Shown: positions 1 through 64,000 of the stretch, one piece after another | How the letters are laid out: every line of letters starts with the position of its first letter | Numbering within the stretch: position 1 is the first letter of the stretch | Origin: Chrysemys picta bellii | Taxonomy: Eukaryota | Assembly: GCF_011386835.1 (NCBI RefSeq) | Contig: NC_088810.1 | Location: 23,374,001 to 23,438,000 of the forward strand | Length of the DNA stretch: 64,000 nucleotides | Direction of reading: 5' to 3' | The notes under the pieces: model-generated | What the model was told of the DNA's origin: nothing | Database searches by the model: none | Seen by the model: the letters and a program-made list of their open reading frames with translations, nothing else | Position numbers and translations under genes: made by a program

Positions 1-1354
1 CAAGACATATTGCAAACCTTATCTTCTAAAAGAGTGTAGCAGGGATGAAGCACGTGCTTAGCCTGTGGTGGGAGGAGTCAGAAGTATTGGGTTGTATTTC
101 TGTTTCTGCAACTCACACCCGTGCAACCTTCACCTCAATGTGCTTCTTTTTTTATACCTATAAAACTGGGATAGTAAGGATGTTAAGACTGGAAATTGTT
201 CAGCGTTCTTAGAACTCAAGATATCAAAGCACCTAAGAACACTCATTGGTGTTTCGTAAATGCGATTGTATTTTTAGAATATTATTAAATATTTTTGGGA
301 TTAGATGCCTCTGCATTGACTAATAGAATCACGTAAAAAAATAGAGGTCAAGATCTCTCATCTCATTCTTTTAATAAGGACAAGATTTAAAGCTACAGCA
401 TTTGGGGATTGTTTTCTGCAACATGGCCTATAGCTGGTCAGATTTTATGTCATATCTCATACCACAGCACTCTCCTCCTTTACCAAGACTCCATGATTTC
501 AACCTCTCCTGGGCTTCTTCCAGGCTTCGTCAGCTGCATTATCTTGCAAGACCTCAGTTTCTTGTCAGCTCAGTCACAGAGAGACGGTTTCTGAGGTAGT
601 ACAACTTTCACAGCTTAACTCAAAACCTTTCTGTAGAAGAGCACTGCTTCCTTTCACTCCCTACCATCCCTTCCCCTGACCCATAAGTAAATCAACTCTA
701 GGCATCCCTCTGAGACAGCATTGGTGACACAAGTGGAGGTCCAATCCTAGGTCAGATTTGAATAACTGTAGAGTGAAATTCACTCCCAGGCAGAGGGTCA
801 TCAGAAAGGCTCGTACTATACTTAAGTCCTTGCTAAGATGTAGTTTGAAAGTTTAAAGTAGAACTAAAGTTTTCCATAGGCATTGTTCTATCCCCCTGCC
901 AAAGGGTGAATTTGAGACTGAAGGCCATGGAATATTTCCGATTGATTACGAAGGGAATTGGATCTGAGATGGGGATGGAGGTCGTGAGAATGCAGAAAAA
1001 TAGATCTCTGCTTCCTAGCAAGATTATAATGAAATATCCCGTGCCCCTAACAATGACCTGTATGAACTGAAAGGACCAAAGGGGATATCTGCTCATGACA
1101 GCCAGTTGTGCTACTGATGCAGTCCTGAATCACCTTGACATGCATTCTCATTCCACCACCAAGAAAGTCAGTGGAATGACACAACGAATGCAGACTGCAA
1201 CGTGCATTCTTAGGATTATCCCAGTAATCCCAAACCCTGAGAAAACAGCATGTTCAAAAGGAGGATTTACCGAGGCAATCAAGTTTGTTTGGTAACTAAT
1301 TGGGAACTCCTGTAAGAGACGCATCACAAATCCTCCAGGCAGTCCTAGAAACTG

Positions 1355-1428
1355 TATAAAAGCATTCACGGCTCAGATCTCCTCTAAACGCTTCTTTGGA
1401 CTTCATCCCCTCGGTGAACTGGGTAAGT
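1355..1428 (+). promoter_or_regulatory. TATA box, non-coding exon 1 and splice donor of CBP 2477
   Basis: TATAAAA 1355-1361; donor GG|GTAAGT at 1423, 68 nt after the TATA start. Same spacing in all paralogs. Confidence 0.8.
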
Positions 1429-2476
1429 CCGATTCGACTCACTCTCTTTCTAACCCAAGAGCTGTCACAGCAGGGTCCATTTTCATTTAAGACACAATCT
1501 TGCACATTTTCTCTGTGATTTTTAACAGGGAATAGGGTGTTCTTCCATAATTATCTTGTGTAATTTGAAGCCAAAGTTGGGGATTTTAGGAGCACCATAT
1601 GCAACCAGGAAACATATTTCCTATTCACTGGATATAGAATTAGGGCATTTAAATCTTTAAAGTAACATAAGAAAGTCCCTCAGCCATTTTTAGCTTGGAT
1701 AGATTAGGAAGAAACTTTGCCACCTTCATCCATAAATGGGCAATTCAGGGGTTTTCTTTATTCTGAAGTAGCTGTTACTCTTAACTATTGGAGCCAGGAG
1801 AATTATTAAGGTGACAACTGGTGTGATCCAGTTTAGCAATTTCTACATTCTTATGAACAGAAATACCCATTGAAGATGCTTTTCCTCAGATGGTGTAATT
1901 TATTGTTACTCCATGAAAGCCATTTTACCAGAGTAAAAGGTCTGAGGATCCTGTCCTTAGTGATTTATTTGGAGAAAGAAAAAGTTTCTGTTCCTTCATT
2001 AGCAAGTATTGGTGACTCCCAAGGTTTAGAAAACCAAAGAGCCACACCCTGACACTGGACACAACGGGTTTGCATGCAGAGGTTGAATCCTCAAAGGAAA
2101 GGAAAAGATCAGCATTATCCCCGCCATGTTCTCTTTGAGAAATGGCTATAATGGATACAGCATACCAGGTATCCTTCAAAGAAATAATGACACTTATTCC
2201 AGGTGGTGTTTATCAGACAGGTCATTGAGAGGGTTTCAAAGGGGACAATTGGGAGGTAAGTTTAGTGGGAGTGGATAAAAGGCATAGAAATAGGAAATAG
2301 GAACAAAAACATAGCCACAAATATAGGGTCTAAGTGCACTCCTCCTCTCTCTCTCGGGCCCCACGTAGACCTCACTACTATAGTAACTGAGGTTTGAGTC
2401 CTTTCCACTGTCATTGGAACCTTTTCTTTACTCTATTCCCTGTTGTGTGATTCAGGTTTATCTCCATCACAGAAAG

Positions 2477-2983
2477 ATGTCTTGCTCCAGCCTGTGCTAT
2501 CCAGAATGCGGGGTGGCCCGTCCCAGTCCAGTTTCTGGCAGCTGCAACGAGCCATGCGTTAGGCAGTGCCCTGACTCTGAAGTCATCATCAGACCATCAC
2601 CGGTTGTCGTAACCATCCCAGGACCAATTCTCAGCAATTTCCCCCAGCAGAGTGAAGTGGGAGCCGTTGGAGCACCTGTGGTCGGAGCCGGCTACGGGGG
2701 CTCATTCGGTTTGGGGGGATTGTATGGCTATGGAGGCCATTACGGAGGATTGTATGGTTATGGGGGATTAGGTGGTTACGGGGGCCATTATGGTTACGGG
2801 GGATTGAGTGGTTACGGGGGATTGTGTGGTTACGGGGGCCGTTATGGTTATGGAGGATTGAGTGGTTACGGCGGCCGTTATGGTGGACTGTGTGGTTACG
2901 GGGGAGGTTACGGTTACGGGGGAGCATGCGGTTCCGGGGTATCTTGCCATAGGTACCTGAGTGGAAGCTGTACACCATGTTAA
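2477..2983 (+). CDS. Corneous beta-protein (beta-keratin), 168 aa, 'A-type' upstream region
   Basis: [57 protein letters not shown] core box, then a Gly/Tyr tail ending [16 protein letters not shown] at 2477 lies 21 nt after the acceptor TTCAG (intron 1423-2455). Confidence 0.95.
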
Positions 2984-3473
2984 ACCCTGCAGGAATATCA
3001 ATGGTAAAAGAACAAACCAGGAAATGAACAACAAGCTAGAGATTCAGACAGAGAAGTGCTGGGCAGGCATGGCTCCACTTGAATTCAATGCGAACTGTGT
3101 CTGCTCAGCCCCTTTATCTCATTGACCGATTGCTAATATTATGCTCATAAACTCTTTCTGCCAATGCTTTCCCAACCACCTGCTTATTCTCCTAGTCACA
3201 TGTGGACTCATTCTGAATTGCACTCAGGCTGTTTGCACTAACCCCGCAGTGTGAAGGAAACAGGGGCCTTAACACAGGCATCAGTTGTACTTCTTATCAC
3301 TTTAATTTGTTTGTCCAACTCTGTACCTGCAGCAAAGGAAAAAGAACATCTTGCCTCAAATGCATCCCAAGGAAGCGGGTGATCGGTCCCAGACCTTTTG
3401 GAAATATTTGAAATAAATCCTTTCCGCTCTGTATTTTTTGTTTCTGTAACTATGAATTGCAAATTTCATTCTC

Positions 3474-3479
3474 ATTAAA
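3474..3479 (+). other. Candidate polyadenylation signal ATTAAA of CBP 2477
   Basis: ATTAAA occurs at the homologous position in the 3' flanks of the young CBP copies and of the EDAA-like gene (59587-59592, minus). An AATAAA at 3412 is not conserved in B-type copies. Confidence 0.35.
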
Positions 3480-4498
3480 AACTATGCTGCATCATAATAT
3501 CGATCTTCTGGTTCTCCTTGTTCCTCCCTCCTTGTTTAAAAATCGTGCTGGAGGAAATTCCTCCCTGTATAGCCGGCAGCACCAGGCACTTCTAAGTTGC
3601 AACTTTCGAAGGCATGGAGTGATAGGAGAATAAAGCCCTTAAAGTGGTTCAAAGTATTATTCAGGCCGTCTGCACAGGGGTGGAGTTCTTCCTCACATTA
3701 TCCGTGTAGCAAAAAGCCTTTTCCTGCTAAGACTTACACAGATTTTCAGTTTAAAATGTCAATATTTCCTTCGATTTCAAATAGACCAATCACATGGTTC
3801 GTGGAAAGTGTCTGTCTTAATCTTCGCTGGATTGCGACCCAGATTTTCAGAAGGAAAAGAAAATTGGCCATCCCTAAAGACAAATTACACTACACCAAAG
3901 TCAGGATCTTCATTGTGATATCAAGAGATTAGTACACTGACCAGTACTTCAATACAGGAATCTCATGGTTTTTTAGGAAACTGTTCCTCACTGCACTCCA
4001 TAGTACCAGTTACCATTTTTATACAACCCCCCAGGGTGCACCATAGCTTGATATTGCAGGAACTGCACATACCAAGACTGCATTTTCTGCTATTTTCTTC
4101 AACATTTTCATGGCTCTCAGTTCCTAGAAGATGAATATTTTCTACTGATTAAAGAAAGGTATTTGCTTAGTGGTTGGTATGTACGTTTGAGCAGACTAGA
4201 ATTATCTGGTACCATCATTTTTCCCATTTGAATTCAATATTGATAGTTTTATTCTTGCACTGCGCATTAACAAGCTTGAAATGTACACACTTGTAATTCC
4301 TTTGGACAATTATTATCCTCATGTATGAAGAAGGCTATGTTAAAGAGACGTCCCACCCTGGTCCTCGTTTCACAAATCTGAAAGAAGTCATTACCATTGG
4401 GTCACAGTGCAGATGGTGACTTCATCCCAATGGGTGTTATGCGTTAAAGCAAGATTTTGACGCTTGAATTATGTACTGTGATTTGCAGTGCTAACACT

Positions 4499-6122
4499 CA
4501 AGGAAAAGAGAGAAATTGACAGACTTGTAATTCCTTTGGAGAGTGTTGTCCTCAAGTATAAAGAAGAAACAATTAAAGTGGTTCAAACGTTAGTCATTTT
4601 TTTATCGTGGATTCTTAGATCTAAGGATGTACACACTATTTCACAAGACCTGTTACTAATGTTGTCTTGTAATAGAGTCTAACAGGGATGAACCTCGAGC
4701 TTGAACTGTGGTAGGGGGAATCAGAACTATTGGGTTATACTTTTGTTTCTGCACCTGACACCCGTGTGACCTTCATCTCCATGTGCCTATTCTTCTATGC
4801 TGATAAAACAAGGAGAGTAAGCATGTTAAGGCTGGAAGTTCTTCAGCATTCTCAGAACTCAAGATTTCAAAGCACCTCGTAAACATTCATTGGTGTTTCA
4901 CACATAAAAAGGGTTGTATTCTTAGAAGATTAATAAATTGTTCCTGGGATTAGACGCCTGTGCAATAGAGTCACTTAAAAAAAAATAGAGGCCAAGGTCT
5001 CTCATGTCATTCCTTTAATCAGGTCACGATTGAAAGCCAAAGAATTTGGGGATATTTTATTTTCATTCTAATGTAATTTTACATTTGGTGTATTTATAGG
5101 AAAATGAAGGTGCTTTCTTGGTGTTAATCAGCACAGTTGCTTCAAATTGAAAGAAGTTCAGGGTCTTAAAGTCCTTCAAGGAAAGCAAGACATTTCTGCC
5201 TTCTTCCCTGGATATAGAATGTACTGCTAGAGATATATTTTACACTTAAAACAACATTCTGGTTCTTGCAGGAATGGTTTATGCAACATAACCTATGGCT
5301 AGTCGGACTCTATGTCAAATAACAGCCAACAGCCCTTTCCTCCTTCACCTATAATCCATGATTTCCATCTCTCCTGGGCTTCTGCCAGGCCTTAGTCAGC
5401 TGCATTATCTTGCAAGACCTTAGTTTCTTGTCAGCTCAGTCATAGAGAGATGGTTTCTAACAAAGTACAAATTCAACCATTTAACTCAAAAATTTTGTAG
5501 AAAAGAGCAGTACTTCCTTTAACTCCCCACTATCCCTTCCATTCACCCAGGAGCAAATCTGGTCTAGGCAACCCTTTGAGATAGCATTGGTGACCCAAGT
5601 GGAGGTCCAATATTAGATCAAGTTTTAATCACCCTAAGGTGAAATTCACCTCTGGGCAGAGGGCCATCACAAAGACCCAGGCTCCACTGAAGTCCCTGAT
5701 AAGACATAGTTTGAAAGTTTAAAGTGGGGCAAAAGTTGTCCATAGGCATCGTAATATCCCTCTGCCAAAAGGTGAATCTGAGACTTAAGGTCACGAAAGG
5801 AAAGACACTGAAGGCAATGGAATGATTCAGATTGTTTTACGAGGTAATCGGATCTCACCCGTTGGGGATGGAGTTTTTGAGAAGGCAGAAAAATGGCTCT
5901 TTGCTTCCTAGCAAGTTTATAATGAGCTGTCCAATGCCCCTAACTATGACCCGCATGAACTGAAAGGACCAAAGTGGATTTCTGCTCATGACAGCCAATT
6001 CTGCTGATGATGCAATTCTGAATCACCTCGACATGCATTCTCATTGCACCACTAAGAAAGTCATTGGAATGATCCTAGGAACGCAGATTGCAACGTGCAT
6101 GTCACTCCATTTGAGGCTGAGA
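4499..6122 (+). repeat. Left arm of the inverted repeat flanking CBP 7498 (gene-less copy of the B-type upstream region)
   Basis: Reverse complement of 8756-10249, apart from a ~130 bp indel. Stops ~140 bp short of where the TATA box would be. Confidence 0.85.
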
Positions 6123-6967
6123 AGGCATGTAGTCTTACCATGAACCATGTGACTGGTCCTTTTGAAATCAAAAGAAATATTTACATTCTTAAAGTGAAAA
6201 TCTGTGTAAGTCTTAGCAGGAAAAGACTTTTTGCTAAACAGATAATGCAAGGAAGAACTCCACCCCCGTGCAGAGGGCCTGAATAATGCTATGAACCATT
6301 TTATGGGCTTTATTATCCTATCACTGCATGCCTTCGAAAGTTGCAGCTTGAGAGGTGTATGGTACTGCCGGCTCTACAGGGATGAATTTTCTCCAGCATG
6401 ATTTTTAAACTAGGAGTGAGGAACAAGGAAAACCAGATGACCGATATTATGATGCAGCATAGTTTTTAATATGAATGAAATTTGCAATACACAGTTACAG
6501 AAAAAAATAATACAGAGCAGAAAGGATGCATTTCAAGTATTTCCGAAAGGGCTGGGACCGATCACCCGCTTCCTCGGGATGCATTTGAGGCAAGATGTTC
6601 TTTTCCCTTTGTTGCAGATGCAGAGTTGGACAAACAAATTAAAGTGATAATAAAGACAACTGATGCCTGGGTTAAGGCCCCTGTTTCCTTCACACTGCGG
6701 GGTTAGTGCAAACAGCCTGAGTGTAATTCAGAATGAGTCCACGCGAGACTAAGAGAATAAGCGCATGGTTGGGAAAGCATTGGCAGAAAGTGTTTACAGG
6801 CATAATATTAGCAATCGGTCTATGATCGAAAGGGGCTGAGCAGACACAGTTCGCATTGAATTCAAGTGGAGCCATGCCTGCCCAGCACTTCTGAAATCTC
6901 TGTCTGAATCTCTAGCTTGTTGTTCATTTCCTGGTCTTTTCTTTTACCATTGATATTCCTGCAGGGT

Positions 6968-7498
6968 TTAACATGGTGTACAGCTTCCACTCAGGTACCT
7001 ATGGCAAGATACCCCGGAACCGCATGCTCCCCCGTAACCGTAACCTCCCCCGTAACCTCCTCCGTAACCACACAGTCCACCGTAACCACTCAATCCCCCG
7101 TAACCATAACGGCCCCCGTAACCACACAATCCACCATAACCTCCCCCGTAACCACACAATCCCCCATAACCTCCCCCGTAACCATAACGGCCCCCGTAAC
7201 CACCTAGTCCCCCATAACCATACAATCCCCCGTAATGGCCTCCATAGCCATACAATCCCCCTAAACCGAATGAGCCCCCGTAGCCGGCTCCGACCACAGG
7301 TGCTCCAACAGCTCCCACTTCACTCTGCTGAGGGAAATTGCTGAGAATTGGTCCTGGGATGGTTACGACAACCGGTGATGGTCTGATGATGACTTCAGAG
7401 TCAGGGCACTGCCTAACGCACGGCTCGTTGCAGCTGCCAGAAACTGGACTGGGTCGGGCCACCCCGCATTCTGGATAGCACAGGCTGGAACAAGACAT
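6968..7498 (-). CDS. Corneous beta-protein, 176 aa, 'B-type' upstream region
   Basis: Same core box and Gly/Tyr tail; ATG at 7498; intron 7520-8548. Confidence 0.95.
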
Positions 7499-8542
7499 CT
7501 TTCTGTGATGGAGGTAAACCTGAAACACACAACAGGGACTAGAGTAAAGAAAAGGTACCAGTGTCAGTGGAAGAAAGGACTCAAACCTTGGTTACTATTG
7601 TAGTGAGGTCACCGTGGGGCCCGAGAGAGAGGAGGAGTAGATTTAGACCCTGTGTTCGTGGCTATGTATTTGTTCCTATTTCCTCTTTCTATACCTCTTA
7701 TCTACTCACACTAAACTTCCCTCCTCATGGGCCCCTTTGAACCCTATTTCATTGACGGACCCCTGGTATTCGCTGTCCATTATAGACATTTCTCAGAGAG
7801 AACATGACTGGGATACTGCTATCATTTCTTTTCCTTTGACGATTCAATCTCTGCATACAAACCAGTGGAGTCCAGGGTCAGAGTGTGGCTTATTGGTTTT
7901 CTAAACCTTGGGAGTCCCCAATACTTGCTGATGAATAAACAGAAACTTTTCTTTTCTCCAAATAAATCACTAAGACAAGATCCTCAGCTCTGGTAAACTG
8001 GGTTCAGATCCACTGACTTCCATGGAGTGACCCTAAATTACATCATCTGAGGAGAAGGATCTTCAGTGGGTATTTCTGCTCATAAGAACGTTGGAATTCC
8101 TAGACTGGATCACACCATTTGTCAGTTTAATCATTCTCCTGCCACCAATACTAAGGAATAAGAGCTACTTCAGAATAAAGTAGAAGACCCCTAAATTGGC
8201 CGTGTAGGGGCTAAACTGGGAAGGTTTCTTCCTAATCTAGCCAAGAGAAAAATGGCTAAGAAAGTTTCTAAAGTTAATTTAAAGATTTAAATTCCCTATT
8301 TCGATTTCCAGTTAATAGGAAATATGTTTCTCAATTGCATCTGGTGCTCCTAAACTCCCCACCGTTGGCTTCAAATCATGGATCCACCACAACTTGCTAC
8401 TGAATATCTACACAAGAGAATTATGGAACAACACTGTCATTCCTGATAAAAATCACAGCGAATATGTGCAAGATTCAGTCTTAAATGGAAATGGATCCTA
8501 CTGTGACATCTCTTGGGTTAGAAAGAGATTGAGTCGAATTGG

Positions 8543-8616
8543 ACTTACCCAGTTGACCGAGGAGCTGAAGTCCAGAGAAGTGTTTAGAAGAACCCTGAGT
8601 CGTGAGTGCTTTTATA
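8543..8616 (-). promoter_or_regulatory. TATA box, exon 1 and donor of CBP 7498
   Basis: TATAAAA at 8616-8610; GTAAGT donor starting at 8548. Confidence 0.8.
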
Positions 8617-8755
8617 CAGTTTCTAGGACTGCCTGGAGGATCTGCGTTGCGTTTTATACAGGAAGTCCCAATTAGTTACCAAACAATCTTAATGGCCTTG
8701 TTAAATCCTCCTTTTGATGGAGCTGTTTTCTCAGGGTTTGGGAGTATTGGGCTAA

Positions 8756-10249
8756 TCTCAGCCTCAAAAGGAGTGACATGCATGTTGCAATCTGCATTCT
8801 TAGTATCATTCCAATGACTTTCTTGGTGGTGCAATGAGAATGCATGTCGAGGTGATTTAGAATTGCATAAGCAGCACAATTGGCTGTCATGAGCAGAAAT
8901 CCACTTTGGTCCTTTCAGTTCATGTGGGTCATAGTTAGGGGCATTGGACGTTTCATTATAAACTTGCTAGGAAGCAAAGAGCCATTTTTCTGCCTTCTCA
9001 AAAGCTCCATCCCCAACGGGTGAGATCCGATTCCCTCGGAAAACAATCAGTATCATTCCATTGCCTTCAGGGTCTTTCCTGTTGTGACCTTAAGTCTCAC
9101 ATTCACCTTTTGGCAGAGGGATAGTACGATGCCTATGGACAACTTCAGCCCCACTTTAAACTTTCAAACTATGTCTTAGCAGGGACTTCAGTGGAGCATG
9201 GGCCTTTGTGATGGCCCTCTGCCCAGAGGTGAATTTCACCAAAGGGTGATTAAACCTTGATCTAACATTGGACCTCCACTTGTGTCACCAATGCTATCTC
9301 AAAGGGTTGCCTAGACCAGATTTGCTCGTGGGTCAATGGAAGGGATAGTGGGGAGTTAAAGGAAGCACTGCTCTTTTCTAGAAAGCTTTTGAGTTAAATG
9401 GTTGAATTTGTACTCTGTTAGAAACCATCTCTCTATGACTGAGCTGACAAGAAACTGAGGTCTTGCAAGATAATGCAGCTGACTAAGGCCTGGCAGAAGC
9501 CCAGGAGAGATGGAAATCATGGATTATGGGTGAAGGAAGAAAGGGCTGTTGGCTGTGATTTGACATAGAGTCCGACCAGCCATAGGTTATGTTGCATAAA
9601 CCATTCCTGCAAGAACCAGAATGTTGTTTTAAGTGTAAAATATATCTCTAGCAGTACATTCTGTATCCAGGGAAGAAGGCAGAAATGTCTTCCTTTGACT
9701 TTAAGACCCTGAACTTCTTTCAATTTGAAGCAACTGTGCTGATTAACACCAAGAAAGCACCTTCATTTTCCTATAAATACACCAAATGTAAAATTACATT
9801 AGAATGAAAATGAAATATCCCCAAATTCTTTGGCTTTGAATCGTGACCTGATTAAAGGAATGACATGAGAGACCTTGGCCTCTATTTATTTTTTAAGTCA
9901 CTCTATTACTCATTGCACAGGCGTCTAATCCCAGGAACAATTTACTAATCTTCTAAGAATACAGCCCTTTTTATGTGTGAAACACCAATGAATGTTTACG
10001 AAGTGCTTTGAACCCAATAGTTCTGATCCTCCCTACCACAGTTCAAGCTCGAGGTTCGTCCCTGTCAGACTCTATTACAAGACAACATTAGTAACTGGTC
10101 TTGTTAAATAGTGTGTGCATCCTTGGATCTAAGCATCCACGATAAAAAAATGACTAACATTTGATCCACATTAATTGTTTCTTCTTTATACTTGAGGACA
10201 ACACTCTCCAAAGGAATTACAAGTCTGTCAATTTCTCTCTTTTCCTTGC
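8756..10249 (-). repeat. Right arm of the inverted repeat flanking CBP 7498 (its true upstream region)
   Basis: Inverted copy of 4499-6122. Confidence 0.85.
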
Positions 10250-10801
10250 ACAAGTGATTGTAGGTGGAGAGCCTCATGTGGTCTCACTTAGGGTGGCTCC
10301 CATGAAGTCAATGGAACAGCGCATATTTAGACCAGCTGAGGAAGTGGTGTTTTGATTTTTTTAAAAAGCCAAACACTTCCCTTCCTTGATCAGCAAGTGT
10401 TGGTGACACACTGAGGTTTATACTCCAAATCAGCACATTATCATGCTGTCCTGAACTCATTTCTAGTTAGAGGTTACATCCTAACAAGGAAAATGGCATT
10501 ATTAATGCTATCCCAGCCAAGTTCTGTGTTATAATTTTAATGGACTGAAAATCCCAAGCATTAGTGATAGAAATTATATACTGCTTAGAGACAGGGTTAT
10601 TTCGGACAAAGAAAATAACAGGGATTCAAAATAGCTAGTTCTTTCTTTCTTTCACTCTCCTTCTGTCTCTCTCTTTAGGTGTCTATGTGACCTCAATTGA
10701 ATTAGGAGCTCAATATAAAATGTTTTATTCCACTTGCCCACACACATTAAATTTACTCTCTTCCCTGCTGTGTGTCTCTGATTTATCGCCACTGCAGAAA
10801 G

Positions 10802-11198
10802 ATGTGTTGTTTCACAAATGCGTGGAGTGACACTCCACAAAGCACGTGTGGACAGCTTCAACAGGCCTTACATAAGGTCGTGCCCTGAGCCCACAGTGTT
10901 GATCCAACCACCCCTCGCTGTCATGACCTTCTGAGGACCAATTCTCAGTTCTTTCCCTCAGGAAAGCGTAGTGGGATCTTCAGCAGAAGCTGACATTAGA
11001 AGTGGTGATGGGGGTGTATGTCGTGATAGAGCCTTATAACGTTATGGAGACTTATATGGTTGGGGGGGTCCCTGTGGTTACGGGACATGACATGGTTATC
11101 GGGGTCCATATGGTTAGGAGAGATTCTATGGTTACAAGGTACCATATGGTTGTGGGAGGAATATAGGGTTGTGGGGGTAGTGATGGGGCCATAGGTAA
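10802..11198 (+). pseudogene. Divergent CBP pseudogene ('C-type'), copy 1
   Basis: Decayed core box ...[42 protein letters not shown]. Frameshift after the ATG, TGA in the core, further stops in the tail. The ancestral TAA aligns with the CBP stop context. Confidence 0.85.
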
Positions 11199-11996
11199 AC
11201 CCAGTAGGCATATCCAAAGAAAAAGGAAGAACCAGGAAATGAACAGCAAGATGCAGATTGAGGTTTTAGCGCATAGCCCTAGTTTTGAGAATTGCCGAGT
11301 ACATCGAACTCTTTGTGAAATAATAAAAGAGCTGCATTTAACCAACACCTCTGCAAACATGCCTAATGTTTCCCATATTTCACATGATGGGTCTTTCTTC
11401 TAATGCCTGCCTGGCTATTTGCTTCCTCTATTATCAACACAGTGGGCCCTGATGATGCAGAGAGAATGGTGCTTGCAATACTCTGGAGCAAATTCCGACT
11501 GAGATGGATTTACTGCATTTCTACAAGCTTGGCAAGGATATAAACTCTTGTGCTTCAGGGTATCATCCAATAATGGAGGTAGATCGGATTGACGGGGGAT
11601 AATGAAAAAGTTCCTCTATGGGCAGGTGATCCCATACCTGTGTTCTACGGGGTTTCTTGCACCTCCCTGTGAAGCCTCTGGCACTCACCACTGTGGGAGA
11701 GAGGCCTGATTTGCTGCAGCAATGCCTGTGTTCTTCCATACCAAGGAAGGGTCATTAGGTGTATTCTGACATTGAGGAATAGAGCTGTATTGCCCTTAAA
11801 TAAAACCCGGTGGCAGATGGCTAAATCTCCCCTCATTGTGTGAGTATTACATCATATCATTGAAGAGTCAGGAAGGTCTGGATACATTTTTCCTTTTGTG
11901 TTGTTAAATCAAAAATTTGATCTGTGGAAAATATTCATCTACTGGGAACTGAGAGCCATGAAAATGTTGAAGAAAAGCATAGTAGAAAATGCAAGT

Positions 11997-12093
11997 CACA
12001 TGCGTCTGATGAAGTGGGCATTCACCCACGAAAGCTTATGCTCCAATACTTCTGTTAGTCTTAACGGTGCCACAGGACCCTCTGTTGCTTTTT
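11997..12093 (+). mobile_element. ~100 bp Penelope-like terminal-repeat fragment with hammerhead-like core
   Basis: CTGATGA-A-GTGGG/CCCAC-GAAA-GC-TTAT-GC-TC followed by TTAGTCTTAACGGTGCCACA. Same layout as the end of the GIY-YIG element at 44242-44400. Confidence 0.7.
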
Positions 12094-13422
12094 ATAGAGT
12101 GAAATTCACTCCCAGGCACAGAGTCATCACAAAGGCTCGTACTATACTTAACTCCTTGCTAGGACGTAGTTTGAAAGTTTAAAGTAGAACTAAAGTTTTC
12201 CATAGGTATTGTTCTATCCCCCTGCCAAAGGGTGAATTTGAGACTGAAGGCCATGGAATACTTCCAATTGATTACAAAAGGAATTGGATCTGAGATAGGG
12301 ATGGAGGTTGTGAGAATGCAGAAAAATAGATCTTCTTTGGACTTCATCCCCTTGGACTTCATCCCACTAGGAAAGTCCGATTCCATTCACTCTCTTTCTA
12401 ACCCAAGAGCTGTCAAAGTAGGGTCCATTTTTCATTTAAGACTCAATCTTGCACATTCTCTCTGTGATTTTTAACAGGGAATAGGGTTTTCTTCCATAAT
12501 TATCTTGTGTCGTTATTTGAAGCCAAAGTTGGGGATTTTAGGAGCACCATATGCAACCAGGAAACATATTTCCTATTAACTGAATATAGAATTAGGGCAT
12601 TTAAATCTTTAAAGTAACATTAGAAAGTCCCTTAGCCATTTTTAGCTTGGATAGATTAGGAAGAAACTTTGCCACCTTCGTCCATAAATGGGCAATTCAG
12701 GAGTTTTCTTTATTCTGAAGTAGCTGTTACTCCTCACTATTGGAGCCAGGAGAATTATTAAGGTGACAACTGGTGTGCTCCAGTCTAGCAATTTCTAAAT
12801 TCTTATGAAGAGAAATACCCATTGAAGATGCTTTTCCTCAGATGGTGTAATTTATTGTCGCTCCATGGAAGCCATTTTACCGGAGTACAAGGTCTGAGGA
12901 TCTTGTCCTTAATTATTTATTTGGAGAAAGGAAAAGTTTCTGTACTTCATTAGCAAGTATTGGTGACTCCCAAGGTTCAGAAAACCAAAGAGCCACACTC
13001 TGACACTGGACACAACGGGTTTGCATGCAGAGGTTGAATCCTCAAAGGAAAGGAAAAGATCAGCATTATCCCAGCCATGTTCTCTTTGAGAAATGTCTAT
13101 AATGGACACAGCATACCAGGTATCCTTCAAAGAAATAATGACACTTATTCCAGGTGGTGACAAGTCATTCAGAGGGTTTCAAAGGGGACAATTGGGAGGT
13201 AGGTTTGGTGGGATTGGATAAGAGGCAAAGAAAAAGGAAATAGGAACAAAAACATAGCCACAAATATAGGGTCTAAGTCCTCTCCTCCTCTCTCTCTCGG
13301 GTCCCACCTAGACCTCACTATTATAGTAACTGAGGTTTGAGTTCTTTCTTCCACTGTCATTGGTAAGTTTTCTTTACTCTAGTCCCTGTTGTGTGTTTCA
13401 GGTTTATCTCTCTCAAAGAAAG

Positions 13423-13791
13423 ATGTCTTGTTCCAACCGGTGCTATCCAGAATGCGGGGTGGCCCGTACCAGTCCAGTTTCTGGCAGCTGCAACGAACTG
13501 TGCGTTAGGCAGTGTCCTGACTCTGAAGTCATCATCAGACCATCACCGGTTGTCGTAACCATCCCAGGACCAATTCTTAGCAATTTCCCCTATAGAGGCC
13601 ATTACGGAAGATTGTAAGGTTATGGGGGATTAGGTGGTTACGCGGGCCATTATGGTTACGGGGGATTGAGTGGTCACGGGGGCCATTATGGTGGACTGTG
13701 TGATTAAGGTGGAAGTTACGGTTACGGGGGAGCATGCGGTTCTAGGGTATATTGCCATAGGTACCTGAGTGGAAGCTGTACACCAGGTTAA
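13423..13791 (+). pseudogene. Truncated A-type CBP pseudogene, copy 1
   Basis: 84 bp in-frame deletion after NFP, TAT>TAA at 13615-13617 and a second TAA downstream. Promoter deleted at ~12332 and exon-1 donor mutated. Confidence 0.85.
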
Positions 13792-14698
13792 ACCCTGCAG
13801 GTATATCAATGGTAAAAGAAAAGACCAGGAAATGAACAACAAGCTAGAGATTCAGACAGAGATTTCAGAAGTGCTGGGCAGGCATGGCTCCACTTGAATT
13901 CAATGCAAACTGTGTCTGCTCAGCCCCTTTCGATCACAGACCGATTGCTAATATTATGCTTATAAACTTTCTGCCAATGCTTTCCCAACCACGCGCTTAT
14001 TCTCCTAGTCACATGTGGACTCATTCTGAATTGCACTTAAGCTGTTTGCACTAACCCCGCAGTGTGAAGGAAACAGGGGCCTTAAGACAGGCATCAGCTG
14101 TATTTATTATCACTTTAATTTGTTTGTCCAACTCTGTACCTGCAGCAAAGGAAAAAGAACATCTTGCCTCAAATGCATCCCAAGGAAGCGGGTGATCAGT
14201 CCCAGACCTTTTGGAAATACTTGAAATAAATACTTTCTGCTCTGTATTATTTCTTTCTGTAACTGTGAATTGCAAATTTCATTCTCATTAAAAACTATGC
14301 TGCATTATAATATTAATCTTCTGGTTGTCCTTGTTCCTCCCTCCTTGTTTAAAAATCGTGCTGGAGGAAATTCCTCCCTGTATAGCCGGCAGCACCAGGA
14401 ACTTCTAAGTTGCAACTTTCGAAGGCATGGAGTGATAGGAGAATAAAGCCCTTAAAGTGGTTCAAAACATTATTCAGGCCGTCTGCACAGGGGTGGAGTT
14501 CTTCCTTGCATTATCCGTGTAGCAAAAAGCCTTTTCCTGCTAAGACTTACACAGATTTTCAATTTAAAATGTCAATATTTCCTTCGATTTCAAAAAGACC
14601 AATCACATGGTTCGTGGAAAGTGTCTGTGTTAATCTTTGCTGGACAGCGACCCAGATTTTCAGAAGGAAAAGAAAATTGGCCATCCCTAAAGACAAAT

Positions 14699-14978
14699 AC
14701 CAAATGCAAAATTACATTAGAATGAAAATGAAACATCCCCAAATGCTGTAACTTTAAATCATGTCCTTATTAAAAGAATGAGATGAGAGATCTTGACCTC
14801 TGTTTTTTTACGTGATTCTATTAGTCAATGCAGAGGCATCTAATCCCAAAAATATTTAATAATATTCTAAAAATACAATCGCATTTACGAAACACCAATG
14901 AGTGTTCTTAGGTGCTTTGATATCTTGAGTTCTAAGAACGCTGAACAATTTCCAGTCTTAACATCCTTACTATCCCCT
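14699..14978 (-). other. 280 bp inverted, locally templated insertion with a 16 bp flanking duplication
   Basis: Reverse complement of ~24718-24996; ATCCCTAAAGACAAAT at 14683-14698 and again at 14979-14994. Confidence 0.8.
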
Positions 14979-17228
14979 ATCCCTAAAGACAAATTACACT
15001 ACATCAAAGTCAGGTTTTTTTAGGAAACTGTTCCTCACTGCACTCCATCTTACCAGTTACCATTTTTATACAAACCCCCCGAGTGCACCATAGCTTGATA
15101 TTGCAGGAACTGCACATACCAAGACTGCATTTTCTACTATTTTCTTCAACATTTTCATGGCTCTCAATTCCTAGAAGATGAATATTTTCTACTGATTAAA
15201 GAAAGGTATTTCCTTAGTGGTTGGTATGTACGTTTGAGCAGACTAGAATTATCTCGTACCATCATTTTTCCCATTTGAATTCAATATTGATAGTTTTATT
15301 CTTGCACTGCGCATTAACAAGCTTGAAATGTACACACTTGTAATTCCTTTGGACAATTATTATCCTCATGTATGAAGAAGGCTGTGTTAAAGAGACGTCC
15401 CACCCTGTACCTCGTTTCCCAAATCTGAAAGAAGTCATTACCATTCGGTCACTATGACTCATTATAGAAATGTGTTTCCAAGGAAAGAAAAAGTAGAAAA
15501 CACAGTGCAGATGGTGACTTCATCCCAATGGGTGCTATGCGTTAAAGCAAGATTTTGACGCTTGAATTATGTACTGTGATTTGCAGTGCTAACACTCAAG
15601 GAAAGGAGAGAAATTGACAGACTTGTAATTCCTTTGGAGAGTGTTGTCCTCAAGTATGAAGAAGAAACAATTAAAGTGGTTCAAACATTAGTCATTTTTT
15701 TATCGTGGATGCTTAGATCCAAGGATGCACACACTATTTAACAAGACCTGTTACTAATGTTGTCCTGTAATAGAGTCTAACAGGGATGAACCTCGAGCTT
15801 GAACTGTGGTAGGGAGGATCAGAACTATTGGGTTCAAAGCACTTCGTAAACATTCCTTGGTGTTTCACACATAAAAAGGGTTGTATTCTTAGAAGATTAG
15901 TAAATTGTTCCTGGGATTAGACGCCTGTGCAATGAGTAATAGAGTCACTTAAAAAAAAATAGAGGCCAAGGTCTCTCGTGTCATTCCTTTAATCAGGTCA
16001 CGATTCAAAGCCAAAGAATTTGGGGATATTTCATTTTCATTCCAATGTAATTTTACATTTGGTGTATTTATAGGAAAATGAAGGTGCTCTCTTGGTGTTA
16101 ATCAGCACAGTTGCTTCAAATTGAAAGAAGTTCAGGGTCTTAAAGTCAAAGGAAGACATTTCTGCCTTCTTCCCTGGATACAGAATGTACTGCTAGAGAT
16201 ATATTTTACACTTAAAACAACATTCTGGTTCTTGCAGGAATGGTTTATGCAACATAACCTATGGCTGGTCGGACTCTATATCATAATCACAGCCAACAGC
16301 CCTTTCCTCCTTCACCCATAATCCATGACTTCCATCTCTCCTGGGCTTCTTCCAGGCCTTAGTCAGCTGCATTATCTTGCAAGACCTCAGTTTCTTGTCA
16401 GCTCAGTCATAGAGAGATGGTTTCTAACAGAGTACAAATTCAACCATTTAACTCAAAAGCTTTCTAGAAAAGAGCAGAGCTTCCTTTAACTCCCCACTAT
16501 CCCTTCCATTGACCCATGAGCAAATCTGGTCTAGGCAACCTTTTGAGATAGCATCGGTGACACAAGTGGAGGTCCAATGTTAGATCAAGTTTTAATCACC
16601 CTAAGTTTAAATTCACCTCTGGGCAGAGGGCCATCACAAAGGCCCATGCTCTACTGAAGTCCCTGCTAAGACATAGTTTGAAAGTTTAAAGTGGGGCTAA
16701 AGTTGTCCATAGGCATCGTACTATCCCTCTGCCAAAAGGTGAATGTGAGACTTAAGGTCATGACAGGAAAGACACTGAAGGCAATGGAATGATTCTGATT
16801 GTTTTCCGAGGGAATCGGATCTCACCCGTTGGGGATGGAGCTTTTGAGAAGGCAGAAAAATGGCTCTTTGCTTCCTAGCAAGTTTATAATGAACTGTCCA
16901 ATGCCCCTAACTATGACCCGCATGAACTGAAAGGACCAAAGTGGATTTCTGCTCATGACAGCCAATTGTGCTGCTGATGCAATTCTAAATCACCTTGACA
17001 TGCATTCTCATTGCACCACCAAGAAAGCCATTGGAATGATACTAAGTACGCAGATTACAACGTGCATGTCACTCCCTTTGAGGCTGAGATTAGCCCAATA
17101 CTCCCAAACCCTGAGAAAACAGCTCCATCAAAAGGAGGATTTAACAAGGCCATTAAGATTGTTTGGTAACTAATTGGGACTTCCTGTACAAAAAACAACG
17201 CAGATCCTCCAGGCAGTCCTAGAAACTG

Positions 17229-17302
17229 TATAAAAGCACTCACGACTCAGGGTTCTTCTAAACACTTCTCCGGACTTCAGCTCCTCGGTCAACTGGGTAA
17301 GT
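17229..17302 (+). promoter_or_regulatory. TATA box, exon 1 and donor of CBP 18365
   Basis: TATAAAA 17229-17235; GTAAGT at 17297. Confidence 0.8.
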
Positions 17303-18364
17303 CCAATTTGACTCAATCTATTTCTAACCCAAGAGATGTCACAGTAGGATCCATTTCCATTTAAGACTGAATCTTGCATGTATTCGCTGTGATTTTTATC
17401 AGGAATGACAGTGTTGTTCCATAATTCTCTTGTGTAGATATTCAGTAGCAAGTTGTGGTGGATCCATGATTTGAAGCCAACGGTGGGGAGTTTAGGAGCA
17501 CCAGATGCAATTGAGAAACATATGTCCTATTAACTGGCAATCCAAATAGGGAATTTAAATCTTTAAATTAACTTTAGAAACTTTCTTAGCCATTTTTCTC
17601 TTGGCTAGATTAGGAAGAAACTTTCCCAGTTTAGTCCCTACACAGCCAATTTAGGGGTCTTCTACTTTATTCTGAAGTAGCTCTTATTCCTTGGTATAGG
17701 AGGCAGGAGAATGATTAAACTGACAAATGGTGTGATCAGGTATAGGAATTCCAACGTTCTTATGAGCAGAAATACCCACTGAAGATTCTTCTCCTCAGAT
17801 GGTGTAATTTAGGGTCGCTCCACGGATCTGAACCCAGTTTACCAGAGCTGAGGATCTTGTCTTAGTGATTTATTTGGAGAAAAGAAAAGTTTCTGTTTAT
17901 TCATCAGCAAGTATTGCGGACTCCCAAGGTTTAGAAAACCAATAAGCCACACTCTGAGCCTGGCCTCAACTAGTTTCTACGCAGAGATTGAATCGTCAAA
18001 GGAAAAGAAATGATAGCAGTATCCCAGTCATGTTCTCTTTCAGAAATGTCTATAATGGACGGCGAATCCCAGGGGTCCATCAATGAAATAATTACACTTA
18101 TTCCAGGCGGTGTTTTTCAGACAAAATCATTGAGAAGGGATCAACGGTACCCATTGGGAGGGAAGTGTAGCGTGAGTGGATAAGAGGTATAGAAAGAGGA
18201 AATAGGAACAAATACATAGCCACGAACCTGGCTCTCTCTCGGGCCCCACGGTGACCTCACTGTAATCGTAACCGAATTTTGAATCCTTTCTTTCCCTGTC
18301 ATTGGTACATTTTCTTTACTGTATTCCCTGTTGTGTGTTTCAGGTTTATCTCCATCACAGAAAG

Positions 18365-18889
18365 ATGTCTTGCTCCAGCCTGTGCTATCCAGAATGTGGG
18401 GTGGCCCGACCCAGTCCAGTTTCTGGCAGCTGCAATGAGCCGTGCGTTAGGCAGTGTCCTGACTCTGAAGTCATCATCAGACCATCACCGGTTGTCGTAA
18501 CCATCCCAGGACCAATTCTCAGCAATTTCCCTCAGCAGAGTGAAGTGGGAGCCGTTGGAGCACCTGTGGTCGGAGCGGGCTATGGGGGCTCATTCGGTTT
18601 GGGCGGATTGTACGGCTATGGAGGCCATTACGGAGGATTGTATGGTTTGGGGGGATTAGGTGGTTACGGGGGCCGTTATGGTTATGGGGGAGGTTATGGG
18701 GGTGGTTACGGGGGATTGTGTGGTTACGGGGGCCGTTATGGTTATGGGGGGTTGAGTGGTTACGGCGGCCGTTATGGTGGACTGTGTGGTTACGGAGGAG
18801 GTTACGGGGGAGGTTACGGTTATGGGGGAGCATGCGGTTCCGGGGTATCTTGCCATAGGTACCTGAGTGGAAGCTGTACACCATGTTAA
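18365..18889 (+). CDS. Corneous beta-protein, 174 aa, B-type upstream region
   Basis: Intact core box and tail; intron 17297-18343. Confidence 0.95.
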
Positions 18890-20672
18890 ACCTGGCAGGA
18901 ATATCAATGGTAAAAGAAAAGACCAGGAAATGAACAACAAGCTAGAGATTCAGAGATTTCAGAAGTGCTGGGCAGGCATGGCTCCACTTGAATTCAATGC
19001 GAACTGTGTCTGCTCAGCCCCTTTATCTCATAGAGCGATTGCTAATATTATGCTCATAAACTCTTTCTGCCAATACTTTCCCAACCACGTGCTTATTCTC
19101 CTAGTCACACGTGGACTCGTTCTGAATTGCACTCAGGCTGTTTTCACTAGCCCTGCAGTGTGAAGGAAACAGGGGCCTTAAGACAGGCATCAGTTGTATT
19201 TATTATCACTTTAATTTGTTTGTACAACTCTGCACCTGCATAAAGGAAAAAGAACATCTTGCCTCAAATGCATCCCGACAAAGCGGGTGATCGGTCCCAG
19301 CCCTTTTGGAAATACTTGAAATGCATCCTTTCTGCTCTGTATTATTTCTTTCTGTAACTGCATTGCAAATTCATTCTCATTAAAAACCATGCTGCATCAT
19401 AATATCAATCTTCTGGTTTTCCTTGTTCCTCCCTCCTTGTTTAAAAATCGTGCTGGAGAAAATTCATCCCTGTAGAGCAGGCAGCACCAGACACTTCTCA
19501 AGTTGCAACTTTCGAAGGTGTGGAGTGAGAGGAGAATAAAGCACTTTAATGTAAATATTTCCTTTGATTCCAAAACACCAATCTCATGGTTCGTGGAAAG
19601 TGTCTGTGTGAGTCTTTGCTGGTTAGCGACCCAGATTTTCAGAAGGAAAAGAAAATTGGCCATCCCTAAAGACAAATTACACTACACTAAAGTCATCTAC
19701 AGCAGTCAGGAATCTCCTTTGTGATATGAAGAGATTAGTACACAGACCAGTACTTCAGTATAAGAATCGAATGGTTTTTTAGGAAGCTGTTCCTCACTGC
19801 ACTCCATAGTACCATTTTTATACAAACCCAGGGGCTGCACCATAGCTTGATATTGCAGGAACTGCACATACCAAGATTGCATTTTCTACCATGTTTTTCT
19901 TCAACATGTTCATGGCTCACAGTGCCCAGAAGATGAATATTTTCCACTGATCACATTTTTGATTTGACAACACAAAATAAAAAATGTATCCAGACCTTCC
20001 TGGCTCTTCACTGACATGATGTAATACTCACATAATGAGGGGAGATTTATCCATCTGCCACCGGGTTTTATTTAAGGGCAATACAGCTCTATTCCTCAAT
20101 GTCAGAATACACCTAATGACCCCTCCTTGGAATGGAAGAACACAGGCATTGCTGCAGCAAATCAGGCCTCTCTCCCACAGTGGTGAATGCCAGAGGCTTC
20201 ACAGGGAGCTGCAAGAAACCCCGTAGAACACAGGTATGGGATCACCTGCCCATAGAGGAACTTTTTCATTATCCCCCGTCAATCCGATCTACCTCCATTA
20301 TTGGATGATACCCTGAAGCACAAGAGTTTATATCCTTGCCAAGCTTGTAGAAATGCAGAAAATCCATCTCAGTTGGAATTTGCTCCAGAGTATTGCAAGC
20401 ACCATTCTCTCTGCATCACCGAGGCCCACTATGTTGATAATAGAGGAAGCAAATAGCCAGGCAGGCATTAGAAGAAAGACCCATCATATGAAATATGAGA
20501 AACATTAGTCATCTTTCCAGAGGTGTTGGTTAAATGCAGCTCTTTTATTATTTCACAAAGAGTTCGATTTACTCAGCAGTTCTCAAAACTAGGGCTATGC
20601 TCTAAAACCTCAATCTGCATCTTGCTGTTCATTTCCTGGTTCTTCCTTTTTCTTTGGATATGCCTACTGGGT

Positions 20673-21069
20673 TTACCTACGGCCCCATCACCACCCCCAC
20701 AACCCTATATTCCTCCCACAACCATATGGTACCTTGTAACCATAGAATCTCTCCTAACCATACGGACCCCGATAACCATGTCATGTCCCATAACCACAGG
20801 GACCCCCCACAACCATATAAGCCTCCATAACGTTATAAGGCTCTATCACCACATACCCCACATCACCACCTCCAATGTCAGCTGCTGCTGAAGATCCCAC
20901 TACGCTTTCCTGAGGGAAAGAACTGAGAATTGGTCCTCAGAAGGTCATGACAGCGAGGGGTGGTTGGATCAGCACTGTGGGCTCAGGGCACGACCTTATG
21001 TAAGGCCTGTTGAAGCTGTCCACACGTGCCTTGTGGAGTGTCACTCCACGCATTTGTGAAACAAGACAT
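20673..21069 (-). pseudogene. C-type CBP pseudogene, copy 2 (the only copy retaining a promoter relic)
   Basis: Same lesions as 10802-11198, in reverse orientation. Confidence 0.85.
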
Positions 21070-21111
21070 CTTTCTGCACTGGCGATAAATCGGAGACACA
21101 TAGCAGGGAAG

Positions 21112-21175
21112 AAATAAAATTTATTTTATTTATTTATTTTAATTTTTATTTATTTATTTAAAAAATTAATTTAAG
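21112..21175. repeat. AT-rich (TTTA)n-like insertion in the C-type intron
   Basis: Absent from the other three C-type copies at the homologous site. Confidence 0.6.
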
Positions 21176-22167
21176 ACAGTAGTTTTATGTGTGTGGACAA
21201 GTGGAATAAAAAATTTTATATTGAGCACCTAATTCAATTGAAGTCACATAGACACCTACGGAGAGAGACAGAAGGAGAGTGAAAGAAAGAAAGAAAAAGA
21301 AAGAAAGAAAAACTAACCAGCTGTTTTGAATCCTTGTTACTTTCTTTGTCCGAAATAACCCTGTCTCTAAGCAGTATTTAATTTCTATCACTAATGCTTG
21401 GGATTTTCAGTCCATTAAAATTATAACACAGAACTTGGCTGGGATAGCATTAATAATGCCATTTTCCTTGTTAGGATGTAACCTCTAACTAGAAATGAGT
21501 TCAGGACAGCATGAAAATGTGTTGGTTTGATGTATAAACCTCAGTGTGTCACCAACACTTGCTGATCAGGGAAGGGAAGTGTTTGGCTTTTTAAAAAAAT
21601 CAAAACAAAACACTAAACACCACTTCCTCAGCTGGTATAAATCCATTCACTGGAGCTACACTAAGTGAGACCAGATGAGGACCTGCACCTATATTCCCTT
21701 TTGCATATGAGAAGGTAGCAATTGCCATGCAGGAAGGGACTAGTGGCCCATCCAATGCAGTATCATGTCTCAATGAGTGTCGCTTACCAGCTTCTTCAGA
21801 AGACAGCAGAAGAAGAACGAATTAAGCCTCTATGGAGGAAATTTAGGGAGTTTCTTCCAAAACCCTACATGAAAAATTGGGGGTGCGAATTTTCAGAGCT
21901 ACCAAAGGGATTTGAATGCCCAAGTTCCAACTGAAATCAATAGGAACTACTTTCCCAAATGCATCCCTTGCTCTTAAAATCCAACTCTTAACTTCTAAAC
22001 CATGAAGAAAGCAATGCCTGCCGCTCAGTAATAGGAAAAATAGTGAGAAAAACAAATCTCTTCCCATTGTTAAGAATCACAAGTGTGTATGTCTAAGATT
22101 CAGTGCTAAATTAAAAGGATCACGAACGCATCATCTGAATGATTCCACAGATAGCGAGTCGAATACG

Positions 22168-22240
22168 ACTTATTCATTTCACAGAGGAGAATAAGTTAGA
22201 GAAGTGGTTAGAAGACTTTGGAATCTTGAGTGTTTTTATA
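22168..22240 (-). promoter_or_regulatory. Degenerate TATA/exon-1 relic, probably belonging to the C-type pseudogene at 21069
   Basis: TATAAAA at 22240-22234 in a CBP-promoter-like context. The donor-equivalent reads ATAAGT (GT lost), ~1.1 kb upstream of the pseudogene ATG. Confidence 0.6.
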
Positions 22241-25200
22241 TAGTTTTGTAGACTGCCTGGGTGGACTTCAGAGGCGCTGTGCGCCTGAACACCTCTTTAA
22301 TTACAAAACAAACTTTGCGTAACTCCTTCAATTGATGTAGTTTTTTCCCCCCTCTGCGGTTCTGATGATTAGTTTGTTCCTAACTGCACATGGTGTGACA
22401 TGCACCTTACACCCTGAAACTGTCTTTCATCTTAAAATTTTATGGGCCAGCTACATTCCTGCTTTTATTCAACTGACTTCACTGATGCTGCAATAGGATA
22501 TATGGAAGCTTAAAATGGTAACTGTCCAATGTAATAGAGAAGCCATGGTGAGTATGTGGCCTATTATCGGGATTTATTTCTGACTCTGCCACATGCTCCC
22601 GATATATTCTTCACCTCTATGTGCTTGTTGACCTCCACATAAATCTGATCTAATATTGACATTGTGCTCAATGATCATAGCTTCCTCAAATCAAAGGACT
22701 TCAAAGTATATCACACTCATTAAAGTTGCCTGTGTCCACTGTGTTGCATTATTTTAATGGGAGAATATTTTTCTTGGGAGTAGATGCCTCCAAGTTGTGG
22801 ATTAGACTAATTTTGGAAGTGCATGTTTAGGTTTCTGATGTCATTCCAATAGAGAGTTCATGACTCCTAGCCTCTGAATTTGGGGCTCTTTGATTTTCAT
22901 TCAAAAAAGCTTTTCATTTCCCTTTCTTTAAGAAACATTCCTTTGTAAAGCTCAAGGGGCAGATGCTGAGCCCGGGTACATTAGCACAATTCCACACACG
23001 TCAATTGAGGGAAGGCATTGACACAGCTGAGGTAAGAAGAAATGGCATTGGGGGGTATTTCGTACTTTACAAAACATTCTAATTACGGCGGAAAAGCTTT
23101 CTGCAGAATGCCCCAGGTTGGTCAAACTTGAATTAATCCAATCTCCTCTCACAGAAAGTTGACCACAGAAGAAGTACTCCTCAACTCTGTCTGTTTTGTG
23201 CTTCTTCCTATGCTTTACAAGCTGAATTCTCTTACAGGACCCAATTCCCTTGGCTGCTCATGAATGGAGATGCAGTAGCTGATGTTTCCCATTGACTTCA
23301 CTGTACATTGGAAGTTGCGGTTGCGGGTGAAAGTGCCGAGTACGCTCAGACAGATGCACTCCACACAAGATTGTCTCTAAGCTAGCCTGGATAAAGTGCC
23401 TTTCTTCAGTTTGAAGCTGTGCTGGTACACACTGGCTCAACGTCCACCCTTCAACTGTAAAGTAGATGTAAAAGGGAAATGCAAAGGTACCTTGAATGAA
23501 AATCAAAGAGCCCCAGTTTCCGAGGCTGCGGATTACAAACTGAATACTGGAAGTAAATATTATTACTACTATAATAATACATGTCTTTGGCAGTATAAAA
23601 CTGGATGAGTGGTTATGAAGTGCTTTGAAATGCTTAGATCAAAGAAAGCCTCAGACAATCCATTTTGAAAGTTATTATTATATTATTTTCCATAGAGGTG
23701 AATGAAGGTCAGACAGGGAGTGATTGGCAGAGTCGGAAAAAACACACCATAGTTGGAAGTATTCATGTCAAAAATTAACTCCATCTCTTGAACCCCACTG
23801 GACACTTACCGTTCAGTGCTTCCAACTATGTCACTCATCTGAGAGTAACTCTTAGAGAGGCTCATTCTGGAATTTTTCTTATTTTATTCTGATGATTTTG
23901 GGGGAAATTTTTTGGTGAAACATCTTTTGATCTAAACGTGAACCATAATCAACAATCAAGGGTTTTGCACTCCACTATAATGCCCTTTCTTTGAAGGTGT
24001 TGGTTCAGTGGAGGGTATTTACATTTGAGCAGGTTTAAATTATCTGGCATCAAATTGAATTGAATTGAATGATCTGGTACTACATTTGAATTCAATATGA
24101 AGAGTTTTATTCCTGTACAAAACATGAACAAGCTTGAAATGTACACACTTGTAATTTCTTTGGACAATTATTATCCTCATGTATAAAGAAGGCTATGTTA
24201 AAGAGACGTCCCACCCTGTACCTCATTTCACAAATCTGAAAGAATTCATTACCATTGGGTCACTTTGACCCATGAGAGCGATGTGTTTCCAAGGACAGAA
24301 AAAGTAGCACACACACTGCAGTTGGCGACTCTGTCCCAATGGTTGACATGCCTTAAAGCAAGTTTTTGAAGCTTGAATTATACATTGGGATTTACAATGT
24401 TATCATATGCATGGAAAAGAAATTAACCGACTTGTAATTCCTGTGGTGAAGTATTGTAATAATGTATAAAGGAGATACAGGTAAAGTGGACCAAAATTAG
24501 CCAGGTTTTTTATCGTTGATGCTTAGATCCAAGGATGCACACATTCTTTAACAAGATATATTGCAAACCTTATCTTCTAAAAGAGAGTAACAGGGATGAA
24601 GCACGTGCTTAGCCTGTGGTGGGAGGAGTCAGAAGTATTGGGTTGTATTTCTGTTTCTGCAACTCACACTCGTGCAACCTTCACCTCAATGAGCTTCTTT
24701 TTTTATACCTATAAAACTGGGATAGTAAGGATGTTAAGACTGGAAATTGTTCAGCGTTCTTAGAACTCAAGATATCAAAGCACCTAAGAACACTCATTGG
24801 TGTTTCGTAAATGCGATTGTATTTTTAGAATATTATTAAATATATTTGGGATTAGATGCCTCTGCATTGACTAATAGATTCACGTAAAAAAACAGAGGTC
24901 AAGATCTCTCATCTCATTCTTTTAATAAGGACAAGATTTAAAGCTACAGCATTTGGGGATGTTTCATTTTCATTCTAATGTAATTTTGAATTTGGTATTT
25001 TTAAATTATTTTTATAGGAAAAGGAAGGTGCTCTCTTGATGTAAATCAGCAGAGTTGCTTCATCTTCAAAGCGATTCAGGGCCTGAAAATCAAAGGAAGA
25101 TATTTCTGCCTTCTTCCCGGATACAGAGGCACTCCTGGAGATACAGTTTACACTTAAAACAACATTCCAGTTCTTGCAGGATTGTTTTCTGCAACATGGC

Positions 25201-26127
25201 CTATAGCTGGTCAGATTTTATGTCATATCTCATCCCACAGCACTCTCCTCCTTTACTAAGACTCCATGATTTCAACCTCTCCTGGGCTTCTTCCAGGCTT
25301 CGTCAGCTGCATTATCTTGCAAGACCTCAGTTTCTTGTCAGCTCAGTCACAGAGAGACGGTTTCTGAGGGAGTACAACTTTCACAGCTTAACTCAAAACC
25401 TTTCTGTAGAAGAGCACTGCTTCCTTTCACTCCCTACCGTCCCTTCCCCTGACCCATAAGTAAATCAACTCTAGGCATCCCTCTGAGACAGCATTGGTGA
25501 CACAAGTGGAGGTCCAATTCTAGGTCAGATTTGAATAACTGTAGAGTGAAATTCACTCCCAGGCAGAGGGTCATCAGAAAGGCTCGTACTATACTTAAGT
25601 CCTTGCTAAGATGTAGTTTGAAAGTTTAAAGTAGAACTAAAGTTTTCCATAGGCATTGTTCTATCCCCCTGCCAAAGTGTGAATTTGAGACTGAAGGCCA
25701 TGGAATATTTCCGATTGATTACGAAGGGAATTGGATCTGAGATGGGGATGGAGGTCGTGAGAATGCAGAAAAATAGCTCTCTGCTTCCTAGCAAGATTAT
25801 AATGAAATGTCCCGTGCCCCTAACAATGACCTGTATGAACTGAAAGGACCAAAGGGGATATCTGCTCATGACAGCCAGTTGTGCTACTGATGCAGCCCTG
25901 AATCACCTTGACATGCATTCTCATTCCACCACCAAGAAAGTCAGTGGAATGACACAACGAATGCAGACTGCAACGTGCATTCTTAGGATTATCCCAGTAA
26001 TCCCAAACCCTGAGAAAACAGCATGTTCAAAAGGAGGATTTACCGAGGCAATCAAGTTTGTTTGGTAGCTAATTGGGACATCCTGTAAGAGACGCATCAC
26101 AAATCCTCCAGGCAGTCCTAGAAACTG

Positions 26128-26201
26128 TATAAAAGCATTCACGGCTCAGATCTCCTCTAAACGCTTCTTTGGACTTCATCCCCTCGGTGAACTGGGTAAG
26201 T
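26128..26201 (+). promoter_or_regulatory. TATA box, exon 1 and donor of CBP 27250
   Basis: TATAAAA 26128-26134; GTAAGT at 26196. Confidence 0.8.
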
Positions 26202-27249
26202 CCGATTCGACTCACTCTCTTTCTAACCCAAGAGCTGTCACAGTAGGGTCCATTTTCATTTAAGACACAATCTTGCACATTTTCTCTGTGATTTTTAACA
26301 GGGAATAGGGTGTTCTTCCATAATTATCTTGTGTAATTTGAAGCCAAAGTTGGGGATTTTAGGAGCACCATATGCAACCAGGAAACATATTTCCTATTCA
26401 CTGGATATAGAATTAGGGCATTTAAATCTTTAAAGTAACATAAGAAAGTCCCTCAGCCATTTTTAGCTTGGATAGATTAGGAAGAAACTTTGCCACCTTC
26501 ATCCATAAATGGGCAATTCAGGGGTTTTCTTTATTCTGAAGTAGCTGTTACTCTTAACTATTGGAGCCAGGAGAATTATTAAGGTGACAACTGGTGTGAT
26601 CCAGTTTAGCAATTTCTACATTCTTATGAACAGAAATACCCATTGAAGATGCTTTTCCTCAGATGGTGTAATTTATTGTTACTCCATGAAAGCCATTTTA
26701 CCAGAGTAAAAGGTCTGAGGATCTTGTCCTTAGTGATTTATTTGGAGAAAGAAAAAGTTTCTGTTCCTTCATTAGCAAGTATTGGTGACTCCCAAGGTTT
26801 AGAAAACCAAAGAGCCACACCCTGACACTGGACACAACGGGTTTGCATGCAGAGGTTGAATCCTCAAAGGAAAGGAAAAGATCAGCATTATCCCAGCCAT
26901 GTTCTCTTTGAGAAATGGCTATAATGGATACAGCATACCAGGTATCCTTCAAAGAAATAATGACACTTATTCCAGGTGGTGTTTATCAGACAGGTCATTG
27001 AGAGGGTTTCAAAGGGGACAATTGGGAGGTAAGTTTAGTGGGAGTGGATAAAAGGCATAGAAATAGGAAATAGGAACAAAAACATAGCCACAAATATAGG
27101 GTCTAAGTGCACTCCTCCACTCTCTCTCGGGCCCCACGTAGACCTCACTACTATAGTAACTGAGGTTTGAGTCCTTTCCACTGTCATTGGAACCTTTTCT
27201 TTACTCTATTCCCTGTTGAGTGTTTCAGGTTTATCTCCATCACAGAAAG

Positions 27250-27756
27250 ATGTCTTGCTCCAGCCTGTGCTATCCAGAATGCGGGGTGGCCCGACCCAGT
27301 CCAGTTTCTGGCAGCTGCAACGAGCCGTGCGTTAGGCAGTGCCCTGACTCTGAAGTCATCATCAGACCATCACCGGTTGTCGTAACCATCCCAGGACCAA
27401 TTCTCAGCAATTTCCCCCAGCAGAGTGAAGTGGGAGCTGTTGGAGCACCTGTGGTCGGAGCAGGCTATGGGGGCTCATTTGGTTTGGGGGGATTGAACGG
27501 CTATGGAGGCCATTACGGAGGATTGTATGGTTATGGGGGATTAGGTGGTTACGGGGGCCATTATGGTTATGGAGGATTGAGTGGTTACGGGGGATTGTGT
27601 GGTTACGGGGGCCGTTATGGTTATGGAGGATTGAGTGGTTACGGCGGCCGTTATGGTGGACTGTGTGGTTACGGAGGAGGTTACGGTTACGGGGGAGCAT
27701 GCGGTTCTGGGGTATCTTGCCATAGGTACCTGAGTGGAAGCTGTACACCATGTTAA
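27250..27756 (+). CDS. Corneous beta-protein, 168 aa, A-type
   Basis: Intact; intron 26196-27228. Confidence 0.95.
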
Positions 27757-29329
27757 ACCCTGCAGGAATATCAATGGTAAAAGAACAAACCAGGAAATGA
27801 ACAACAAGCTAGAGATTCAGACAGAGATTTCAGAAGTGCTGGGCAGGCATGGCTCCACTTGAATTCAATGCAAACTGTGTCTGCTCAGCCCCTTTATCTC
27901 ATTGACCGATTGCTAATATTATGCTCATAAACTCTTTCTGCCAATGCTTTCCCAACCACGTGCTTATTCTCCTAGTCACATGTGAACTCATTCTGAATTG
28001 CACTCAGGCTGTTTGCACTAACCCCACAGTGTGAAGGAAACAGGGGCCTTAACACAGGCATCAGTTGTACTTCTTATAACTTTAATGTGTTTGTCCAACT
28101 CTGTACCTGCAGCAAAGGAAAAAGAACATCTTGCCGCAAATGCATCCCAAGGAAGAGGGTGATTGGTCCCAGACCTTTTGGAAATGTTTGAAATAAATCC
28201 TTTCTGCTCTGTATTATTTGTTTCTGTAACTATGAATTGCAAATTTCATTCTCATTAAAAACTATGCTGCATCATAATATTGATCTTCTGGTTCTCCTTG
28301 TTCCTCCCTCCTTGTTTAAAAATCTTGCTGGAGGAAATTCCTCCCTGTATAGCCGGCAGCACCAGGCACTTCTAAGTTGCAACTTTCGAAGGCATGGAGT
28401 GATAGGAGAATAAAGCCCTTAAAGTGGTTCAAAGCATTATTCAGGCCGTCTGCACAGGGGTGGAGTTCTTCCTTGCATTATCCGTGTAGCAAAAAGCCTT
28501 TTCCTGCTAAGACTTACACAGATTTTCAATTTAAAATGTCAATATTTCCTTCGATTTCAAATAGACCAATCACATGGTTCGTGGAAAGTGTCTGTCTTAA
28601 TCTTCGCTGGATAGCGACCCAGATTTTCAGAAGGAAAAGAAAATTGGCCATCCCTAAAGACAAATTACACTACACCAAAGTCAGGATCTTCATTGTGATA
28701 TCAAGAGATTAGTACACTGACCAGTACTTCAATACAAGAATCTCATGGTTTTTTAGGAAACTGTTCCTCACTGCACTCCGTAGTACCATTTACCATTTTT
28801 ATACAAACCCCCTGAGTGCACCATAGCTTGATATTGCAGGAACTGCACATACCAAGACTGCATTTTCTACTATTTTCTTCAACATTTTCATGGCTCTCAG
28901 TTCCTAGAAGATGAATATTTTCTACTGATTAAAGAAAGGTATTTGCTTAGTGGTTGGTATGTACGTTTGAGCAGACTAGAATTATCTGGTACCATCATTT
29001 TTCCCATTTGAATTCAATATTGATAGTTTTATTCTTGCACTGCGCATTAACAAGCTTGAAATGTACACACTTGTAATTCCTTTGGACAATTATTATCCTC
29101 ATGTATGAAGAAGGCTGTGTTAAAGAGACGTCCCACCCTGGTCCTCGTTTCACAAATCTGAAAGAAGTCATTACCATTGGGTCACTATGACTCATTATAG
29201 AAATGTGTTTCCAAGGAAAGAAAAAGTAGAAAACACAGTGCAGATGGTGACTTCATCCCAATGGGTGCTATGCGTTAAAGCAAGTTTTTGACGCTTGAAT
29301 TATGTACTGTGATTTGCAGTGCTAACACT

Positions 29330-30739
29330 CAAGGAAAGGAGAGAAATTGACAGACTTGTAATTCCTTTGGAGAGTGTTGTCCTCAAGTATAAAGAAGAAA
29401 CAATTAAAGTGGTTCAAACGTTAGTCATTTTTTTATCGTGGATTCTTATATCTAAGGATGTACACACTATTTCACAAGACCTGTTACTAATGTTGTCTTG
29501 TAAAAGAGTCTAACAGGGATGAACCTCGAGCTTGAACTGTGGTAGGGGGAATCAGAACTATTGGGTTGTACTTTTGTTTCTGCACCTGACACCCGTGTGA
29601 CCTTCATCTCCATGTGCCTATTGCTCTATGCTGATAAAACAAGGAGAGTAAGCATGTTAAGGCTGGAAGTTCTTCAGCATTCTCAGAACTCAAGATTTCA
29701 AATAACCTCGTAAACATTCATTGGTGTTTCACACATAAAAAAGTTTGTATTCTTAGAAGATTAATAAATTGTTCCTGGGATTAGGCACCTGTGCAATAGA
29801 GTCACTTAAAAAAAATAGACGCCAAGGTCTTTCATGTCATTCCTTTAATCAGGTCACGATTCAAAGCCAAAGAATTTGGGGATATTTCATTTTCATTCTA
29901 ATGTAATTTTACATTTGGTGTATTTATAGGAAAATGAAGGTGCTTTCTTGGTGTTAATCAGCACAGTTGCTTCAAATTGAAAGAAGTTCAGGGTCTTAAA
30001 GTCCTTCAAAGAAAGGAAGACATTTCTGCCTTCTTGTTTCTTAGTTTCTTGTCAGCTCAGTCATAGAGAGATGGTTTCTAACAAAGTACAAATTCAACCA
30101 TTTAACTCAAAAATTTTGTAGAAAAGAGCAGTACTTCCTTTAACTCCCCACTATCCCTTCCATTGACCCATGAGCAAATCTGGTCTAGGCAACCCTTTGA
30201 GATAGCATTGGTGACCCAAGTGGAGGTCCAATGTTAGATCAAGTTTTAATCACCCTAAGGTGAAATTCACCTCTGGGCAGAGGGCCATCACAAAGGCCCA
30301 GGCTCCACTGAAGTCCCTGATAAGACATAGTTTGAAAGTTTAAAGTGGGGCGAAAGTTGACCATAGGCATCGTACTATCCCTCTGCCAAAAGGTGAATCT
30401 GAGATTTAAGGTCACGAAAGGAAAGACACTGAAGGCAATGGAATGATTCTGATTTTTTTACGAGGTAATCGGATCTCACCCGTTGGGGATGGAGTTTTTG
30501 AGAAGGCAGAAAAATGGCTCTTTGCTTCCTAGCAAGTTTATAATGAGCTGTCCAATGCCCCTAACTAAGACCCGCATGAACTGAAAGGACCAAAGTGGAT
30601 TTCTGCTCATGACAGCCAATTCTGCTGATGATGCAATTCTGAATCACCTCGACATGCATGCTCATTGCACCACTAAGAAAGTCATTGGAATGATACTAGG
30701 AACGCAGATTGCAACGTGCATGTCATGTTGAGGCTGAGA
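29330..30739 (+). repeat. Left inverted-repeat arm around CBP 32115
   Basis: Paralog of 4499-6122 with an extra internal deletion near 30035. Confidence 0.8.
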
Positions 30740-31584
30740 AGGCATGTAGTCTTACCATGAACCATGTGATTGGTCCTTTTGAAATCAAAAGAAATATTTA
30801 CATTCTTAAAGTGAAAATCTGTGTAAGTCTTAGCAGGAAAAGACTTTTTGCTAAACAGATAATGCAAGGAAGAACTCCACCCCCGTGCAGAGGGCCTGAA
30901 TACTGGTATGAACCATTTTATGGGCTTTATTATCCTATCACTCCATGCCTTCGAAAGTTGCAGCTTGAGAGGTGTATGGTACTGCCGGCTCTACAGGGAT
31001 GAATTTTCTCCAGCATGATTTTTAAACTAGGAGTGAGGAACAAGGAAAACCAGATGACCGATATTATGATGCAGCATAGTTTTTAATATGAATGAAATTT
31101 GCAATACACAGTTACAGAAAAAAATAATACAGAGCAGAAAGGATGCATTTCAAGTATTTCCAAAAGGGCTGGGACCGATCACCCGCTTCCTCGGGATGTA
31201 TTTGAGGCAAGATGTTCTTTTCCCTTTGTTGCAGATGCAAAGTTGGTCAAAGAAATTAAAGTGATAATAAAGACAACTGATGCCTGTGTTAAGGCCCCTG
31301 TTTCCTTCACACTGCGGGGTTAGTGCAAACAGCCTGAGTGTAATTCAGAATGAGTCCACGTGAGACTAAGAGAATAAGCGCATGGTTGGGAAAGCATTGG
31401 CAGAAAGTGTTTACAGGCATAATATTAGCAATCGGTCTATGATCGAAAGGGGCTGAGCAGACACAGTTCGCATTGAATTCAAGTGGAGCCATGCCTGCCC
31501 AGCACTTCTGAAATCTCTGTCTGAATCTCTAGCTTGTTGTTCATTTCCTGGTCTTTTCTTTTACCATTGATATTCCTGCAGGGT

Positions 31585-32115
31585 TTAACATGGTGTACAG
31601 CTTCCACTCAGGTACCTATGGCAAGATACCCCGGAACCGCATGCTCCCCCATAACCGTAACCTCCCCCGTAACCTCCTCCGTAACCACACAGTCCACCGT
31701 AACCACTCAATCCCCCGTAACCATAACGGCCCCCGTAACCACACAATCCCCCATAACCTCCCCCGTAACCACACAATCCCCCATAACCTCCCCCGTAACC
31801 ATAACGGCCCCCGTAACCACCTAGTCCCCCATAACCATACAATCCCCCGTAATGGCCTCCATAGCCGTACAATCCCCCCAAACCGAATGAGCCCCCGTAG
31901 CCGGCTCCGACCACAGGTGCTCCAACGGCTCCCACTTCACTCTGCTGAGGGAAATTGCTGAGAATTGGTCCTGGGATGGTTACGACAACCGGTGATGGTC
32001 TGATGATGACTTCAGAGTCAGGGCACTGCCTAACGCACGGCTCGTTGCAGCTGCCAGAAACTGGACTGGGTCGGGCCACCCCGCATTCTGGATAGCACAG
32101 GCTGGAACAAGACAT
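31585..32115 (-). CDS. Corneous beta-protein, 176 aa, B-type
   Basis: Intact; same translation as CBP 7498 in the ORF track; intron 32137-33153. Confidence 0.95.
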
Positions 32116-33147
32116 CTTTCTGTGATGGAGATAAACCTGAAACACACAACAGGGAATAGAGTAAAGAAAAGGTACCAGTCTCAGTGGAAGAAAGGACTCA
32201 AGCCTTGGTTACTATAGTAGTGAGGTCACCGTGGGGCCCGAGAGAGAGGAGGAGTGGATTTAGACCCTATGTTCGTGGCTATGTATTTGTTCCTATTTCC
32301 TCTTTCTATACCTCTTATCTACTCACACTAAACTTCCCTCCTCATGGGCCCCTTTGAACCCTATTTCATTGACGGACCCCTGGTATTCGCTGTCCATTAT
32401 AGACATTTCTCAGAGAGAACATGACTGGGATACTGCTATCATTTCTTTTCCTTTGACGATTCAATCTCTGCATACAAACCAGTGGAGTCCAGGGTCAGAG
32501 TGTGGCTTATTGGTTTTCTAAACCTTGGGAGTCCCCAATACTTGCTGATGAATAAACAGAAAGTTTTCTTTTCTCCAAATAAATCACTAAGACAAGATCC
32601 TCAGCTCTGGTAAACTGGGTTCAGATCCACTGACTTCCATCGAGTGACCCTAAATTATACCATCTGAGGAGAAGACTCTTCTGCTCATAAGAACGTTGGA
32701 ATTCCTAGACTGGATCACACCATTTGTCAGTTTAATCATTCTCCTGCCACCAATACTAAGGAATAAGAGCTACTTCAGAATAAAGTAGAAGACCCCTAAA
32801 TTGGCCGTGTAGGGGCTAAACTGGGAAGGTTTCTTCCTAATCTAGCCAAGAGAAAAATGGCTAAGAAAGTTTCTAAAGTTAATTTAACGATTTAAATTCC
32901 CTATTTCGATTGCCAGTTAATAGGACATATGTTTCTCAATTGCATCTGGTGCTCCTAAACTCCCCACCTTTGGCTTCAAATCATGGATCCACCACAACTT
33001 GCTACTGAATATCTACACAAGAGAATTATGGAACAACACTGTCATTCCTGATAAAAATCACAGAGAATACGTGCAAGATTCAGTCTTAAATGGAAATGGA
33101 TCCTACTGTGACATCTCTTGGGTTAGAAAGAGATTGAGTCGAATTGG

Positions 33148-33221
33148 ACTTACCCAGTTGACCGAGGAGCTGCAGTCCGGAGAAGTGTTTAGAAGAACCC
33201 TGAGTCGTGAGTGCTTTTATA
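33148..33221 (-). promoter_or_regulatory. TATA box, exon 1 and donor of CBP 32115
   Basis: TATAAAA at 33221-33215; donor starting at 33153. Confidence 0.8.
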
Positions 33222-33360
33222 CAGTTTCTAGGACTGCCTGGAGGATCTGCGTTGTGTTTTATACAGGAAGCCCCAATTAGTTACCAAACAATCTTAATGA
33301 CCTTGTTAAATCCTCCTTTTGATGGAGCTGTTTTCTCAGGGTTTGGGAGTATTGGGGTAA

Positions 33361-34861
33361 TCTCAGCCTCAAAAGGAGTGACATGCATGTTGCAATCTGC
33401 GTTCTTAGTATCATTCCAATGACTTTCTTGGTGGTGCAATGAGAATGCATGTCAATGTGATTTAGAATTGCATCAGCAGCACAATTGGCTGTCATGAGCA
33501 GAAATCTACTTTGGTCCTTTCAGTTCATGCGGGTCATAGTTAGGGGCATTGGACAGTTCATTATAAACTTGCTAGGAAGCAAAGAGCCATTTTTCTGCCT
33601 TCTCAAAAGCTCCATCCCCAACGGGTGAGATCCGATTCCCTCGGAAAACAATCAGTATCATTCCATTGCCTTCAGTGTCTTTCCTGTCGTGACCTTAAGT
33701 CTCAGATTCACCTTTTGGCAGAGGGATAGTACGATGCCTATGGACAACTTCAGCCCCACTTTAAACTTTCAAACTATGTCTTAGCAGGGACTTCAGTGGA
33801 GCATGGGCCTTTGTGATGGCCCTCTGCCCAGAGGTGAATTTCACCAAAGGGTGATTAAACCTTGATCTAACATTGGACCTCCACTTGTGTCACCAATGCT
33901 ATCTCAAAGGGTTGCCTAGACCAGATTTGCTCATGGGTCAATGGAAGAGATAGTGGGGAGTTAAAGGAAGCTCTGCTCTTTTCTAGAAAGCTTTTGAGTT
34001 AAATGGTTGAATTTGTACTCTGTTAGAAACTATCTCTCTATGACTGAGCTGACAAGAAACTGAGGTCTTGCAAGATAATGCAGCTGACTAAGGCCTGGAA
34101 GAAGCCCAGGAGAGATGGAAATCATGGATTATGGGTGAAGGAGGAAAGGGCTGTTGGCTGTCATTTGACATAGAGTCCGACCAGCCATAGGTTATGTTGC
34201 ATAAAGCATTCCTGCAAGAACCAGAATGTTGTTTTAAGTGTAAAATATATCTCTAGCAGTACATTCTATATCCAAGGAAGAAGGCAGAAATGTCTTCCTT
34301 TCTTTGAAGGACTTTAAGACCCTGAACTTCTTTCAATTTGAAGCAACTGTGCTGATTAACACCACGAAAGCACCTTCATTTTCCTATAAATACACCAAAT
34401 GTAAAATTACATTAGAATGAAAATGAAATATCCCCAAATTCTTTGGCTTTGAATCGTGCCCTGATTAAAGGAATGACATGAGAGACCTTGCCCTCTATTT
34501 ATTTTTTAAGTCACTCTATTACTCATTGCACAGGCGTCTAATCCCAGGAACAATTTACTAATCTTCTAAGAATACAACCCTTTTTATGTGTGAAACACCA
34601 ATGAATGTTTACGAAATGCTTTGAACCCAATAGTTCTGATCCTCCCTACCACAGTTCAAGCTCGAGGTTCGTCCCTGTTAGACTCTATTACAAGACAACA
34701 TTAGTAACTATTCTTGTTAAATAGTGCGTGCATCCTTGGATCTAAGCATCCACGATAAAAAAATGACTAACGTTTGATCCACATTAATTGTTTCTTCTTT
34801 ATACTTGAGGACAACACTCTCCAAAGGAATTACAAGTCTGTCAATTTTTCTCTTTTCCTTG
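33361..34861 (-). repeat. Right inverted-repeat arm around CBP 32115
   Basis: Paralog of 8756-10249. Confidence 0.8.
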
Positions 34862-35410
34862 CACAAGTGATTGTAGGTGGAGAGCCTCATCTGGTCTCAC
34901 TTATGGTGGCTCCCATGAAGTCAATGGAACAGCGCATATTTAGACCAGCTGAGGAAGTGGTGTTTTGATTTTTTAAAAAAGCCAAACATTTCCCTTCCTT
35001 GATCAGCAAGTGTTGGTGACACACTGAGGTTTGTACTCCAAATCAGCACATTATCATGCTGTCCTGAACTCATTTCTAGTTAGAGGTTACATCCTAACAA
35101 GGAAAATGGCATTATTAATGCTATCCCAGCCAAGTTCTGTGTTATAATTTTAATGGACTGAAAATCCCAAGCATTAGTGATAGAAATTACATACTGCTTA
35201 GAGACAGGGCAAAGAAAGTAACAACGATTCAAAATAGCTAGTTCTTTCTTTCTTTCTTTCACTCTCCTTCTGTCTCTCTCTGTAGGTGTCTATGTGACCT
35301 CAATTGAATATTAGGAGCTCAATATAAAAATTTTTATTCCACTTGCCCACACACATTAAATTTACTCTCTTCCCTGCTGTGTGTCTCCGATTTATCGCCA
35401 CTGCAGAAAG

Positions 35411-35807
35411 ATGTCTTGTTTCACAAATGCGTGGAGTGACACTCCACAAAGCACGTGTGGACAGCTTCAACAGGCCTTACATAAGGTCGTGCCCTGAGCC
35501 CACAGTGCTGATCCAACCACCCCTCGCTGTCATGACCTTCTGAGGACCAATTCTCAGTTCTTTCCCTCAGGAAAGCGTAGTGCGATCTTCAGCAGCAGCT
35601 GACATTGGAGGTGGTGATGGGGGTGTATGTGGTGATAGAGCCTTATAACGTTATGGAGGCTTATATGGTTGGGGGGGTCCCTGTGGTTATGGGACATGAC
35701 ATGGTTATCGGGGTCCGTATGGTTAGGAGAGATTCTATGGTTACAAGGTACCATATGGTTGTGGGAGGAATATAGGGTTGTGGGGGTGGTGATGGGGCCA
35801 TAGGTAA
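35411..35807 (+). pseudogene. C-type CBP pseudogene, copy 3
   Basis: Same frameshift and ACC TTC TGA GGA core stop. Confidence 0.85.
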
Positions 35808-36604
35808 ACCCAGTAGGCATATCCAAAGAAAAAGGAAGAACCAGGAAATGAACAGCAAGATGCAGATTGAGGTTTTAGCGCATAGCCCTAGCTTTGAGAA
35901 TTGCCGAGTACATCGAACTCTTTGTGAAATAATAAAAGAGCTGCATTTAACCAACACCTCTGCAAACATGCCTAATGTTTCCCATATTTCACATGATGGG
36001 TCTTTCTTCTAATGCCTGCCTGGCTATTTGCTTCCTCTATTATCAACACAGTGGGCCCTGATGATGCAGAGAGAATGGTGCTTGCAATACTCTGGAGCAA
36101 ATTCCGACTGAGATGGATTTACTGCATTTCTACAAGCTTGGCAAGGATATAAACTCTTGTGCTTCAGGGTATCATCCAATAATGGAGGTAGATCGGATTG
36201 ACGGGTGATAATGAAAAAGTTCCTCTATGGGCAGGTGATCCCATACCTGTGTTCTACGGGGTTTCTTGCACCCCCTGTGAAGCCTCTGGCATTCACCACT
36301 GTGGGAGAGAGGCCTGATTTGCTGCAGCAATGCCTGTGTTCTTCCATTCCAAGGAGGGGTCATTAGGTGTATTCTGACATTGAGGAATAGAGCTGTATTG
36401 CCCTTAAATAAAACCCGGTGGCAGATGGCTAAATCTCCCCTCATTGTGTGAGTATTACATCATATCATTGAAGAGTCAGGAAGGTCTGGATACATTTTTC
36501 CTTTTGTGTTGTTAAATCAAAAATTTGATCTGTGGAAAATATTCATCTACTGGGAACTGAGAGCCATGAAAATGTTGAAGAAAAGCATAGTAGAAAATGC
36601 AAGT

Positions 36605-36701
36605 CACATGCGTCTGATGAAGTGGGCATTCACCCACGAAAGCTTATGCTCCAATACTTCTGTTAGTCTTAAAGGTGCCACAGGACCCTCTGTTGCTTTT
36701 T
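36605..36701 (+). mobile_element. Duplicate of the Penelope-like/hammerhead fragment at 11997
   Basis: CTGATGA at 36614-36620; same junction context. Confidence 0.7.
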
Positions 36702-38024
36702 ATAGAGTGAAATTCACTCCCAGGCACAGGGTCATCACAAAGGCTCGTACTATACTTAAGTCCTTGCTAAGACGTAGTTTGAAAGTTTAAAGTAGAACTA
36801 AAGTTTTCCATAGGCATTGTTCTATCCCCCTGCCAAAGGGTGAATTTGAGACTGAAGGCCATGGAATATTTCCAATTGATTACAAAGGGAATTGGATCTG
36901 AGATAGGGATGGAGGTTGTGAGAATGCAGAAAAATAGATCTTCTTTGGACTTCATCCCGTTGGTGAACTAGGAAGGTCCGATTCCATTCACTCTCTTTCT
37001 AACCCAAGGGCTGTCAAAGTAGGGTCCATTTTTCATTTAAGACTCAATCTTGCACATTCTCTCTGTGATTTTTAACAGGGAATAGGGTGTTCTTCCATAA
37101 TTATCTTGTGTCGTTATTTGAAGCCAAAGATGGGGATTTTAGGAGCACCATATGGAACCGGGAAACATATTTCCTATTAACTGAATATAGAATTAGGGCA
37201 TTTAAATCTTTAAAGTAACATTAGAAAGTCCCTTAGCCATTTTTAGCTTGGATAGATTAGGAAGAAACTTTGCCACCTTCGTCCATAAATGGGCAATTCA
37301 GGGGTTTTCTTTATTCTGAAGTAGCTGTTACTCCTCACTATTGGAGCCAGGAGAATTATTAAGGTGACAACTGGTGTAATCCAGTCTAGCAATTTCTAAA
37401 TTCTTATGAACAAAAATACCCATTGAAGATGCTTTTCCTCAGATGGTGTAATTTATTGTCGCTCCATGGAAGCCATTTTACCGGAGTACAAGGTCTGAGG
37501 ATCTTGTCCTTAATGATTTATTTGGAGAAAGGAAAAGTTTCTGTTCCTTCATTAGCAAGTATTGGTGACTCCCAAGGTTCAGAAAACCAAAGAGCCACAC
37601 TGTGACACTGGACACAACGGGTTTGCATGCGGAGGTTGAATCCTCAACGGAAAGGAAAAGATCAGCATTATCCCAGCCATGTTCTCTTTGAGAAATGTCT
37701 ATAATGGACACAGCCTACCAGGTATCCTTCAAAGAAATAATGACACTTATTCCAGGTGGTGACAGGTAATTCAGAGGGTTTCAAGGGGGACAATTGGGAG
37801 GTAGGTTTGGTGGGATTGGATAAGAGGCAAAGAAAAAGGAAATAGGAACAAAAACATAGCCACAAATATAGGGTCTAAGTCCTCTCCGCCTCTCTTTCTC
37901 GGGTCCCACGTAGACCTCACTATTATAGTAACTGAGGTTTGAGTTCTTTCTTCCATTGTCATTGGTACCTTTTCTTTACTCTAGTCCCTGTTGTGTGTTT
38001 CAGGTTTATCTCCATCACAGAAAG

Positions 38025-38393
38025 ATGTCTTGTTCCAGCCGGTGCTATCCAGAATGCCGGGTGGCCCGTCCCAGTCCAGTTTCTGGCAGCTGCAAGGAGC
38101 TGTGCGTTAGGCAGTGTCCTGACTCTGAAGTCATCATCAGACCATCACCGGTTGTCGTAACCATCCCAGGACCAATTCTTAGCAATTTCCCCTATAGAGG
38201 CAATTACGGAAGATTGTAAGGTTATGGGGGATTAGGTGGTTAGGCGGGCCATTATGGTTACGGGGGATTGAGTGGTTACGGGGGCCATTATGGTGGACTG
38301 TGTGATTAGGGGGGAGGTTATGGTTACGGGGGAGCATGCGGTTCTAGGGTATCTTGCCATAGGTACCTGAGTGGAAGCTGTACACCATGTTAA
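38025..38393 (+). pseudogene. Truncated A-type CBP pseudogene, copy 2
   Basis: Same 84 bp deletion, TAA at 38217-38219, same promoter deletion (~36940) and lost donor. Confidence 0.85.
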
Positions 38394-40503
38394 ACCCTGC
38401 AGGAATATCAATGGTAAAAGAAAAGACCAGGAAATGAACAACAAGCTAGAGATTCAGATAGAGATTTCAGAAGTGCTGGGCAGGCATGGCTCCACTTGAA
38501 TTCAATGCGAACTGTGTCTGCTCAGCCCCTTTCGATCATAGACCAATTGCTAATATTATGCTTATAAACTCTTTCTGCCAATGCTTTCCCAACCACGCGC
38601 TTATTCTCCTAGTCACATGTGGACTCATTCTGAATTGCACTCAAGCTGTTTGCACTAACCCCGCAGTGTGAAGGAAACAGGGGCCTTAACACAGGCATCA
38701 GTTGTACTTCTTATCACTTTAATTTGTTTGTCCAACTCTGTACCTGCAGCAAAGGAAAAAGAACATCTTGCCTCAAATGCATCCCAAGGAAGCGGGTGAT
38801 CGGTCCCAGCCCGTCTCGAAATACTTGAAATACATCCTTTCTGCTCTGTTTTATTTCTTTCTGTAACTGTGAATTGCAAATTTCATTCTCATTAAAAACT
38901 ATGCTGCATTATAATATTGATCTTCTGGTTGTCCTTGTTCAAAAATCGTGCTGGAGGAAATTCCTCCCTGTATAGCCAGCAGCACCAGGAACTTCTAAGT
39001 TGCAACTTTCGAAGGCATGGAGTGATAGGAGAATAAAGCCCTTAAAGTGGTTCAAAGCATTATTCAGGCCGTCTGCACAGGGCGGAGTTCTTCCTTGCAT
39101 TATCCGTGTAGCAAAAAGCCTTTTCCTGCTAAGACTTACACAGATTTTATATTTAAAATGTCAATATTTCCTTCGACTTCAAAAAGACCAATCACATGGT
39201 TCGTGGAAAGTGTCTGTGTTAATCTTTGCTGGACAGCGACCCAGATTTTCAGAAGGAAAAGAAAATTGGCCATCCCTAAAGACAAATTACACTACACCAA
39301 AGGCAGGATCTTCATTGTGATATCAAGAGATTAGTACACTGACCAGTACTTCAATACAAGAACCTCATGGTTTTTTAGGAAACTGTTCCTCACTGCACTC
39401 CATAGTACCATTTACCATATTTATACAAACCCCCCGGGTGCACCATAGCTTGATATTGCAGGAACTGCACATACCAAGACAGCATTTTCTACTATTTTCT
39501 TCAACATTTTCATGGCTCTCAATTCATAGAATAGAATTATCTGGTACCATCATTTTTCCCATTTGAATTCCATATTGATAGTTTCATTCTTGCACTGCGC
39601 ATTAACAAGTTTGAAATGTACACACTTGTAATTCCTTTGGACAATTATTATCCTCATGTATGAAGAAGGCTATGTTAAAGCGACGTCCCACCCTGGTCCT
39701 CGTTTCACAAATCATTACCATTGGGTCACTATGACTCATTATAGAAATGTGTTTCCAAGGAAAGAAAAAGTAGAAAACACAGTGCAGATGGTGACTTCAT
39801 CCCAATGGGTGCTATGCGTTAAGGCAAGCTTTTGACGCTTGAATTATGTACTGTGATTTGCAGTGCTAACACGCAAGGAAAAGAGAAAAATTGACAGACT
39901 TGTAATTCCTTTGGAGAGTGTTGTCCTCAAGTATAAAGAAAACACAATTAATGTGGATCAAACATTAGTCATTTTTTTATCGTGGATGCTTAGATCCAAC
40001 GATGCACAGACTATTTAACAAGACATGTTCCTAATGTTGTCTTGTAATACAGTCTAACAGGGGTGAACCTCGAACTTAAACTGTGGTAGGGGGAATCAGA
40101 ATTATTGGGTTGTACTTCTGTTTCTGCACCTGACACCCCTGTGACCTTCACCTCCATGTGCCTATTGCTCTATGCTGATAAAACAAGGAGAGTAAGCATG
40201 TTAAGGCTGGAAGTTCTTCAGCATTCTCAGAACTCAAGATTTCAAAGCACCTCGTAAACATACATTGGTGTTTCACACATAAAAAGGGTTGTATTCTTAG
40301 AAGATTAATAAATTGTTCCTGGGATTAGACACCTGTACAATGAGTAATAGAGTCACTTAAAAAAAATAGAGGCCAATACTCCCAAACCCTGAGAAAACAG
40401 CTCCATCAAAAGGATTTAACAAGGCCATTAAGATTGTTTGGTAACTAATTGGGGCTTCCTGTATAAAACACAACGCAGATCCTCCAGGCAGTTCTAGAAA
40501 CTG

Positions 40504-40577
40504 TATAAAAGCACTCACGACTCAGGGTTCTTCTAAACACTTCTCCGGACTTCAGCTCCTCGGTCAACTGGGTAAGT
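40504..40577 (+). promoter_or_regulatory. TATA box, exon 1 and donor of CBP 41665
   Basis: TATAAAA 40504-40510; GTAAGT at 40572. Confidence 0.8.
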
Positions 40578-41664
40578 CCAATTCGACTCAATCTATTTCT
40601 AACCCAAGAGATGTCACAGTAGGATCCATTTCCATTTAAGAGTGAATCTTGCACGTATTCGCTGTGATTTTTATCAGGAATGACAGTGTTGTTCCATAAT
40701 TCTCTTGTGTAGATATTCAGTAGCAAGTTGTGGTGGATCCATGATTTGAAGCCAAAGGTGGGGAGTTTAGGAGCACCAGATGCAATTGAGAAACGTATTT
40801 CCTATTACCTGGAAATCGAAATAGGGAATTTAAATCTTTAAATTAACTTTAGAAACGTTCTTAGCCATTTTTCTCTTGGCTAGATTAGGAAAAAACTTTC
40901 CCAGTTTAGCCCCTACACGGCCAACTTAGGGGTCTTCTACTTTATTCTGAAGTAGCTCTCATTCCTTGGTATAGGAGGCAGGAGAATGATTAAACTGACA
41001 AATGGTGTGATCAGGTATAGGAATTCCAACGTTCTTATGAGCAGAAATACCCACTGAAGATTCTTCTCCTCAGATGGTGTAATTTAGGGTCACTCCATGG
41101 AAGTCAGTGGATCTGAACCCAGTTTACCAGAGCTGAGGATCTTGTCTTAGTGATTTATTTGGAGAAAGGAAAAGTTTCTGTTTATTCATCAGCAAGTATT
41201 GCGGACTCCCAAGGTTTAGAAAAACAATAAGCCACACTCTGACCCTGGACTCCACTGGTTTGTATGCTGAGATTGAATCCTCAAAGGAAAAGAAATGATA
41301 GCATCCCAGCCTTGTTCTCTCTGAGAAATGTCTATAATGGACAGCAAATCCCAGGGGTCCATCAATGAAATAGTTACACTTATTCCAGGCGGTGTTTTTC
41401 AGACAAAGTCATTGAGAAGGGTTCAAAGGGGCCCATGAGGAGGGAAGTTTAGTGTGAGTAGATAAGAGGTATAGAACGAGGAAATAGGAACAAATACATA
41501 GCCACGAACATAGGGTTTAAATCCACTCCTCCTCTCTCTCGGGCCCCACGGTGACCTCACTACTATAGTAACCAAGGTTTGAGTCCTTTCTTCCACTGAC
41601 ACTGGTACCTTTTCTTTACTCTAGTCCCTGTTGTGTGTTTCAGGTTCATCTCCATCACAGAAAG

Positions 41665-42195
41665 ATGTCTTGCTCCAGCCTGTGCTATCCAGAATGCGGG
41701 GTGGCCCGACCCAGTCCAGTTTCTGGCAGCTGCAACGAGCCCTGCGTTAGGCAGTGCCCTGACTCTGAAGTCATCATCAGACCATCACCAGTTGTTGTAA
41801 CCATCCCAGGACCAATTCTCAGCAATTTCCCTCAGCAGAGTGAAGTGGGAGCTGTTGGAGCACCTGTGGTCGGAGCAGGCTACGGGGGCTCATTCGGTTT
41901 GGGGGGATTGAACGGCTATGGAGGCCATTACGGAGGATTGTATGGTTATGGGGGATTAGGTGGTTACGGGGGCCGTTATGGTTACGGGGGATTGAGTGGT
42001 TATGGGGGAGGTTACGGGGGACTGTGTGGTTACGGGGGCCGTTATGGTTATGGGGGATTGAGTGGTTACGGCGGCCGTTATGGTGGACTGTGTGGTTACG
42101 GAGGAGGTTACGGGGGAGGTTACGGTTATGGGGGAGCATGCGGTTCCGGGGTATCTTGCCATAGGTACCTGAGTGGAAGCTGTACACCATGTTAA
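41665..42195 (+). CDS. Corneous beta-protein, 176 aa, B-type (cassette in flipped orientation)
   Basis: Intact; intron 40572-41643. Confidence 0.95.
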
Positions 42196-44241
42196 ACCCT
42201 GCAGGAATATCAATGGTAAAAGAAAAGACCAGGAAATGAACAAAAAGCTAGAGATTCAGACAGAGATTTCAGAAGTGCTGGGCAGGCATGGCTCCACTTG
42301 AATTCAATGCGAACTGTGTCTGCTCAGCCCCTTTATCTCATAGACCGATTGCTAATATTATGCTTGTAAACACTTTCTGCCAATGCTTTCCCCAACCACG
42401 CGCTTATTCTCTTAGTCACACGTGGACTCATTCTGAATTACACTCAGGCTGTTTGCACTAACCCCGCAGTGTGAAGGAAAAAGGGGCCTTAACACAGGCA
42501 TCAGTTGTCTTTATTATCACTTTAATTTGTTTGTCCAACTCTGCATCTGCAACAAAGGGAAAAGAACATCTTGCCTCAAATGCATCCCAAGGAAGCGGGT
42601 GATCAGTCCCAACCCCTTTTGGAAATACTTGAAATGCATCCTTTCTGCTCTGTATTATTTTTTTTTGTAACTGTGTATTGCAAATTTCATTCATATTAAA
42701 AAGTATGCTGCATCATAATATCGGTCATCTGGTTTTCCTTGTTCCTCACTCATGCTGGAGAAAATTCATCCCTGTAGAGCCGGCAGTACCAGACACCTCT
42801 CAAGCTGCAACTTTCGAAGGCATGTAATGATAGAAGAATAAAGCCCATAAAATGGTTCATAGCAGTATTCAGGCCCTCTGCACAGGGGTGGAGTTCTTCC
42901 TTGCATTATCTGTTTAGCAAAAAGTCTTTTCCTGCTAAGACTTTCACAGATTTTCACTTTAAGAATGTAAATATTTCCTTTGATTTCAAAAGGACCAATC
43001 ACATGGTTCGTGGTAAGACTACATGCCTTCTAAGCCTCAAATGGAGTGACATGCTTGTTGCAATCTGCGTTCCTAGTATCATTCCAATGACTTTCTTGGT
43101 GGTGCAATGAGAATGCATGTCGAGGTGATTCAGAATTGCATCAGCAGCGCAATTGGCTGTCATGAGCAGAAATCCACTTTGGTCTTTTCAGTTCATGCGG
43201 GTCATAGTTAGGGGCATTGGACAGCTCATTATAAACTTGCTAGGAAGCAAAGAGCCATTTTTCTGCCTTCTCAAAAGCTCCATCCCCAACGGGTGAGATC
43301 CGATTCACTCGAAAACAATCAGAATCATTCCATTGCCTTCAGTGTCTTTCCTGTCGAGACCTTAAGTCTCAGATTCACCTTTTGGCAGAGGGATAGTACG
43401 ATGCCTATGGACAACTTTAGCCCCACTTTAAACTTGCAAACTATGTCTTAGCAGGGACTTCAGTGGAGTATGGGCCTTTGTGATGGCCCTCTGCCCAGAG
43501 GTGAATTTCACCTAAGGGTGATTAAACCTTGATCTAACATTGGACCTCCACTTGTGTCACCAATGCTATCTCAAAGGATTGCCTAGACCAGATTTGCTCA
43601 AGGGTCAATGGAAGAGATAGTGGGGAGTTAAAGGAAGCAGTGCTCTTTTCTAGAAAGCTTTTGAGTTAAATGATTGAATTTGTACTCTGTTAGAAACCAT
43701 CTCTCTATGACTGAGCTGACAAGAAACTGAGGTCTTGCAAGATAATGCAGCTGACTAAGGCCTGGAAGAAGCCCAGGAGAGATGGAAGTCATGGATTATG
43801 GGTGAAGGAGGAAAGGGCTGTTGGCTGTGATTTGACATAGAGTCCGACCAGCCATAGGTTATGTTGCATAAACCATTCCTGCAAGAACCAGAATGTTGTT
43901 TTAAGTGTAAAATATATCTCTAGCAGTACATTCTGTATCCAGGGAAGAAGGCGGAAATGTCTTCCTTTGACTTTAAGACCCTGAACTTCTTTCAATTTGA
44001 AGCAACTGTGCTGATTAACACCAAGAGAGCACCTTATTTTCCTATAAATACACCAAATGTAAAATTACATTAGAATGAAAATGAAATATCCCCAAATTCT
44101 TTGGCTTTGAATTGTGACCTGATTAAAGGAATGACATGAGAGACCTTGGCCTCTATTTTTTTTTAAGTGACTCTATTACTCATTGCACAGGCGTCTAATC
44201 CCAGGAACAATTTACTAATCTTCTAAGAATACAACCCTTTT

Positions 44242-44997
44242 GATAGGTTTCAGAGTAACAGCCGTGTTAGTTTGTATCCGCAAAAAGAAGAACAGGAGTA
44301 CTTGTGGCACCTTAGAGACTAACAAATTTATTAGAGCATAAGCTTTCGTGGACTACAGCCCACTTCTTCGGATGCATATAGAATGGAACATATATTGAGG
44401 AGATATATATACACACATACAGAGAGAATAAACAGGTGGGAGTTGTCTTACCAACTCTGAGAGGCCAATTAATTAAGAGAAAAAAACTTTTGAAGTGATA
44501 ATCAAGCTAGCCCAGTACAGACAGTTTGATAATAAGTGTGAGAGTACTTACAAGGGGAGATAGAGTCAATGTTTGTAATGGCTCAGCCATTCCCAGTCCT
44601 TATTCAAACCGGAGTTGATTGTGTCTAGTTTGCATATCAATTCTAGCTCAGCAGTCTCTCTTTGGAGTCTCTTTTTGAAGTTTTTCTGTTGTAATATAGC
44701 CACCCGCAGGTCTGTCACTGAATGACCAGACAGGTTAAAGTGTTCTCCCACTGGTTTTTGAGTATTTTGATTCCTGATGTCAGATTGTCCATTAATTCTT
44801 TTGCGTAGAGACTGTCCGGTTTGGCCAATGTACATGGCAGAGGGGCATTGCTGGCACATGATGGCATATATCACATTGGTAGATGTGCAGGTGAACGAGC
44901 CCCTGATGGTATGGCTGATGTGATTAGGTCCTATGATGATGTCACTTGAATAGATATGTGGACAGAGTTGGCATCGGGGTTTGTTACCTATCCTTGT
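44242..44997 (-). mobile_element. 5'-truncated Penelope-like retroelement (GIY-YIG endonuclease C-terminus plus terminal repeat)
   Basis: 44566-~44988 encodes ...FTCTSTNVIYAIMCQQCPSAMYIGQTGQSLRKRING...HFNLSGHS...ETAELELICKLDT. Absent from the paralogous sites at ~9970 and ~34585. Confidence 0.9.
44334..44371 (-). ncRNA. Hammerhead-ribozyme-like motif in the Penelope terminal repeat (variant core CCGAAGA)
   Basis: Minus strand: CCGAAGA-A-GTGGGCT/AGTCCAC-GAAA-GC-TTAT-GC-TC. Stem I not identified. Confidence 0.45.
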
Positions 44998-45239
44998 AAT
45001 AGTTCTGATCCTCCCTACCACAGTTCAAGCTCGAGGTTCATCCCTGTTAGACTCTATTACAAGACAACATTAGTAACAGGTCTTGTTAAATACTGTGTGC
45101 ATCCTTGGATCTAAGCATCCACGATAAAAAAATTACTAACATTTGATCCACATTAATTGTTTCTTCTTTATACTTGAGGACAATACTCTCCAAAGGAATT
45201 ACAAGTCTGTCAATTTTTCTCTTTTCCTTGCACAAGTGA

Positions 45240-47960
45240 TTGTAGGTGGAGAGCCTCATCTGGTCTCACTTAGGGTGGCTCCCGTGAAGTCAATGGAACA
45301 GCGCATATTTAGACCAGCTGAGGAAGTGGTGTTTTGATTTTTAAAAAAAGCCAAACATTTCCCTTCCTTGATCAGCAAGTGTTGGTGACACACTGAGGTT
45401 TACACGCCAAATCAGCACATTTTCATGCTGTCCTGAACTCATTTCTAGTTAGAGGTTACATCCTAACAAGGAAAATGGCATTATTAATGCTATCCCAGCC
45501 AAGTTCTGTGTTATAATTTTAATGGACTGAAAATCCCAAGCATTAGTGATAGAAATTATATACTGCTTAGAGACAGGGCAAAGAAAGTAACAAAGATTCA
45601 AAATAGCTAGTTCTTTCTTTCTTTCTTTCACTCTCCTTCTGTCTCTCTCTTTATGTGTCTATGTGACCTCAATTGAATTAGGAGCTCAATATAAAATGTT
45701 TTATTCCACTTTCCCACACACATTAAATTTACTCTCTTCCCTGCTGTGTGTCTCTGATTTATCGCCACTGCAGAAAGATGTCTTGTTTCACAAATGTGTG
45801 GAGTGACACTCCACAAAGCACGTGTGGACAGCTTCAACAGGCCTTACATAAGGTCGTGCCCTGAGCCCACAGTGCTGATCCAACCACCCTTCGCTGTCAT
45901 GACCTTCTGAGGACCAATTCTCAGTTCTTTCCCTCAGGAAAGCGTAGTGGGATCTTCAGCAGCAGCTGACATGGAGGTGGTGATGGGGGTGTATGTGGTG
46001 ATAGAGCCTTATAATGTTATGGAAGCTTATATGGTTGTGGGGGTCCCTGTGGTTATGGGACATGACATGGTTATCGGGGTCCATATGGTTAGGAGAGATT
46101 CTATGGTTACAAGGTACCATATGGTTGTGGGGGGAATATAGGGTTGTGGGGGTGGTGATGGGGCCATAGGTAAACCCAGTAGGCATATCTAAAGAAAAAG
46201 GAAGAACCAGGAAATGAACAGCAAGATGCAGATTGAGGTTTTAGCGCATAGCCCTAGCTTTGAGAATTGCCGAGTACATCGAACTCTTTGTGAAATAATA
46301 AAAGAGCTGCATTTAACCAACACCTCTGCAAACATGCCTAATGTTTCCCATATTTCACATGATGGGTCTTTCTTCTAATGCCTGCCTGGCTATTTGCTTC
46401 CTCTATTATCAACACAGTGGGCCCTGATGATGCAGAGAGAATGGTGCTTGCAATACTCTGGAGCAAATTCCGACTGAGATGGATTTACTGCATTTCTACA
46501 AGCTTGGCAAGGATATAAACTCTTCTGCTTCAGGGTATCATCCAGTAATGGAGGTAGATCGGATTGACGGGGGATAATGAAAAAGTTCCTCTATGGGCAG
46601 GTGATCCCATACCTGTGTTCTACGGGGTTTCTTGCACCTCCCTGTGAAGCCTCTGGCACTCACCACTGTGGGAGAGAGGCCTGATTTGCTGCAGCAATGC
46701 CTGTGTTCTTCCATTCCAAGGAGGGGTCATTAGGTGTATTCTGACATTGAGGAATAGAGCTGTATTGCCCTTAAATAAAACCCGGTGGCAGATGGCTAAA
46801 TCTCCCCTCACTATGTGAGTATTACATCATGTCAGTGAAGAGCCAGGAAGGTCTGGATACATTTTTCCTTTTGTGTTGTCAAATCAAAAATTTGATCAGT
46901 GGAAAATATTCATCTTCTGGGAACTGACAGCCATGAATATGTTGAAGAAAATCATAGTAGAAAATGCAATCTTGGTATGTGAATTCCTGCAATATCAAGT
47001 TATGGTGCAGCCCCTGGGTTTGTATAAAAATGGTACTATGGAGTGCAGTGAGGAACAGCTTCCTAAAAAACCATTAGATTCTTATACTGAAGTACTGGTC
47101 TGTGTACTAATCTCTTCATATCACAAAGGAGATTGCTGACTGCTGCAGATGACTTTAGTGTAGTGTAATTTGTCTTTAGGGATGGCCAATTTTCTTTTCC
47201 TTCTGAAAATTTGGATCGCTATCCAGCAAAGACTGACACAGACACTTTCCACGAACCATGAGATTGTTTTTTTGGAATCAAAGGAAATATTTACGTTAAA
47301 GTGCTTTATTCTCCTCTCACTCCACGCCTTCAAAAGTTGCAACTTGAGAGGTGTCTGGTGCTGCCGGCTCTACAGGGATGAATTTTCTCCAGCACGATTT
47401 TTAAACAAGGAGGGAGGAACAAGGAAAACCAGAAGATCGATATTATGATGCAGCACAGTTTTTAATGAGAATGAATTTGCAATGCAGTTACAGAAAGAAA
47501 TAATACAGAGCAGAAAGGATGCATTTCAAGTATTTCCAAAAGGGCTGGGACCGATCACCCGCTTCCTCGGGATGCATTTGAGGCAAGATGTTCTTTTTCC
47601 TTTGCTGCAGGTGCAGAGTTCGACTAACAAATTAAAGTGATAATAAAGACAACTGATGCCTGTGTTAAGGCCCCTGTTTCCTTCACACTGCGGGGTTAGT
47701 GCAAACAGCCTGAGTGCAATTCAGAATGAGTCCACATGTGATTAAGAGAATAAGCGCGTGGTTGGGAAAGCATTGGCAGAAAGAGTTCATAAGCATAATA
47801 TTAGCAATCGGTCTATGATCGAAAGGGGCTGAGCAGACACAGTTCGCATTGAATTCAAGTGGAGCCATGCCTGCCCAGCACTTCTGAAATCTCTGTCTGA
47901 ATCTATAGCTTGTTGTTCATTTCCTGGTCTTTTCTTTTACCACTGATATTCCTTCAGTGT
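45240..47960 (-). repeat. Inverted duplicate of ~18900-21690 (CBP 3' flank plus C-type pseudogene, tail to tail)
   Basis: For example, 47401-47520 is the reverse complement of ~19320-19445. Confidence 0.8.
45778..46173 (+). pseudogene. C-type CBP pseudogene, copy 4
   Basis: Same lesions plus a 1 nt deletion. Confidence 0.85.
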
Positions 47961-48461
47961 TTAACATGGTGTACAGCTTCCACTCAGGTACCTATGGCAA
48001 GATACCCCGGAACCGCATGCTCCCCCATAACCGTAACCTCCCCCGTAACCTCCTCCGTAACCACACAGTCCACCATAACGGCCCCCGTAACCACTCAATC
48101 CCCCGTAACCATAACGGCCCCCGTAACCACACAATCCCCCGTAACCACTCAATCCCCCGTAACCACCTAATCCCCCATAACCATTCAATCCTCCGTAATG
48201 GCCTCCATAGCCGTTCAATCCCCCCAAACCGAATGAGCCTCCGTAGCCGGCTCCGACCACAGGTGCTCCAACGGCTCCCACTTCACTCTGCTGAGGGAAA
48301 TTGCTGAGAATTGGTCCTGGGATGGTTACAACAACCGGTGATGGTCTGATGATGACTTCAGAGTCAGGGCACTGCCTAACGCATGGCTCGTTGCAGCTGC
48401 CAGAAACTGGACTGGGTCGGGCCACCCCGCATTCTGGATAGCACAGGCTGGAGCAAGACAT
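47961..48461 (-). CDS. Corneous beta-protein, 166 aa, A-type promoter
   Basis: Intact; intron 48483-49513. Confidence 0.95.
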
Positions 48462-49507
48462 CTTTCTGTGATGGAGGTAAACCTGAAACACACAACAGGG
48501 ACTAGAGTAAAGAAAAGGTACCAGCGTCAGTGAAAGAAAGGCCTCAAACCTCAGTTACTATAGTAGTGAGGTCTAAGTAGGGCCCGAGAGAGAGAGGAGG
48601 AGAGGACTTAGACCCTAAGTTCGTGGCTATGTTTTTGTTCCTATGTCCTCTTTATTTGCCTCTTATCCACTCCCACTAAACTTACCTCCCAACTGTCCCC
48701 TTTGAAACCTTCTGAATGACCTGTCACCACCTGGAATAAGTGTCATTATTTCTTTGAAGGATACCTGGTATGCTGTGTTCATTAGAGACATTTCTCAAAG
48801 AGAACATGGCTGGGATAATGCTGATCTTTTCCTTTCCTTTGAGGATTCAACCTCTGCATGCAAACCCGTTGAGTTCAGTGTCAGGGTGTGGCTCTTTGGT
48901 TTTCTAAACCTTGGGAGTCACCAATACTTGCTGATGAATAAACAGAAACTTTTCCTTTCTCCAAATAAATCATTAAGGACAAGATCCTCAGACCTTGTAC
49001 TCTGGTAAAATGGCTTCCATGGAGCGAGAATAAATTACACCATCTGAGGAAAAGCATCTTCAATGGGTATTTTTGTTCATAAGAATTTAGGAATTGCTAG
49101 ACTGGATCACACCAGTTGTCACTTTAATAATTCTCCTGGCTCCAATAGTGAGGAGTAACAGCTACTTCAGAATAAAGAAAACTCCTGAATTGCCCATTTA
49201 TGGACGAAGGTGGCAAAGTTTCTTCCTAATCTGTCCAAGCTAAAAATGTCTAAGGGACTTTCTAATGTTACTTTAAAGATTTAAATGCCCTAATTCTATA
49301 TCCAGTTAATAGGAAATATGTTTCCTGGTTGCATATGGTGCTCCTAAAATCCCCAACTTTGGCTTCAAATAACGACACAAGATAATTATGGAAGAACACC
49401 CTATTCCCTGTTAAAAATCACAGAGAGAATGTGCAAGATTGAGTCTTAAATGAAAATGGACCCTACTGTGACAGCTCTTGGGTTAGAAAGAGAGTGAGTC
49501 GAATCGG

Positions 49508-49581
49508 ACTTACCCAGTTCACCGAGGGGATGAAGTCCAAAGAAGCGTTTAGAGGAGATCTGAGCCATGAATGCTTTTATA
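49508..49581 (-). promoter_or_regulatory. TATA box, exon 1 and donor of CBP 48461
   Basis: TATAAAA at 49581-49575; donor starting at 49513. Confidence 0.8.
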
Positions 49582-50864
49582 CAGTTTCTAGGACTGCCTG
49601 GAGGATTTGTGATGCGTCTCTTACAGGAGGTCCCAATTAGTTACCAAACAAACTTGATTGCCTCGGTAAATCCTCCTTTTGAACATGCTGTTTTCTCAGG
49701 GTTTGGGATTACTGGGATAATCCTAATAATGCACGTTGCAGTCTGCATTCGTTGTGTCATTCCACTGACTTTCTTGGTGGTGGAATGAGAATGCATGTCA
49801 AGGTGATTCAGGGCTGCATCAGTAGCACAACTGGCTGTCATGAGCAGATATCCCCTTTGGTCCTTTCAGTTCATACAGGTCATTGTTAGGGGCACTGGAC
49901 ATTTCATTATAAACTTGCTAGGAAGCAGAGAGCTATTTTTCTGCATTCTAACGACCTCCATCCCCATCTCAGATCCAATTCCCTTTGTAATCAATTGGAA
50001 ATATTCCATGGCCTTCAGTCTCAAATTCACCTTTTGGCAGGGGGATAGAACAATACCTATGGAAAACTTTAGTTCTACTTTAAACTTTCAAACTACGTCT
50101 TAGCAGGGACTTAAGTATAGTAGGAGCCTTTGTGATGACCCTCTGCCTGGGAGTGAATTTCACTCTACAGTTATTCAAATCTGACCTAGCATTGGACCTC
50201 CACTTGTGTCACCAATGCTGTCTCAGAGGGATGCCTAGAATTGATTTACTTATGGGTCAAGGGAAGGGATGGTAGGGAGTGAAAGGAAGCAGTGCTCTTC
50301 TACAGAAAGGTTTTGAGTTAAGCTGTGAAACTTGTACTCCCTCAGAAACCGTCTCTCTGTGACTGAGCTGACAAGAAACTGAGGTCTTGCAAGATAATGC
50401 AGCTGACGAAGCCTGGAAGAAGCCCAGGAGAGGTTGAAATCATGGAGTCTTGGTAAAGGAGGAGAGTGCTGTGGGATGAGATATGACATAAAATCTGACC
50501 AGATATAGGCCATGTTGCAGAAAACAATCCTGCAAGAATTGGAATGTTGTTTTAAGTGTAAACTGTATCTCCAGGAGTGCCTCTGTATCCGGGAAGAAGG
50601 CAGAAATATCTTCCTTTGATTTTCAGGCCCTGAATCGCTTTGAAGATGAAGCAACTGTGCTGATTTACATCAAGAGAGCACCTTCCTTTTCCTATAAAAA
50701 TAATTTAAAAATACCAAATGCAAAATTACATTAGAATGAAAATGAAACATCCCCAAATGCTGTGGCTTTAAATCAAGACCTGATTAAAAGAATGAGATGA
50801 GAGATCGTGGCCTCTATTTTTTTTTAAGACCAAAAACATCAAGACACTTGATCACAGCCTTGAG

Positions 50865-50929
50865 TAGACCAAGAGACTACTGATACTCGATCTTAGCTCA
50901 AGATTGAGTGTCAGTAGTCTCTTGGTCTA
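50865..50929. other. Near-perfect 30 bp-arm hairpin inside a ~113 bp copy-specific insertion
   Basis: TAGACCAAGAGACTACTGATACTCGATCTT-AGCTC-AAGATTGAGTGTCAGTAGTCTCTTGGTCTA. Confidence 0.85.
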
Positions 50930-52434
50930 TTTTTGTTAAGTGACTCTATTAGTCAATGCAGAGGCATTTAATCCCAAAACAATTTAATAATATTCTAAGA
51001 ATAAAACTCTTTGCATTTATGAACCACCAATGAGTGTTCTCAGGTGCTTTGATATCTTGAGTTCTAAGAACACTGAACAATTTCCAGTCTTAACATCCTT
51101 ACTATCCCTGTTTTATGGGTATAGAAAAAAGAAGCTCATTGAGGTGAAGGTTGCACGGGTGTGAGTTGCAGAAACAGAAATACAACCCAATACTTCTGAC
51201 TCCTCCCACCACAGGCTAAGCACCTGCTTCATCCCTGCTACACTCTTTTAGAAGATAAGGTTTGCAATATGTCTTGTTAAAGAATGTGTGCATCCTTGGA
51301 TCTAAGCATCAACGATAAAAGAACCTGGCTAATTTTGGTCCACTTTACCTGTATCTCCTTTATACATTATTACAATACTTCACCAAAGGAATTACAAGTC
51401 GGTTAATTTCTTTTCCATGCGTATGATAACATTGTAAATCCCAATGTATAATTCAAGCTTCAAAAACTTGCTTTAAGGCATGTCACCCATTGGGACGAAG
51501 TCGCCAATTGCAGCATGTGTGCTACTTTTTCTTTCCTTGGAAACACATCGCTCTCATGGGTCATAGTGACCCAATGGTAATGAATTCTTTCAGATTTGTG
51601 AAATGAGGTACAGGGTAAGTCGTCTCTTTAACATAGCCTTCTTCATACATGAGGATAATAATTGTCCAAAGAAATTACAAGTGTGTACATTTCAAGCTTG
51701 TTCATGTGTTGTACAGGAATAAAACTCTTCATATGGAATTCAAATGTGGTACCAGATCATTCAATTCAATTCAATTTGGTGCCAGATAATTTAAATCTGC
51801 TCAAATGTAAATATTCACCACTGGGCCAGCACTTCAAATAAAGGGAGTTATAGTGGAGTGCAAAACCCTCGCTTGTTGATTATGGTTCACATTTAGATCA
51901 GAAGATGTTTCACCAAAACATTCCCCAAAAAATCATCAGAACAAAATAAGAAAAATTCCAGAATGAGCCTCTCTAAGAGTTCCTCTCAGGTGAGTGACAT
52001 AGTTGGAAGCACTGAACGGTAAGTGTCCAGTGGGGTTCAAGAGATGGAGTTAATTTTTGGCATGAATACTTCCAACTATGGTGTGTTTTTTCCGACTCTG
52101 CCAATCACTCCCTGTCTGACCTTCATTCACCTCTATGGCAAACAGGTATAATAATAACTTTCAAAATGGATTGTCTGAGGCTTTCTTTGATCTAAGCATT
52201 TCAAAGCACTTCATAACCACTCATCCAGTTTTATATTGCCAAAGAGATGTATTATTATAGTAGTAATAATATTTACTTGGATTAGATTTCCTATATTAAA
52301 GATTAGATTCACTTTAAAAATGTATGTCAAAGTGTCCAATATCATTCCAGTACTCAGTTTGTAATTCGCAGCCCCTGACACTGGGGCTCTTTGATTTTCA
52401 TTCAAGGTATCTTTGCATTTCCCTTTTATATCTT

Positions 52435-52812
52435 TGTCAAGGCTCCTTCCCCACTCTGAACTTTAGGGTACAGATGTGAGGGCCTGCATGAAAGCTTCTC
52501 AGCTTACTACCAGCTTAGATCTGGTCCGCTGCCACCACTCCCAATGGGCTAACTCCCTTCCCTGGGTAGCCTTGAGAGACTCTTCCACCAACTCCCTGGT
52601 GAATACAGATCCAAACCCTGGATCTTAAAACAAGGAGAAATTAACCAGGTTATTAAAAAAGGCTTTTAATTAAAGAAAAAGGTAAAAATCATCTCTGTAA
52701 AATCAGGATGGAAAATAACTTTACAGGGTAATCAAACTTAAAGGTTCAAAGTTCCAGCAAACAGAGGTATACACCCTAGCAAAATGTACATTTACAAATT
52801 GAGAAAACAACA
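52435..52812. mobile_element. Partial LTR-like element
   Basis: Starts TGTCAAGG..CCCCACTCTGAAC..AGGGTACAGATGTG, which resembles turtle LTR repeats I recall (not database-checked). Absent from the paralog at ~23.5 kb. Confidence 0.55.
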
Positions 52813-54260
52813 GGCTTTCTTTGATCTAAGCATTTCAAAGCACTTCATAACCACTCATCCAGTTTTATACTGCCAAAGACATGTATTATTATAGTAGTAA
52901 TAATATTTACTTCCAGTATTCAGTTTGCAATCCGCAGCCTCGGAAATTGGGGCTCTTTGATTTTCATTCAAGGTACCTTTGCATTTCCCTTTTACATCTA
53001 CTTTACAGTTGAAGGGTGGACGTTGAGCCAGTGTGTACCAGCACAGCTTCAAACTGAAGAAAGGCACTTTATCCAGGCTAGCTTAGAGACAATCTTGTGT
53101 GGAGTGCATCTGTCTGAGCATACTCGGCACTTTCAACTGCAACTGCTCAGATGCAATGTACAGTGAAGTCAATGAGAAACATCAGCTCCTGCATCTCCGT
53201 TCATGAGCAGCCAAGACAATTGAGTCCTGTAAGAGAATTCAGCTTGTAAAGAAAAGGAAGAAGCACAAAACAGACAGCGTTAAGGAGTACTTCTTCGATG
53301 GTCAACTTTCTGTGAGAGGAGATTGGAATCATTCCAAGTCTGACTAACCCAGGGAATTCTGCCAATCCCTTCTTCACAGAAAGCTTTTCAGCTATATTTA
53401 GAATGAGTTTGAAAATGGAAAATACACCCCCAACACAATGTCTTCTAACCTAAGCAGTGCCAATGCCTCCCCTCAATTTGAAGGCACCGAATGCCATAGA
53501 AGTGTATGGAAGTGCGCTGATGTACCCTGGCTCAGCATCTGCCCCTTGAGGTTTACAAAGGAATGTTTCTTAAGGAAAGGGAAATGAAAAACTTTTTTGA
53601 ATGAAAATCAAAGAGCCCCAAATTTGGAAGCTAGGAGTCATGAGCTGACTATTGGAATGACATCAGAAACCTTGACATGCATTTGTAAAATTAATCTAAT
53701 CCACAATTTGGGGGTGTCTAATCCCAGCACAAATATTCTCCTATTAAAATAATACAACACTGTGGATACATACAACATTAATGAGCCTGAAGTGCTTTGA
53801 AGTTTTTTGATTTGAGGAAGCTGTGATCATTGACCATAATATCAATATTAGATCAGATTTATGTGGAGGTAAACAAGCAATTGAGGTGTAGGATACACAG
53901 GGAACCAGTGGCAGAGTCTGAAGTAAAATCCAGTGACAGTGATTAGTAATGCCACATGCTCACCGTGGCTCATCACCTACATTGGACACTTTACTATTCT
54001 AGGCTTCCAAATATCCCATCAATGAAATCAGTAGAATGAAAGCAGGAATGTAGCTAGCCCATAAAGTTGTAAGATGAAAGAGAGTTGCAGGGTGTAATGT
54101 GTATGTCACACCATGCGGCGTTAGGAACAAACTAATCATCAAAAACACGGAGGATTAAAAACTACATAAATTGAAGGAGTTACGCAAAGGTTGGTTTGTA
54201 ACTAATTAGACCTTCAGGAACACAGGGCCTCTCAAGTCCTCCAGTGAATCTAGAAAACTG

Positions 54261-54330
54261 TATAAAAACACTCAGGGTTCAGCGATCTTCTAATCACTTG
54301 AACTTATTCTCCTAGGTGAATTAGACAAGT
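54261..54330 (+). promoter_or_regulatory. Orphan degenerate TATA/exon-1 relic with no coding exon downstream
   Basis: TATAAAA 54261-54267; donor-equivalent ACAAGT; inverted paralog of 22168-22240. Confidence 0.55.
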
Positions 54331-56558
54331 CCTATTTGACTCGCTCTCTCTGTAACTATTCCGATGACATGTCCTAGTGAGACCCACAAAAATGTTGAAG
54401 AAAAATGTAGTGGAAAATGTAATTCTTCTATCTGCAATATCAAGCCATGGTACATCCAGGGTATATTATATAAGAATGTTAATATGGAGTGCAGTGAGTC
54501 ATAGTTACCTCAAAAAGCCATTAGATTCTTGTACTGAATTAATGGTCTGCACATTCATCTCTTCATATCACACACAAGATTCCTTACTCCTGGAGGTGAC
54601 TTTGGTATAGTGTAATTTGTCTACATAGGCAGAATGAACTCTGTCAGGTGGGTTTACAACATCCTTCTGAAATTAATTTTTGGTCATGTCATTTGACCAA
54701 GAATTGGAGATTCCTGACAACCAGTAGCTGAACACATCAAGGCAAAGAATGAGACGAATATTAATTGACCTGAGTGTTACTGGTGCAATGAAATCCAATA
54801 TCTCAGTATGAAGCTGAAGTATTTCTGCCCCGTTGCCCTAGATCTTTTCAGCATTGCATAGTGAGGGCTGCAAAGTTGGCGTCAAGGGGCAGACTGGTTG
54901 AATTTATACCCCCATTAGGTTGTCATAAAAGACTGCTTTCTACTGAATGCTAAGTGCTACACGTCACTGGAGGTCCCAGCAGAGGAGAAGCAAAGAATGT
55001 TCCAGAAAAAGGAGAATTCTTCTGAAAGAGGGCCGCTGTCTCCATAATTATATTTCAGCAGACTTTCTGTTTGAGAATTTATAGTTCAAAATGCTCTCAA
55101 AATGGCAAGCCAGGGATCCATTGGTTTGAACATTCATCCTTGGCACATAGAGCAGCGATCGCAATGGAAACGGGGATTGGGTTGGTCAAAGGGCTCCAGA
55201 TAAAGCACCCATAATGAATGGACAGGTCAGTAAAGTTTTCAGCCTTCATATGTATGAATAATCTCTGCTGAAACACCCAAAGCCTGGGGAAGGCAAGCTC
55301 CAAAAACCAGTGAGGGTGACTTGTACAGTTAAGGTTGAGAAGAGCTTTCTAATGACGCACCAAACTTTCAAAGTGCTCTAGAAGCAAAGGCATCCTGTCT
55401 TGTAAGTTACTCTGCCATTCAAGGGTGAGAGTTAACCCTCCATTGTCCAAACGATTTGCTGGCCACTTTTCTTTTCCTTCTGATAACCTGAGTCTCTATC
55501 CTGCAAACACTCACAGACACTTACCGCAAACCATGTGATTGGTCTTCTGAAACCAAAGAAATATTGACATTCTTAATGTAAAAATCTGTGCAAGTCTTTG
55601 CAGGAAAAGGCTCTTTGCTAAACAGGTAATGGATGGAGGAACATAATACTTTGAACCCTCTTAAAGGGCTTTGTTCTCCCATCACTCCATGGCTTCGAAA
55701 TTTGCCATTTGAAAAGTGCCTGGTGCTGCCGGCTCTACAGGGATGAATATTATCCAGAGTGATTTTTAAACAAGGAGGGAGGAACAAGGAGAGCCAGAAG
55801 ACGGATATTGTCATGCATCATAGTTTATAATGCAAATGAAATTTGAAGTACATAGTTACCAAAAGAAATAATATGGAGCAGAAAGAATGTATTTCCAGTG
55901 TTTCCAAAAGGTCTGCAAACGATCTCCTGCTTCGTTGGGATGCATTTCAGACAAGAAGTTCTTTTTCCTTTCTTGCAACTGCAGAGTTGGCCAAACAAAT
56001 CCCCTTTTCAACCATTTCAAGTGACTTGTTTAACCCCAGTTAATGGGAAATGAGACAAAGCAAAGTAGAAGTGGAGGACTATGCTGCTTCTCTGTCATAC
56101 ATCTGCCACGGCAAAGTTCAAAGTGAGATGCTAAAGGTACGTATTGATTGAAAGGATAGACATACAGGGCCTAATTCTCCTTGACAGCAAGTACGCTTTC
56201 TCCCCTGCAAAGGGATTTAAAATGATAATAAATGTAACTGATGCCTCTGTTAAGACCCTGTTTCCTTCACACTGCGGGGCTAGTGCAAACAGCCTAAGTG
56301 TAATTCAGAATGAGTCCACGTGTGACTAGGAGAATAAGCGCATGGTTGGGAAAGCATTGGCAGAAAGAGTCATAAAGCGTAACATTAGAAATATGTCTAT
56401 GAGACAAAGGTCCTGAGCAGACACAGCTCGAACTGAGTTCAACCGGAGCCATGCTGGCACAGCACTTCTGAAATCCATGCTCAAAAGGTCATCTGTGAGT
56501 CGGTAGCTTGCTGTTCATTTCCTTGTCTTTTCTTTTCCAACTGATATTCCTGCTGGGT

Positions 56559-56969
56559 TTTATATAGTGCCCAGCTTCCACTGAGGTACCTATGGCAAGA
56601 TACCCTGGAACTGCATATTTCCCCGTAATCATAACGCCCTGGGAAATTGCATAATCCCCCATAACTGTAACCTCCCCCGTAACCACACAATCTTCTATAA
56701 CAGTAATGGCCCCCATAACCACCTAATCCCCTGCAACCATACAATCCTCTGTAACGGCCTCCATAGCCGTACAGTCCCCCCAAACCAAATGAGCCCCCAT
56801 AGCCCACTCTGACCACAGGTGCTTCTACGGCTCCCACTTCACTCTGCTGAGGGAAAGTGCTGAGAATTGGTTCTGGGAGGTCACAATAACACGGCTCGTT
56901 GCAGCTACTAGTAACTGGACTGGGCCGAGCCACGCCTCATTATGGGTGGCACAGGCTGGAGGAAGACAT
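56559..56969 (-). pseudogene. Older CBP pseudogene with the core box deleted
   Basis: [44 protein letters not shown]... Tandem TAA TGA, net 48 bp core deletion, and ancestral stop TAA>AAA at 56561-56559. Confidence 0.9.
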
Positions 56970-57639
56970 CTTTCTGTGGTGGAAGTAAACCAGAAACACA
57001 CAACAGGGAATAAAGAGAAGGTACGAGTGTCAGTGGAAGAAAGGCTTCAAAGCTCGGTTACTATTGCAATGAGGTCTACGTGGGGTCCAAGAGAGAGAGG
57101 AGGAGTGGATTTATTCCCTAAGTTCATGGCTATGTATATGTTCCTATTTCCTCTTTCTATGCCTCTTACCCATTTGCACTGAACTTCTCTTCCAATCGGC
57201 CCCTTTGATTCTTTCTCTATTACTTTATTTGAAAAACACCAACTGGAATAAGTGTAACCATTTCCATGATGGACAGCTGGGATTCTGTGTCCATTTAAGA
57301 CATTTCTCAAAGTGAACATGGCTGGGATAATGCTGATCATTTCCTTTCCTTTGAGGATTTAATCTCTGCATGGCAAACCAGTTCTGTCCGGTATCAGAGT
57401 GTGGCTCTTTGGTTTTCCAATACTTGCTGATGAATGAACAGAAACGTTTGTTTTCTCCAAATAAATCAATAAGGACTAGATCCTCATCTGGGGTTAATTG
57501 GTTCAGGTCCACTGCCTTCCATGGAGCGACACTAAATTACACTATCTGAGGAGAAGCATCTTCAGTGGGTATTTCTGCTCATAAGAATGTAGGAATTGCT
57601 AGACTGGATCACACCAGTTGTCAGCGTAATCCATTCTCC

Positions 57640-57795
57640 TTGTCTTTCAACCAGTTGTATATCTTATAGTAAAGTCATCTAGATGACATCTCCCTAGTTT
57701 GCTTATGAGACTTTCATGTGGGACTGTGTTGAAAGCCTTACCAAAATCAAGATGTATTATGTGTATTGCTTCTCCCCTATCCACTAGACCAACAG
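57640..57795 (-). mobile_element. CR1 LINE reverse-transcriptase fragment
   Basis: Minus-strand translation GLVDRGEAIHIIHLDFGKAFNTVPHESLISKLG, matching the CR1 LDFSKAFDTVPH motif. Interrupts the pseudogene intron. Confidence 0.75.
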
Positions 57796-57849
57796 CTGCC
57801 ATATCTGGAACAGTCTTCCAGGGGGAGTAGTGGGGGCAAAATACATATC

Positions 57850-58331
57850 TGGCTTCAAGACTAAGCTTGATAAATTTATGGAGGGGATGGTCAGATGGGA
57901 TAGCCTAATTTTGGCAATTAATTGATCCTTGATTATTAGCAGGTAAATATGCCCAATGGTCTGTGATGGGATGTTAGATGGGTGGGATCTGAGTTACTAC
58001 AGAGAATTCTTTCCTGGGGGCTGGCTGGTGAGTCTTGCCCACATGCACAGGGTTTAGCTGATCGCCATATTTGGGGTCAGGAAGGAATTTTCCTCCAGGG
58101 CAGATTGGCAGAGGCCCTGGGGGGTTTTCGCCTTCCTCTGCAGCGTGGGGCACGGGTCACTTGCTGGAGGATTCTCCGCACCTTGAGGTTGTTAAACCAC
58201 GATTTGAGGACTTCAGTAACTCAGGCATCGGTTAGGGGTTTGGGTGGGTGAGATTCTGTGGCCTGCGTTGTGCAGGAGGTCAGACTAGATGATCATCACG
58301 GTCCCTTCTGACCTTAAAGTCTATGAGTCTA
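57850..58331 (+). mobile_element. CR1 LINE 3' end with long 3'UTR
   Basis: Ends GGAGGTCAGACTAGATGATCAT..GGTCCCTTCTGACCTTAAAGTCTATGAGTCTAT, a CR1-type 3' terminus with TCTATG repeats. Confidence 0.75.
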
Positions 58332-58539
58332 TATCCTGGCCTGAATGTGGGTGGGGAGAGAAGCTGTTTGGCCTATAGCCCCAGCTAAGGCACCATGCAT
58401 AGGAGCTCGGATTGGAGGATTGACTGGCTCCACCGATTGGTCCAACTACACTGTTTAAGCCAGGAGGAGAAACAAGAAGTTTGTCCAAGTAACAAATTGG
58501 TTTCCTATTGTGGCTGCATCAGACCCTGCTTGTGTCTAC

Positions 58540-58860
58540 CTCCTGCACCCAACCTGGTTCCAGCTCCACTCCTGGCTCCTATCCTACCCCCCACCTTCAC
58601 TCCTGTTCCCACTGTGCTTGACCCTTGCCTCTCCTCCTGCCCTTATGCCTCAGCTCCAATCCTGGCTGTGACTCCAGCCCCTGACTTCTGACCCTGGCTC
58701 TGGCTTGACCCTTGGCTCTGGCATTTGGCATCTGACCTTGGCTCTGGCATTTGGCATCTGACCTTGGCTCTGACCCTCAGCTTCAATTCCTGGCTCTGAA
58801 TCTGGCTTGAACCTGGCTCTGGTAACTAGCCACTGACTCTGGTGCTGACCATTGGCTTCA
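58540..58860. repeat. Pyrimidine-rich degenerate tandem repeats including a 26 bp unit
   Basis: GACCTTGGCTCTGGCATTTGGCATCT x~2.5 at ~58707-58772, within CTGGCTC-like repeats. May be part of an LTR-type remnant. Confidence 0.55.
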
Positions 58861-59436
58861 TTCCCCAACCTGTACGCCTGTTGTGCCCATTAGACATGAC
58901 CATAACAAAGTGGATTGGTTGACCCTCCCCCCATTGGAGGAACGTCAGGTGGGGTTCACTGGCAGTGATACATCTGACTGATATGGAGTATATAGGGTGG
59001 CCCACCCCTTTTACATATGGCCAAAGCCCAGAGCTGCTTAAGATTTCTGAAACTTAAATCTGAAACACTTTCAATTAAAAATGTTGAGAGACTGGATTAC
59101 CTTGGGGGGAAGACGCCAGGCTGCTCTCCAACCTCAGGAGTAGAGGACGAGTAGGAGGAATGGTTTACATGTTGACATTGCCCATCTAGAACATACCGAG
59201 TGGCTGTTATGAGGCATTAACCTATGGCTGAATATGTCTAGATCTTCTGAATAAAAATGAATGCCAAACACCCTATTTGGGTTAGTTGGTACAAAGAAAG
59301 TACCACAGGGGTAATCCCGCTTTTATGATTTATAGACGCTTGCCAGACCTGATTCTTTTCTCAGTACAGGGCTTGAGTGGGACTTAAGTAATGCACATGC
59401 CCTGTCTCCCTGCAAAAGAGTAAATTTTTATCCACA

Positions 59437-59516
59437 GGACCAGATTCACAAAGGTGTAGCACTCCCACTGATTTCAATAGGTGTTAGGCACCTATGTATT
59501 TCTGGGAATCTGGGCC
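59437..59516. mobile_element. Short MITE-like remnant
   Basis: Termini GGACCAGATTC ... GAATCTGGGCC (10/11 inverted match). Confidence 0.4.
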
Positions 59517-60282
59517 GCAGTGACTGGTAAATAAGGAATGGAGCCGAAAGGAAAACCAGAAGGCTGATATTATGATGCAGAATCACTTTAATGTGAACAA
59601 AGAAGGGGAGTAGAGAGGAACAGACAGAAAGAATGCTGACAAGAAAGAATCTATTTCCAAGGTTTCAAGAAGGTCTACGACAAATCACCTGCTCCAAGGT
59701 GATGCATTTCACACCAGGTGTTCTTCTTTTTTCAGTGCAGCTGTAGAGTTTGACAATCACATCTTGTTTGCAACCATTTTAATGTATTTGTTTCATCCCA
59801 GTCAGGGTCAAATGAGACAAAGCACAATATGAGGAGAGGACTAAGCTACTTTTCCATTATACATAATCTGTAACAACATGGAAGCAAGAAGCAAATGGTG
59901 CATATTCATGAAAAGGCTAGGACACACAGGGACTTATTTTGATTGACACTAATACCCCTTTGCATGACTCTCAAAGGAGCCTTCAAGTGAATGTAAATGT
60001 TATTTGTCCCAGCCTAACGGACCCTGCTTCATCTACACTGTCAGAGTGGCCTAAAAGAGCCGTCATGGAACTGAGATTCAGGCCTTCAGATAATTATAGA
60101 AGAAGCAGAGAATATGAGAAGTAACAGACATAAGGTGTAACTTGGAAAATACAGATATGGGGAAAATTTACAGAACTGCTGAGCAATTACAGCTCCTATG
60201 GGAATTGTGGGGGATCCGCATTCCTGAAAGCCGTTGCCTATAAGCTTATCGGTGAATCGTATCCTGCTTTTCATTTCCGGGT

Positions 60283-60513
60283 CTATTGCTCCTCGGCAAA
60301 ACATGGCCAGCATCTTCCATAGCCATAACCACCCCCCCATCGGTAAGGGTAAGAGTAGCAGGAACCGGAATTGTGGCCCCACCCATAACTGTATGGCCTG
60401 TAGTAACCCCATGGCCGATAGCAGCCGTAATGGCCCCCATAACCGCCCCAGCCCCCATTCCAACAGGGGTCACAGCCCCAGTGGTGAGAAAGCTTTTGGT
60501 GGTGGTAAGTCAT
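60283..60513 (-). CDS. EDAA: Epidermal differentiation protein rich in aromatic amino acids (EDAA-like), 76 aa
   Basis: [38 protein letters not shown]...RCWPCFAEEQ*: 13 Tyr, 7 Trp, Gly/Cys rich, no CBP core box. Acceptor at 60535, ATG 21 nt downstream. Family assignment from recalled turtle EDC gene descriptions. Confidence 0.8.
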   Translation of the reverse strand: MTYHHQKLSHHWGCDPCWNGGWGGYGGHYGCYRPWGYYRPYSYGWGHNSGSCYSYPYRWGGGYGYGRCWPCFAEEQ

Positions 60514-61554
60514 CTTGCTGCGTTGGAGGTAAACCTGAAACACACAGCAGGGAAAAGAGTCAACATCATGCATTAGAGCCAACAGAATGAAAAGGACAAA
60601 ACTCAGTTACAATTGTAATTGGAGTCAGCAAAAGACAGACAGACTAGGAAAACGATGAACTAGACCTTCAGTTCCTGGCTACATTTTGCATCCCATTTCC
60701 TCCACTTGCTCCACTTACTCTGTCTCCTTCCTAACCAACTTCTTGAATCTGTGTCAGTCCTCGTGCCCAAAAAACACTGACTGGAGTAAGTAAACATACA
60801 ATATAGAATATTTCTATCATGAGTGATTGGGATTTTTATTCCCTTCTACAAAATGTTCATACGAAGTATTGCAGATGAACTGTGTTAATTATCGTTTCCT
60901 TGTGAGGATTTAACTTCCACATGCAAACCACTTCTCTTCCCAGTTAAAGTGTGGCGCTTTGGTTTGTGAGTCAGCAAATATTTCCTAATGAATGAATGGA
61001 AAATATGATTTTCTCAATACAAAACACTAACGGGCCGAGCCTGAGCTGGGTTAAATCGGCTCCGTTACTCTGACTTACCCCAGCCTAAAATTCTTAGTTG
61101 CACACACTTTAGAACATAGGAGTTCTCATACTAGATCAGACCACTGGTCCTCATAGTCTATTATCCTATCTCAAAGAGTGTTGAGTACCAACTGCTTCCA
61201 AATAAACTACAAGAACCTAGAATTGGTCCTTTCTAGAATAACTATGGGAGTTTCTTCCTAAAACACCTTGGTTAAAGCTGGGGTGTGAGATTTTTCAAAA
61301 CTACCAAAGGGACTCCAATTCCCTATTTCTAATTAAGAGTAATAGAAACTGGGTGTCAGAGACACACATGTTGCTCTGCAAATCTCACCCTTAACTTTCA
61401 AACTATGAATCCACCAACGCCTGCAACTTAAGAACTTCAAAAATATGGAAAAACTCCTTAGCAATGCTAAGAATCAGAGTCTATGTGCAACATTGAGTCC
61501 TAAATCACTAACATGACACCTCCACAGTCATAGAGAGAGAGAGATTCAAATCAA

Positions 61555-61628
61555 ACTTACCCCGTTCACCAAGGAGAGTAAGACAGAAGAAGTGGTTAGA
61601 AGAGATTTGACTCATGAGAGGTTTTATA
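61555..61628 (-). promoter_or_regulatory. TATA box, exon 1 and donor of the EDAA-like gene
   Basis: TATAAAA at 61628-61622; GG|GTAAGT at 61560; intron 60535-61560. Confidence 0.75.
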
Positions 61629-63563
61629 CTGTTCCTCAGACCGCCTGGAGGATCCATACCATTGGGGCCTGAAGTTTTTATTAGTTACAAAAGAAATTTT
61701 GTTGCACGTCATACTTTCAAGGGCTATAATTATTTTCCTCAGGGTTTGTGATTATTAATCTGTTCTCAGCCACACCTGGTACAACATGCCTACTACACAC
61801 TGCAGATTTCTTTAACATTAAAAGTTATGGGCAAACTACATTCCTGTTATCATTCTCCTGAATTCATTGGAGTTACAATGGGAATGAATTTGAAGGAAAG
61901 TCAGAACTGGATCTGTGCATCACTATCACATACAGGAATCCAATCTCGTCATTTAAATTAAATCTGGTATTGGTTAGAGTCATTCTAGCATTTTCCTAAG
62001 AATCAGGAAGCTTTTTTCTGTGTAATTAGCTCATCTGCCCATAAAATATCTGATCCAATTTAGGCTAAAACAAATGGTAGTTAATCCACTAACTTCATGA
62101 GTGGGTTGTTCATGAGACCCTATGACATGAAATTCACCCCTGGCAGAGAGGCAATACAAGGCTTGTAAACACATATGTCCCATTTAAGTATTCAGAAGTA
62201 AGTCTTCTCAGAGACTTAAATCTGAATATGCTTTTATGCTGGCCCTCTGTCCTGTGGTTAATTTGACCCCATGGTGATTAGAAATACAACTCTCAGTAGA
62301 GCTCCCCTTATGTCTCCAATGCTGTGTGATTAGGGTGATCACCCTGGGAGAACCACACAGAGCTGCTTACTGCAGTGTTGCTCATTGTTCACGTTGAAGG
62401 TTAGTGCTATAAAGACTTTGAGTTATAACCTTGAACCTGTACGGCCTCAGCCACCACATCTCCATTCATAAGCAGCTAAGAAACCTAAGGAAACCTGAGG
62501 AAATGCAGTTGAGATAATCCAGAAGAAGTACAGGAGAAATGGAGAAAAGGCAGCATTGGCCAAGAAGGAGATGGAAGGAGATGAGGTTAATGCAGACTCC
62601 GACCAACCGTAGGACATGCTTGCAGATACTTCTCTTGTAGAAGGTGTTCAGCTATACTACTTAAAGCATTATATACACTCCAAAAATGTTCCCTCTAACC
62701 AGGGAAAGAGGAAGAGAGTTTCTTTGCTTTTCAGGTGTCACTGTAGCCAACAGAGCTGGAATGGTTTACACCAGCAGAGGATTTCATCCATAAATTATAC
62801 AATGGGATTTTAATACAAAAGAGAAACACATAGCTGCTCTTTAATGAAAATCCAGTAGCCCCATTTCTGAGGTTAGAAATCATGATCTGATTAAGGCCTC
62901 GAAATGAGAACTTGAAATGCATTTTTAAAGTAACCCTATTACTCAGAACATGGGTGTCTTCCAAGAACAAAAAATTAATGTTACAATCAAACACTTTGGA
63001 TATGTAAAACTTCAGTGGGTGTTTGGTGAAGTGCTTTGGTATCATGAGTTCTGAGAAAGCCTCACAACATCGTTCAGAAGGTTATCCTATTTTATATGCA
63101 GATAAACAGAGGCACATTTTGTTGAAGGTCACATAAAGAGTCAGGTGCAGAGACAGAAATAAAAGCCAATAGTCCTGACAGCTCTTACTACCTGTTACTC
63201 TCTGGGATGAATACCATTAGACTGCATTACAAGACAACATTAGTAAAGTGTGTTGTCTTCTTAATAACATTTAGTATTTTTGACTTCCTAATATGCAACT
63301 TACATGACTGCAATTGTTACAGAGATTCAATTTTGTTCTTGTTTTGTTTGATGAGCTTCTTGATGAATCATCTTCTGGTAACTTGTAAGCAAAAACCCAC
63401 TAGATAAGGTCATGATCCACTTTAATGTTGCCTTCTTTATACCTGGTGATAAAAATTCTCCAACAGAATGACAAGTATATAAATTGCATATTTTTTCACT
63501 GGTGGTGTAGGATCATAAACTTCAATTTAGAATTCAAATATCAAAAATGCTGTGATAAGACAC

Positions 63564-63631
63564 TGCAGGAGGTCAGACTAGATGGTCATGATGGTCGCTT
63601 CTGGCCTTAAAGTCTATAAAAGTCTATGAGT
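63564..63631 (+). mobile_element. Extreme 3' tip of a CR1 LINE
   Basis: TGCAGGAGGTCAGACTAGATG..CTTAAAGTCTAT..GTCTATGAG, matching 58271-58331. Confidence 0.7.
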
Positions 63632-64000
63632 TTATTCCTGTGCACAATACCATTCCTCTTTCCCCTGCCTCTTCATCTGACTGTTACTATCAAGCAAAAT
63701 CTTAACTCCAGTCTCATGTTTTCCTCAAAATGTTTCCCCATCTCCTCCAGCAGTGTGGATCTGGACCTGTTATATGTACATTTCCTGAGATTGTAGTTAA
63801 GGTTTATTTTACAGAACACGTCAGGGTGATTTTGCCCAGTGTAGTGTGCGTGTTATTCTTTCTTTCCATGGAAACACGTCCCTATGGTGGGTCACAGTAT
63901 CCTACTACTTATGAATAATTTCACATTTGAGTAGCAACCAAGAGGTAGCATTTTCTCTTACCTCCGAATTCCCTTCCTTTTCAGATTTTGGGTCAGTGGC

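What the first reader, a model, noticed from the sequence alone, without database searches (positions are those of the whole stretch)
4499..10249. CBP gene cassette between ~1.5 kb inverted repeats, present in both orientations (possible flip-flop inversion)
Seen: the B-type CBP and ~0.85 kb of its 3' flank are joined, through a fixed junction (..CATGGTT(C)RTGG-TAAGACTACATGCCTTC-T(C/A)AGCCTC..), to an inverted copy of the gene's own upstream region. The same junction occurs at ~6115-6140, ~30735-30760 and ~43010-43035, so it arose once. All three copies have the same outer context: A-type gene 3' flank on the left, C-type pseudogene on the right, long-form indel marker on the left, short form on the right. 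The gene points minus at 7498 and 32115 but plus at 41665. The arm at 43031-43300 is a mosaic of left-arm and right-arm diagnostic bases (e.g. GACAGCTCATT left-like, AAAAGCTCC right-like). Inference: recombination between the arms inverted the cassette at least once. Both arms are upstream sequence, so flipping keeps the gene under a similar promoter region and could be a recurrent polymorphism.
Basis: partly seen in the sequence, partly recalled or inferred. Interest (0 to 1): 0.7.

Follow-up and report, generated by a model that had tools for sequence, protein, structure and literature searches.

The report
Old inversion in turtle beta-keratin cluster
In a turtle scale/shell-keratin gene cluster, one of three duplicated gene cassettes was turned around once, long ago, in an event that used the flanking inverted repeats and destroyed most of one; it is ordinary gene-cluster evolution, not an active switch.

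Summary
A corneous beta-protein gene (Pfam PF02422) lies between inverted arms at 4499-6122 and 8756-10248, about 95% alike. One joint with a 15-nt filler occurs exactly three times. The gene is minus at 7498 and 32115 and plus at 41665.

The flip-flop reading is not supported.
- The three copies are old paralogues. Copy 3 differs from copies 1 and 2 by about 3.3%; copies 1 and 2 differ by about 1.5-2%.
- Copy 3 is the derived state. Its left joint (CCAA microhomology at 40373-40376) is new, whereas copies 1 and 2 keep the native joint there.
- The event removed 1.13 kb of copy 3's left arm. A 754-bp insert later split the right arm, leaving only 234 + 88 nt of inverted repeat.
- The arms are diverging, not homogenised. 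The longest identical runs are 115, 93 and 47 bp.
- The TATA box, exon 1 and intron lie inside the flipped segment, so the arms do not supply the promoter.

One exchange inside arm homology is logically required. The mosaic of diagnostic bases is real but statistically thin (p = 0.17).

Earlier scan notes record similar inverted CBP structures elsewhere in this genome.

The parts
4499..6120 (+). Left arm L1: upstream-type sequence (F, a1, a2) in the orientation of a plus-strand unit, without core promoter or gene. It continues natively from the S flank (3809-4498) behind the A-type gene.
6121..6137 (-). Joint J of copy 1: end of the 3' flank + 15-nt filler (TAAGACTACATGCCT) + inner end of the arm
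6138..6967 (-). 3' flank (t) of the B1 gene, homologous to the 3' flanks of all other units up to the joint
6968..7498 (-). B1 coding exon: 176-aa corneous beta-protein plus stop
   Evidence: PF02422, E 1.7e-29
7499..8757 (-). Proximal upstream region p. Inferred intron 7503-8548 (AG acceptor 7503-7504, GT donor 8543-8548), short non-coding exon 1 from 8549, conserved TATAAAAG at 8609-8616.
   Evidence: exon structure inferred from consensus signals and the family's known two-exon layout, no RNA data
8758..10248 (-). Right arm R1: native distal upstream region of B1, contiguous with p as in undisturbed units
29330..30737 (+). Left arm L2 of copy 2, lacking the equivalent of 5206-5418
30738..30754 (-). 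Joint J of copy 2
30755..33362 (-). Cassette body of copy 2 (t, gene 32115->31585, p)
33363..34861 (-). Right arm R2 of copy 2. It holds a short L2-like conversion tract at about 34268-34309.
39873..40372 (+). Stub of the left arm in copy 3 (equivalent to 4499-4995, long-form marker present)
40373..40376 (+). Joint J2, unique to copy 3: CCAA microhomology joining arm position ~4995 to proximal upstream position ~8750. This is 5-9 nt inside the inner edge of the inverted repeat and 128 bp upstream of the TATA box (40504-40511).
40377..43013 (+). Cassette body of copy 3 in plus orientation (p, intact 176-aa gene 41665-42195, t), 96.5-97.3% identical to copies 1 and 2
43014..43030 (+). Joint J of copy 3, reverse complement of the joint in copies 1 and 2
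43031..44244 (-). Right arm of copy 3. The outer ~900 bp are nearer to R1/R2 (97.5%) than to L (95.3%); the inner ~220 bp are nearest to L1 (95.9%). The switch is bounded by informative sites to 43225-43514.
44245..44997 (-). 754-bp interspersed-repeat insertion (with a ~42-bp deletion of arm sequence) splitting the right arm of copy 3
   Evidence: Pfam found nothing
44998..45231 (-). Outermost part (F) of the right arm of copy 3, followed by the C-type pseudogene

Best explanation
The window is part of a turtle corneous beta-protein (beta-keratin) gene array built from segmental duplications in both orientations. An ancestral block read: S flank, left arm, joint J, minus-strand gene unit, right arm, C pseudogene. 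The left arm is the promoter-less upstream part of a plus-oriented unit. J is a one-off joint between that arm and the end of the 3' flank of the neighbouring minus-strand unit. This block was duplicated into the copy-3 lineage and the copy-1/2 lineage (about 3.3% apart), and copies 1 and 2 separated later (about 1.5-2%). In the copy-3 lineage the transcription unit (core promoter, exon 1, intron, coding exon, 3' flank, 2.6 kb) was inverted once. One new joint lies within arm homology, which leaves J on the right with a right arm that is left-like next to J and right-like further out. The other new joint, J2, is a CCAA microhomology joint from mid left arm to a point 5-9 nt inside the inner edge of the inverted repeat, and it removes 1.13 kb of the left arm. 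My preferred mechanism (inferred) is a single inverted-repeat-guided repair or replication event with one homologous and one microhomology template switch or end join. The alternative is a homologous flip followed by a separate deletion. The event is ancient and probably fixed. It left copy 3 with too little inverted repeat to flip back, and the arms of copies 1 and 2 are decaying. The gene's promoter travels with it, so orientation as such should not change expression.
For: Shown:
- The repeat architecture and joint J are real.
- All three genes are intact PF02422 proteins.
- The tree ((1,2),3) is the same for S, p, gene, t, right arm and C.
- The p-to-arm joint in copies 1 and 2 is identical to that of the undisturbed units U5, A1 and G13, whereas J2 in copy 3 is novel. 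This makes copy 3 the derived state.
- J2 has 4-nt microhomology and lies 5-9 nt from the inner edge of the repeat.
- The right arm of copy 3 has 22 mismatches to R1 against 42 to L1 over the outer ~900 bp (binomial p = 0.017). It shares R-derived states at 5623/5636 and an L-derived state at 5926.
- The longest identical runs between arms are 115, 93 and 47 bp.
- Only 234 + 88 nt of inverted repeat remain in copy 3.
- TATA box and splice signals are conserved inside the flipped segment.
From the literature:
- Inverted-repeat-mediated rearrangements with one junction in the repeat and a second junction with 1-4 bp microhomology are documented (PMC4352052).
- Real flip/flop regions have homogenised arms (PMC9731477).
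Against: - No reads or second assembly could be consulted, so fixation and the assembly of copy 3 are untested.
- The mosaic pattern is not significant on its own (Fisher p = 0.17 and 0.14-0.40).
- The right arms R1/R2, the U5 arm and the copy-3 arm are mutually closer (2.5-2.9%) than their neighbouring sequences are. Some arm-to-arm or paralogue gene conversion has therefore blurred the history.
- One short L2/R2 conversion tract shows that the arms of copy 2 have interacted since the last duplication.
- The one-step mechanism rests mainly on the closeness of J2 to the repeat edge, which I estimate at roughly 1% by chance.
Confidence: 0.7

Rival explanations
1. Copy-3-like is the ancestral state. 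J and J2 are the two reciprocal joints of one simple end-joining inversion of the transcription unit inside a native minus-strand unit, which would explain why they lie 5-9 nt apart in native sequence. Copies 1 and 2 would then have arisen by a second inversion through the outer arm stubs, plus gap-filling gene conversion that restored a full right arm.
For: The J arm-side breakpoint and the J2 promoter-side breakpoint are only 5-9 nt apart in native sequence. The right arms R1/R2 are significantly closer to the U5 arm (2.9%) than the adjoining p region is (5.1%), as a converted patch would be.
Against: It needs at least three further steps. It predicts that the left arms L1/L2 and the copy-3 right arm are each other's closest relatives along their whole length. 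Instead they are the most distant pair (95.3% against 97.5% to R), and copy 3 shares none of the ~10 polarised L-derived states outside the inner 200 bp. It also requires exact restoration of the 5 lost nucleotides and 1.13 kb.
Confidence: 0.12
2. Active flip-flop: the cassette in one or more copies still inverts recurrently by homologous recombination between its arms and is polymorphic in the population.
For: Copies 1 and 2 still have 1.4-1.6 kb inverted arms. One short arm-to-arm conversion tract in copy 2 shows physical interaction since the last duplication. Human inversions flanked by inverted repeats are often recurrent (PMC3961182).
Against: Both orientations are seen only between paralogues 3.3% apart. 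Copies 1 and 2 kept the same orientation through ~2% divergence. The arms are 95% alike and not homogenised, with a longest identical run of 115 bp. Documented cases break in near-identical tracts (PMC3961182, PMC9731477). Copy 3 has lost the substrate.
Confidence: 0.05
3. Assembly artefact: the plus orientation of copy 3 is a mis-join or mis-orientation in a repetitive array.
For: The region is a dense array of 90-98% similar repeats.
Against: Copy 3 is not a re-used copy of cassettes 1 or 2. It is 3.3% diverged throughout and carries private features: J2, the 754-bp insertion, and its own coding-repeat variant. The only inverted repeats that could mislead an assembler here are 234 and 88 nt at 92-95%, far shorter than long reads.
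Confidence: 0.05
4. Independent duplications: the plus-oriented arrangement arose separately, without any inversion of a shared cassette.
For: The array contains other native plus-oriented units (for example 15597-19542) and other inverted arm fragments (14699-14906).
Against: The identical 15-nt filler joint in all three copies, and the closest-relative status of the copy-3 body to B1/B2 rather than to native plus units (96.7% against 92-94.6%), rule out an independent origin.
Confidence: 0.02

Closest known systems
Inverted-repeat-mediated two-junction rearrangements (BIR/MMBIR; DUP-TRP/INV-DUP at PLP1 and MECP2; PMC4352052)
   Same: One junction lies inside inverted homology and inverts a segment. 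The second junction is non-recurrent with 1-4 bp microhomology. Both occur next to a gene flanked by inverted low-copy repeats.
   Different: Here the event is an ancient product seen in a germline reference sequence, not a de novo copy-number gain. Whether duplication and inversion happened together is unknown. The arms are ~1.5 kb rather than tens of kb.
Recurrent NAHR inversions between inverted segmental duplications (human polymorphic inversions, PMC3961182; yeast chromosome XIV flip/flop region, PMC9731477)
   Same: A gene-bearing segment lies between inverted repeats, both orientations exist, and structural-protein gene families are involved (the KRTAP5-10/11 example in PMC3961182).
   Different: Those arms contain long near-identical tracts, are homogenised, and both survive each flip. 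Here the arms are 95% alike with at most 115 bp of identity, one arm was destroyed by the event, and the two orientations are at paralogous rather than allelic loci.
Turtle beta-keratin / corneous beta-protein clusters expanded by tandem and segmental duplication (PMC4760078, PMC3673632, PMC4054807)
   Same: Same gene family (PF02422), the same clustered organisation with many near-identical paralogues and pseudogenes, and a neighbouring EDAA-like gene noted by the scan.
   Different: The passages of those papers that I searched for the words inversion, orientation and gene conversion describe duplication and translocation and report no inverted-repeat cassettes; PMC3673632 ran GENECONV on coding sequences and reported no gene conversion. 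This specific inversion and its joints did not appear there.

Membership tests
Corneous beta-protein (sauropsid beta-keratin, Pfam PF02422) | Core-box domain matching PF02422 above the gathering score | tested here: met
   101.7 and 100.6 bits against a cut-off of 25 for the genes at 7498 and 41665
Corneous beta-protein (sauropsid beta-keratin, Pfam PF02422) | Two-exon gene: short non-coding exon 1, one intron, whole coding sequence in exon 2 | tested here: inconclusive
   A conserved TATAAAAG, a GT donor ~60 nt downstream, and an AG acceptor 4 nt before the ATG are present in all intact units. No RNA evidence was available.
Corneous beta-protein (sauropsid beta-keratin, Pfam PF02422) | Membership of a tandem cluster of paralogues | tested here: met
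   14 CBP-like loci in 64 kb
Flip-flop (recurrent NAHR) inversion between inverted repeats | Segment flanked by inverted repeats | tested here: met
   Copies 1 and 2 have 1.4-1.6 kb arms. In copy 3 only 234 + 88 nt remain.
Flip-flop (recurrent NAHR) inversion between inverted repeats | Both orientations found at the same (allelic or orthologous) locus | not testable with these tools
   Only paralogous copies within one assembly could be compared.
Flip-flop (recurrent NAHR) inversion between inverted repeats | Arms near-identical or homogenised, with long uninterrupted identity as recombination substrate | tested here: not met
   L against R is 95.5% by substitutions plus indels of 8, 116 and 213 bp. 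The longest identical runs are 115, 93 and 47 bp.
Flip-flop (recurrent NAHR) inversion between inverted repeats | Reciprocal product: both arms retained and chimeric after a flip | tested here: not met
   The left arm of copy 3 ends at a CCAA joint after ~500 bp, and 1.13 kb is missing.
Inverted-repeat-mediated two-junction rearrangement (BIR/MMBIR type) | One junction inside inverted homology | tested here: inconclusive
   Logically required by the flanks (J-arm-S against J-arm-C). Distances and polarised sites place it at 43225-43514, but the site counts are not significant.
Inverted-repeat-mediated two-junction rearrangement (BIR/MMBIR type) | Second junction non-homologous, with short microhomology | tested here: met
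   J2...GAGGCCAA | TACTCCC, with 4 nt shared with native ...GCCCAATACTCCC
Inverted-repeat-mediated two-junction rearrangement (BIR/MMBIR type) | Formed in one event, typically with copy-number gain | not testable with these tools
   The block is a paralogous duplicate, but the order of duplication and inversion cannot be resolved from one assembly.

The most novel reading that the evidence does not exclude
The cassettes of copies 1 and 2 (and other inverted-repeat CBP cassettes in this array) are still invertible in the germline, so gene orientation in the turtle beta-keratin array would be a standing, recurrent structural polymorphism, and copy 3 would be a flipped cassette locked by loss of an arm.
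Probability: 0.04. Interest if true: 0.5.

Novelty: new member of a known kind. Interest (0 to 1): 0.2.

Why it matters
It gives a base-pair-resolved example of how a reptile skin-protein gene array changes gene orientation. An inverted-repeat-guided event left one homologous and one microhomology joint and removed its own substrate. This helps in reading the many head-to-head and tail-to-tail CBP arrangements in turtle genomes, and it warns against reading paralogue orientation differences as active switches. It has no evident regulatory or functional consequence, because the promoter moves with the gene, and it opens no new question.

Tried and rejected
- Pfam found nothing for the 151-aa ORF of the 754-bp insertion, even at E = 10. 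My impression that it is a Penelope-like element fragment (a GIY-YIG-like motif) comes from memory only.
- The breakpoint statistics on diagnostic sites gave no significant result (Fisher tests).
- I considered and rejected a recent tandem duplication of the whole 24.6-kb period as the source of copy 3. The high-identity duplication ends at 14698/39287, and copy 3 is nearer to B1/B2 than to its positional counterpart U5.
- I considered a haplotype-duplication artefact for copies 1 and 2. Their 1.5-2.8% divergence plus indels is too high.
- The costly protein searches were not used, because Pfam settled the family.
- The species name (painted turtle) comes from an earlier unchecked scan note and from my recognition of the sequences. 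It was not verified here.


Full report
WHAT THE WINDOW IS

The 64-kb window has no N and about 42% GC. It holds 14 loci related to one small gene. Seven are intact ORFs of 166-176 aa that are almost identical to one another: 2477+, 7498-, 18365+, 27250+, 32115-, 41665+ and 48461-. The genes at 7498 and 41665 match Pfam PF02422 (sauropsid beta-keratin, or corneous beta-protein, CBP) at about 101 bits against a cut-off of 25.

The other loci are two truncated 'D-type' genes (13423+, 38025+; 64-aa ORFs), four 'C-type' pseudogenes (about 10824+, 21020-, 35433+, 45797+) and a divergent one (56969-). An earlier scan note calls the genome painted turtle. I did not verify that. The sequences and a turtle-typical interspersed repeat fit it. 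The published background is a family of about 100 genes in turtles, expanded by tandem and segmental duplication (PMC4054807, PMC3673632, PMC4760078).

ANATOMY OF A UNIT

Painting the window with reference pieces gives a native unit of this form: S flank, F, a1, a2 (the 'arm'), p (proximal upstream), g (coding exon) and t (3' flank). The unit at 15597-19542 (U5, plus strand) is an undisturbed example.

Within p, all intact units share three signals:
- a TATAAAAG box;
- about 60 nt further on, a CTGG|GTAAGT donor;
- an AG acceptor 4 nt before the ATG.

In the finding's gene these lie at 8609-8616, 8543-8548 and 7503-7504, all on the minus strand. This is the two-exon layout expected for the family. 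It is inferred from sequence; no RNA data were available.

CHECK OF THE OBSERVATION

The arms are real. They span 4499-6122 and 8756-10248 in four gapless blocks that are 93-98% complementary. The left arm has about 116 extra bp at 4737-4852.

The joint TAAGACTACATGCCTTC occurs without mismatch at 6121-6137(-), 30738-30754(-) and 43014-43030(+) and nowhere else. Only 0.11 matches with up to 3 mismatches are expected by chance. Alignment with six native 3' flanks shows that homology stops after ...CACATGGTTCRTGG. The native sequence continues AAAGTGTCTG..., whereas the three cassettes continue with a 15-nt filler and then the inner end of the arm. The joint J therefore arose once. The orientations are minus, minus and plus.

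ARE THE THREE CASSETTES COPIES OF ONE BLOCK?

Yes. Substitution-only identities of copy 3 against copies 1 and 2 are:
- S flank: 96.4-97.1%;
- p: 96.5-96.7%;
- gene: 96.7-97.3%;
- t: 96.7%;
- right arm (outer part): 97.4-97.5%;
- C pseudogene: 97.4-97.8%.

Copies 1 and 2 are 97.9-98.7% alike in the same pieces. Every piece gives the tree ((1,2),3).

Copies 1 and 2 belong to a 14.7-kb duplication (1-14698 against 24552-39287, 97.2% with gaps). The gene to the left of copy 3 is the D-type pseudogene, not an A-type gene, although its 3' flank is A-like.

WHAT IS DIFFERENT IN COPY 3

The 3.9 kb at 40370-44244 is the reverse complement of 4904-8753. The flip is not clean, for three reasons.

First, the left arm of copy 3 is only a stub (39873-40376, equivalent to 4499-4995). 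It is joined directly to p at ...GAGGCCAA|TACTCCC.

Second, the native sequence at that point reads ...GAGGCTGAGA TTAGC CCAA TACTCCC..., and joint J breaks it after GAGA. The new joint, which I call J2, therefore uses a 4-nt CCAA microhomology only 5-9 nt inside the inner edge of the inverted repeat. It removes 1.13 kb of the left arm.

Third, the right arm (43031-44244) is interrupted at 44245-44997 by a 754-bp insertion, with loss of about 42 bp of arm. Only 234 + 88 nt of inverted repeat are left around copy 3, at 92-95%.

POLARITY

In copies 1 and 2 the p-to-arm transition is identical to that of the undisturbed units U5, A1 and G13. In copy 3 it is the non-native J2. Copy 3 is therefore the derived, inverted state, and minus is the ancestral orientation of the cassette.

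WERE THE ARMS INVOLVED?

Logic requires it. J is attached to the inner end of an arm. In copies 1 and 2 that arm runs outward into S (the left flank); in copy 3 it runs outward into the C pseudogene (the right flank). Because J arose once, one lineage must have had an exchange somewhere within the arm.

The sequence agrees, but only modestly:
- Over the outer ~900 bp, the copy-3 arm has 22 mismatches to R1 and 42 to L1 (binomial p = 0.017). Over the inner 222 bp it is nearest to L1.
- With A-type arms as outgroup, copy 3 shares R-derived states at 5623 and 5636. It shares none of about 10 L-derived states outward of 5874.
- It shares the L-derived state at 5926 and groups with L at 6020, 6078 and 6109. 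There is one conflicting site, 6095.
- This bounds a switch to 43225-43514.

The contrast between inner and outer sites is not significant by itself (Fisher p = 0.17). The mosaic is therefore compatible with one exchange but does not prove it.

MECHANISM (INFERRED)

Two routes fit. Route (a) is a homologous flip followed by an unrelated 1.13-kb deletion. Route (b) is one inverted-repeat-guided event with one homologous and one microhomology joint.

I prefer (b). An independent deletion would end within 9 nt of the repeat edge only about 1% of the time (my estimate: 9-18 nt out of roughly 1270 permissible). The pattern of one junction in the inverted repeat plus a second junction with 1-4 bp microhomology is a documented signature of inverted-repeat-mediated BIR/MMBIR events (PMC4352052).

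A concrete version runs as follows. The arms pair in single-stranded DNA, so the 2.6-kb body forms the loop. A stalled 3' end at arm position ~4995 re-anneals through CCAA at the first unpaired bases of the loop. It copies the body and J in reverse, then returns by homology from the left-arm to the right-arm template. No step of this was shown here.

A rival history makes copy 3 ancestral, with J and J2 as reciprocal joints of one end-joining inversion. It explains the 5-9 nt spacing neatly. It needs several further steps, however, and it predicts that L and the copy-3 arm are closest relatives, which they are not. I give it about 0.12.

WHY NOT A FLIP-FLOP

1. The two orientations are seen only between paralogues about 3.3% apart. 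Copies 1 and 2 kept one orientation through about 2% divergence. [quoted passage not shown]
2. The arms are not homogenised. L against R is 95.5% by substitutions, with indels of 8, 116 and 213 bp. The longest identical runs are 115 bp (L1/R1), 93 bp (L2/R2) and 47 bp (copy-3 stubs). In the yeast flip/flop region the arms are almost identical and continually homogenised (PMC9731477). In human inversions mediated by inverted repeats the breakpoints lie in tracts of high identity (PMC3961182).
3. The one event we can see destroyed its substrate.
4. The promoter argument does not hold. TATA box, exon 1 and intron are inside the flipped piece, 142 bp from the arm edge. The arms are distal upstream sequence only, and copy 3 lost about -130 to -1260 upstream of its TATA box instead of swapping it.

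One caveat applies. R2 carries a short L2-like tract at about 34268-34309: an 8-bp indel, a state shared only by L2 and R2, and one further L-like base. The arms of copy 2 have therefore interacted at least once since the last duplication, and rare exchange is not excluded.

ASSEMBLY

I could not test the assembly with reads. Neither was retried, and no other route was tried.

Internal evidence argues against a mis-join. Copy 3 is diverged from the other cassettes along its whole length and has private joints and a private insertion. The inverted repeats left around it are far shorter than long reads.

CONTEXT AND VERDICT

The same window holds other inverted paralogous blocks (45724-54367 against 15948-28423) and an inverted arm fragment at 14699-14906. 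Earlier unchecked notes of this scan describe head-to-head CBP palindromes, arm-to-arm conversion and a deletion scar at a palindrome centre elsewhere in this array. Orientation changes and repeat-edge deletions therefore look routine in this gene family.

The inference of one arm-associated inversion is supported. The recurrent flip-flop and the promoter argument are not. This is a new, well-resolved instance of a known kind of rearrangement, of modest interest.

Noticed in passing
window 34268-34309 (R2) and 30035-30040 (L2): R2 carries an L-type 8-bp indel, one state shared only with L2, and one further L-like base. This is a short arm-to-arm gene-conversion tract within copy 2. On the L2 side it lies directly beside the 213-bp deletion that L2 has relative to L1 (5206-5418).
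   Followed up: partly
window 44245-44997: 754-bp interspersed-repeat insertion with short terminal inverted ends (GATAGGT...ACCTATC) and a 151-aa ORF on the minus strand (44566-45021). Its motif ...YIGQTGQSLRKRI... reminds me of the GIY-YIG domain of Penelope-like elements. Pfam found nothing even at E = 10.
   Followed up: partly
window 12332-14698 and 36940-39287: The D-type genes (13423+, 38025+) have ORFs cut to 64 aa. D1, the copy aligned, lacks the conserved TATA-box region; an A-type arm fragment (11995-12331, and 36603-36939 before D2) replaces the normal upstream. They are probably dead genes.
   Followed up: partly
window 2477, 7498, 27250, 41665, 48461: The first 71 residues are 100% identical in five genes, and coding DNA is 95-98% alike between A-type and B-type units whose introns and flanks are only 80-91% alike. 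This points to strong purifying selection or coding-sequence homogenisation. The glycine-tyrosine repeat region varies by whole repeat units (166-176 aa).
   Followed up: no
window 45724-54367 vs 15948-28423: Large inverted paralogy. C3 plus the minus-strand gene at 48461 and its upstream mirror the U5 unit plus the inverted C pseudogene and the A2 upstream region (84-97% in pieces). The cluster therefore contains inversions or inverted duplications on a scale of several kb beyond the finding.
   Followed up: partly
window 14699-14906: A ~200-bp fragment of an A-type arm (a2 outer end plus a1) lies in inverted orientation directly behind the 3' flank of D1. It is another small inverted-arm scar.
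   Followed up: no
window 39825-40199: The F to a1 stub of copy 3 is more diverged from its counterparts (93.3-94.4%) than every other piece of the block (96.4-97.8%). I have no explanation; it may be a converted patch or locally raised mutation near the J2 joint.
   Followed up: no
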